Shown: positions 1 to 64,000 of the stretch, in pieces | Layout: each line of letters opens with the position of its first letter | Position numbering within the stretch: the first letter of the stretch is position 1 | Assembly: GCA_040954595.2 (NCBI GenBank) | Contig: CM082589.2 | Span: 11,110,894 to 11,174,893 of the forward strand | Length of the DNA: 64,000 bases | Reading direction: 5' to 3' | DNA from: Balanoglossus misakiensis | Taxonomy: Eukaryota; Animalia; Hemichordata | Translations under genes and position numbers: made by a program | Notes under the pieces: generated by a model | What the model saw: the letters and a program-made list of their open reading frames with translations, nothing else | Told to the model about the DNA's origin: nothing | Database searches by the model: none

Positions 1-76
1 CCTGCGACGCATCATGCAAACGTGACCTTTACAGTATGTAAATGTCACTAAGCAGTGTAAACAGTGAAAACGTAGA

Positions 77-109
77 GCATGCTGGGTAATCATAATCTCC
101 CAGCATTGC
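77..109. promoter_or_regulatory. Inverted pair of Staf/ZNF143-like motifs upstream of the transposase
   Basis: GCATGCTGGGTA ... CTCCCAGCATTGC, two head-to-head CCCAGCAT(T)GC motifs resembling the SBS consensus, in a CpG-containing region 350 bp upstream of the ATG. Confidence 0.3.
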
Positions 110-463
110 AAAACTTATCATTTTCATATTTATTTCTTATTTTTTCCTTAAAATGGATATTCTATGCCGATTTAAACCGCTACAGTGTAAAATCAGTGTA
201 AGAAATAAGTGTAAAATTTTGATTCACTAGCACTGCGCGATGACCAGACTTCCGATTATAGCCGAACACCGCCGAAGTTACGAACGATCGAGATCAGGTC
301 TTGATCATTGTTCCAGGTCATGCTAGCGACATACATTTGTACGTCCCGTAACGTCGTTCGCCAGTTCACTGGCCTTGGAAACCCGTACTTTGAGCCTGTT
401 TTGTGACAAACATTGCGTTACCGTGATCGTTTTCTGTCACCGAAGATATAGTATATTACCACA

Positions 464-3400
464 ATGCCAAACCTTCCTATACGGACCGTCAGGGGACCGT
501 ACAAGAGGTACCTTCGGGACCCGGAAGTAAGTGTGCCCAAGAAAACATTGCAACGAATGCGTCGTGAAAATGAGAAACTGTTACTGAATGAGCATTTGGT
601 AAGTAGATTTCTAAATACATGTAGGTTAATATATACTAGTTAGAATAACGTTGACTGTTATTGTGACACGTACGTGAATATGCGTTTCTACATGTGTGTG
701 TTTCACTTTATGTTAAATCAAAATGAGAATTGGGTCACTCGCTCAGTTTGTGCAGGAAAACGCTACCCGGCAAATATGAATATGTTTAAAAACTTGGCAA
801 CTCCCTGAAATAACCTGCTAATTAACATTTCTATTTTATTTCAGGCAGATGATTTTGAGTCTGATGAAGAGCAGATTTCATTTTCAAATGGAAGTAATGC
901 TGGCAGTGACAGTTTTGAAGATGAAGTCAGTAGTTGTGATGACAGTGATGACTACACCAACAGTGAAAGTGCTAGTGGCAGTAATAGTGACAATAACAGC
1001 AACAACTGTGATGGGTTCAGTGACAGTGACAGTCTTGGTGATTTGAATGAAGATGATAGCCACAGTGAGGAAGATAACAATGATGGCAATGAGAATGCAT
1101 GTCCACCTGTTTCTAATGTGGTAAGTTTCTACTACAAATATACCTATGAATAATTCTGATTTGCTGAGTCAGAGATTCCTGGTGAAACGAGGCATAGCTC
1201 ACGTGTAAAGAAAATTATAGAATATTATTGACAATAGTGAAAACATAATTGATTGATACCGTCAATGACCTTTCTAAATAATTTTGAAAATAATGAAACC
1301 AAATATGTACTGTTCTGATTTGAACACATACCAAATGTGAAATACTAAAAAATTGCAAAGTAAATTGAAATCATCACTGAAACCATTAGCAAATTGTGTT
1401 CAAATTTGGGATGGATGATATAAGCAGGGTTGTTATGTTTGTAATTTGTCTAAATTATCACAAATTTAGCAATGTTACAGTTTTTGGGTAATTTTTGATA
1501 TTTGGGTTAAAATTTATTTCTCTAATCACTTGACAAGGGTCTCAGATATATTCTCATTGTGACATATTAATAATATTTTCAAGTTATTGTCTTTTGGGGC
1601 AATTTTTGGTCAATGATTTGGTTTTACAAAATGTATTCCAATTTATTTCGGGGGTTTACTTGGGGTATTCTTGTTACAAAGTGAACATGTGTACGCAGTT
1701 CAATTTCAACAACAGTTATTATTGAACCAGTGGGGGTATGTACTTTGTTTACTTAGAATTCCTCTACAGTGGCCAGAGAGAAAATATAAAAATATAAGAT
1801 AATCATTTTCAGTGAACAAAAATCATGAAAAGTTTGTATTGCTTTACTTGAAAAGTACATACAGATGCAGTTATAATTTAGTGAACTATGTAGTCAGCTG
1901 GCAGAGGCGAAGCAAAATGTAGCATAACTTGGGGAATACTTTACATGTGTGTATACATATACAGATATCGTGTTTAAACCCATTCTGATAAAAAATATGA
2001 ACAAAACTCATTGACGGTATTTTTGTTTATTTATCTTCATAGGATCAGCCTGAAAATGTTGATACCGCTGTCACTGAAGAACAGCTAACTTTGGTACTTC
2101 AAGCATTTGCTCTCCGTCACCGACTTACAAGAGATGCCTTACAAGACTTACTGCAGATCATCGATGTTATTGCCCCTGGTACACTGTCAGCATCTTCAGC
2201 CTACTTGTTCAAGAAACAGTTTCAAGATACAAGTTTGTCTAGCAAGAAACATTTTGTTTGTGTTGAGTGTATGTCATATATTGGTCCTGAAGGAGAAATT
2301 GAAGTGAGTGAGTGTAGCAAATGTGATGAACCAGTAAATGAGCAAGACTTGTTAGAGAACGGTAATTTCTTCATTGTTCTCCCTCTTGAAGAACAACTTG
2401 TTGATCTGATGGAAAACCAGAATATCTGTAATGAAATCACTGAATCTTCACTCGCTCGAGGACACATGTATCGTGAACTTACAGAGGAAGGGACAATCCG
2501 AAATAGGGACTTGACTTTGGTATGGAACAGTGATGGAGTACCTGCATTTAAATCATCAGGTTTTGCAGTATGGCCAATACAGTGTATCGTGACAGAGCTG
2601 CCTCCAAGGCTTCAAAAGAAACACATTCTCATGCCAGGGCTTTGGTTTGGTAAATACAAACCTGAGATGGATGCATTTTTAGTACCGTTTGTTGAAGAGT
2701 GTGTTAAATTGGCAACAGAAGGATTCAACTGGAATAATCCTGAACTTGGCCATATAGTTAATACCCGTGTTCATACTTTAGTTTGTACTTCAGACTCTGT
2801 TGCTCGGCCTCTTATACGCAACTGTAAACAATTTAATGGTGTATATGGCTGTGACTGGTGTCTCCATCCTGGGGATTATATTCCTAAAGGGAATGGTCAT
2901 GCACGTGTCTACAGTCAAGCAGATCTGCCTAATCCTCCCAAACGTGATCATGAGCAATACTTTGAATGTGGTAGGCAAGCAGCTGAAAATGATCAGCCAG
3001 TATTTGGTATTAAAGGCCCAAGTGTTTGTATGCTGTTGCCAAACTTTGATTTAGTTCAGGGCTTTATACCCGACTACTTACATTGTGTGCTATTAGGAGT
3101 TGTTAGACAAACGACAAAGCTGTGGGTAGAAAGTGAAAACAAAAACAAACCATGGTACTTATCCCAGGCAAAACAAAGAGTAGTCAATAAACGTTTAACT
3201 GAGCAGAAACCTCCAGATGAAATTACAAGAACCCCACGTGGTTTAGATACCAGAAAGTACTGGAAGGCCTCAGAATGGAGAACTTTTTTACTGTATTATT
3301 CATTAGTAGTTCTGAAGGGTATACTCTCAGATGTATACCTGAACCACTGGTTCTTACTAGTATTTGCATTGCACTCTTTGTTGGGGAAATGTGTGAGTGA

Positions 3401-4268
3401 GGAGTCTGCTCATCAAGCAGAACGTGCTATCAGAAAGTTTGTAACTCAGTTCGAGCAACACTACGGCAAAGAAAACATGACATTCAATGTACATATTTTA
3501 TTGCATTTGACAGACAGTGTACGAAACTGGGGTCCCTTATGGGCAACTTCCACATTTTCATTTGAGTCCAACAATGGCACTTTGATGAATCTTTTTAGGG
3601 GCACTCAAAGTGTTCCTGTACAGATTTGTCACACATTTTGTCAGTGGAGAGACCTTTCAAGAAGATCAAGCAGGCTTCTGAGTGAGTGCAGCATTGTGAA
3701 ACCTATATTTGAGAAACTGACAACTGGCATTGTACATTTAAAGAATGCTTATATGAGGCATTCTGATTCTCTTGTTACTTTGGGAGCTGTGTGCTATAAA
3801 AGGTTAAGTGTTGTAGATAGATTGTGCATAGAGGAACTTTTGGGTCGTCAACTGAACTTTCCACTTAGGGAAGTCAAATATTTTAAACGTTTTGTTTTGT
3901 CAGGCGTGTTGTATTCAACAACTCAGTATACAAGAGCAACAAAACGTATCAATCATTATTTTCAAGGTCACGATGATTGTTATTATAGAATTGAAAATTT
4001 AGTTGTGTTGAAATCTGACTGTTTGTGTCAAAATCATGTGTGCCATTGTGCAGAAATGGCTTTCATCCTTGTGAGAAAAATTGTAACTGGTAGACAATTG
4101 TATTTAGATGGTGATTTACACATTTCATGTATTCATCTGAAGACAGCAGTTAATGTTGAAAGGCAAACAGCAGTTTTTCCAATTCTTGTGGGGAAAAAAT
4201 GTGTTGTTGTCACTTTGAGGGATACTTTGCACATTTCCCCTCTTCCAAACCCGTATGAACGAGATTAG
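464..4268 (+). CDS. EnSpm/CACTA-type DDE transposase (Tnp2/Transposase_21-like), 3 exons: 464-598, 845-1120, 2043-4268; 878 aa
   Basis: Exon 1 MPNLPIRTVRGPYKRYLRDPEVSVPKKTLQR..., donor GTAAGT at 599; acceptor TTTTCAG 844; exon 2 Asp/Ser/Asn-rich acidic linker, donor GTAAGT 1121; acceptor CATAG 2042; both introns phase 0 and in frame with the 725-aa ORF. Motifs CVEC..CSKC, WNSDGVPAFKSS..WPI, SDSVAR..KQFNGVYGCDWC, PDYLHCVLLG, WKASEWR, FNVHILLHL..WGPLWATSTFSFES are typical of CACTA transposases. Confidence 0.9.
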
Positions 4269-4409
4269 TTCAGTACACTTAATTCTATGAATTGTATTGT
4301 AAATTGTAAATATGTTTATACCAAAGGCTGTACATACTTTTTAATACTGTGTTTAATACCAGTATATGTCACATGAAGCCTTAAAGTGTCATTGCCTGCT
4401 TAACAATTT

Positions 4410-4415
4410 AATAAA
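4410..4415 (+). terminator. Candidate polyadenylation signal of the transposase
   Basis: AATAAA about 140 bp after the stop, followed by GT/T-rich sequence. Confidence 0.4.
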
Positions 4416-5293
4416 TGAAATTGTTGCTACTAATCACATTTGTGTATGAATGAGTTTGTTGTTGTTTGTGAGAAAATTTATACCACTGTTGAAGTATGTG
4501 AGCTGCAAATTAATTAAATATCAAAAGAATTTACTTGGAACTTGAAGTATGCAAACATGGAATGCAACATGTTTTAATGAATTTAAACCTATAACAAATA
4601 ATTTACTCACATTTCCAACTCTAACCTTGACTACATCTTAAGCTTATAGAATATTTTTTTTCCGTTTAAAAACTACAAAAGAAAATCATAACAGCCTGTA
4701 GGACTGGTGAAAAGTTAGTATGCAGGATCCTATGGGTAAAGCCAGAGTGATAAATTCCATAAATGGCCTTTGCTCTTTTAATCAAAAGATTAATTGCCCC
4801 AAATTATCTGTACAGTAAATTAAATTTTATGCAGTTGAATGAGGATAGATTAGTTTAAATTATGGTGAAAACTGAATATTTGAGGGCACTTTTTGCTTGC
4901 GTATATGTGTGTGTTAAAATTCTTATTTTATGGAAACACATCCAATTGCTCATTTTATAATTGTTGTACACAGTTATTCTTAAAATTTAATTGCTTTCGC
5001 TTTTCAGTGGGTCAATATCAGCTGCTAGCTCAATTCTAAATGTGAACTTTGTTTAAAAAGAAATCAAATTCATAGAATTTACAGAGCGGTGCTGCTGCTG
5101 CAGTACAATATCTATACATAAATAAATTCCATAAAATGATATAGAACTTAAGTAGAAATTCTATAAAAAAAATCAACAGAATTTAATGGAATGAAGTATC
5201 CATTTATTTTCTATGGAATGCTATAGACTTCTATAGAATTCTATAGAAGTCTATACACCTCCGTATATTGTCTATAGACAATTTTCATAAGGG

Positions 5294-8200
5294 TTTGGTG
5301 GGGTCAACCTTTGCGTCAACATTAACCAGAGCACACAGTAACCAGGCCATAGTGGACAGTGTGCTGCCCATTAATTTTGAGTGTTTGGTGGGGTCAACCT
5401 TTGCGTCAACATTAACCAGAGCACACAGTAACCAGGCCGTAGTGGACAGTGTTCTGCCCATTAATTTTGAGTGTTTGGTGGGGTCAACCTTTGCGTCAAC
5501 ATTAACCAGAGCACACAGTAACCAGGCCGTAGTGGACAGTGTTCTGCCCATTAATTTTGAGTGTTTGGTGGGGTCAACCTTTGCGTCAACATTAACCAGA
5601 GCACACAGTAACCAGGCCATAGTGGACAGTGTGCTGCCCATTAATTTTGAGTGTTTGGTGGGGTCAACCTTTGCGTCAACATTAACCAGAGCACACAGTA
5701 ACCAGGCCGTAGTGGACAGTGTTCTGCCCATTAATTTTGAGTGTTTGGTGGGGTCAACCTTTGCGTCAACATTAACCAGAGCACACAGTAACCAGGCCAT
5801 AGTGGACAGTGTTCTGCCCATTAATTTTGAGTGTTTGGTGGGGTCAACCTTTGCGTCAACATTAACCAGAGCACACAGTAACCAGGCCGTAGTGGACAGT
5901 GTTCTGCCCATTAATTTTGAGTGTTTGGTGGGGTCAACCTTTGCGTCAACATTAACCAGAGCACACAGTAACCAGGCCAGAGTGGCCAGTATCGTGCCCA
6001 TTAATTTTGAGTGTTTGGTGGGGGTCAACCTTTGCGTCAACATTAACCAGAGCACACAGTAACCAGGCCGTAGTGGACAGTGTTCTGCCCATTAATTTTG
6101 AGTGTTTGGTGGGGTCAACCTTTGCGTCAACATTAACCAGAGCACACAGTAACCAGGCCATAGTGGACAGTGTGCTGCCCATTAATTTTGAGTGTTTGGT
6201 GGGGTCAACCTTTGCGTCAACATTAACCAGAGCACACAGTAACCAGGCCGTAGTGGACAGTGTTCTGCCCATTAATTTTGAGTGTTTGGTGGGGTCAACC
6301 TTTGCGTCAACATTAACCAGAGCACACAGTAACCAGGTCGAGTGGACAGTGTTCTGCCCATTAATTTTGAGTGTTTGGTGGGGTCAACCTTTGCGTCAAC
6401 ATTAACCAGAGCACACAGTAACCAGGCCGTAGTGGACAGTGTTCTGCCCATTAATTTTGAGTGTTTGGTGGGGTCAACCTTTGCGTCAACATTAACTAGG
6501 CCAGAGTGGCCAGTATCGTGCCCATTAATTTTGAGTGTTTGGTGGGGTCAACCTTTGCGTCAACATTAACTAGGCCAGAGTGGCCAGTATCGTGCCCATT
6601 AATTTTGAGTGTTTGGTGGGGTCAACCTTTGCGTCAACATTAACTAGGCCAGAGTGGCCAGTATCGTGCCCATTAATTTTGAGTGTTTGGTGGGGTCAAC
6701 CTTTGCGTCAACATTAACTAGGCCAGAGTGGCCAGTATCGTGCCCATTAATTTTGAGTGTTTGGTGGGGGTCAACCTTTGCGTCAACATTAACCAGAGCA
6801 CACAGTAACCAGGCCGTAGTGGACAGTGTTCTGCCCATTAATTTTGAGTGTTTGGTGGGGTCAACCTTTGCGTCAACATTAACCAGAGCACACAGTAACA
6901 AGGCCATAGTGGACAGTGTGCTGCCCATTAATTTTGAGTGTTTGGTGGGGTCAACCTTTGCGTCAACATTAACCAGAGCACACAGTAACCAGGCCATAGT
7001 GGACAGTGTTCTGCCCATTAATTTTGAGTGTTTGGTGGGGTCAACCTTTGCGTCAACATTAACCAGAGCACACAGTAACCAGACCGTAGTGGACAGTGTT
7101 CTGCCCATTAATTTTGAGTGTTTGGTGGGGTCAACCTTTGCGTCAACATTAACCAGAGCACACAGTAACCAGGCCATAGTGGACAGTGTTCTGCCCATTA
7201 ATTTTGAGTGTTTGGTGGGGTCAACCTTTGCGTCAACATTAACCAGAGCACACAGTAACCAGGCCGTAGTGGACAGTGTTCTGCCCATTAATTTTGAGTG
7301 TTTGGTGGGGTCAACCTTTGCGTCAACATTAACCAGAGCACACAGTAACCAGGCCATAGTGGACAGTGTGCTGCCCATTAATTTTGAGTGTTTGGTGGGG
7401 TCAACCTTTGCGTCAACATTAACCAGAGCACACAGTAACCAGGCCGTAGTGGACAGTGTTCTGCCCATTAATTTTGAGTGTTTGGTGGGGTCAACCTTTG
7501 CGTCAACATTAACCAGAGCACACAGTAACCAGGCCGTAGTGGACAGTGTTCTGCCCATTAATTTTGAGTGTTTGGTGGGGTCAACCTTTGCGTCAACATT
7601 AACCAGAGCACACAGTAACCAGGCCGTAGTGGACAGTGTTCTGCCCATTAATTTTGAGTGTTTGGTGGGGTCAACCTTTGCGTCAACATTAACTAGGCCA
7701 GAGTGGCCAGTATCGTGCCCATTAATTTTGAGTGTTTGGTGGGGTCAACCTTTGCGTCAACATTAACTAGGCCAGAGTGGCCAGTATCATGCCCATTAAT
7801 TTTGAGTGTTTGGTGGGGTCAACCTTTGCGTCAACATTAACTAGGCCAGAGTGGCCAGTATCTTGCCCATTAATTTTGAGTGTTTGGTGGGGTCAACCTT
7901 TGCGTCAACATTAACTAGGCCAGAGTGGCCAGTATCGTGCCCATTAATTTTGAGTGTTTGGTGGGGGTCAACCTTTGCGTCAACATTAACCAGAGCACAC
8001 AGTAACCAGGCCGTAGTGGACAGTGTTCTGCCCATTAATTTTGAGTGTTTGGTGGGGTCAACCTTTGCGTCAACATTAACCAGAGCACACAGTAACCAGG
8101 CCATAGTGGACAGTGTGCTGCCCATTAATTTTGAGTGTTTGGTGGGGTCAACCTTTGCGTCAACATTAACCAGAGCACACAGTAACCAGGCCATAGTGGA

Positions 8201-11200
8201 CAGTGTTCTGCCCATTAATTTTGAGTGTTTGGTGGGGTCAACCTTTGCGTCAACATTAACCAGAGCACACAGTAACCAGGCCGTAGTGGACAGTGTTCTG
8301 CCCATTAATTTTGAGTGTTTGGTGGGGTCAACCTTTGCGTCAACATTAACCAGAGCACACAGTAACCAGGCCGTAGTGGACAGTGTTCTGCCCATTAATT
8401 TTGAGTGTTTGGTGGGGTCAACCTTTGCGTCAACATTAACCAGAGCACACAGTAACCAGGCCATAGTGGACAGTGTTCTGCCCATTAATTTTGAGTGTTT
8501 GGTGGGGTCAACCTTTGCGTCAACATTAACCAGAGCACACAGTAACCAGGCCGTAGTGGACAGTGTTCTGCCCATTAATTTTGAGTGTTTGGTGGGGTCA
8601 CCCTTTGCGTCAACATTAACCAGAGCACACAGTAACCAGGCCATAGTGGACAGTGTGCTGCCCATTAATTTTGAGTGTTTGGTGGGGTCAACCTTTGCGT
8701 CAACATTAACCAGAGCACACAGTAACCAGGCCGTAGTGGACAGTGTTCTGCCCATTAATTTTGAGTGTTTGGTGGGGTCAACCTTTGCGTCAACATTAAC
8801 CAGAGCACACAGTAACCAGGCCATAGTGGACAGTGTTCTGCCCATTAATTTTGAGTGTTTGGTGGGGTCAACCTTTGCGTCAACATTAACCAGAGCACAC
8901 AGTAACCAGGCCGTAGTGGACAGTGTTCTGCCCATTAATTTTGAGTGTTTGGTGGGGTCAACCTTTGCGTCAACATTAACCAGAGCACACAGTAACCAGG
9001 CCAGAGTGGCCAGTATCGTGCCCATTAATTTTGAGTGTTTGGTGGGGGTCAACCTTTGCGTCAACATTAACCAGAGCACACAGTAACCAGGCCGTAGTGG
9101 ACAGTGTTCTGCCCATTAATTTTGAGTGTTTGGTGGGGTCAACCTTTGCGTCAACATTAACCAGAGCTCACAGTAACCAGGCCATAGTGGACAGTGTGCT
9201 GCCCATTAATTTTGAGTGTTTGGTGGGGTCAACCTTTGCGTCAACATTAACCAGAGCACACAGTAACCAGGCCGTAGTGGACAGTGTTCTGCCCATTAAT
9301 TTTGAGTGTTTGGTGGGGTCAACCTTTGCGTCAACATTAACCAGAGCACACAGTAACCAGGTCGAGTGGACAGTGTTCTGCCCATTAATTTTGAGTGTTT
9401 GGTGGGGTCAACCTTTGCGTCAACATTAACCAGAGCACACAGTAACCAGGCCGTAGTGGACAGTGTTCTGCCCATTAATTTTGAGTGTTTGGTGGGGTCA
9501 ACCTTTGCGTCAACATTAACTAGGCCAGAGTGGCCAGTATCGTGCCCATTAATTTTGAGTGTTTGGTGGGGTCAACCTTTGCGTCAACATTAACTAGGCC
9601 AGAGTGGCCAGTATCGTGCCCATTAATTTTGAGTGTTTGGTGGGGTCAACCTTTGCGTCAACATTAACTAGGCCAGAGTGGCCAGTATCGTGCCCATTAA
9701 TTTTGAGTGTTTGGTGGGGTCAACCTTTGCGTCAACATTAACTAGGCCAGAGTGGCCAGTATCGTGCCCATTAATTTTGAGTGTTTGGTGGGGGTCAACC
9801 TTTGCGTCAACATTAACCAGAGCACACAGTAACCAGGCCGTAGTGGACAGTGTTCTGCCCATTAATTTTGAGTGTTTGGTGGGGTCAACCTTTGCGTCAA
9901 CATTAACCAGAGCACACAGTAACCAGGCCATAGTGGACAGTGTGCTGCCCATTAATTTTGAGTGTTTGGTGGGGTCAACCTTTGCGTCAACATTAACCAG
10001 AGCACACAGTAACCAGGCCATAGTGGACAGTGTTCTGCCCATTAATTTTGAGTGTTTGGTGGGGTCAACCTTTGCGTCAACATTAACCAGAGCACACAGT
10101 AACCAGACCGTAGTGGACAGTGTTCTGCCCATTAATTTTGAGTGTTTGGTGGGGTCAACCTTTGCGTCAACATTAACCAGAGCACACAGTAACCAGGCCA
10201 TAGTGGACAGTGTTCTGCCCATTAATTTTGAGTGTTTGGTGGGGTCAACCTTTGCGTCAACATTAACCAGAGCACACAGTAACCAGGCCGTAGTGGACAG
10301 TGTTCTGCCCATTAATTTTGAGTGTTTGGTGGGGTCAACCTTTGCGTCAACATTAACCAGAGCACACAGTAACCAGGCCGTAGTGGACAGTGTGCTGCCC
10401 ATTAATTTTGAGTGTTTGGTGGGGTCAACCTTTGCGTCAACATTAACCAGAGCACACAGTAACCAGGCCGTAGTGGACAGTGTTCTGCCCATTAATTTTG
10501 AGTGTTTGGTGGGGTCAACCTTTGCGTCAACATTAACCAGAGCACACAGTAACCAGGCCATAGTGGACAGTGTTCTGCCCATTAATTTTGAGTGTTTGGT
10601 GGGGTCAACCTTTGCGTCAACATTAACCAGAGCACACAGTAACCAGGCCGTAGTGGACAGTGTTCTGCCCATTAATTTTGAGTGTTTGGTGGGGTCAACC
10701 TTTGCGTCAACATTAACCAGAGCACACAGTAACCAGGCCGTAGTGGACAGTGTGCTGCCCATTAATTTTGAGTGTTTGGTGGGGTCAACCTTTGCGTCAA
10801 CATTAACCAGAGCACACAGTAACCAGGCCATAGTGGACAGTGTTCTGCCCATTAATTTTGAGTGTTTGGTGGGGTCAACCTTTGCGTCAACATTAACCAG
10901 AGCACACAGTAACCAGGCCGTAGTGGACAGTGTTCTGCCCATTAATTTTGAGTGTTTGGTGGGGTCAACCTTTGCGTCAACATTAACCAGAGCACACAGT
11001 AACCAGGCCGTAGTGGACAGTGTTCTGCCCATTAATTTTGAGTGTTTGGTGGGGTCAACCTTTGCGTCAACATTAACCAGAGCACACAGTAACCAGGCCA
11101 TAGTGGACAGTGTGCTGCCCATTAATTTTGAGTGTTTGGTGGGGTCAACCTTTGCGTCAACATTAACCAGAGCACACAGTAACCAGGCCGTAGTGGACAG

Positions 11201-14200
11201 TGTTCTGCCCATTAATTTTGAGTGTTTGGTGGGGTCAACCTTTGCGTCAACATTAACCAGAGCACACAGTAACCAGGCCATAGTGGACAGTGTGCTGCCC
11301 ATTAATTTTGAGTGTTTGGTGGGGTCAACCTTTGCGTCAACATTAACCAGAGCACAGAGTAACCAGGCCATAGTGGACAGTGTTCTGCCCATTAATTTTG
11401 AGTGTTTGGTGGGGTCAACCTTTGCGTCAACATTAACTAGGCCAGAGTGGCCAGTATCGTGCCCATTAATTTTGAGTGTTTGGTGTGGTCAACCTTTGCG
11501 TCAACATTAACTAGGCCAGAGTGGCCAGTATCGTGCCCATTAATTTTGAGTGTTTGGTGGGGTCAACCTTTGCGTCAACATTAACCAGAGCACACAGTAA
11601 CCAGGTCGAGTGGACAGTGTTCTGCCCATTAATTTTGAGTGTTTGGTGGGGTCAACCTTTGCGTCAACATTAACCAGAGCACACAGTAACCAGGCCGTAG
11701 TGGACAGTGTTCTGCCCATTAATTTTGAGTGTTTGGTGGGGTCAACCTTTGCGTCAACATTAACTAGGCCAGAGTGGCCAGTATCGTGCCCATTAATTTT
11801 GAGTGTTTGGTGGGGTCAACCTTTGCGTCAACATTAACTAGGCCAGAGTGGCCAGTATCGTGCCCATTAATTTTGAGTGTTTGGTGGGGTCAACCTTTGC
11901 GTCAACATTAACTAGGCCAGAGTGGCCAGTATCGTGCCCATTAATTTTGAGTGTTTGGTGGGGTCAACCTTTGCGTCAACATTAACTAGGCCAGAGTGGC
12001 CAGTATCGTGCCCATTAATTTTGAGTGTTTGGTGGGGTCAACCTTTGCGTCAACATTAACTAGGCCAGAGTGGCCAGTATCGTGCCCATTAATTTTGAGT
12101 GTTTGGTGGGGGTCAACCTTTGCGTCAACATTAACCAGAGCACACAGTAACCAGGCCGTAGTGGACAGTGTTCTGCCCATTAATTTTGAGTGTTTGGTGG
12201 GGTCAACCTTTGCGTCAACATTAACCAGAGTACACAGTAACCAGGCCATAGTGGACAGTGTGCTGCCCATTAATTTTGAGTGTTTGGTGGGGTCAACCTT
12301 TGCGTCAACATTAACCAGAGCACACAGTAACCAGGCCATAGTGGACAGTGTTCTGCCCATTAATTTTGAGTGTTTGGTGGGGTCAACCTTTGCGTCAACA
12401 TTAACCAGAGCACACAGTAACCAGACCGTAGTGGACAGTGTTCTGCCCATTAATTTTGAGTGTTTGGTGGGGTCAACCTTTGCGTCAACATTAACCAGAG
12501 CACACAGTAACCAGGCCGTAGTGGACAGTGTTCTGCCCATTAATTTTGAGTGTTTGGTGGGGTCAACCTTTGCGTCAACATTAACCAGAGCACACAGTAA
12601 CCAGGCCGTAGTGGACAGTGTTCTGCCCATTAATTTTGAGTGTTTGGTGGGGTCAACCTTTGCGTCAACATTAACCAGAGCACACAGTAACCAGGCCGTA
12701 GTGGACAGTGTTCTGCCCATTAATTTTGAGTGTTTGGTGGGGTCAACCTTTGCGTCAACATTAACCAGAGCACACAGTAACCAGGCCGTAGTGGACAGTG
12801 TTCTGCCCATTAATTTTGAGTGTTTGGTGGGGTCAACCTTTGCGTCAACATTAACCAGAGCACACAGTAACCAGGCCGTAGTGGACAGTGTTCTGCCCAT
12901 TAATTTTGAGTGTTTGGTGGGGTCAACCTTTGCGTCAACATTAACCAGAGCACACAGTAACCAGGCCATAGTGGACAGTGTTCTGCCCATTAATTTTGAG
13001 TGTTTGGTGGGGTCAACCTTTGCGTCAACATTAACCAGAGCACACAGTAACCAGGCCGTAGTGGACAGTGTTCTGCCCATTAATTTTGAGTGTTTGGTGG
13101 GGTCAACCTTTGCGTCAACATTAACCAGAGCACACAGTAACCAGGCCATAGTGGACAGTGTGCTGCCCATTAATTTTGAGTGTTTGGTGGGGTCAACCTT
13201 TGCGTCAACATTAACCAGAGCACACAGTAACCAGGCCATAGTGGACAGTGTTCTGCCCATTAATTTTGAGTGTTTGGTGGGGTCAACCTTTGCGTCAACA
13301 TTAACCAGAGCACACAGTAACCAGGCCGTAGTGGACAGTGTTCTGCCCATTAATTTTGAGTGTTTGGTGGGGTCAACCTTTGCGTCAACATTAACCAGAG
13401 CACACAGTAACCAGGCCGTAGTGGACAGTGTTCTGCCCATTAATTTTGAGTGTTTGGTGGGGTCAACCTTTGCGTCAACATTAACCAGAGCACACAGTAA
13501 CCAGGCCATAGTGGACAGTGTGCTGCCCATTAATTTTGAGTGTTTGGTGGGGTCAACCTTTGCATCAACATTAACCAGAGCACACAGTAACCAGGCCGTA
13601 GTGGACAGTGTTCTGCCCATTAATTTTGAGTGTTTGGTGGGGTCAACCTTTGCGTCAACATTAACCAGAGCACACAGTAACCAGTCCATAGTGGACAGTG
13701 TGCTGCCCATTAATTTTGAGTGTTTGGTGGGGTCAACCTTTGCGTCAACATTAACCAGAGCACAGAGTAACCAGGCCATAGTGGACAGTGTTCTGCCCAT
13801 TAATTTTGAGTGTTTGGTGGGGTCAACCTTTGCGTCAACATTAACTAGGCCAGAGTGGCCAGTATCGTGCCCATTAATTTTGAGTGTTTGGTGGGGTCAA
13901 CCTTTGCGTCAACATTAACTAGGCCAGAGTGGCCAGTATCGTGCCCATTAATTTTGAGTGTTTGGTGGGGTCAACCTTTGCGTCAACATTAACTAGGCCA
14001 GAGTGGCCAGTATCGTGCCCATTAATTTTGAGTGTTTGGTGGGGTCAACCTTTGCGTCAACATTAACTAGGCCAGAGTGGCCAGTATCGTGCCCATTAAT
14101 TTTGAGTGTTTGGTGGGGTCAACCTTTGCGTCAACATTAACCAGAGCACACAGTAACCAGGCCATAGTGGACAGTGTGCTGCCCATTAATTTTGAGTGTT

Positions 14201-17200
14201 TGGTGGGGTCAACCTTTGCGTCAACATTAACCAGAGCACAGAGTAACCAGGCCATAGTGGACAGTGTTCTGCCCATTAATTTTGAGTGTTTGGTGGGGTC
14301 AACCTTTGCGTCAACATTAACTAGGCCAGAGTGGCCAGTATCGTGCCCATTAATTTTGAGTGTTTGGTGGGGTCAACCTTTGCGTCAACATTAACTAGGC
14401 CAGAGTGGCCAGTATCGTGCCCATTAATTTTGAGTGTTTGGTGGGGTCAACCTTTGCGTCAACATTAACTAGGCCAGAGTGGCCAGTATCGTGCCCATTA
14501 ATTTTGAGTGTTTGGTGGGGTCAACCTTTGCGTCAACATTAACTAGGCCAGAGTGGCCAGTATCGTGCCCATTAATTTTGAGTGTTTGGTGGGGTCAACC
14601 TTTGCGTCAACATTAACCAGAGCACACAGTAACCAGGCCGTAGTGGACAGTGTTCTGCCCATTAATTTTGAGTGTTTGGTGGGGTCAACCTTTGCGTCAA
14701 CATTAACCAGAGCACACAGTAACCAGGCCATAGTGGACATTGTGCTGCCCATTAATTTTGAGTGTTTGGTGGGGTCAACCTTTGCGTCAACATTAACCAG
14801 AGCACACAGTAACCAGGCCGTAGTGGACAGTGTTCTGCCCATTAATTTTGAGTGTTTGGTGGGGTCAACCTTTGCGTCAACATTAACCAGATCACACAGT
14901 AACCAGGCCATAGTGGACAGTGTTCTGCCCATTAATTTTGAGTGTTTGGTGGGGTCAACCTTTGCGTCAACATTAACCAGAGCACACAGTAACCAGACCG
15001 TAGTGGACAGTGTTCTGCCCATTAATTTTGAGTGTTTGGTGGGGTCAACCTTTGCGTCAACATTAACCAGAGCACACAGTAACCAGGCCATAGTGGACAG
15101 TGTTCTGCCCATTAATTTTGAGTGTTTGGTGGGGTCAACCTTTGCGTCAACATTAACCAGAGCACACAGTAACCAGGCCATAGTGGACAGTGTGCTGCCC
15201 ATTAATTTTGAGTGTTTGGTGGGGTCAACCTTTGCGTCAACATTAACCAGAGCACACAGTAACCAGGCCATAGTGGACAGTGTTCTGCCCATTAATTTTG
15301 AGTGTTTGGTGGGGTCAACCTTTGCGTCAACATTAACCAGAGCACACAGTAACCAGGCCATAGTGGACAGTATGCTGCCCATTGATTTTAAGTGTTTGGT
15401 GGCGTCAACCTTTGCGTCAACATTAACCAGAGCACACAGTAACCAGGCCGTAGTGGACAGTGTTCTGCCCATTAATTTTGAGTGTTTGGTGGGGTCAACC
15501 TTTGCGTCAACATTAACCAGAGCACACAGTAACCAGGCCATAGTGGACAGTGTTCTGCCCATTAATTTTGAGTGTTTGGTGGGGTCAACCTTTGCGTCAA
15601 CATTAACCAGAGCACACAGTAACCAGGCCGTAGTGGACAGTGTTCTGCCCATTAATTTTGAGTGTTTGGTGGGGTCAACCTTTGCGTCAACATTAACCAG
15701 AGCACACAGTAACCAGGCCATAGTGGACAGTGTGCTGCCCATTAATTTTGAGTGTTTGGTGGGGTCAACCTTTGCGTCAACATTAACCAGAGCACACAGT
15801 AACCAGGCCATAGTGGACAGTGTTCTGCCCATTAATTTTGAGTGTTTGGTGGGGTCAACCTTTGCGTCAACATTAACCAGAGCACACAGTAACCAGGCCG
15901 TAGTGGACAGTGTTCTGCCCATTAATTTTGAGTGTTTGGTGGGGTCAACCTTTGCGTCAACATTAACCAGAGCACACAGTAACCAGGCCGTAGTGGACAG
16001 TGTTCTGCCCATTAATTTTGAGTGTTTGGTGGGGTCAACCTTTGCGTCAACATTAACCAGAGCACACAGTAACCAGGCCATAGTGGACAGTGTGCTGCCC
16101 ATTAATTTTGAGTGTTTGGTGGGGTCAACCTTTGCGTCAACATTAACCAGAGCACACAGTAACCAGGCCGTAGTGGACAGTGTTCTGCCCATTAATTTTG
16201 AGTGTTTGGTGGGGTCAACCTTTGCGTCAACATTAACCAGAGCACACAGTAACCAGTCCATAGTGGACAGTGTGCTGCCCATTAATTTTGAGTGTTTGGT
16301 GGGGTCAACCTTTGCGTCAACATTAACCAGAGCACAGAGTAACCAGGCCATAGTGGACAGTGTTCTGCCCATTAATTTTGAGTGTTTGGTGGGGTCAACC
16401 TTTGCGTCAACATTAACTAGGCCAGAGTGGCCAGTATCGTGCCCATTAATTTTGAGTGTTTGGTGGGGTCAACCTTTGCGTCAACATTAACTAGGCCAGA
16501 GTGGCCAGTATCGTGCCCATTAATTTTGAGTGTTTGGTGGGGTCAACCTTTGCGTCAACATTAACTAGGCCAGAGTGGCCAGTATCGTGCCCATTAATTT
16601 TGAGTGTTTGGTGGGGTCAACCTTTGCGTCAACATTAACTAGGCCAGAGTGGCCAGTATCGTGCCCATTAATTTTGAGTGTTTGGTGGGGTCAACCTTTG
16701 CGTCAACATTAACCAGAGCACACAGTAACCAGGCCATAGTGGACAGTGTGCTGCCCATTAATTTTGAGTGTTTGGTGGGGTCAACCTTTGCGTCAACATT
16801 AACCAGAGCACAGAGTAACCAGGCCATAGTGGACAGTGTTCTGCCCATTAATTTTGAGTGTTTGGTGGGGTCAACCTTTGCGTCAACATTAACTAGGCCA
16901 GAGTGGCCAGTATCGTGCCCATTAATTTTGAGTGTTTGGTGGGGTCAACCTTTGCGTCAACATTAACTAGGCCAGAGTGGCCAGTATCGTGCCCATTAAT
17001 TTTGAGTGTTTGGTGGGGTCAACCTTTGCGTCAACATTAACTAGACCAGAGTGGCCAGTATCGTGCCCATTAATTTTGAGTGTTTGGTGGGGTCAACCTT
17101 TGCGTCAACATTAACTAGGCCAGAGTGGCCAGTATCGTGCCCATTAATTTTGAGTGTTTGGTGGGGTCAACCTTTGCGTCAACATTAACCAGAGCACACA

Positions 17201-19310
17201 GTAACCAGGCCGTAGTGGACAGTGTTCTGCCCATTAATTTTGAGTGTTTGGTGGGGTCAACCTTTGCGTCAACATTAACCAGAGCACACAGTAACCAGGC
17301 CATAGTGGACATTGTGCTGCCCATTAATTTTGAGTGTTTGGTGGGGTCAACCTTTGCGTCAACATTAACCAGAGCACACAGTAACCAGGCCGTAGTGGAC
17401 AGTGTTCTGCCCATTAATTTTGAGTGTTTGGTGGGGTCAACCTTTGCGTCAACATTAACCAGATCACACAGTAACCAGGCCATAGTGGACAGTGTTCTGC
17501 CCATTAATTTTGAGTGTTTGGTGGGGTCAACCTTTGCGTCAACATTAACCAGAGCACACAGTAACCAGACCGTAGTGGACAGTGTTCTGCCCATTAATTT
17601 TGAGTGTTTGGTGGGGTCAACCTTTGCGTCAACATTAACCAGAGCACACAGTAACCAGGCCATAGTGGACAGTGTTCTGCCCATTAATTTTGAGTGTTTG
17701 GTGGGGTCAACCTTTGCGTCAACATTAACCAGAGCACACAGTAACCAGGCCATAGTGGACAGTGTGCTGCCCATTAATTTTGAGTGTTTGGTGGGGTCAA
17801 CCTTTGCGTCAACATTAACCAGAGCACACAGTAACCAGGCCATAGTGGACAGTGTTCTGCCCATTAATTTTGAGTGTTTGGTGGGGTCAACCTTTGCGTC
17901 AACATTAACCAGAGCACACAGTAACCAGGCCATAGTGGACAGTATGCTGCCCATTGATTTTAAGTGTTTGGTGGCGTCAACCTTTGCGTCAACATTAACC
18001 AGAGCACACAATAACCAGGCCGTAGTGGACAGTGTTCTGCCCATTAATTTTGAGTGTTTGGTGGGGTCAACCTTTGCGTCAACATTAACCAGAGCACACA
18101 GTAACCAGGCCATAGTGGACAGTGTTCTGCCCATTAATTTTGAGTGTTTGGTGGGGTCAACCTTTGCGTCAACATTAACCAGAGCACACAGTAACCAGGC
18201 CGTGGTGGACAGTGTGCTGCCCATTAATTTTGAGTGTTTGGTGGGGTCAACCTTTGCGTCAACATTAACTAGGCCAGAGTGGCCAGTATCGTGCCCATTA
18301 ATTTTGAGTGTTTCGTGGGGGTCAACCTTTGCGTCAACATTAACTAGGCCAGAGTGGCCAGTATCGTGCCCATTATTTTTGAGTGTTTGGTGGGGGTCAA
18401 CCTTTGCGTCAACATTAACTAGGCCAGAGTGGCCAGTATCCTGCCCATTAATTTTGAGTGTTTGGTGGGGTCAACCTTTGCATCAACATTAACCAGAGCA
18501 CACAGTAACCAGGCCATAGTGGACAGTGTTCTGCCCATTAATTTTGAGTGTTTGGTGGGGTCAACCTTTGCATCAACATTAACCAGAGCACACAGTAACC
18601 AGGCCGTAGTGGACAGTGTGCTGCCCATTAATTTTGAGTGTTTGGTGGGGTCAACCTTTGCGTCAACATTAACTAGGCCAGAGTGGCCAGTATCGTGCCC
18701 ATTAATTTTGAGTGTTTGGTGGAGGTCAACCTTTGCGTCAACATTAACTAGGCCAGAGTGGCCAGTATCCTGCCCATTAATTTTGAGTGTTTGGTGGGGT
18801 CAACCTTTGCATCAACATTAACCAGAGCACACAGTAACCAGGCCATAGTGGACAGTGTTCTGCCCATTAATTTTGAGTGTTTGGTGGGGTCAACCTTTGC
18901 ATCAACATTAACCAGAGCACACAGTAACCAGGCCGTAGTGGACAGTGTGCTGCCCATTAATTTTGAGTGTTTGGTGGGGTCAACCTTTGCGTCAACATTA
19001 ACCAGAGCACACAGTAACCAGGCCATAGTGGACAGTATGCTGCCCATTGATTTTGAGTGTTTGGTGGGGTCAACCTTTGCGTCAACATTAACTAGGCCAG
19101 AGTGGCCAGTATCGTGCCCATTAATTTTGAGTGTTTGGTGGGGGTCAACCTTTGCGTCAACATTAACTAGGCCAGAGTGGCCAGTATGCTGCCTATTAAT
19201 TTTGAGTGTTTGGTGGGGTCAACCTTTGCGTCAACATTAAGCAGGCCAGACAGTAACCAGGCCAGAGTGGACAGTATCCTGCCTATTAATTTTGAGTGAT
19301 TTGTGGGTCA
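5294..19310. repeat. Tandem satellite/minisatellite array, about 160 units (about 120 of 90 bp, about 40 of 74-75 bp)
   Basis: 90-bp unit TTAATTTTGAGTGTTTGGTGGGGTCAACCTTTGCGTCAACATTAACCAGAGCACACAGTAACCAGGCCRTAGTGGACAGTGTKCTGCCCA; 74-bp unit lacks 16 bp and ends TAGGCCAGAGTGGCCAGTATCGTGCCCA. Highly homogeneous, with more divergence after about 18.2 kb. Counts are approximate manual counts. Confidence 0.98.
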
Positions 19311-19721
19311 ATTTGATCAAATACTGCCTACCGCTGGCGCTGCATATTTGAAGAAATGTGAAAAGATGGCAAGACAGGTTTGGTAAATGTGGGCCCCCTA
19401 ACTGAAGCAAAAGCACAAACTTAAAACAAAGATATGAATTTGGAAGAGTTTTATTTATTACATATGAAAAATAATGAAGACTTATGCTTCAAAGTAAGTA
19501 TCGACGGAGTCGAACCGCCAATGCTGCAATGGCATTATACCCATAATACTTTTTTGCTTTTTGCATGAATTTCATTATTTTTCATATGCTATGCAGCTAA
19601 AGTGTGGCTAGATGGCTAACTGCTGATGTAAAATATCTTGCATACCAATTTGGAACAATTACCCCAAGTAGTGGTCAAACAGAAACAATGCTTGCATTCA
19701 ATTTAAAACAAGGTGACAAAA

Positions 19722-19828
19722 GTGGTTGAAATGAAACAATAAGCAAAAACAGTGTTTATCAAACTGAAATAATGTGGTCGAAATGAAACAATGAGCAAAA
19801 ACAGTGTTTATCAAACTGAAATAATGTG
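19722..19828. repeat. Two-copy ~52-bp tandem duplication
   Basis: GTGGT(T/C)GAAATGAAACAAT(A/G)AGCAAAAACAGTGTTTATCAAACTGAAATAAT twice. Confidence 0.9.
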
Positions 19829-20255
19829 CCAAAATAGCTCCTGTTGATATTGCACAAAATTAACTGTTGCATTCTACCCTTGAGTTAATTTTTATTTCCA
19901 GGCAATTATGTGCTTAATACTAAATATTATCTATGGGTACAAACCATCAGTTTCTTAAGTGCAAATCGCAAGAAGCTCCCCCATACAATTTTAGTGTTTT
20001 TTTAAATCAAGCAAGATAATTACATACTGTGTGATAAACTAACTAACTTTACGCGCCTGGGGACAGTTAAAAACCTCGAGCCAAATATAAAATGAGGAAA
20101 AACTGCCCCCTCCCCCGTTGTGAATTTTAAAAGGTTGGGGCTCAAACTAACCAGAATTGTCTTGCCGACTCCTATTTTTCTGTGTACATTTTGATGTATT
20201 GTTGTTACGCGAGATTGAGGATTCGTGTTGATGCGGGAATTACGATGACGAAAGC

Positions 20256-20452
20256 AAAAAATCCATCGGCGAATCAAACGGGCACACGGCGAAATTCCAT
20301 TACACGACGATCCAACTGCGATGAAGAACGCGAACGCGGGTAACGTTGTAAAAAATCCATCGGCGAATCAAACGGGCACACGGCGAAATTCCATTACATG
20401 ACGAGCGACCTGCAATGAAGAACGCGAACGCGGGTAACGCTGCAAAAAATCC
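20256..20452. repeat. Two-copy ~94-bp CpG-rich tandem duplication
   Basis: AAAAAATCCATCGGCGAATCAAACGGGCACACGGCGAAATTCCATTACA...GAAGAACGCGAACGCGGGTAACG repeated twice. Confidence 0.9.
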
Positions 20453-20875
20453 GCAGACAATTATTACACGAATGCATAGCAACAATTATTTTACCCAACC
20501 TGACACTAATAAATTACCCAATGATTTTAAATTTCTTATTATTACACCCCAACTAATCATTATACCTTTGTAATATTAACACCGTTTATACACATCCCAT
20601 AATGTTTATACCATCAAGTTAATACCATTTTATTATTATTATACCACCAAAACCATGTGTTACCCATTTTTTTTATTATTACACCATTGATGTTAACACC
20701 TTTATATATTATACCGGTATTTACCCTCTGTACATGTACAGTTTTTATTTACCACGTGGCATTACTCATGTTTTTATAGTATTTTAATTACTTATCATAC
20801 CCTTGAAACCATAATATTATACCCTTGCAGACAGTTTTATTATAGTACCCTTGTGCACAATGTCTTATTAGTCAT

Positions 20876-21051
20876 CATACACCAACCCTTCACCATTTCA
20901 TTAGATTATACCATTTTTATTAGCCTAACCTGTTTATACACCAACCCTTCACCATTCCGTTAGATTATACCATTTTTTATTACTCTAACATATTCATACA
21001 CCAACCCTTTACCATTCCCTCAGATTAAACCATTTTTATTAGCCTAACCTA
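20876..21051. repeat. Three diverged ~60-bp tandem units at the end of an ATTATACC-rich low-complexity tract (from about 20490)
   Basis: ACACCAACCCTTCACCATT..TTAGATTATACCATTTTTATTAGCCTAACC three times. Confidence 0.8.
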
Positions 21052-21239
21052 TTGACAGCATCCCTCTGGTTTTGATATTGTTATCTGGTGCGGCGTTGTT
21101 GTAGATATTGATTAGACTCCCTCCGGCGATGATAATACCAATGAACCTATTGAAAAAAAAGAATGAATATTATTAATTAGATCAGATCAACAAATCATGG
21201 CGTCGTTCATCCCTCTGGTCACAGGAGCATCATCTGGCG

Positions 21240-22015
21240 TTGTTACAGGTTTAAGTTCATCCCTCCAGTACAGTATAAGGTGGCGGCGTCGTTACAAGTA
21301 TTAAGTTCATCTCTCCAGTACAGTATTAGGTGGCGGCGGCGTTACAAGTATTAACTTCATCTCTCCAGTACAGTATTAGGTGGCGGCGTCGTTACAAGTA
21401 TTAACTTCATCTCTCCAGTACAGTATTAGGTGGCGGCGTCGTTACAAGTTTAAGTTCATCCCTCCAGTACAGTATTAGGTGGCGGCGTCGTTACAAGTAT
21501 TAACTTCATCTCTCCAGTACAGTATTAGGTGGCGGCGTCGTTACAAGTATTAACTTCATCTCTCCAGTACAGTATTAGGTGGCGGCGTCGTTACAAGTAT
21601 TAACTTCATCTCTCCAGTACAGTATTAGGTGGCGGCGTCGTTACAAGTATTAACTTCATCTCTCCAGTACAGTATTAGGTGGCGGCGTCGTTACAAGTAT
21701 TAACTTCATCTCTCCAGTACAGTATTAGGTGGCGGCGTCGTTACAAGTATTAAGTTCATCTCTCCAGTACAGTATTAGGTGGCGGCGTCGTTACAAGTAT
21801 TAACTTCATCTCTCCAGTACAGTATTAGGTGGCGGCGTCGTTACAAGTATTAACTTCATCTCTCCAGTACAGTATTAGGTGGCGGCGTCGTTACAAGTAT
21901 TAACTTCATCTCTCCAGTACAGTATTAGGTGGCGGCGTCGTTACAAGTTTAAGTTCATACCTCCAGTACAGTATTAGGTGGCGACGTCGTTACAAATATT
22001 ACACTCCCTCCAGCA
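21240..22015. repeat. 50-bp minisatellite, about 15 copies (some 49 bp)
   Basis: TACAGTATTAGGTGGCGGCGTCGTTACAAGTATTAACTTCATCTCTCCAG repeated with a 50-bp period. Confidence 0.97.
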
Positions 22016-22777
22016 GCAGTGTTACCAAAGAACCTAATGTAAAAAAAGAATGAAATTATTTTAATAATCTGATTAGGTCAAGTCATCATATTGATAAAGA
22101 AAACGACAAGAAGAAATCATTTAAAAATTAACGCTGCCAGCACCATTGGTTGGGCCCAAACGGTTCCCATGGTTACCAGGGTATGCCAAGGCTGTATTCT
22201 GCTGTGAATACCAAGATATATGAAAGCTGGTCAAAGGTTACCCCAGGGTCATTGAAAATCGCAAAAAATAGCGTCAAGGACACTGCGGTCTCATTTAGTG
22301 ATTACACTAGAAAAAGTCTACACAGGAGTACAGACAGACAGACACACACATAGAGAGGCAATAAAATATGATGCCCCCCCCCAGCCCCGAAAACATCTTG
22401 ATCTTATGTATGCTGGCCTGGTACAATAGACAAACCAGCCAATTAATGAAAATTTTGTACAAATACAGAGCTCAAAGTTGCATTTTAGTGAGCCCAAAAG
22501 CAAATTAACTCAATGTTATGACAAATTTTACTTTTGCCACTCAAAGTTTGCATCGGTGGGGTGGGATGGCAAGTACTCTTCCCTGATACAATAGACAAAC
22601 CAGCCAATAAATGAAATGAGGTGAAGAATGAAGGTGAAGAATGAATAACTTTATTTGATTCCATTATCTAAACAAACACATCCAATTAACTTCCTACTCA
22701 AATTTCAAAGTAATCAGTCATAGGTTTTGTAAATCATCATGAGAAATCACCCTGAAACCAAATCAAATCAAAAATCA

Positions 22778-23073
22778 TATAAGCCTAGTCGGGCTCTGCG
22801 CTCCAGCTCAAGGAACCAGTTGTGTGTACCAAAGTACAGACTCAAAACATATGGTGGATGTGCCTTTTCCCTTGTCGCGCCACAACTTTGGAATTCTCTG
22901 CCATCTGACATTCAACAGGCTTCTAGTCTCAACATTTTCAAACAAAAACTCAAGACATTTCTATTTGTCAAAGCCTACGAACACTGATGTTATACTTTCA
23001 GCGCCTTTGGAAATAACATTGTTATTGATTCTGGCGCTTTATAAATGTTTGTTTTGATTTGATTTGATTTGAT
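22778..23073 (+). mobile_element. 3' fragment of an L2/CR1-group LINE with (TTTGA)n tail
   Basis: YKPSRALRSS..LCVPKYRLKTYGGCAFSLVAPQLWNSLP..FKQKLKTFLF is the typical L2 ORF2 C-terminus; short 3' UTR and TTTGA repeats follow. Confidence 0.85.
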
Positions 23074-23507
23074 CCCCCAAAAATATACTATTCAATTCAT
23101 CAAGTTGATTTGAAAAACATACATGCAAATCTTACTTGAGCTACCCCTAACATGACTAACAAATTTTAAAGCAATGGAACAAGCGGTTTTAGAGAAAAAA
23201 AATTAATTAAACAAGGCTGAAATTGCTCCAAAATTATCAATATGCAAATTTTGCAACATTTCAACAAAAGTATTGTAACTCATATCACCTACATGAAGCT
23301 TCATACTAAATTTTTTTACCACAAATGAGGAAAAAGGCAAAAAATGCATAAAATAGAACATTCAAACTATTAGTTAAAAAAATACAGGATTGTATGTGGT
23401 TGACATAAGGTACTTGCATACCAATTGTCAAATCAATCTGTAAATTATCATGAGAACAAACCCTGAAACCTTCAAATCAAATTTCAAAGCAGTGGGGGTA
23501 AAGGGGG

Positions 23508-24124
23508 CACAGTACGATATTTTACCCACAACTCTCCATGATTTGTATCATCGAGATTGTCCATTTAATTACTTTCTGTTTTAGATACTAACAATGATAT
23601 GAAGTACATATAACTGTATTAAGATTTATCTAGAAAAAGTATGTTGAGGAATTAGAGTGAAAATTTCAAAATCAAGATTTAAAAGCCATAGAAATCAAAG
23701 TATTCATTCATGTACGTCAAATGTCACACTTAGGAGGAAAGAAGCAATGACTAACTGAGGTGGCCAGTCTCTGTTGAAAGTCAACATGTAAATTTCCATT
23801 GTTCTGTCTATAGAAAAAAATCAATATTGTTTTGTTTGATTAAACAAGTGTTTCAAGTGTCCCTGTTTTACTTCAAACTTTTTTGTATCGGCTGGCTATG
23901 CAATTGCTTATTTTATAAAATTTGTATCTCCTCTTTCAATAATGCATGATTTTGTTTATCATTTGAAATGGTAATTGACAATAAGATTCGCCTTTAAAGC
24001 ATGCTCTCAAAATTTGTATTAGTGGTCTACAATTTTCTCTACACATGTGAACTTTGCCTGGTTTGACCGAGTAATCTCTGGTTGTACAAACCAGAGTGAT
24101 TCATGGGATATTTCACGTACTGTG
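23508..24124. mobile_element. Non-autonomous element with CACAGTA termini and 5-bp GGGGG flanks (Transib/RAG-like or CMC-type)
   Basis: Left GGGGG|CACAGTACGATATTTTACCCA, right TGGGATATTTCACGTACTGTG|GGGGG; 9-bp perfect TIR with imperfect extension. Confidence 0.6.
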
Positions 24125-24904
24125 GGGGGTTCTGAGAAGAGTTTTGACCGAAAATGGCAAAAATCATCCCAAAAATATACTATTCAATTCATCAAGTTGA
24201 TTTGAAAAACATACATGCAAATCTTACTTGGGCTACCCCTAATATGACTAACAAATTTCAAAGCAATGTAACAACCGGTTTAAAAAAAAAATTCAAAAAC
24301 GGCCGAAATTGCTCCAAAATTATGAATATGCAAATTTTGCAACATTTTAACAAAAGTATGCTAACTCATATCACCTATATGAAGCTTCATACTAAATTTC
24401 AAAGAAGTCGTCTCATCAATTTTAGAAAAGTAGATGTTTTACCAAAAATGAGGAAAAAGGCAAAAAATGCATAAAAATAGAACATTCAAACTATTCAAAA
24501 TACAGGACTGTATGTGGTTGACATAAGGTACTTGCATACCAATTGTCAAATCAATCTGACCAGTGGTTTTGACCAATTTCAAATTTTCCCAGCTAATTTG
24601 CATTTATTTAACAATTTCAACTGAATATGGCTGCCAGGTCAAATGACTGATTTGAATTTCAAGGTGCACACTCATTGGCAAGGACAACTGTGACAAATTC
24701 AAGAAGCATAGGTGTGGCAGGTTTTCAGAGCAAGGTGTAAAAAATATCCAGGGAATGGGGCCCAAGCTCCTAAAAACCCAGCACAATACCAATAGGGACT
24801 CATATTACTAACAAAGTGTAAGCCTGTAATAAGTCAAAAGCTGCACATCTTTTTACCACCTCGTGCCAGTACTAAGCAATAAGACTTTTTATAGAGTTGT
24901 TTAA

Positions 24905-25631
24905 GGTGGCACTGCATGAAACCGTCGAGACTTTTTCAGAGGCCTATTTCTCATCAAAGACAAAGTTTAAACCCCCATAAACCATATATATTCTGGAAGC
25001 TGAGATTTTGAACTTTTGTTTGAGTTGCAAATATTATTGATCCCCGGAAATGGTGGCGATTTTGGGCGAAAAAACCCATTTTTTGATATTATGTCATGAA
25101 ATTTAAAATAGGTAAAAAAGTTGACCATGCATCATGCATCTTAATATGTCATTCGAAACTAAAGTACACGTGCAAAAAAACGCTAATTTTGTTTTGCGTT
25201 ATCTGCTTCCATTGAGGAGTAACAGCGTTTGAAAGTTAGATTTTCTGAAAATTTGATCAAATTCACGGTGAGTTGTATTGAGTTTATTCCCGCTAGGGAC
25301 ACTTTATCGACATACAAAACTAGCGTTTTGTTGGATGGGTCATACACAATTCCCTGTCAAAATTTGAGCAAATTCGGCCAATGCAGGGCGAAGCTATTTT
25401 AGTCCGAAGTTGTCAAAAGCAGCGAAAATGCAAACCGAGAAAAACGGCCATTTGCATTGTTGACACCTATTTGTTAAGCTGTGAACTCATTCAGAAAAGT
25501 GCTATTTGGGGGTGATTGTGCACCATTTCCGCCAAGACGTATTAGTCAGGATGTGGGTGAGTATTAGGCCTACCGATTTATGTAAAAAAGTAAAATTTGG
25601 CAAAAATCACAACTTTTCATGCAATGCCACC
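24905..25631. mobile_element. Kolobok-like MITE with TTAA target-site duplication
   Basis: TTAA|GGTGGCACTGCATGAAA ... TTTCATGCAATGCCACC|TTAA (16/17 TIR match), RR..YY termini. Confidence 0.85.
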
Positions 25632-27328
25632 TTAATTGTCTCTGCTGATGCCAGAGATTGAAAAAGAATCCTACAAGTTAGGATTTTCAGAAACAATGAT
25701 AGCTATTTCTATTACTGTTTGTAAACAAAAATGTGATGTTCACCGCCTTGTTTTCAGAAAAGTATTTACATAAATGTTTTTCCATAGAGTTAACACAGAC
25801 ATTGGCAGCCATCTTGAATTTCAAAAACTGCAACAATATCTCCAATGCAACAAATCTGCAAATTGTACTATTTGACACCTGACTTAGGTCAAGGGGTTTC
25901 AGAGATGATGACTACTCTTCAGACTTAGACAAAATAATAATGCAATATTCAGCGGAATTTCAAAAGCATTGACTAAGATCACCAAGGGACAATTCATACC
26001 AAAGATCAAAACAATTAGACGTACCTATTTTAAAGATCATTATGAAAACTTTACAGATTCGGTTATAATGTAAATAAAAGTAGATCACCCCTGTGGACAT
26101 GGCAATCAGACATGCATATTCTGACAAGATTTTTTGTTTGTACAAAAAGGCAACTGTCTCCAAAATACAAAATTACAGATTATGTCACATACCTCAGGGA
26201 GATCAATACTAAATTTCAGAGAAAATTTCCCCCCAAATATGCAAATTTCACCATATTTTGAAGAAACAACTTGTGTCATACCTAGAAACCTGCATAGTCA
26301 AAGTAATCTACGAGCTTAGCTTTTTTCTTCCAAAAACAGCAAAAAACTTGTTCCAAACTACAAATATGCAGAATTCAACACAATTTGAACACACATTACT
26401 TCGCCACCCCAAGAAACCTGCACACCAATTTTAAAAGCACTTGCGCCAGTGATTTCAGAAAAGAAAAATGTTGACAGACATAGGATGACTGAACATCTAT
26501 CTACCTGTCAGATAACTTTTGCAGTGCTGAGAGCAGAGCTAGAGATTGGTGTTGTCTTTTTACATTTTAAATCATCACACTTTGCTACTCAAAGCTACTA
26601 TTCTGCTATGCTTGAGAAATGACTTGGGACCATTTTTGGCAAACAATAGTCACTAATCTTCCTCAGTTTATAGTAAAATGTACCGACACTGTTTTAGTAA
26701 TGTACTGAAAATGTTCAGACTATTTCTTGTGTCTGCATATGTCTTTAGTACAGAAGAATAATCTATCCGGTTGTCATTTCTCTGTTTATTCAGAAATAAA
26801 CTAGTCTGGGTTGCAACAGTAAAAATTTTAAAATATTCATACCCTTTCTGAAGGATGTTCAAAACCAATACCTATGTGAAGCATTATATCAAATTTGCTG
26901 GGTAACTGTGGATTTATAACTTTTGCTAATTACAGTGCTAACTCACACTGGATGATTCGACGGTAATTTTAGATTCATATGAAGATTTTTTACCAATAAT
27001 GTTGAAAAATACAAACAAATGCATCAAAAATAGAAAATCAAAATTAGCTCAAAACATACAGGACTGTATGAGGTAGGCATAAGGTACTTGCATACCAATT
27101 TCCAAATCAATCTGACCAGCAGTTGTTGAATTTTGCGAGTTTTGACCAATTTCACATTTTCCAGCTAATTTGCATATATTTGGTAATGACATTTTCATGT
27201 TAACAAACTCCAATCTACAGCCCAGCCTGCATCTGCACACCAAATATCGAGGTGATATGCACAACGGTTTTCAAGTTTTAGATGTGGACGGACATACAGA
27301 CATACATCCATACAAACAGACAGACATA

Positions 27329-27526
27329 CTGTAAAACACTTTATTTTCGCGAGCAATTAATTTTCGCCAAATACGCGAGAGCCAAAATAACGTGAAAATA
27401 AAAAGTCGCGTAAATTGTTTTTGAAGATAACGATGCAGTGAATGAAATAAGAGAACGCGAAAATTAATACTCGCGAAACAGTGGCCTCTCTCGATATCGC
27501 GAAAAATTTAACTCGCGAAAATACAG
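27329..27526. mobile_element. TA-flanked MITE (Tc1/mariner-like) inserted in a (CATA)n tract
   Basis: TA|CTGTA ... TACAG|TA with repeated internal TTTTCGCGA / CGCGAAAA motifs. Confidence 0.7.
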
Positions 27527-30334
27527 TACATCCATACATAAATACAGACGCAACTGATTCCATAAGGCCCATGGTACATACCATATGGGACCTAAAAACT
27601 GCAGAAGCTACACAAAACATTAATACTGAAAACATGGCAAACAGTTGTTGCTAACGGGGTTTTAAATCTCCCTTATAGATATTTTTGAACTCCCAATTTA
27701 TGATTATTGACTGTTTGATTGATTAGTTGTTGCACAAATGATAGTATTATCAAAGTAAATAATATCTGTGAGAAATTTCTTTTCATATTTATTTGAATAT
27801 GGATAGGGTAAGATGGGGGTTAAACAAAACTACATTTGTTCAAAAGTGGCAAAAACACAAATATGCAAAAATCACTATAATTGTACACCATCTTACTTAA
27901 ATCACTACAAGGAACATTCCTGTCAAAGTTCAAAGCAATCTGACAAGCGCTTTCAGACACAGCGAATTTGATAACCATCTACAAATATATTTTTATTTTT
28001 TAAACAATTCTTTTACAACACCTTACTTGGGTTACCCCCCTAGGAATCTGCATTCTGAGCAAAAATTACAAAATTGCTCAAAATTATAAATATACCAATT
28101 TCACAACAATTTGCAATTTGAACAAAAACTATGGCTTTCAGAAAGGAAGATTTTTCTTTACCAATAATGCAGTAAAAGACAAAACAATAAAAATAGAAAA
28201 TTCATAATATTAGCTCAAAACAAAACATACAGGACTGTATGGCATTTATTGACATTTATAAGAATATGGACAGGGTATGATAGGGGGGGGGAATTATAAA
28301 TTCCAAGGGGGTCATCAATTTTTTGTCATAGCTTTTTGGGGCCATAGAAAAAATAACCTAAAAAGTAGGAAATCCTACGTCCCCCTAAGCTTTCATTCTG
28401 GCCAACAACTTTTTATGAAGGCTTCTGCAGTTGTTAAAAACAGATTGCCTGCTATGTTAGACTATCAATCTATAGAGGGGATGAAAAATGTCCTTTTGTC
28501 AAGTGTCTGGATTTTGATAACTTCAACAGGTAAAAATATATTTGTAGATGTTTATCAAATTCGCTATGTCTGAAACAGTATGCTTGCAAATGTATTAATA
28601 TAGTCAGATAATATGAATAGTGAAGATAGCAAAACAAACAGGTTTATGCTTATAGCCATAACTTCTATTAGTGATGTACATGTTGTACTTAGCAAATAAT
28701 TGTTATGATCAACTTGGTTTTTATTGCACAAGATCTTTTTATTGCATCCATGTTTCGTTTCATTCTGGATAATAGTCTGTCTAAATAAGTTAACAGGCTT
28801 GATGAGGGTTATTTTAAACAGTGTTCTCAAAAAACCTGCAATGTCATGCCCTATATTTATAAAGTTGAGGAGAGGTTGTATTCCTAGCAGGATGTTGAAA
28901 TCATTGGAGGACAAACCCTGCCAGTACCAAAAGTTGCTGGGTGTTATAAATGTTTGAGTAACCCCCCCCCCTTCCCCAATAACACAATATATACTAAAAC
29001 ATTTTTACAACATCTTACTCAGTTTACCCTTAGGAATATGCCTACCAAATCAATCTGGCATGCAGTTTTAAAGAAAAAAAAATGACCAAAAGTGGCAAAA
29101 ATTGCTCAAAATTAAAATATGCAAATTTTTCAACAATTTGAACAAAACTTTGGTTACTCAGACAACCATTAGAAGCTTCATACTAAAATTCAAAGAATGA
29201 GGCCTATAACTTTAAGAAATGATGATTTCTTTACCAATAATGTGGAATAATACAAAAAATGCATAAAAGATTTTTGGCATAAAAAATTAAAAATCGATAA
29301 TATTAGCTCAAAACATACAGGACTGTTTGAGGTAGACATAAGGTACATTCATACTGATTTTCAAATGAATGTGACCAGTGGTTGTTGAGTTTGAGTTTTG
29401 ACCAATTTCACATTTTCCTAGCTAATTTGCATATTTTTGGCAATGACAGCTTCATTTGAACAAACTCCAATCTTCAGCCTGGCCTGCATCTACACACCAA
29501 ATATCGAGGTCATATGCCCAGCGGTTTTCAAGTTTGTGATGTGGACGGACATACAGACATACATACATACATCCACCGATATCATAAGGTCCCATGGTAA
29601 AGCAAATGGGACCTTACAAAACTATGATAACTCAGATCACCTATGAAGCTTCATACTAAATTTCAAATAAGTCAGCTGATCAATTCCAGAAAAGCAGATT
29701 TTCTACCGATAATGTGGAAAGAGACAAAAAATACATAAAAAATCGAAAATTCACATTAGCTCACAACATATAGAACTGTGTGAGGTTAACATAACTTACA
29801 GGAATACCAATTTTCAATTTTGAAAGCAATTTGCTCAGTAGTTGTCGAGTTCCCGAGTTTGGACGAATTTGACACTTTCCCAGCTAATTTGCATATTTTG
29901 GCAATGACAAGTTCATTTTGACAACTCCCACTTAATGCCCTGCCTGCATCTCCACACTAAATATCAAGGTCACATGCCAGTGGTTTCCAAGTGTTTGATA
30001 TTGATAGACATACAGACAAACATCCATACAGACATCCATATATACAGGTGCTACTGATCCCATAAGGTCCCATGGTATAAATACATATACCTGCACCAAA
30101 TGGGACCTAATAATTCTGATAAAATGCCTACATAGTAAGTTTAAAAACCAATTGTACCTTCAACGTCCTTGGACAACAATGGCTAATATTACTTGCCAAG
30201 GGCGACTAGAATTTTGGGGGCCTGATGCAATTCTGATACATGTACTTCATGATTTAGAGATATTGTGAAAATCCTGTCAACCGAATTACAGGGAAATCAG
30301 ATTTTCCATGTAAAATCATATCACCCAAAAATGT

Positions 30335-30804
30335 CAAGATCTTTTTATTGCATCCATGTTTCGTTTCATTCTGGATAATAGTCTGTCTAAATAAGTTAAC
30401 AGGCTTGATGAGGGTTATTTTAAACAGTGTTCTCAAAAAACCTGCAATGTCATGCCCTATATTTATAAAGTTGAGGAGAGGTTGTATTCCTAGCAGGATG
30501 TTGAAATCATTGGAGGACAAACCCTGCCAGTACCAAAAGTTGCTGGGTGTTATAAATGTTTGAGTAACCCCCCCCCCCCCCCTTCCCCAATAACACAATA
30601 TATACTAAAACATTTTTACAACATCTTACTCAGTTTACCCTTAGGAATATGCCTACCAAATCAATCTGGCATGCAGTTTTAAAGAAAAAAAAATGACCAA
30701 AAGTGGCAAAAATTGCTCAAAATTAAAATATGCAAATTTTTCAACAATTTGAACAAAACTTTGGTTACTCAGGCAACCATTAGAAGCTTCATACTAAAAT
30801 TCAA
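30335..30804. repeat. Near-identical copy of 28729-29193 inserted between two copies of a ~110-bp segment
   Basis: Direct comparison; flanking duplicate 30228-30338 / 30807-30917; the paralogous site at about 37745-37855 carries a single copy and no insert. Confidence 0.9.
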
Positions 30805-31062
30805 TTCAATTCTGATACATGTACTTCATGATTTAGAGATATTGTGAAAATCCTGTCAACCGAATTACAGGGAAATTAGATTTTCCATGTAAAATCATAT
30901 CACCCAAAAATGTCAAGTGTCGAAAATAATTTTGAAACAAAAAGTCTACTCAAAATCATACCAAAATTTAAATTTTAAAGCAGTACGTTAGGCAAGCAAT
31001 TTGAGAATGAAGAAACTTACAAAAAAATTATAAATTGAAAATAACTTACAAATGCCGGACAC

Positions 31063-31173
31063 AAACTTACAATCACTACCATATTACTGTACAAGTTAAA
31101 AGGACATTGTACCAGCAGAGACATTGCGATCGAGCAATCCCCAAGATATACATGACATGGTCTAATTACAAAT
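31063..31173 (-). ncRNA. Hairpin/exon C, copy 1 (candidate exon 31071-31161, 91 nt)
   Basis: Minus strand TTGTAATTAG|ACCATGT...GTGATT|GTAAGT; folds into a long stem with many G-U pairs that work only on the minus strand; the 91 nt are identical to 38003-38093. Confidence 0.45.
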
Positions 31174-32253
31174 ATTGAATATGTAAAATAGGTACACAAC
31201 ACTTCCATTCTTTCAGTACAGTCAGCTGCTTGTTAACAATAGGCATGTAGCTATTTCATCAACACCTTTCAATCATTAACTGGTTTATCTAGTGTCCCAT
31301 GTCAGGGGACTTGCCCCCACCCCATGATAACTTTGAGCGGCGACGGTTAAATTTATCCTCCCCAACATACTGGTAGTTGAGTTAATTTGCTTTTGCCGGG
31401 TTCATAAAAATGCAGCTTTGAGCTCTGTATTTTATAAAATTTTCTTACGTGGGAGGGGGACACCCCTTCCCACACCCACCCCCTTCAATTCCCGGTTTAC
31501 AATGTCTCCCAACACAGAATACAAATACTTAAAAAATAAAAACCATGTTCAGTTTTAATACCCACTGATGAGGGGAAGCATCAGTTTCAAAGTCTTTTCA
31601 TGGGAGCGCTGTTTTTCTTTTTTACAAGATAGATAAGTGATGTGTTTTGCTCTGTGAAAGAAAATGGGGGGGGGGATTTTAAAATTTTGGCAGTTCAGAA
31701 GGGGGTGGGGGATTTGAAAATATTTCGGGTTGTGTACAGGGGGGGGGCATGTGAAAATTAGCAGTAAAAAAATTGAATTTCCCCCCCCCCCCCCCCATCC
31801 AGAGGTGTTTGTGAATGGAGCCTAAGCTAAAGCTAAAGTGATAATGGGTCATAACAGACAAAATAACAAAATGTGAAAAACATTTAATGAGTTTAATATG
31901 CTAACTACGGAGACAGACATGTTTGACCAAAGCATGAAATACACAAAATGTATCATTTCTTCCACCTCTTACTACAGTGGGTTGTAGACTTTTCGCCCAG
32001 AATGCAATGTGATTTGACCCCCTAGCGCAAAGTGAAAACCTATTTAAGGCAGCCAGAATTTTCTGCATAGTATGACGGAAACATTTGTAAAGTCATGGCT
32101 AGCGTGGGCTGGTAAGTTTATATGGGGCTCTCCATGATAACCAGTTGTGGCTTACCACCACCATAATTTTGAAAGGGCGACTTCACTATTTGATGGGAAA
32201 AGGTAGCCTTTACAAACAAGCTATGGAGCATGTATACAGCAAGTTGTGCTTAC

Positions 32254-32326
32254 CGGAAAGCGGTCTTGGATCAGGCCTAGGTATTCTCTTCCTCCTCCGG
32301 CATACGTTGAAATGCTGTGTTTAAGA
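32254..32326 (-). ncRNA. Exon A, copy 1 (73 nt) of a spliced, hairpin-forming minus-strand transcript
   Basis: Branch-like TACTAAT, acceptor TTTGATTCACAG, donor CCG|GTAAGC; identical to 38991-39063; centre reverse-complementary to exon B. Confidence 0.6.
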
Positions 32327-33503
32327 CTGTGAATCAAATATATGCTTATCAATTAGTAACCAATCAACCTTGCTTTAGAATTATTTGGGCCATACTAATT
32401 AGTGAAAATATGCAAAACATGGTATAATATAGGGTCAGACTGTGCTGCGATAATGTACGTGGAATACGAATCAGAGAAATCTGTAACAGCGATCTTGAAA
32501 CTCCATTTACATCAGTACTGCAGTAAAGTGGTCCACATGGGTATACCACAAACATGGCAGTTAGGTGACAAGTGAAACTGACATCATATCTGTAAACGAC
32601 AGGTGTACACACACTTTGACATCTACGTAACACTGTACAATGATTTCTTAATGTTTGTTGTGAAAATGAAACTTACATTTGATCCACCTCACTTTTCATA
32701 CAACTGATTAGCGCAAGAATGTAAATTGTTGGCAATTATAAAACATTTATTTTACTATAGAAAAGTAAGCCTTTACATTTAAACTTTGAATATCAGTATA
32801 CTAAAATGTTTCAAACGTGGCTGTCAGTATATCTCATGGCATGGTGGCAGAAGTACATGTTGTTACCAGGGAAGACACATTGAACATAGACAAGCGCACT
32901 AGTCGCTTGGTGATTTTTCATCTAGATTCTCAAAACTTTCTGTGCATTTGGTAGCTTTGAGCAAGTTTCTGGTACTGAGCTGAGTTTCGAATTTGGAACT
33001 GGGCTGCTTTGGCTTTGATTACCATGGGCCAATATGATCTTATGCACACATTTTTGAAAAAAACTCCAGCCTGTTTGTGTCGTGATCTATATTTTTCTTT
33101 GTGGCCTAAGGTATTGTTTTATTTCACTATAAACAACATTACTTTCCTTCATGTGTCTATATATAATAATAGATCTCTTAGCCAGTTTGATGAAGCATAG
33201 TGTTGGACTAGCACACTTTCAGCCAAAATTACGGTATCTCCCCGTGTATTGGTATGGGAGTAATTTCTAGCTATATGGTTAAGGAAATGCATCCAAATTT
33301 AATTTATGCTTCACATGAAGATTTGAACTTGACCATTTAATTCATGTCATCACGATCATATCACAGGCAATCGAGGCTAGAATTCGAAGGAAAAAAGTAT
33401 TGATAACTGGAAGGTGTAAATTAGTTCGTAGACATACATTGTTTCCTATTGTTTCGGTTGTGCCACGCCCGATAAAAGCAAATATACAGCAAGTCATGCT
33501 TAC

Positions 33504-33578
33504 CATTGAGCGGTCTTAAACTCGCCCCAGACGAGGAAGAGAATCCCGAGTTGAAATGCAGACAATTTCAGGCAGCAT
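33504..33578 (-). ncRNA. Exon B, copy 1 (75 nt)
   Basis: Perfect TACTAAC branch point, acceptor TTTGATTCACAG, donor ATG|GTAAGC; 4 substitutions versus 39989-40063. Confidence 0.6.
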
Positions 33579-35189
33579 CTGTGAATCAAATAGATATAGA
33601 AGTTAGTAACCAGTCATAGTAGCTCTAAGTTGGGTGTAAAAGTCTAAGTTGGGTGTACTAACTCTCCTTGTTAACAGTAACTTTCAAAGAAACTGAGCAA
33701 TTGGTTAAAAAGATTTGCTATCCAAAAACAAAGAAATTTACAACAAACTACCTAAATATTGACAACCAGAATTTAATCAAAGTTGCACATACATGTACAT
33801 GTGTTATGAAATTGTTAACTAACTTCCAAAGCAATCAGGAACCAGATATTAACTGAATATGCTCACGTGCAGTACTGTGATTGGTTGACAGAATAACAAG
33901 ATTAGAAAAACCAGTTTTAAACCATTTTGGTTTATAGTGTATATGGTGTAAGGGTTGTGTGTTGCACCATTGTGAAATGTAAACATGTTTGTGGAATTGT
34001 TGCCTTGTCAATTTTTGTAAGGGGTTATGAGTCATGTACCCCATCCTGAACTGCATAAAAATAATAAGTCTATGGAATTCTAAAACTCTTTGATCAAAAA
34101 TGGCAAGAAATACACCAAAAAGTATGAATATTTCACCAGATTTCAACAAATCTGATTTCTGTTCATGCCTAAGAACCTCTTTAACAAGTTTCAATAAGGA
34201 AGACATTTTGGCAAACAACAGGAAATTCAGACAAATCTGACTGATATCACATATATGAATTCCCATTCAAAGTTTCCAACCAATTGGACTTGTGGTATTA
34301 CCGAAGACTATTTGGCCAAACCCTGCAGAAATTCCCAAAAAATACAATTATGCAAATTTCATTACAATTTGATCATATCTGACTGAGATCACCCCTAGAA
34401 ACCCAAATACAAAGTATCAAAACAATTGCACCTACATTTCACAGGATTGGATTTTTTGGCAAAAACAGGAAATATTGCCCAAAAATGCATTTTTGCAAAT
34501 TTCACCACCGTTTGCACAAATGTGATTCAGGTAAGCCCTATGAACCTCCATACCAAGTTTCCAATCAATTGGACATGTAATTTCAGAGAAATTTTTTTTT
34601 TAACAAAAATGCAGAAAATTCCCCCAAAAATTCATAAAAAATAGGAAACGCCAGATACTGACTCCACCTGAACAAAATCATACGAGGTCTTCCCAAAGTA
34701 CTTGCACACCAATGCACGCCAATTTTTAACTTAATCTGATCCGCTGTTATTAAGTTTTTCAATTTTGACTATTTGAACATTTTTCCAGTTAATACCAGTA
34801 TGCATTTTTTCGCAATAACAATTTCTATGTACACACTAAATATCAGTAGTTTCAAGTTTTTGATGTTGATGGACATACACATACATACATCAATACATTA
34901 AGACGAAACTGATCCATTCACAAAATACATAATTCTGTATGAGGCACACATACAGACATACATAGCCGACGGACACCAACTTATGCTATAAGCTGACATT
35001 TATATACATGTTAGCCAAAAACCAAAATCAACCTCAAAATAGACATTAAAATATATTGCACCACCATGAGAAGACAAATTCATTTTTTGACAAATTTTCT
35101 GGGGCGTCATTGATATAGCATGGCATATTGTCAAAGTACGTAGGCTCTGTGATAAGATTCCATACACACAAAATGGTAACCTTGGAAGT

Positions 35190-35950
35190 CCAGCTGACGT
35201 AGTTATGCAATGGCGTCTCGTGTATTCCGTCGCCAAAAAATCATCGTAAACTAATTGATAGTCGGGGTCACAATTCAAGACGACTTTCTCTAAATTCTTT
35301 ATGAATGGATTAAATCGAAATCGAAATGTTGACGTATGACGTACGGAATGAGATCTGAACAGACATTCAATGTTATCATTCTCGCTCGATCACATATTGG
35401 GTAGGCCATCTAGCAATCGCTATATAGTATTGGCGATAACAGACTGTCTATAAACACACAAAACGGATTTTACTGTTGAGTGTGATCAACCGCCATGTTA
35501 TTTTTCTCTGAACAATAGACAAATAGAAAGCCTGGTGACATTTTGAGATTGACTGCGTGAGGACCACAATATGCGTGAATCATTTACGGTTTGTCTTGAT
35601 GAATGGGTCACGTCATAGTCATAACGCGGATTCGGCTGCACGCCAACTATCCGCCATATTGTCTCCACTAACTTACTCGTAAGTAGTTTCAAACTTCATT
35701 TGAAAAGAGTATTCGTCTGACGGTCCTGTAGATTAACAATTTACGCTCTATGAAGCAACTAAACAACGTTAGCTTCCTTGTGGATTCACGTAGGGAAGTT
35801 ATTCGTAACGACGGGTACAGCGTCTGAGCATGGACAGAACCACGGCAATATCGCCAGGAATGTCTCATTTCACAGCGCCCTCAAACAGTCGATCTCCTCA
35901 AACTATCGTTTCCACTGGTCATATATGCAGCATTAACGAAAGCTCTCATA
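35190..35950 (-). promoter_or_regulatory. CpG-enriched promoter-like island upstream of exon B copy 1
   Basis: Raised CpG content, CCGCCAT (YY1-like) at about 35490 and 35651, TGACGT motifs, minus-strand GTAAGT donor at 35676-35671. Confidence 0.3.
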
Positions 35951-37994
35951 GACAACCATGTAATAGAAAAAATTAAAACTTTAATAACTTCATTAATATC
36001 AAAGCCACACCCACCAAAACCTTTTCAGTTCTTGCCATATGATATCTGAACCTGTGTACTAAATTTGGTTGAAATCGGTTCAGCGGTTCTTGAGATATCG
36101 GGTATACAGACAGACACACACATACACAGACATCGCTAAACTATAAGCTCACGTGATTTTCAGGTGAGCTAAAAATTGGGTTACCCCTAGGAATATTCCT
36201 ACCATATTTCAAAGCCATCAAAAAAGCAGTTTCAAAGAAAAACACATTTGTTCAAAAGTGGCAAAAACACAAATATGCAAACATCTCTATAATTGTACAC
36301 CATCTTACTTCAATCACTACAAGGAACATTCCTGCCAAAATTCAAAGCAATCTGACAAGGGTTTGAACGGTTTAACAGAAAACAGTTTTTGACAAAGATT
36401 GCAAAAAATATCCCCAATAACACAAGCACGCAGTTTTAACCATTTTTATGACATCTTCCTTGGGTTACCCCTGGGAATCTGCCTACCAAATTGCAAAGCA
36501 TTCTGACCTTAATTGGCAAAATTGCTCAAAATTATAAATATGCCTATTTTACAACAATCTGAACAAAAAATATGGTAACTCGGACCACCCATAGGAAGCT
36601 TCATACTAAATTTCGAAGGAGTCGGACTATCGCTTTCAGAAGTGAAGATTTTTTTTTACCAATAATGTGGAAAAAGACAAAAAAAATTAATAAACATTAG
36701 AAAATTCATAATATTAGCTCACAACATACAGGACTGTATGGGGTTCATTGACATACCAATCTGACCAGTGGTTGTCAAGTTTCTGACTTTTGACCAATTT
36801 CACATTTACACAGGTAATATTTTGGCAATGACAATTTCATTTGAACAAAATCCCATCTACAGCCCCGCCTGCATCTACACACTAAATATGGAAGTGATAT
36901 GCCCAGCGGTTTTCATCCATTCACTCATACATACAAATGCAACTGATTCCATAAGGTCCCAATCGTATATATGTACATAAACCAAATGGGACCTAAAAAT
37001 TGCTCCAAAATTATAAATACGCAATTTTTGGCAACAATTTAAACAAAACTATGGTTGGTAACTCAGATCACCTATGAAGCTTCATAATAAATTTCAAACA
37101 AGTCAGCTGATCAATTCCAGAAAAGTAGGTTTTTACCGACAATGTGGAAAGAGACAAAAAAAATGCTTAAAAATAGAAAATTCACATTATTAGCTCACAA
37201 CATGTAGAATTGTGAGAGGATACCATAAGGTACATGCATACCAATTATCAATTTTGAAAGCAATTTGCCCAGTAGTTGTTGAGTTCCCAAGTTTTGACGA
37301 ATTTGACACTTTCCCAGCTAATTTGCATATTTTGGCAATGACAACTTCACTTAGACAAACTCCCATCTACTGCCCTGTCTGCACATTAAATATCAAGGTG
37401 AAATGCCAGTAGTTTCCAAATGTTTGATGTTGATGGACATACAAACATCCATACATACAGGTGCAACTGATCCCGTAAGGTACCATGGTATAAATACATA
37501 TACCAAATGGGACCTAATAATTCTGATAAAATGCGTACATACGTACATACATACAAGTCAGCAATAAAGAGACGGGATAGTGGGCTGGCACTGAGTGTCT
37601 ATTTCTATTGCAAATTATAAACATGCAGCAAGTGTAAAAACCACATGTACCTTCAACGTCCTTGGACAACACATTTTTGTAACTTTCCCAGATCAATGGC
37701 TAATATTACTTGCCAAAGGCGACTAGAATTTTGGGGGCCTGATGCAAGTCTGATACATGTACTTCATGATTTAGAGATATGATGAAAATCCTGTCAACCG
37801 AATTACAGGGAAATCAGATTTTCCATGTAAAATCATATCACCCAAAAGTGTCAAAAATAATTTTGAAACAAAAAGTCTACTCAAAATCATACCAAAATTT
37901 AAATGTTAATGCAGTACGTTAGGCAAGCAATTTGAGAATGAAGAAACTTACAAAATAATTTATAAATTGTAAATAATTTACAAATGCCGCACAC

Positions 37995-38105
37995 AAACTT
38001 ACAATCACTACCATATTACTGTACAAGTTAAAAGGACATTGTACCAGCAGAGACATTGCGATCGAGCAATCCCCAAGATATACATGACATGGTCTAATTA
38101 CAAAT
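37995..38105 (-). ncRNA. Hairpin/exon C, copy 2 (candidate exon 38003-38093)
   Basis: Identical to copy 1 over the 91-nt core. Confidence 0.45.
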
Positions 38106-38990
38106 ATTGAATATGTAAAATATGTACACAACACTTCCAGTCTTACAGTACAGTCAGCTGCTTGTGAACAATAGTCATGTAGCTATTTCATCAAATTTAC
38201 AGCCCAAGTCTTGCCTATACAATTCTCCCTACTTTAAACACGTTTTAAGCTACCCTAAATGAGTGATGAAAATCTCATACGGTCGATAATTTCAAGATGG
38301 CCGATTTTTGCCATGTTAAAGAAATGGGAGTTCATAAGCTAAAATGATGATGGGTCATTCTTGAACTTTTTAACAGAAAAAATAGCAAAAGTGAAAAAAA
38401 GTTTAATATGCTAACTACCGAGACAGAAATGTTTGACCGAAGGAAGTCATGAAATACAGTAAACATATCATTTCTTCTATCTCTTACTACAGTTGGTTAT
38501 GGACTTTCCGCCCAGAATGCAATGAGATTTGACACCTAGCGCAAAGTGAAAAACCTATTTAAGGCAGCCAGAATTTTCTGCATAGTATGACGGAAACATT
38601 TGTAAAGTCATGGCTAGCATGGGTTGGCAGGTTTATGGGACCCGCTCAGGTTCCCTCGAATAACACATAATGCATGATTGGTGACTGATTATTGTTTATT
38701 TGTTGATTTTGTCACATTTTCAGAAAAATCCCTATCAATCAGTCATATTTGTTTGGCCTTGCTATACAGCGCAATATGAATCTTGTTGACTGAAATTGTT
38801 GAGGATAGTGGTACATAAAGGTTACCAATTGGAAAATATTAAAATGATTATTAGTGGTGTCCAACTCTTCATGATAACCAGTTGTGGCTTGCCACCACCA
38901 TAATTTTAAAAGGGTGACTTCACTATTTGATGGGAAAAGGTAGCATTTACAAACAAGCTATGGAGCATGTATACAGCAAGGTGTGCTTAC

Positions 38991-39063
38991 CGGAAAGCGG
39001 TCTTGGATCAGGCCTAGGTATTCTCTTCCTCCTCCGGCATACGTTGAAATGCTGTGTTTAAGA
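38991..39063 (-). ncRNA. Exon A, copy 2 (73 nt)
   Basis: Same splice signals and sequence as 32254-32326. Confidence 0.6.
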
Positions 39064-39399
39064 CTGTGAATCAAATATATGCTTATCAATTAGTAACCAA
39101 TCAACCTTGCTTTAGAATTATTTGGGCCATACTAATTAGTGAAAATATGCAAAACATGGTATAATATAGGGTCAGAAAAAATTTCCAGCCTATTTGTGTC
39201 ATGATTTACATTTTTCTTTCTGGCCTAAAGTATTGTTTTATTTCACTCTAAACAACATTACTTTCCTTCATGCGTCTAATATAATAACAGATCTCTTAGC
39301 CAGTTTGATTAAGCATAGTGTTGGACTAGCACACGTTCAGCCAAAGTTAAAGTATCTCCCTGTGTATTGATATGGGAGTAATTTTAGCTATATGGTTAA

Positions 39400-39746
39400 A
39401 GGGACAAAGTCTCTCTGTCGCTGTCCTTTTTCCATTAATTATGTTTGATACAAGACACTGTTTATGTCAATGTACATTTGGATATATAGTGAATAAATGA
39501 TCAACCACACAAAACTTCCATCCCGCTTGTATGATATGAGAGTAAAAACTCGCCCAAAATGAATAAATGGTAAAGAACGATTATTCATTTTGGCGAGTAT
39601 TTTTACTCTCGTGTCTACAAGTGGGACGGAAGTTGTGTGTGGCTGAACGTTCATTCACTATATATCTACATGTAGAATAACAAACGGTGTCTTGTATCAA
39701 ATATAATTAATGGAAAAAAGGGCAGCGAGAGAGAGACTTTGTCCCT
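39400..39746. mobile_element. Palindromic Kolobok-like MITE with TTAA TSD
   Basis: TTAA|AGGGACAAAGTCTCTCT ... AGAGAGACTTTGTCCCT|TTAA; the paralogous empty site at 33279-33282 has a single TTAA. Confidence 0.92.
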
Positions 39747-39988
39747 TTAAGGAAATGCATCCACATTTATTTTATGCTCCACGTGAAGATTTGAACTTGT
39801 GAGTTGTCCATCTAATTCATGACATCACGATCATATCACAAGCAATCGAGGCCAGAATTCGAAGGGGAAAAAACAGGTACATTGTATTGAAAGCTGGAAT
39901 ATGTAAATTAGTTCGTAGACATACATTTCTTCCTATTGTTTCGGTTGCAACACCCGATAAAAGCAAATATAAAGCAAGTCATGCTTAC

Positions 39989-40063
39989 CATTGAGCGGTC
40001 TTAAACTCGCCCCGGACAAGGAAGAGAATCCCGAGTTGAAACGCAGACAGTTTCAGGCAGCAT
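39989..40063 (-). ncRNA. Exon B, copy 2 (75 nt)
   Basis: TACTAAC branch, TTTGATTCACAG acceptor, GTAAGC donor. Confidence 0.6.
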
Positions 40064-40266
40064 CTGTGAATCAAATAGACATAGAAGTTAGTAACCAGTC
40101 ATAGAAGCTCTGCGTGGCAGGGCTGCGTGTTAACGGCTATACCATAGCTCCCACTGGTAGCTTATAACAGTCTCAATGGTGCCAAAAATCTCCCCAACAA
40201 CAAAACCAACCCTGGTCAGTTTATTCGCTATCGCTTTGCCTTAAAAGTTATACTGTAGTGTGTTAC

Positions 40267-40680
40267 CACAGGGGGCTCCTCCCTCCGCGATTTTATTGTT
40301 TGTTTGTTGTTGTTGATTGGCATAATAAACAAATACATATTTCTTTATTAATAAATATGGTTTGTTGACATGTAAGTGTTAGGGTATATTCAACAGTTAG
40401 GGTTACTGTTGGCATTTTTTTCGATCCACGGCCCCGGGCATCACTAAGCCACAGGGGGTGGGGGGGGGGGGTTTGGGGGGGTGATTCCGGCCATGGATCG
40501 AAAAAATGCCAACACTAATTCTAACCGTTGAATATACCATAACCTGTCAAATATACCCTAATAACCTAACCCTTACATGTCAACAAACCATATTTATTAA
40601 TAAAGAAATATGTATTTGTTTATTATGCCAATCAACAACAACAAACAAACAATAAAATCGCCTAGGGAGAGCCCCCTGTG
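40267..40680. mobile_element. Foldback MITE, P-element-like (7-bp TSD)
   Basis: GTGTTAC|CACAGGGGGCTC ... GAGCCCCCTGTG|GTGTTAC; inverted arms span most of the element, around a G-run centre. Confidence 0.8.
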
Positions 40681-43289
40681 GTGTTACGGTACCACCTGCT
40701 CCACAATAACAAAGCTGACTCGAGCCAACGAACGACGTACAATTTACTCGCACGGTGTAATATAACGCACAAATTCCATGCGACTGTGAGTTTACTGTTT
40801 GGTGCTGTAACGCTTCCCAAAGTCAGAATTTCGATGTTGGGAGGACCCTCTCGCCCTACCACGACCAGTTTTTGCTAGAAGGAGTGTACATGTACTTGTA
40901 AAATAACATTAAATGCCATGCTTACCAGAGAAACGACATCATCAAGCATGGAGGCGACCGGGACCTCCATGCTTGATGAACGTCAAAGCTGCAATGATTT
41001 TTCAAATGCAATGGTCAGCGGTACGAGAACGAGGCACCAGCTGTGCGTCAATTATGCAACTTACTTACTACTCAATCAGAATCCTGCTTCAACATGACGT
41101 AACACTAATTAGTCAAAGAATGCAATGCAACGTATGTGTGCGGGTGGAGAATGCGCCTCACGTCAATGCAGACACACCAGACACACACACTGAAATGCAA
41201 ATTGAGGAATTATGTCACGGTGTTCTTTGGAAGTGCGAATGAATAAAATATTTCGTTTTCTTCAGTGTTTTTGTACTACAAAAAAAATTGCTAAAAAACG
41301 ACTAGCAAGCGCTTATGCAATAAAATACAAATAAATATAATTATCGCCAATTGGAAATGGAACGTCAATCCGCATTTGTCAAAAAATAACAGAAAAGACA
41401 AAGGAGCTGAGACGTCCTAAAATAAAAGGAATGACCTCTCTGTTCTGACCTGTATGAGGAAGCCCTATTGTAATACGCAATATGTCGGATCATGCTACCA
41501 TCCGCCATTCTGATTGGACGAGAGATCAATCCATCGATACGAAAGTACTCAATAGAGCACTGCTAAAACTGGCCCCTGAACTAATAGCATGCAACAGGGA
41601 AAACGTGACTAAATAAAAAAAAAATATAGCTGATAAATTTACGGACGGCCGGTTTATTTTTTAACTGCTCTATTGGAACTGTTGTCACTGTCATGCACGA
41701 TGCATGTCTTGTCATTGCGCACTCGTGTTAACATTCATCAGAGCGCCTTTCGATCAATTCGTAACGTTTACATTAGACTCGAGTTCATTTTCGTTATGAA
41801 AATGACATTGATATACACAAAGTCGATTACTGATATAAAATAATAGCAATAACCCTAACCATAGATTAGGCTATAGCATTCCGGTATTTTTTTCAATATC
41901 ACTCAGGAAGGATTCTATAACATTCTGTTTTGTATCGGGATGTATAATTTAATATCCATACTACAAAACAAATATCAGCGGTAACTCAGAAAATATTGTT
42001 GAAAATTTGTTCTCTGTAGGCCTAACCATGGTAAGATAATGCAATGCCGGTAAGTATTTTGGAAGTCAAGGTTGCATTGTATTGTCTGGTGTTCAAATAA
42101 TCACAAACATCCCGGAAGACTAAATTCTTTCTGTCAAAACCACTTCTGCAACGACAAGAACTTTCAGGGCAGGCAAAACCATGGCATGAAGACGATATGA
42201 AGTCGATGAGTTAATGTTATGTTGAACCCGGCCACTTTACGTATCTTAACTATTCACACATTGACCATTCTATAATTCTCTCCCTTTTGATGTCTTCTTT
42301 GTGGTTTGTTTGTAAAAATGTTGCCTGTGTTGAAACTTGACTACTTGTCACTTTTGCCTACCAAGAATAATATGACCAAAAGGGGTGGCATGAAATTCTA
42401 GACTGTAACAAAACTCGATTTCATGACCCAAAGTTTGATTTTATGTGTTTTTGGTTTGGACGTGGCAAAGACATGTAAATTCCGACCACCTATACACCAT
42501 CCATACATGTATGAATCGACATCATTTATTGCACGAGAGACTTCAAGCAAGCATTCCATCATCGCAAAAGGACAAAGAGAGAGCGACTTTGTCTCTTTAA
42601 ATTAATTTAGCAAGTTCAAAGTGAATGCCCACATGAAAACCTTTACTCAGCAATTTTTTTTGTAATTAATAAAACTAGGTTTGGTATGTTTTTGCGCTTG
42701 TTTTATTTTCCTTTTGTCTATAAATAGTCGTATATTTTAAAACAGCTAAAATGGGTCAAATGGGGCATTTTTCCATCCCACCTCATCCTAGCTAAGAGCT
42801 TCAGTGCCGGTCACCTCCACAAAATTAATTTACCACGAACAAATTGAAATACAGCCAATCGGAAAAAGTGCGCCACCACATGGTCATTTGAAGACTTTTA
42901 TGCTCTCTTCTTTTATGCTGGCCGTAAACGCATGTGATCTGGAATAAATCGAACATCGATCGTGTTTTATTTATTTTCACCACCAGCGAAAATCTACGAC
43001 GGCCCAACCGCAGATTATTGCTGCTCCATACAACAACTGGCTTAAACTGTTCTGTGCATGTGTTTTGTGTTCTGGTGGCGTTTGCGGGTCTGAGACGTCA
43101 TTTGTAGAAGGCCCTATTCGTTTTCTACCAATAACTTTTACCAACCATGCTAGAACTATTTCGTTTTCTTTGACGACGCTTGACACTTTTCTTGCTTTGT
43201 TGTTAGTACATGTAGTTTGTTTGTTCGTTACGTCTGTTACTGGGGTTCTTCACTTGTAGTCTGGTTACACTATGAGATAGGTGCCGTTA

Positions 43290-44765
43290 ATCAGAATTCT
43301 TGGTAAGGAAGGTTTGAGAAGTCCATTCTATGTAAAAAATGGTGCTCATTCCAAAAAAGTCAGTCTTATTAACCCCACTCAAGACAAAATTGCCATTTTG
43401 GCCATTTTTAACCCCAAAATGGTCTTTTTTAGAAAACACTAAAAACACATTGTTTTCGTCACATTCTGAGATCTGATAACATATGATATGCTTATTCTAT
43501 GTAAAATTTGGTGAATATTACGAAAAAAGTAGTTCGATTGACCCAAAACAACAGAAAATTGCCTTTTTGACCAATTTTTGCCCCAAAAACGTCATTTTTA
43601 GAAAAAAAATAAAACACACGGCTTTCTTCATAATGATTGATCTGGTGATATATGGAAAGTCAATTCTATGTTAAAAGTGGTGACTTTAAAAAATAAAGCA
43701 GTCTTTTTGACCTCAATCAATACAAAAATGCCATTTTTGGCCACTTTTTGTGGTCAAAAAAGGTCATTTTTACAAAAAAACTAAAAATAAATTGTGTTTA
43801 TCATATTCAGAGATCATTGGATATATGAAATGTCCATTCTATGTAAAAAATGGTGCTGATTCCAGAAATAGCAGTCTTATTGACCCTACTCAAGAAAAAA
43901 TGCCATTTTTGCCACTTTTTGCCCCAAAACGTCATTTTCAGAAAACACACAAAATTTATATATTTTCTTCACTTTCGGAGATCTGATAATGTATTATATG
44001 CCCACCCTATGTAAAATCTGGTGATTATTCGAAAAAAGCAGATTTATTGACCCAACCTAATGCAAAAATGCCCTTTTGGAAAGTTTTTGCCCAAAAAGGC
44101 CATTTTTAGAAAAAAAATTAAAAACAAACTTTTCTTCATAAAGCTCAGAGATCATGTTATATATGAAATGTTCATCCTATGTAAAAAATGGTGCTGATTC
44201 CAGAAATAGCAGTCTTATTGATCCTACTCAAGAAAAAATGCCATTTTGCCACTTTTTGCCCCCAAAACGTCATTTTCAGAAAACACTCAAAATTTATATA
44301 TTTTCTTCACTTTCGGAGATCTGATAATGAATTATATGCCCACTGTATGTGAAAAGTTTCCAAAAAAGCAGTTTTATTGATGCCACTCAAGATAAAAGTG
44401 CCTTTTTGGCAAGTTTTTGCCCAAAAAGTGTCATTTCTAGAAAATACGAAAATTATGCCATTTTCTTCCCATTGGTGATCAAATGATAAATAAAAGTACT
44501 AAAAAACCCACTCTTACTGACCCCACTGAGGGAAAAAAAATATCATTTTGGCCTCTTTGCTCAAAAAGGTAACTGTTAGAAAAAATAAATACAAACTTAT
44601 TCCTTTATATTCAGAGCCCTTGTGATGTATGTAAATTCGTTTTTTGTGTGTGTGTGTGTGCAAAAAATATGCTGATACCAGCACAACGGTCTTATTGAGA
44701 CACCCCGCTCAGTACAAAATTGCCATTTAGCCATCTTTTGGTCAACAATAGGCATTTTCAGAAAA
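43290..44765. repeat. Diverged AT-rich tandem repeat, ~170-bp period with ~340-bp dimer structure
   Basis: ATTCTATGTAAAAAATGGTG..CAGTCTTATTGACCC..AAAATGCCATTTTT recurs at about 43326, 43495, 43663, 43836, 44005, 44174, 44345; alternate units (43831/44169) are the most similar. Confidence 0.85.
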
Positions 44766-45297
44766 CAAATATAATTGATGTTATATCGTGGCGGCTGTCC
44801 GGCTCCTGCAAACGCAGCGTACTGAGACACGAATGGGTTCGGGTATGACATCTGCTGGAAGTGTTGCTGGTATGCTGCGGCTGGATAGGGTGGGGGTTGT
44901 TTGTTCGCAGAAGCTACAGGCTGGGGTGTGTTTGTGCTTGTGCTTGTTGTGGCAGTATCAGCAGAGGTTGCTATGCTTTTCTTTGTCTCTTCCTGTGGAG
45001 GATAAAAAGAACACAGTGTTTTTGCAAAGGTCGGGGAACACTGGTAATGGATTTGGGAACCCCGTTAATATTCCTATAACCTCCTAATATAACCACATCG
45101 ATACACCCAGGGGAACCCCGGTAAAATGACTGGGGAACTCTGGTAGACTGCCTGACCACTGTGACATTGGCCTTGTTCTGTTGTTTTAATTCGGAGTGAC
45201 TGGGGTACTCCGGTAGATTTTATCTAGGTACCGCCCTTAACAAAAACACTAGAACAGAATCACAATTTGGAAGGCATGAGAGGCAAATACCATTTAA

Positions 45298-46239
45298 GGA
45301 TGTACACGCACAACATAAACTGATAAACAGTGCATGTGTGTCTGTTCCTGAAAGGATTACATCGATAATTGCCAGAAAACAAACTTCTACTATTGTCTTT
45401 TTCACGAAATTTTACACATAGCTCAGTCAAGTAAACGTAAATTCATTGGTCAAAACAAATTATGTGGTCACCAAGCTCTATTATGAGATAAATTGCGTTA
45501 AAATCTTCGCCCATAGACAAACCATTGGTGAAAAATGCTGAGACAGCAAATTTCTTCTATTATCAACTAAATTCATGGCTCTGTATTTTTTTTAAAAAGG
45601 GCAATGACCCCTACAATTTTTAACGGATTCTCATTATACATACACAGCATAATCCAAAAATCCACAATTAAAAGAATGACAATACTTTCAACGTGTATAA
45701 TACCAGCATACACCTGTTTCAAGTCCAGTGTCCTAATACACCATCATCATGAATTGGAACTCAAAGCAAGGCCAATGAGCAAACCCAGATTGACAACTCA
45801 TTACACCAGCAAAGTGGTTTCTTTATGGAAGTGGTGGTACCAATAAATACTTTATTCAAGGTAAGAATTTCTTATTGTAGCAGTATTTTCATTTCCATTC
45901 ATGTTTTAAAGGCCTTTTTTGTAGATTCTGAGTTTCTATGCCAGACAAAGTATGATTATTTTTCCACTAATGCAGCCTGAATTAAAGTCAACATTTTTCA
46001 CCATAGGTCTTTCTATGTTATTTTTCTATAGGCATGGACACATTTAAGTTTATCTCAAAACTGAGCACAGTGGTGAGCCTACAACTTATATGAATCACTC
46101 AATTTAATTTCATTTGGATGAGTTATGAGTGAAACTTCTTAAAATTACAATAGTAGAAAAGGGTTTTCTATCAATTCTTAATGTTATCCTATGGGAAGAA
46201 ACACATTCCATGAGCTCATACATGTAGTGTGTGCCATTC
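45298..46239. mobile_element. Degenerate TTAA-flanked MITE (Kolobok-like)
   Basis: TTAA|GGATGTACAC ... GTGTGCCATTC|TTAA with imperfect internal inverted repeats (about 45512-45541 vs 45988-46017); a related fragment starts at about 54983. Confidence 0.45.
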
Positions 46240-47328
46240 TTAACCCTTTCAGTATTATATGAATCAGATATAGAAGCTTGTTCAACGTCCCGTTGCGGCC
46301 AAGCCAATCAGATTGCACGTTATGTCAATCAAAACTGAAGGATACCTAAAGTTCTCTATAAGGCACCGTCTGATTGGTTTACTAGAGTTTTCAACGGGAG
46401 CTTCTATGGGAGTTGGTCAGATGTAGTGTGAGGCGACAGTATAAGAATACCGTACTGCGAAGTAAAAGACGTCGCCGTACCCTACATCTGATTTTAATCA
46501 GATTGTATGCACACATAAGCTGGTTTAGAATACTGATAAACCCTGATGAAACAATCTCAGTAAAATATATACAGATGAGAATGAGAATGCAGTTAAAGTT
46601 AAATATACATTCGTTGTATCTTTTGGCTTTATTTCCAGTATTTTTGTTCTATGTAGCAAATGCGATTTCATGTTCTACTCCACACAGATTGTTACTTGTC
46701 AGCACAGAATGTATGTGTATAATGGCCATTGTCATTGTTGACAATAATTCATGGATTCTAGTCTGGACTTAAATTCCAATTTGGCACAATAACAATGCTG
46801 ACCATACACATATATGTTTCATCATGTTTCGGGAATTTGCACAAGAAACTGCTAAACAAAGATACTGAAAACATAGGAAAAAGGTAAAGGTAATGGAGCT
46901 TTAATTACAATTCACACTGTATACAAAATCCATGTAAAAATTCAAAATACTGGATTTGTCAGCTTCAACTGATATGGGGGTCACACAAGAAATTGCTAAA
47001 ACGTCTCAGATCAAATACTGGCATAAATTATTATTGGTGAATGGTTTAAGTGGTCCTGAATCTTCTCAGATTTGAGACACGTCTCTTACCAGGTTCACAC
47101 AGGGTAAAATTTGAGACACTATTAGTCTATGGTAAACACAGAGCGTTAATACTTTGGGGGGGGGGGGGGTTAGCTGGGCAGGCCCGCCCTCCTTTATTTT
47201 TTGCCACCCTGCTATCTTACGCGCCGCCCTGCTTTCTTTTCATTCCCGCCTTGGTAAATATTTATTGTTTCTGGTGCACGCTCCCGCATGCGGCTGGCAT
47301 TTGAGAGAATGATATTTATTCAGTTTAG

Positions 47329-48420
47329 GGATGTTTTGTCGCCTTTGTACAAAACACAAGCAGAAGGCCAAGTGCGGAGGGACTTGGGTTACAACATCTC
47401 CATGTACATGTACCACCCTTCGCGAAGACAAACTCAAGCAGCATGAAGAGACGATTATCGACCGGGCGGCAATGCAGCTTGACGCCGAGGCAGCAGTTAT
47501 CGAGAACAGCAGCGGTCTTGTGGCTGCATTTGACAAGGTCATCACCTTTGAGACGCAAGCCTTCATGCATCGGCGTCCTACGATGCATGTATTTTCTCAT
47601 GCACAGAGAATTGCCGCACACCACCAACTTCATCCATGTTTTGGAATTGGCAAAGTCCCTCGGGTGTTCATTCCTTGGTACTCTCAGCAGTGATGACCAC
47701 AACTATAATGGTTTATTGCATTGGTAAGTAGGTCTACTGATTTTTGTGCAGATCTAAATTGTAGGCAATGTAGTAACATTTATTTAAACCTGGTTGTTTT
47801 CAAGAAAGGATCACTGTTTAAGCAATAGTGTTACACTCAATAAAGAATAATTACTGTACAAATTACTGTGAATTTTGATAAGTTTAATCTGAAGAGTAAT
47901 TTTCATTTATTTCATTTTTCAGGCAAAGTCATCCTTGATGAGATTTTAGAGAAGATGAAAGGAAGTAACTTGTATTCACTGTTAATAGATGAAAACAACT
48001 GATGTGGCTGTATTGAAGCAATTAATCATCTATTCCAAGTACACCTTGAAGTCTGGGAAGTCAGTTGTGTCTTTCCTTGGAGTTAAAGAAGTAAGTGGAA
48101 AGTTTTTCAATTTTTAAGTCTACACTGAATTAAAAACATACGATTAAACATGTTTTTGAGTGACCTCATTTAATTGATTTTGCTGACTAGTTATTTCAGG
48201 TGAGACAAACATTGAGTTGTACATTGCATGTGTTAACATCAAGGTTTTATTTTCACTGTTTTAGGTTGGTGATGGCAGAGCAGACACCATTGCACAGTCA
48301 GTGAAAGAGTTTTCTTCAGAGAATGGTATTGTCTTAAGAGATCGTCTGTCTGCTTTGGGCAGTGATGGTGCTCCTGTTATGCTAGGACAGAAAGGAGGGG
48401 TGGCTACCAAACTAAAAGAA
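47329..48420 (+). pseudogene. Intron-containing hAT transposase (ZNF862/DUF4371-like) pseudogene fragment; exons 47329-47723, 47923-48090, 48265-48420
   Basis: MFCRLCTKH zinc-finger-like start, YSLLIDE/TTDVAVLKQLIIYSKY (frameshifted), FLGVKE|VGDGRADTI..ALGSDGAPVMLGQKGGVATKLKE; GT-AG introns; frameshifts; C-terminal half not seen. Confidence 0.85.
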
Positions 48421-49229
48421 GTGAGTGAAATTTTGAGTTGTGAAGACATTGTGATTTTGTAAGTTTTTAGTTGGTGTCTTTATATCGTGACAATAATAAT
48501 AGTAATAATTAAAGCTCCAAGCAGCATTGAAGGGGCCCAAGCATAGAGATAATAACCATTAGACTCCATTCAGGGTTGTACCATTCAATTGCGTAGGCTG
48601 TATTTGCTCTGGATGTGGAGATATGGGGAAGTAGGCAACCACCCGAAATGGATGTCCTACAAGTACAAACACAACAACCACAAGTGAACTTCTACGTTAT
48701 GTAAGGACTTCAGTTAAGTACTTCAAAGGTCAGCTGAGGGTACCCAAAAATTGGGCCAAAAATTTGGATTCCTATTTGGTTCATATTCAAGACAACGGAA
48801 AATTCTCGCCCTTTGGGTTTTTAAAATTAGGTATGGCCATAATAATGAGTTACGCAAGTAAGTTACAGGTGGCCCTAGGAATTTAGCATTTCATGACGGT
48901 CCTACCCTACCCCTCCAAACACGTGGCTATATATGATGTGCATGCTAACATATGGAAAGCAGGTCAATGGACACCTGAGGTCATTCAAAAATTTGACAGA
49001 AAAATTTCATTCCTGTTTATGTCTTGTGCAACAAATCCTACATTTGCAGCCCTTTCACTTTGCCTAACATTAGGTATGCACGTAATACATGAATCAAGCA
49101 GGTGTCAAAGGTATCCCCCTGTATTTGGCATTTCATGATAGTTTCATCCCTCCAAATACCAAAGCTGCACCTGTACAACGGGATGAGATATGGCACTCTA
49201 TGACAGAGGTCATCCAAATCACCTTATAC

Positions 49230-50092
49230 ATCAATCAATCAATCAATCAGAGAAATTTGTATAGCGCCAGTATCTATAACAAGTGTCATACTCAAAGGCG
49301 CTTGTGCTCATTGGCCCACACCATATGCTCTTGCGAAATAATGCGTCTTCAGTCTTTTCTTAAAGATACTCAAACTTGGAGCTTGACGAATGTTCCACAG
49401 TTTCGTTGCAGCATGAGAGAATGCTCGGCCACCGTATGAAGAACGTTTGTACATTGTAGTGCATAAAAGGCTCTTATTAGCTGAACGAAGCCTGCGACCA
49501 GGAGAATATGTCCGAATGAGATCGCGGATATAGTTCGGAGCGAGATTATTTAAGGCTTTGTATGTGAGCAGATTTATTTTATACTCTATCCTGTGGCGAA
49601 CTGGTAACCAATGAAGAAGTTGAAGAACTGGCGTTATATGGGCAGACTTCCTGGACCGAGTTATGATTCTTGCAGCTGTATTTTGTGTGCGTTGTAGAAG
49701 GTTCAGACTGCGTTCTGGTATACCATACAGTAATGCATTACCATAGTCGAGTTTCGCTGCCAAAATAGCATGAATCACTGTTTGACATGTTGCTTTGTTA
49801 AGAAATTTCCTGATTTGTCCGACACGGCGAAAGTGGTAATATATTGATTGACAAGTTTTCTTGATGTGATCTTTATACATGTGCGTATTGTCAAATATTA
49901 CACCAATATTGCGAGCTGATTTAACGACGGGAACAGAGCTTGAACCAATGGTAATCTTGTCAATAGCATCAGCAGAGTGATGAAATTGTGAACGAATAAG
50001 TAGAATCTCAGTTTTTGGAGTCGTTGAGTTGAAGCTTGTTTTGGGTCATCCAGTCCTTAAGATCACGGATACAGGCCTCAATGGACATTTGG
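49230..50092 (-). mobile_element. 5'-truncated L2 LINE, ORF2 C-terminal part with (ATTG)n tail
   Basis: DWMTQNKLQLN, AKLDYGNALLYG, LQRTQNTAARII, HITPVLQLLHWLPVRHRIEYK, GGRAFS..KLWN; frameshifted; microsatellite tail at 49230-49248. Confidence 0.9.
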
Positions 50093-50786
50093 GCAAAAAC
50101 CAACTGACACTTACATTCGTCCCTGTGGAACAAAAACCACACCTATCGCCCTGTTGGTTAGTGTCCAATTAAATGTACAAAATCAATGACTTAGGCAGGT
50201 GCAACAGACGACCCCGCCTTTGGTATATCATTATGGTCCCATCCGTATATGCCCCCCCCCCTCCCAAGCCAAAGCTGCATGCATCTGCTGTGGATGCTCA
50301 CTAAGCAAAAGTAGGTGAAAGGTCACATAAGGTCGCCCACAACTTGACGGGAAAATCGGACTTCATATTGATCCATGTGCAACAAATAGCACGCTACCAC
50401 CCCTTTCATTGACCCCACAATTACGCATGCACATAATTATTGAGTTATGCAGGTGTCACAGGTGACACCCGAATCGGGTGTATTATTTTAGTCCCATACA
50501 GCTGCATGTAGCTGCGTGCCGTTACGGGCGACCTGATAACCCACACGGCCACCTGCGGGCCGACCCCCATACTGAACGTCCAGTTGCAACATCACGACTG
50601 AAGTAGGAACTTTTGAACGGCAACGAAGCCTGATCTCTGATTATTGCTGGTACCATACTCCTGTCGTGCAAGAAAATCACTGGTCTGCTGACGTATTTCA
50701 GCCAATTTCCCAAACTACTATCCACTACATGTGACTACAATGCTAATGAAACCTCCCACAACATTAGCGACTTAGGGTCAAAGTCC

Positions 50787-53323
50787 ACTGTTTTAAATTT
50801 TTTCATCGGTTTTACTTTAAAGGATGCCCACAAACTGCAACAGTAAATATTACTACAATATGCCAAAAATAAAACTTTCTTCACATCTTGACTAAAATGT
50901 TGAAAATGTCTCAATAGCATGTTTGCTCTAACACAAAATGCTCTTCTCTGTCGTTCAATATCTTCATTATCACAACCCTCACAAGATATAACATGGCCCA
51001 GATAGGTGTGTACAGGTACAAACTTTAAAGTGATGTCATTAAGTTTAACCGAAGGAATTCTTTGAACGCTCATATTCTTCCCATTAAAAAGCATGCACAC
51101 AGTTTTACTAGAATTATAAATTATATCATAATCCTTGCCATAAATTTCACAAATTCTAAGAAGACGGTGTAGACCCTTAATACTTGGACTGAGTAGAGTC
51201 ATGTCGTCAGCGTAACCTAAAGTGTTAGCGCTGACACCACACATGGTACAGCCAACTTTGGCTTTACAGAGTGCATTGATAAGATCATCAATGTAGACAT
51301 TAAAAAGATAGGGAGAGAGTACTCCCCCTTGTCTTACACCGTTAGAAACAGAAAACAACTCTGAGGTTTCATTACCCCACAACACAGTAAACAATTGATT
51401 TCTGTACCATTAAAGGTCACATGTCATGCTTTGGAAAGTTTTCATTTTTCCACGTCAAAAGCTCACCTAGGGTACCTGTCTATGCATTGCCTATTGTGTC
51501 GGTTCCGAAAAATGTGCACGAATGCCGGAATTTGCCACCTTTTTTCATGCCTGTGATCGGGGAGCCACTTCGCACTCGAGCCAGGCGAAGGTATTTGCAT
51601 ATGGACAAACAAGTACACTATGTCGTAGTGTACCATTCTGTTTACAGTAAAGTGTAATTATCGGTCCATGAGTAATTAAGTCCACAGACAAAGATAAGCT
51701 ATATAAACAGTGTTCAAAGCAAAGGAAGCCCTTGCCTCACATTGCAGGCAGAGGATTTACAAAGGTGTGAAAGACTATTTGTCCACATCAAGATAAGTCT
51801 TCGGCTTAACTTCGAAAAGCCCAAAAAAATCGACTGAGTTGGGTTAGGGGTACACGCCCACCCGCCACTTTTACTTGCTTGTTATCTAAGCACAAGGGGC
51901 AAAACGCATTGCAAGATAGTAACATACGTTAACTTCAAGACCCAAATAGTGATTTTACGCGTGGTTGTATAGGGCATGGCATGGGACCTTTAATATAAAA
52001 TTCGTACAGCATACAAGGGAACATTCCTGTCGATGAGCTTGTTAACCAGTTTAAAGTGATTAACTCTGTCAAAAGCTATTGAAGCATCCAGAAAACAAGT
52101 AAACACTGGTCTTCCATTGCTGGTGTAGTAGCTAATGATTTCTTTAAATGCAAATAAACACAGGTCAGTTGAATGTTCTCGCTTGAAACCAAATTGTAAA
52201 TAATGAGAGGTAAGAAACTCCTCACAACGAGAAAGTAAAATAGGCTCAAAAACTTTAGAGAAAACAGTTGCTAGTGCTATCGGCCGGTAGTTACTGGCAT
52301 CACTACAAAGCTTAGTTTTATCCTTAATTGGAACTAAAATAACTTTGATAGCCTCAGTTTGCAGGTAACCATGAACAATCAAGTCAAAATGGGTAAAATA
52401 GAGGAGTCTGAGAATTTGAGGTGCTCAGCTGAAATATTGTCAATGCCAGCTGTCTTATCGTCAGGTAACTTATGTATAGCAGAAATTACTTCTTCTTCAG
52501 AAACATACATATCAGAAGAAAATTTAACATACTTCATTTTCTCCTCGATGTCATTTTTACCAGTCTGAGCCTGGACAGAATTCAAAATATCACTGAAATG
52601 CTTGTGCCACATAATTGCAATTTCACTCTCACCAGTCGCTCCACCTACAGTGTCAGAAAGCGGCATTTTTCTGCTAGTTTGCTTTCTGACTTCCTTCCAG
52701 AAGTCGTTCTGTTTGTGGCAGCGTAAATTGTCAGCCATCTTGTCAGCCCTATTTTGATTCTCAATCTTTTTACAAGCACGTAAAGCATACTTAAAACGAG
52801 CTCTGGAAGATTTCATGGTTTCAAAAAGCGGGCCTTGTTAAGGTTTACCCCCATTAACCCATAATAAAAACATGGAACGGGCATAGTCGTGACTTTCTTT
52901 TACAAAATCGTTCCAGCCAGGCACAACATGAACTTTCTGGTGAAACTTACGCCTAATGGTATCTTTTGCAGCACAATTCAATGCGTCCACAACACTACTA
53001 TAACAAGTATCAATTGCCTGTAAATGCGAAGGGTATGTACAGTTCACATTAGTGCAGAATAACTCTTCGGATATATTAATCTTATCAACCTTGGCTTTGG
53101 TACAACGGGTGTAGGCGGATATATTCTGCTGTGACAATTTTTTCCAATCAACTCGAAAATTACATTGCTTGAAGGAACTACTGCTGAAGCATTCATCAGC
53201 AGAAGTGTTGAAATGAACCTCTATTGAAACAGGAATATGGTCGGAGTCAACAACATTGCAAAGACTCGAAATTGAAAGAACATTGCTATAAAAAATTTTA
53301 GTGGTAACACAGTGGTCAATCCA
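50787..53323 (-). pseudogene. Internal fragment of a non-LTR retrotransposon ORF (APE C-terminus + reverse transcriptase; RTE-X-like, clade tentative)
   Basis: WIDHCVT and SDHIPV (endonuclease), PGWN, NYRPIALATVFSKVFE, QFGFK, FLDASIAFDRVNH, GVRQGGVLSPYLFNVY, GYADD; stops and frameshifts; split by a MITE. Confidence 0.9.
51414..51989. mobile_element. Kolobok-like MITE with TTAA TSD inside the RT domain
   Basis: TTAA|AGGTCACATGTCATGC ... GCATGGCATGGGACCT|TTAA (14/16); the RT frame resumes across it. Confidence 0.88.
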
Positions 53324-54658
53324 AACTCAGCGTAATTCAATAAAACGCCCTAACACAGCCTGAACTCCGATAATGTGTTGTCCCAAAATTCATTCCGTGG
53401 AAAATAATCACTGGTCTGTTTACGTATTTCAGCCGATTTTCCAAGGACTACTGCAACCCGCCAGAAGTGAGTAGCCTGCTAATGAGATCTCCACAACATT
53501 ACGTAATGACGGTCAAAGTCCGATGCCCCAGTGTCCGTCCTCAGCCCACCAAAAAATGCGAAAAAATATTACAAAAATCTTCTTCTCAAAATCGACGTGG
53601 CCTAGGACCTTGAAATTTGGCACAGGGGATTTTGGCCACATGGTCTACAAAAATCGCGAAAAGAATGTACATGCCCCCATTAACGTGCAAATTAGGTCAA
53701 TTTGAAAATTTCGCTCGATTATAGCCACAAAGTCACGTGACTAATTACAAATTCAAAGGGCAGGTGCACCAGTACTCATGGGCCCCAACCACCGTGCCAA
53801 ATTTGGAGGCGCACCTGCCGGAATTTCAGAGAAAAACGGGCGCAAAAAAACGACTCAAGAAGAAAGAAGACAAACTCCAGCAATAACAGAAGGGGACCAA
53901 GCGCCTGAGGGCTCTTGGTCCCCTAAATATGGGACTAAACTTGACAGATACCCGGAATATTTTCCTATTTAGGATACCTGGTTGCATTTCCACCTAAAGG
54001 CGTCCTATTGGCGTGGAAATTTTATAACTTGAAATCGTTTGACTGGGTGATAGGTATTAATATCTTATGATGTTATAAAACACTTGGCTCGCCAAAGGTA
54101 AGGACCGATTATAGCGTCAGTCGTGTCATAAAATCTATATGAACGTCATGGGTCAATAAACTTGATGGTCCAATAAAATTTAATGGTTCGTAAAACTATT
54201 GTGTCCAATGTCTGCAGAGTATACTGGCTGCAACATGTGTATGAGTCAGGATTAACGGCTGTAGCCATCAACCCAAAAGGTGAACGTCCTATTCTCACTA
54301 ACTTAAATAGGTTTTGCGACCTAGTTGAGTTATAAAAACCTTATGATAAAGTCGACACAATTTCAAGATGACGATGTGCAAATGAGAGTTCATAAGCTAA
54401 AGTAAAGTTTAATGAATTCTATACAAAGTTCAAAAAAGATTTTTTACTAAAGGAAGACATGAACAAACTGATATCGTCTCTTCATATTCGTACATGTCCA
54501 ACTGTTGTGATTTGACCCCCCCCCCCCCCCATGGTACATGAACCTATTACTTAGTACACACTTAAACAATTGGCATTTGAAGTGCCTTGCTTGACAGTGT
54601 TTAATGCGGTGGTCAGCCGCGTTTATCTCTCGCCACTTCATGCATCATGTCGCCTTAA

Positions 54659-54978
54659 AGGGACAAACTCTCTCTCTCGTCGCCCTTTTCTATTAATTAT
54701 GTTTGATACAAGACACCGTTTATATTAATGGGCATGTGTATATGTAGTGAATGAACGTTCAACCACACACAACTTCCATCCTGCTTGTATGATATGAGAG
54801 TAAAAACTCGCCCAAAATGAATTAATGGTAGAGACCGATTTTTCAGTTTTGCGAGTTTTCGCTCTCGTGTCTACATGCGGGATAGAAGGTGTGTGCGGTT
54901 GAACGTTGCATCACTATATATCCACATTTACATTAATATAAACGGTGTTTTGTATCAAACATGGAAAAGGGCAGCGAG
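54659..54978. mobile_element. Copy of the 39400-39746 MITE family, right TIR truncated
   Basis: TTAA|AGGGACAAACTCTCTCTCG and shared body (GATACAAGACAC, GAACGTTCAACCACACAC). Confidence 0.85.
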
Positions 54979-55615
54979 TTAAGGATGTACGATCAGTAAA
55001 ATTGAAAGCATTGTCATTTCTTTTAATCGTGAATTTTCGTTTCTGATTTGTATGTATAATGAAAATCCATTTTGGGTCACTGCACTTGTTTTCGACTTTA
55101 AACAAGGCCGTGAATTTAGTCGACAATTGAAGAAAACTGCTAACGGTCAGCATTTTCTACCAATGGTTTGTCTATGGATACAATATTGAACAAACTTTAT
55201 CTCAAAATAGAGCGTGATGAATTTATTTTGATTTGTCGGAGCTATGTGTAAAATTTCATGAAAATGACAATAGTAGAAGTGAGTTTTCTAACTATTCTCC
55301 ATGTACTCCTATGGGAAGAGACACAGGCGCACAGTTTACCAGTTGACGACCTCTAAAGAGGAAACGGGGGGGGGGGGATGATGAAAGGTTTAAGACTTAC
55401 AGATCACAACTTAAAGAGCCATTCAGAAAGAGGCTTAGAGTGGAGTATCAAATCGGACGATACCACTGACTGGTGGAGGAAGACAAAATAAGCAAACTGA
55501 GTAGATGAGTGCTCAGATTTCTTCAGAGGACCAAACGTTTCAAAGAATTATACGTGACAATCCATGCCTGGTCCGTCAGTAGATATAAACAGAACATTGT
55601 GGCTGTATTCATTAA

Positions 55616-55906
55616 AGGGACAAAGTCTCTCTCTCGCTGCCCTTTTTCCATTAATTATGTTTGATACAAGACTGCGTTTATATTATTCTACATATGGATA
55701 TAGTGAACCAACGTTCAACCATACACACCTTCCACCCCGCTTGTATAGACACGAGAGTTTTAAAAAGTAGCCAAAATGAATAAACGGTCTCTACCATTTA
55801 TTCATTTCGGGCGAGTTTTTACTCTCGTATCATACAAGCCGGATGGAAGTTGTGTGTGGTTGAACGTTCATTCACTAACATAAACGGTGTCTTGTATCAT
55901 GTCCCT
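55616..55906. mobile_element. Copy of the 39400-39746 MITE family, internally deleted
   Basis: TTAA|AGGGACAAAGTCTCTCTCTCG ... TGTCCCT|TTAA. Confidence 0.88.
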
Positions 55907-56689
55907 TTAACACTTTTGAAGCATTTTACTAATGCTAACATGACTAGACCAATTGAATGATGTTACATTGCAGGTTATCAACTCAGAGGGGCGTCTTGTT
56001 ATAAAGCGGTACCTGACAAACAATCAGCTGGCAACGCTGAAAATACCTGTCAGTCGTAAGTATGAAAGTATACATCATTTGAGTAGAATTTTACGGGAGT
56101 TCCTAACAAGGCTTGGACATGTCACGCACAAATACAAAGGGCGCGTATAAAGACAGACAAAACCTCGCTCAGTGTGAGGTGTTCAGCGATTGCATCTGAT
56201 AAGTCGAAAATGCTTGATCACGTGTCATGTTCAGTTGGGAAATTGGATATGTCTCAGGCCAAAAAAACTAATATGTGCTATTCCGATTACATGGTTTTCA
56301 AAAATATTGTAGGTAGAAAGGGACATTTTTTTATTTTTCAATTTTTTTATATCTTTGGCCGTCGTAGTGTAGAAGAATGACATCATAGTTCTTGCGTGAT
56401 TCTCGCAATTTTCATGAATTGTTTTATATTTGACATCGTTATTTTTACTTCCGGTTTGCGAAGATCTAAACTGTTTTGGGTCGGCGGGCTAAAATTAGGG
56501 TAGTTCGGGTAATCGTTATGACATTGGGAGCTACGGCTGCAAAGCCATGTGTCTCGTGCGAAAAGGGCCCTTAACCTTTTGCAATATTTAACAGCAAACA
56601 ACAGACAGTTTTGAGAATAAAAGGTTTCCGTCGTGTCTGACTTTCATATCGCATTAATAGCATATCCCTAATTTTAAAGAAATTAGGAG

Positions 56690-56890
56690 AGACAGAGTGA
56701 AACAGGCAGAGTGGCAGACAGACACAAGCAGACAGACAGAGCAACATTCATCAGTAGAGACACTCACCGGTCGCTCGCTCGCTCGCTCGCTCACTCTCTC
56801 TCTCAGAGAGAGGGGGCAGACAGTCAGACAGACCGACGTTGACAGACAGTCAGTAAGTCAGTCAGCCAGTTAATCAGTCAGTCTGACGTC
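56690..56890. repeat. Compound microsatellite (GACA)n/(TCGC)n/(CT)n/(CAGT)n
   Basis: Direct reading. Confidence 0.8.
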
Positions 56891-58202
56891 AAAGACACAG
56901 TGACACAAACACAGCGAGGGAGACAACAGGACCTTTCATGCTTAAACCCCTGTTCTTCTGTTATAAACTTTGAAAACCGTTCGTTTTCAGACTGCAGATT
57001 GCTCGAATAACGCGACACACTGCCGAAACAATAAAACAAATACTAGTGGGAGCTCATAAAATAAAATCGCTCAACCATTCCGTCGTCCTGAGTGACCTCA
57101 GCCACATTAATTCCGACGTCTTTTTAGGGTCATGAAAAAAGTCACAAATAAGGTATTTCCCCTAGGTCCACCTGAAGCAAAAAGTTTTCGTTTCGACTCC
57201 ATCATTCCGAATAGTAAGAAAGCAACAAAATTGAAAAGACAGATGTAAAATGCAATCTCTCTCACGTGGTAACGTTTGTAACTATGGCAATCACGGTACG
57301 TGTTCAGTACACAGACAGGGAGAAAAGTTTCTCCATGCAATACATGTGTTCAGTAAGGTTTGACCTTGGTTTTACTTTGTACCATGATCGCCGCTTTCTA
57401 AGCATGGATGAACGACGGCGGTCAGACCCAATCGAACCCTTTCATGTCAGATGACCACGGTATCTCCAGTGTGAGATGACATTTGACAAACCATTTGATT
57501 TCAACAAAATCTTCGCGTCGTCAACGCGTCGCATACCAGTCGCATATCGGTATTTACCCAATCATAAAAGTTGGAAATTCGGGAGACTCGATCTGCAACC
57601 AAGTTGAGAGTAAATTTTGACGTTTGACTATTGGCAAGTAAACAGGTTACACAATGACTTGTCGGTTTTTCCTCCGTCATGGTCGTTCTTGACCCAAGTG
57701 TCCTTCCTTGACATTTAGACACACCTTGCGGTATGACCTTGGTGGTCATGTGCAATTAGTTTTCTTGTATAAGACGCTTTTCATGCCGGGGTAGACGACT
57801 TGTGCGTGGATAATCAACATTTCAGTGATATTTCAACGCAAAGTTTTAGCAATATTGAGAAAACAGGTAGTGAGGTGTCAAATGCATATCAATGTACGAA
57901 AATTAGGTCAAGCCACCCGACAGCAACCGCTTTCACACAGTGTCGGACGTTGCACGGAATGTGAAACGTTACACTGCTTCGGCCGTTCACATGCACCTGG
58001 GCTTGGTTTTGATTGATGGTCAAACGCCCCCACTTACTTTGGGCGTTTTCAATGGTAAATGTGTCGTATTGATCGAAACCTTGCCGTAAACACATTTTTT
58101 TTGCTGAATCAACATTCAGAGTTCAGCCGTCTAGTTAACGAAGTATTGAAATAAGCCACTTGTTCATCATTTTTTGTCTGTCAAACGTGTTTATTCGGAC
58201 AG

Positions 58203-58418
58203 GGACCGGCCGCTAATGAGTGGTTTAGGGAGCCCACACGTACACTCTGGTACCTGGACAATTAACAAAGACATGACGTGTGTACCGTCCGGTTCGAAAA
58301 GATTGGTTTAAGGTAGTCCTGGTAACAGTCATCCTAACGAGGCCAGGGGAGGTCTCCAAGGGCGAAATAAACAAAGCTACCGATGACGAGTCGAATTCGA
58401 ATCGGACGATGCTTGTTT
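58203..58418 (+). ncRNA. Three consecutive degenerate hammerhead-ribozyme-like folds
   Basis: Cores CTAATGA (58213), CTAACGA..GAAA (58334-58367) and (A)TGACGA (58383), each followed by a hairpin and enclosed by a closing helix; none has a fully canonical core. Confidence 0.3.
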
Positions 58419-61400
58419 TCGACTTTGCAAAATCTCAAAATTTCGTCGATTTTTGAAAAAAAATCATGGGTGAAAATGCATCAAAAAATGAGAAATTTTC
58501 GACTTTGCAAAATCTCAAAATTTCGTCAATTTTGAAAAAAATCATGGGTGAAAATCATCAAAAAATGACAAATTTTCGACTTTGCAAAATCTCAAAATTT
58601 CGTCGATTTTTGAAAAAAATCATGGGTGAAAATCATCAAAAAAATGACAAATTTTCGACTTTGCAAAATCTCAAAATTTTGTTGATTTTTGAAAAAAATC
58701 ATAGGTGAAAATCATCAAAAAATGACAAATTTTCGACTTTGCAAAATCTCAAAATTTCGTCGATTTTTGAAGAAAATCATGGGTGAAAATCATCAAAAAA
58801 TGACAAATTTTCGACTTTGCAAAATCTCAAAATTTTTTCGATTTTTGAAAAAAGACATGGGTGAAAATCATCAAAAAATGACAAATTTTCGACTTTGCAA
58901 AATCTCAAAATTTCGTCGATTTTTGAAAAAAATCATGGGGGAAAATCATGAAAAAAATGACAAATTTTCCTCTTTGCAAAATCTCAAAATTTCGTCGATT
59001 TTTAAAAAAAGACATGGGTGAAAATCATCAAAAAATAACAAATTTTCGACTTTGCAAAATCTCAAAATTTCGTCCATTTTGAAAAAAATCATGGGTGAAA
59101 ATCATCAAAAAATTACAAATTTTCGACTTTGCAAAATCTCAAAATTTCGTCGATTTTTGAAAAAAATCATGGGTGAAAATCATCAAAAAAATGACAAATT
59201 TTCGACTTTGCAAAATCTCAAAATTTTGTTGATTTTTGAAAAAAATCATAGGTGAAAATCATCAAAAAATGACAAATTTTCGACTTTGCAAAATCTCAAA
59301 ATTTCGTCGATTTTTGAAAAAAATCATGGGTGAAAATCATCAAAAAAATGACAAATTTTCGACTTTGCAAAATCTCAAAATTTTGTTGATTTTTGAAAAA
59401 AATCATAGGTGAAAATCATCAAAAAATGACAAATTTTCGACTTTGCAAAATCTCAAAATTTCGTCGATTTTTGAAGAAAATCATGGGTGAAAATCATCAA
59501 AAAATGACAAATTTTCGACTTTGCAAAATCTCAAAATTTTTTCGATTTTTGAAAAAAAATCATGGGTAAAAATCATCAAAAAATGACAAATTTTCGACTT
59601 TGCAAAATCTCAAAATTTCGTCGATTTTTGAAAAAAATCATGGGGGAAAATCATGAAAAAAATGACAAATTTTCCTCTTTGCAAAATCTCAAAATTTCGT
59701 CGATTTTTAAAAAAAGACATGGGTGAAAATCATCAAAAAATAACAAATTTTCGACTTTGCAAAATCTCAAAATTTCGTCCATTTTTGAAAAAAAATCATG
59801 GGTAAAAATCATCAAAAAATGACAAATTTTGAAAAAAAAACGGGTGAAAATCATCAAAAAATGACACATTTTCGACTTTGCAAAATCTCAAAATTTCGTC
59901 GATTTTTGAAAAAAAATCATGGGTGAAAATCATCAAAAAATGACAAATTTTCGTCTTTGCAAAATCTCAAAATTTCGTCCATTTCTGAAAAAAAATTATG
60001 GGTAAAAATCATCAAAAATGACAAATTTTCATCTTTGCAAAATCTCAAATTTTCGTCGATTTTTGAAAAAAAATCATGGTTGAAAATCATCAAAAAATGA
60101 CAAAATTTTCGACTTTGCAAAATCTCAAAATTTCGTCGATTTTTGAAAAAAATCATGGGGGAAAATCATGAAAAAATGACAAATTTTCCTCTTTGCAAAA
60201 TCTCAAAATTTCGTCGATTTTTGAAAAAAAATCATGGGTGAAAATCATCAAAAAATGACAAATTTTCGTCTTTGCAAAATCTCAAAATTTCGTCCAATTT
60301 TGAAAAAAATCATGGGTGAAAATCATCAAAAAATGACAAATTTTCGACTTTGCAAAATCTCAACATTTCGTCAATTTTTGAAGAAAATCATGGGTGAAAA
60401 TCATCAAAAAATGACAAATTTTCGACTTTGCAAAATCTCAAAATTTTTTCGATTTTTGAAAAAAGACGGGTGAAAATCATCAAAAAATGACAAATTTTCG
60501 ACTTTGCAAAATCTCAAAATTTCGTCGATTTTTGAAAAAAAATCATGGTTGAAAATCATCAAAAAATGACAAAATTTTCGACTTTGTAAAATCACAAAAT
60601 TTCGTCGATTTTGAAAAAAATCATAGGTTCGTCGATTTTTTAAAAAAAAACATGGGTGAAAATCATCAAAAAATGACAAATTTTGAAAAAAAACGGGTGA
60701 AAATCATCAAAAAATGACACATTTTCGTCGACTTTGCAAAATCTCAAAATTTCGTCGATTTTTGAAAAAAATCATGGGGGAAAATCATGAAAAAATGACA
60801 AATTTTCCTCTTTGCAAAATCTCAAAATTTCGTCGATTTTTAAAAAAAGACCTGGGTGAAAATCATCAAAAAATGACAAATTTTCGTCTTTGCAAAATCT
60901 CACAATTTCGTCGATTTTTGAAAAAAATCATGTGTGAAAATCATCAAAAAATGACAAATTTTCGACTTTGCAAAATCTCAAAATTTCGTCAATTTTTGAG
61001 AAAATCATGGGTGAAAATCATCAAAAAATGACAAATTTTCGTCTTTGCAAAATCTCAACATTTCGTCCATTTTAAAAAAAAAACGGGGGAAAATCATCAA
61101 AAAATGACAAATTTTCGACTTTGCAAAATCTCAAAATTTCGTCGATTTTTGAAAAAAATCATGGGTGAAAATCATCAACAAATGACAAATTTTCGACTTT
61201 GCAAAATCTCAAAATTTCGTCAATTTTTGAAAAAATCATGGGTGAAAATCATCAAAAAATGACAAATTTTGAAAAAAAAACGGGTGAAAATCATCAAAAA
61301 ATGACACATTTTCGTCGACTTTGCAAAATCTCAAAATTTCGTCGATTTTTGAAAAAAATCATGGGGGAAAATCATGAAAAAATGACAAATTTTGAAAAAA

Positions 61401-64000
61401 AAAACTGGTGAAAATCATCAAAAAATGACACATTTACGACTTTGCAAAATCTCAAAATTTCGTCGATTTTTGAAAAAAATTCATGGGTGAAAATCATCAA
61501 AAAATGACAAATTTTCGTCTTTGCAAAATCTCAAAATTTCGTCGATTTTTGAAAAAAATCATGGGTGAAAATCATCAAAAAATGACAAATTTTCGACTTT
61601 GCAAAATCTCAAAATTTCGTCAATTTTTGAAAAAATCATGGGTGAAAATCATCAAAAAATGACAAATTTTGAAAAAAAAACGGGTGAAAATCATCAAAAA
61701 ATGACACATTTTCGTCGACTTTGCAAAATCTCAAAATTTCGTCCTTTTTTGAAAAAAATCATGGGTGAAAATCATCAAAAAATGACAAATTTTCGACTTT
61801 GCAAAATCTCAAAATTTCGTCGATTTTTGAAAAAAATCATGGGGGAAAATCATGAAAAAATGACAAATTTTGAAAAAAAAAACTGGTGAAAATCATCAAA
61901 AAATGACACATTTACGACTTTGCAAAATCTCAAAATTTCGTCCATTTTTGAAAAAAAATCATGGGTAAAAATCATCAAAAATGACAAATTTTTGTCTTTG
62001 CAAAATCTCAAGTTTTCGTCGATTTTTGAAAAAAAATCATGGTTGAAAATCATCAAAAAATGACAAAATTTTCGACTTTGTAAAATCACAAAATTTCGTC
62101 GATTTTTGAAAAAAATCATGGGGGAAAATCATGAAAAAATGACAAATTTTCCTCTTTGCAAAATCTCAAAATTTCGTCGATTTTTGAAAAAAAATCATGG
62201 GTGAAAATCATCAAAAAATGACAAATTTTCGTCTTTGCAAAATCTCAAAATTTCATCCATTTTTGAAAAAAAATCATGGGTAAAAATCATCAAAAATGAC
62301 AAATTTTCGTCTTTGCAAAATCTCAAATTTTCGTCGATTTTTGAAAAAAAATCATGGTTGAAAATCATCAAAAAATGACAAAATTTTCGACTTTGTAAAA
62401 TCACAAAATTTCGTCGATTTTGAAACAAATCATAGGTTCGTCGATTTTTTAAAAAAAAACATGTGTGAAAATCATCAAAAAATGACACATTTTCGTCGAC
62501 TTTGCAAAATCTCAAAATTTCGTCGATTTTTGAAAAAAATCATGGGGGAAAATCATGAAAAAATGACAAATTTTCCTCTGCAAAATCTCAAAATTTCGTC
62601 GATTTTTAAAAAAAGACGGGTGAAAATCATCAAAAAATAACAAATTTTCGACTTTGCAAAATCTCAAAATTTCGTCGATTTTTGAAAAAAATCATGTGTG
62701 AAAATCATCAAAAAATGACAAATTTTCGTCTTTGCAAAATCTCACAATTTCGTAGATTTTTGAAAAAAATCATGGGGGAAAATCATGAAAAAATGACAAA
62801 TTTTGAAAAAAAAAACTGGTGAAAATCATCAAAAAATGACACATTTACGACTTTGCAAAATCTCAAAATTTCGTCCATTTTTGAAAAAAAATCATGGGTA
62901 AAAATCATCAAAAATGACAAATTTTTGTCTTTGCAAAATCTCAAGTTTTCGTCGATTTTTGAAAAAAAATCATGGTTGAAAATCATCAAAAAATGACAAA
63001 ATTTTCGACTTTGTAAAATCACAAAATTTCGTCGATTTTTGAAAAAAATCATGGGGGAAAATCATGAAAAAATGACAAATTTTCCTCTTTGCAAAATCTC
63101 AAAATTTCGTCGATTTTTGAAAAAAAATCATGGGTGAAAATCATCAAAAAATGACAAATTTTCGTCTTTGCAAAATCTCAAAATTTCATCCATTTTTGAA
63201 AAAAAATCATGGGTAAAAATCATCAAAAATGACAAATTTTCGTCTTTGCAAAATCTCAAATTTTCGTCGATTTTTGAAAAAAAATCATGGTTGAAAATCA
63301 TCAAAAAATGACAAAATTTTCGACTTTGTAAAATCACAAAATTTCGTCGATTTTGAAACAAATCATAGGTTCGTCGATTTTTTAAAAAAAAACATGTGTG
63401 AAAATCATCAAAAAATGACAAATTTTGAAAAAAAAACAGGTGAAAATCATCAAAAAATGACACATTTTCGTCGACTTTGCAAAATCTCAAAATTTCGTCG
63501 ATTTTTGAAAAAAATCATGGGGGAAAATCATGAAAAAATGACAAATTTTCCTCTGCAAAATCTCAAAATTTCGTCGATTTTTAAAAAAAGACGGGTGAAA
63601 ATCATCAAAAAATAACAAATTTTCGACTTTGCAAAATCTCAAAATTTCGTCGATTTTTGAAAAAAATCATGTGTGAAAATCATCAAAAAATGACAAATTT
63701 TCGTCTTTGCAAAATCTCACAATTTCGTAGATTTTTGAAAAAAATCATGTGTGAAAATCATCAAAAAATGACAAATTTTCGACTTTGCAAAATCTCAAAA
63801 TTTCGTCAATTTTTGAAAAAATCATGGGTGAAAATCATCAAAAAATGACAAATTTTCGTCTTTGCAAAATCTCACAATTTCGTAGATTTTTGAAAAAAAT
63901 CATGTGTGAAAATCATCAAAAAATGACAAATTTTCGACTTTGCAAAATCTCAAAATTTCGTCAATTTTTGAAAAAATCATGGGTGAAAATCATCAAAAAA
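58416..64000. repeat. ~78-bp A-tract satellite with shorter variants and a 933-bp higher-order repeat; runs off the window
   Basis: Unit TTTCGACTTTGCAAAATCTCAAAATTTCGTCGATTTTTGAAAAAAATCATGGGTGAAAATCATCAAAAAATGACAAAT; identical ORF translations offset by 933 bp (61850/62783; matching ends 62195/63128). Confidence 0.97.

What the first reader, a model, noticed from the sequence alone, without database searches (positions are those of the whole stretch)
32254..33578. Splicing-assembled hairpin: two small exons ~1 kb apart with complementary centres
Seen: minus-strand exon B (33578-33504) and exon A (32326-32254) have strong splice signals (TACTAAC/TACTAAT branch, TTCACAG acceptor, GTAAGC donor). 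Joined B|A, the RNA folds as CUCGGGAUUCUCUUCCUCGUCUGG paired with CCGGAGGAGGAAGAGAAUACCUAG (21 of 24 positions, three isolated mismatches). An asymmetric internal loop follows, then a perfect 9-bp stem GUUUAAGAC/GUCUUAAAC with the exon junction at the edge of its 8-nt loop. The pair is repeated at 40063-39989 and 39063-38991, and both stem substitutions in that copy are C/U changes opposite G, so pairing is kept. Known: a ~22-24-bp duplex with scattered single mismatches is miRNA/miRNA*- or hpRNA-like, and animal pre-miRNA arms normally lie in one contiguous stretch. Inference: a small-RNA precursor or structured RNA whose compact hairpin exists only after intron removal, so hairpin-finding on genomic DNA would miss it.
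Basis: partly seen in the sequence, partly recalled or inferred. Interest (0 to 1): 0.85.

Follow-up and report, generated by a model that had tools for sequence, protein, structure and literature searches.

The report
Split hairpin across duplicated non-coding exons
Two short exon-like stretches about 1 kb apart in an animal genome (likely an acorn worm) are copies of each other whose middles face opposite ways, so a spliced RNA would fold into a hairpin; no RNA data could test whether it is made or yields small RNAs.

Summary
In detail: coordinates, splice-like signals, 21 of 24 pairs, the 9-bp stem and the second copy are as described, and the B/A complementarity exceeds all 7480 genomic controls. 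One in-place inversion of A's centre explains most of the match. A third paralogous exon-like unit, E0 (41040-40926), lies upstream with its own perfect 16-bp hairpin. Predicted spliced products have no ATG frame above 35 codons. Signs of selection on the fold are suggestive only. All four B1/B2 differences keep pairs, two as a compensatory couple in a small hairpin (P 0.006 with the helix chosen afterwards, 0.06-0.08 structure-blind). Three of them are also synonymous in one open frame. microRNA geometry is poor: 49 nt between the arms, a broken basal stem, a firm core of only 17 pairs. The duplex is also predicted across the unspliced intron. Splicing and small RNAs could not be tested. Verdict: likely a spliced, structured non-coding RNA born of exon duplication plus inversion (0.42); neutral relic 0.35; intron-split small-RNA precursor about 0.18.

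The parts
40926..41040 (-). E0: predicted 115-nt non-coding exon, distant paralogue of A and B; stops in all three frames
   Evidence: upstream flank homologous to A's out to about -95 (score 36 vs shuffle mean 15.6, 0 of 1000); donor shared with B
40933..40985 (-). E0 internal hairpin: perfect 16-bp inverted repeat (40939-40979, 9-nt spacer) extending to about 21-22 pairs
   Evidence: z -5.4 for the exon, 0 of 200 shuffles; longest of 6 perfect repeats of 11 bp or more with loops up to 30 nt in the window
39989..40063 (-). B2: predicted 75-nt exon, upstream copy
38991..39063 (-). A2: predicted 73-nt exon, identical to A1
33504..33578 (-). B1: predicted 75-nt exon
32254..32326 (-). A1: predicted 73-nt exon, paralogue of B with an inverted centre
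33527..33550 (-). 5' arm of the long duplex (B 29-52; in copy 2 40012-40035)
32277..32300 (-). 3' arm of the long duplex (A 27-50; in copy 2 39014-39037)
33513..33521 (-). 5' strand of the 9-bp stem (B 58-66); partner is A 1-8 (32326-32319) plus one G, supplied by B's last base after splicing or by the acceptor's G before it
   Evidence: pair probability 0.96-0.97
33552..33570 (-). B-internal 6-bp hairpin (B 9-14 : 22-27); the pair 33565/33557 is U-A in B1 and C-G in B2
   Evidence: pair probability 0.03-0.53 by copy and context
32352..32358 (-). branch-point-like TACTAAT of A1 (also 33608, 39095, 40093 for the other three units)
32327..33503 (-). predicted B1-A1 intron (1177 nt), with a 616-nt segment (32440-33055) absent from copy 2; the copy-2 intron (39064-39988, 925 nt) holds a foldback element at about 39396-39750 instead
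28970..40111 (-). tandem duplication: about 28970-33626 and 36410-40111; B-A intron and downstream segments about 9% diverged (65 of 694); it starts about 48 nt before B and excludes E0

Best explanation
These are paralogous exon-like units (E0, B, A, then a second B-A) of a likely spliced non-coding RNA in a likely acorn worm; B's centre is an inverted copy of A's, likely made by duplication and an in-place inversion, so the spliced RNA would fold into a cross-exon hairpin that selection likely keeps. Shown in the sequence: the shared splice flanks and motifs, the inverted centre, the second copy, the E0 hairpin, and no long ATG frame. Inferred: one ancestral exon duplicated (E0/A first, then B/A). 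A replication template switch or similar event flipped about 23-30 nt in place in one copy, which at once made B and A complementary; later the B-A pair duplicated in tandem. Predicted: the RNA E0-B2-A2(-B1-A1) carries two duplexes of about 21-24 columns in series, one inside E0 and one across the B/A junction. My working mechanism is a young hairpin small-RNA cluster: the B/A hairpin would be cropped and diced like the extended invertebrate microRNA hairpins, and splicing would shorten its loop from about 1 kb to 49 nt. I give that output about 0.18 of the 0.42; the rest is a kept fold with another role.
For: Paralogy: identical blocks of 10, 14, 10, 9, 8 and 12 nt in the same order in B and A. 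Homology runs from about -45 to +27 and none is found beyond (472 and 152 of 1000 shuffles as good). Inversion: the global B1/A score rises from 3.5 (39 of 63 identical) to 45.5 (50 of 67) with one inversion at A 27-49 or 21-50; the best of 60 controls with a shuffled centre is 38.5 (coarser grid). Template switching is a published route to such inversions and hairpins (PMC10710096 passages; PMC8794818 abstract). Non-coding: longest ATG frame in the predicted spliced forms is 35 codons. Hints of selection: (1) 4 of 4 B1/B2 differences keep pairs, two forming a U-A to C-G couple (P 0.006-0.007 for the named helices). (2) The inner copies of the 9-mer pair 9 of 9, while other pairings of the homologous 9-mers give 4-7 of 9. 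(3) B/A mismatches cluster between perfect blocks (32 runs vs 40 expected, P 0.02). (4) A second duplex of the same size sits in the paralogous exon E0. Long, structured inter-arm regions with a bulge near the dicing site are processed in invertebrates (PMC12553114 section 14). Host clade: the window's CACTA transposase is 69% identical to a Glandiceps talaboti protein, next 40-46%.
Against: Nothing here shows transcription, splicing or small RNAs. The selection hints weaken when the helix is not chosen afterwards: P 0.064 that four sites include partners in any B-internal pair, and 32 of 400 random four-transition variants fold as well as B2. Exon B is not significantly more conserved than the introns (4 of 75 vs 65 of 694, P 0.29; with flanks 7 of 153, P 0.055). 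The arms differ at 4 of 24 sites, close to the 4 of 27 in the donor flank, as a neutral relic would. A's invariance spans 186 nt including 113 nt of intron, which looks like gene conversion or assembly collapse, not selection. Template switching can also create compensatory changes without selection. The basal stem is two helices of 3-4 pairs at probability 0.3-0.9 that compete with the B-internal hairpin. Deuterostome microRNA loops are uniform (one chordate loop over 50 nt among 13,788 homologues). Here the spacer is 49 nt and the larger side of the bulge is on the 3' strand, whereas moving the mir-989 bulge to the 3p arm blocked maturation. E0's exon interior shows no significant direct similarity to A or B.
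Confidence: 0.42

Rival explanations
1. Neutral relic: duplication plus local inversion made the complementarity once. The exons may or may not still be spliced into a low-level transcript, and the fold does nothing.
For: One inversion explains the long duplex. Arm divergence (4 of 24) matches flank divergence (4 of 27). The 5' 9-mer of A is a direct homologue of B 6-14 (7 of 9 with B2), so the short stem partly predates the split. Structure-blind tests give P 0.06-0.08. The region is rich in repeats and local duplications.
Against: Branch, acceptor and donor consensus are intact in all four units while the sites between the blocks differ; the 9-bp stem is perfect; all four copy differences keep pairs, one couple compensatory.
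Confidence: 0.35
2. The pairing works in the unspliced RNA: B and A pair across the intron, hold the splice sites together or mask A's acceptor, and so set exon inclusion in a host non-coding or 5'-UTR transcript.
For: The 17 core pairs are in the predicted fold of both unspliced copies, and the short stem, which would cover A's first bases, in copy 2 (8 of 8; 0 of 8 in copy 1). Each B and A donor sits in a small hairpin (-4.5 to -6.4 kcal/mol) whose 5-nt loop varies while the stem stays. A's arm is GA-rich like a splicing enhancer (recalled motif class).
Against: Single predicted folds of 1.1-1.3 kb RNAs are unreliable; no isoform data; no downstream coding exon was seen in 19-32 kb.
Confidence: 0.13
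3. Coding exons of a short secreted peptide: B's one stop-free frame reads like a signal peptide and runs on, stop-free, through A; the complementarity is incidental.
For: B frame 1 and A frame 1 are open, and 3 of 4 B1/B2 differences are synonymous in that frame (P 0.12).
Against: No ATG lies in that frame in B. Splicing E0, the donor at 47089 or another B onto B puts TGA at the junction (each ends in TG, B starts with A). The motifs shared by B and A fall in different frames, and A has two stops in the homologous frame. A2 spliced to B1 enters a frame that stops after 20 codons. No Pfam match for either 24-aa piece (too short for a strong test). CT-rich sequence reads as hydrophobic residues by itself.
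Confidence: 0.07

Closest known systems
Intron-split plant microRNAs: monocot miR444 family and Solanaceae miRtop14 (PMC11706861; passages and Introduction read)
   Same: An intron lies between the two arms, so the compact hairpin appears on splicing and genomic hairpin scans miss it.
   Different: Those are plant DCL1 substrates with sequenced products and known targets. This is an animal locus with no expression data; its arms come from paralogous exons, and no match to either arm other than the family copies lies in the window at up to 30% mismatch.
Extended invertebrate microRNA hairpins such as Drosophila mir-989 (PMC12553114; passages and section 14 read)
   Same: A duplex of about 22-24 columns, a bulge next to it, then further paired stem before the loop.
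   Different: They keep a basal stem of about 10 bp; no intron-split case appeared in the passages found ('intron' and 'splic' occur only in references). Deuterostome loops are reported as uniform. Here the larger side of the bulge is on the 3' strand and the basal stem is broken.
Hairpins and de novo microRNAs made by template-switch mutation (PMC10710096 passages; PMC8794818 abstract and outline)
   Same: One event yields an inverted repeat or an inversion; E0's perfect 16-bp repeat and the flipped centre of B versus A fit these outcomes.
   Different: The cases seen there are local hairpins in one stretch. Here the inversion sits in one of two duplicated exons, so the partner arm lies in the next exon.
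Drosophila hpRNAs (endogenous hairpin siRNA loci; recalled, search gave one unrelated listing)
   Same: Young, lineage-restricted inverted repeats in long non-coding transcripts.
   Different: hpRNA stems are typically much longer than one small-RNA unit (recalled); here the firm duplex is 17 pairs.

Membership tests
canonical animal microRNA (MirGeneDB criteria, PMC12539619 passages) | imperfect hairpin with at least 16 paired nucleotides in the stem | tested here: met
   21 of 24 columns pair; 17 with probability about 0.8 or more in the predicted spliced RNA; E0 hairpin about 21-22 pairs
canonical animal microRNA | reads from both arms, 5' homogeneity, 2-nt offsets | not testable with these tools
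   no small-RNA run of this organism was offered
canonical animal microRNA | about 33-35 bp stem with a basal stem of about 10 bp and a short loop (PMC12553114, PMC10710096) | tested here: not met
   49 nt between arms, 97 nt arm to arm; basal region is 3 + 4 pairs split by asymmetric loops, probability 0.3-0.9; E0 hairpin has only a 5-bp extension beyond a large asymmetric loop
extended (giant) invertebrate microRNA hairpins | [quoted passage not shown] | tested here: inconclusive
   9-bp extension and asymmetric loop present, but the larger unpaired side is 3' and the basal stem is weak; compared
intron-split microRNA (miR444, miRtop14 type) | intron between the two arms removed in vivo | not testable with these tools
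   splice signals present; no RNA of this organism available (see Tried and rejected)
intron-split microRNA | conserved arms and a cognate target | not testable with these tools
   no genome held; no orthologue found; no other arm match in the window
any Rfam family (microRNA, snoRNA, ribozyme) | covariance-model match at gathering score | tested here: not met
   0 matches in 64 kb; none of 12 weak matches in 28-48 kb falls on E0, B or A. Genomic DNA only: the spliced form could not be scanned
protein-coding exon pair | start codon and continuous frame through the joined exons | tested here: not met
   longest ATG frame 35 codons; the open B frame has no ATG and gets TGA at the E0 junction; an unseen upstream exon is not excluded

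The most novel reading that the evidence does not exclude
An animal intron-split small-RNA precursor, built by exon duplication and inversion: a family of exon cassettes keeps fixed splice flanks and motifs while each carries or completes a different duplex of about 22 pairs, and splicing of B to A switches on cropping and dicing. It would extend the miR444/miRtop14 layout from plants to a deuterostome and show a one-step route to such genes.
Probability: 0.18. Interest if true: 0.8.

Novelty: new variant of a known kind. Interest (0 to 1): 0.45.

Why it matters
If the B/A hairpin is diced, animal genomes hold small-RNA genes that genomic hairpin scans cannot see, and duplication plus in-place inversion of an exon is a simple way to make them. 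My paper searches (open-licence library only, listings plus the passages cited) found intron-split precursors in plants and none in animals. Even if not diced, the locus is a clear case of complementarity between neighbouring exons arising from a local inversion, a caution for scans that read such matches as function.

Tried and rejected
Expression: no RNA holder listed. The 22 RNA runs offered share only a species label with the two holders. I laid 4 of the 22 (X21, X4; X3, X13; about 1 in 100 of each run). X3 and X13 gave 0 reads on 32170-33680. X21 (74 reads, all partial) and X4 (455 reads, 428 partial) fell on G/C and A/T runs, with no depth on the exons. These runs do not appear to hold this organism, so this is no test. 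Genome: none held. Holders X1 and X2 are one sample, possibly the window's source. At 80% likeness 10 contigs per run lay on 32170-33680 (8 shown); all shown fit the two known copies, so no third close copy was seen, but depth is 3-6 and absence is not proved. Pattern scans: 0 hits for the A arm in metagenomes, 1 in viral contigs, 43 for the shared exon-end motif; none of the 44 loci shows family similarity beyond the motif region. Rfam negative. Profile scans found no further family member in the window. Earlier scan findings: none. The LINE reverse transcriptase gave no clade signal. Rejected ideas: hammerhead or hairpin ribozyme cores (by eye against recalled motifs, not found); direct homology of E0's hairpin to A's centre (looked plausible, not significant); a circular B-A rod (circular folds -42.5 and -45.0, weaker than linear); A's identity between copies as a sign of selection. 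Errors corrected: the arm count and the 'with E0 stem' rows used wrong indices (redone); one search timed out with no output. The 'spliced miRNAs' of 10.1101/125997 are mirtrons (one passage). No supplements were read.

Full report
Setting. The window is repeat-rich animal DNA: satellites, LINE fragments, foldback elements and a CACTA transposase. The transposase's best relative is a Glandiceps talaboti protein at 69% identity, the next at 40-46%, so the host is likely an acorn worm; this is an inference from one transposon. No genome is held.

Observation. The four units, their splice-like signals and both helices are exactly as reported. The inverted match between B and A beats 7480 of 7480 genomic controls and all but 1 of 20000 shuffles. 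The predicted spliced RNA folds better than shuffles (z -2.6 and -3.1; 5 and 1 of 500). The firm part is 17 pairs plus the 9-bp stem; the outer columns of the long duplex are weak.

They share, in order, the branch block (10 nt), the acceptor (14 nt), GCATTTCAAC, AAGACCGCT, the donor (8 nt) and a 12-nt block after it. Homology spans about -45 to +27 and is not detectable further out. The two arms occupy the same slot, each 9 nt before AAGACC. Inverting one segment of A in place (27-49, or 21-50 with the same score) lifts the global match to B1 from 39 of 63 to 50 of 67 identical columns and the score from 3.5 to 45.5; the best of 60 shuffled-centre controls reaches 38.5. So the long duplex needs only duplication and one local inversion. 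Template switching is a published source of such inversions. The short stem is not explained by that inversion. A's first bases are the direct homologue of B 6-14, and of the six pairings among the homologous 9-mers only the one across the junction is perfect (9 of 9; others 4-7).

It shares B's donor, and its upstream flank matches A's out to about -95 (0 of 1000 shuffles), though its interior does not align significantly with A or B. It carries the window's longest perfect short-loop inverted repeat (16 bp). After splicing, its base would pair with B 3-7 (probability 0.5-0.75). The inferred order of events is E0/A duplication, B/A duplication with inversion, then tandem duplication of B-A with several kb downstream (about 9% diverged in the aligned intron and flank segments). 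The 186 nt around A are identical between copies, intron included, which points to conversion or assembly collapse. One contig of the holder run differs from both copies at 32345-32350.

All four differences thus keep pairs. With helices named afterwards, P is 0.006-0.007. Structure-blind, it is 0.064 for any partner couple and 32 of 400 for folding energy. Three of the four are also synonymous in B's open frame (P 0.12). Exon B is not significantly slower than the introns (P 0.29; with flanks 0.055), and B/A mismatches are mildly clustered (P 0.02). I read this as suggestive, not conclusive, selection on splicing and fold.

Coding. E0 has stops in all frames. B's open frame has no ATG and acquires TGA when E0 is spliced to it. 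The shared motifs fall in different frames in B and A, and the predicted spliced forms have no ATG frame above 35 codons. No downstream coding exon was recognised. Coding is unlikely, but an unseen first exon is not excluded.

How it would work. A minus-strand transcript, perhaps from the CpG-rich stretch at 40.5-42 kb (observed/expected 0.9-1.3), would splice E0-B2-A2 and possibly B1-A1. It would present two duplexes of small-RNA size. For B/A the layout is a broken basal stem, a 24-column duplex, an asymmetric loop, a 9-bp extension and an 8-nt loop, 97 nt arm to arm. This resembles the extended invertebrate microRNA hairpins, which need a bulge near the dicing site and paired stem beyond it. 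But deuterostome loops are reported as uniform, the bulge is mostly on the 3' strand, and the compensated B-internal hairpin competes with the basal stem. The core duplex is also predicted across the intron, so splicing makes the hairpin compact rather than creating it. In a four-exon RNA, A2 could pair with B1 as well as B2.

Comparison and novelty. Intron-split precursors are described for plant miR444 and miRtop14. My searches found no animal case, within an open-licence library and mostly at listing level. The locus works, at most, like those; it is not filed as a microRNA, since canonical geometry fails and read-based criteria could not be tested. No Rfam family matches the genomic sequence.

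Verdict. Real and beyond chance, with a plain origin. Kept, spliced, structured non-coding RNA 0.42 (small-RNA precursor about 0.18 within it); neutral relic 0.35; pre-mRNA pairing that steers splicing 0.13; coding 0.07. Interest 0.45: cheap to settle with RNA data, and notable if the arms yield small RNAs.

Noticed in passing
window 464-4268 (+): CACTA/EnSpm-type transposase gene (Pfam Transposase_21) with a 741-codon open last exon and two likely introns (donors at 599 and 1121); best relative Glandiceps talaboti, 69%.
   Followed up: partly
window 5293-19311: 14-kb satellite of 90-nt units interrupted at intervals by runs of about five 74-nt variants, a higher-order pattern.
   Followed up: no
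window 58416-64000; 21236-22001; 43321-44452: Further satellites with periods 78, 50 and 169 nt.
   Followed up: no
window 39396-39750, 54653-54978, 55598-55885: Three copies of a roughly 350-nt foldback element with TTAA at its ends; one sits in the B2-A2 intron. It shares a 10-nt word with B just before the 9-bp stem, probably chance.
   Followed up: partly
window 40265-40682: A second foldback element (116-nt arms, 94% complementary) between E0 and B2.
   Followed up: no
window 32253-32238, 33503-33488, 38990-38975, 39988-39973 (-): Each B and A donor folds into a small hairpin with the conserved block after it; the 5-nt loop varies while the stem stays.
   Followed up: partly
window about 32395-32404, 39132-39141 and 41105-41114: A 10-nt palindrome about 70-80 nt before the acceptors of A and E0, kept while neighbouring bases differ; it could be a second branch site or a protein-binding site.
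   Followed up: no
window 32185-32156 (-): Possible 30-nt exon 68 nt after A1, with a GT donor in copy 1 and GC in copy 2.
   Followed up: no
window 35001-36000 and 40501-42000: CpG-rich patches (observed/expected 0.9-1.3 against mostly 0.7 or less nearby), one upstream of each B copy; not similar to each other.
   Followed up: no
window 49308-53326 (-): Broken LINE elements with reverse-transcriptase remnants.
   Followed up: partly
window 41386-43200: In runs X1/X2 this stretch is covered by one contig at depth 12 that differs from the window at 18 sites plus gaps, while contigs identical to the window in 32-41 kb have depth 3-4; unexplained (other haplotype or a repeat).
   Followed up: no
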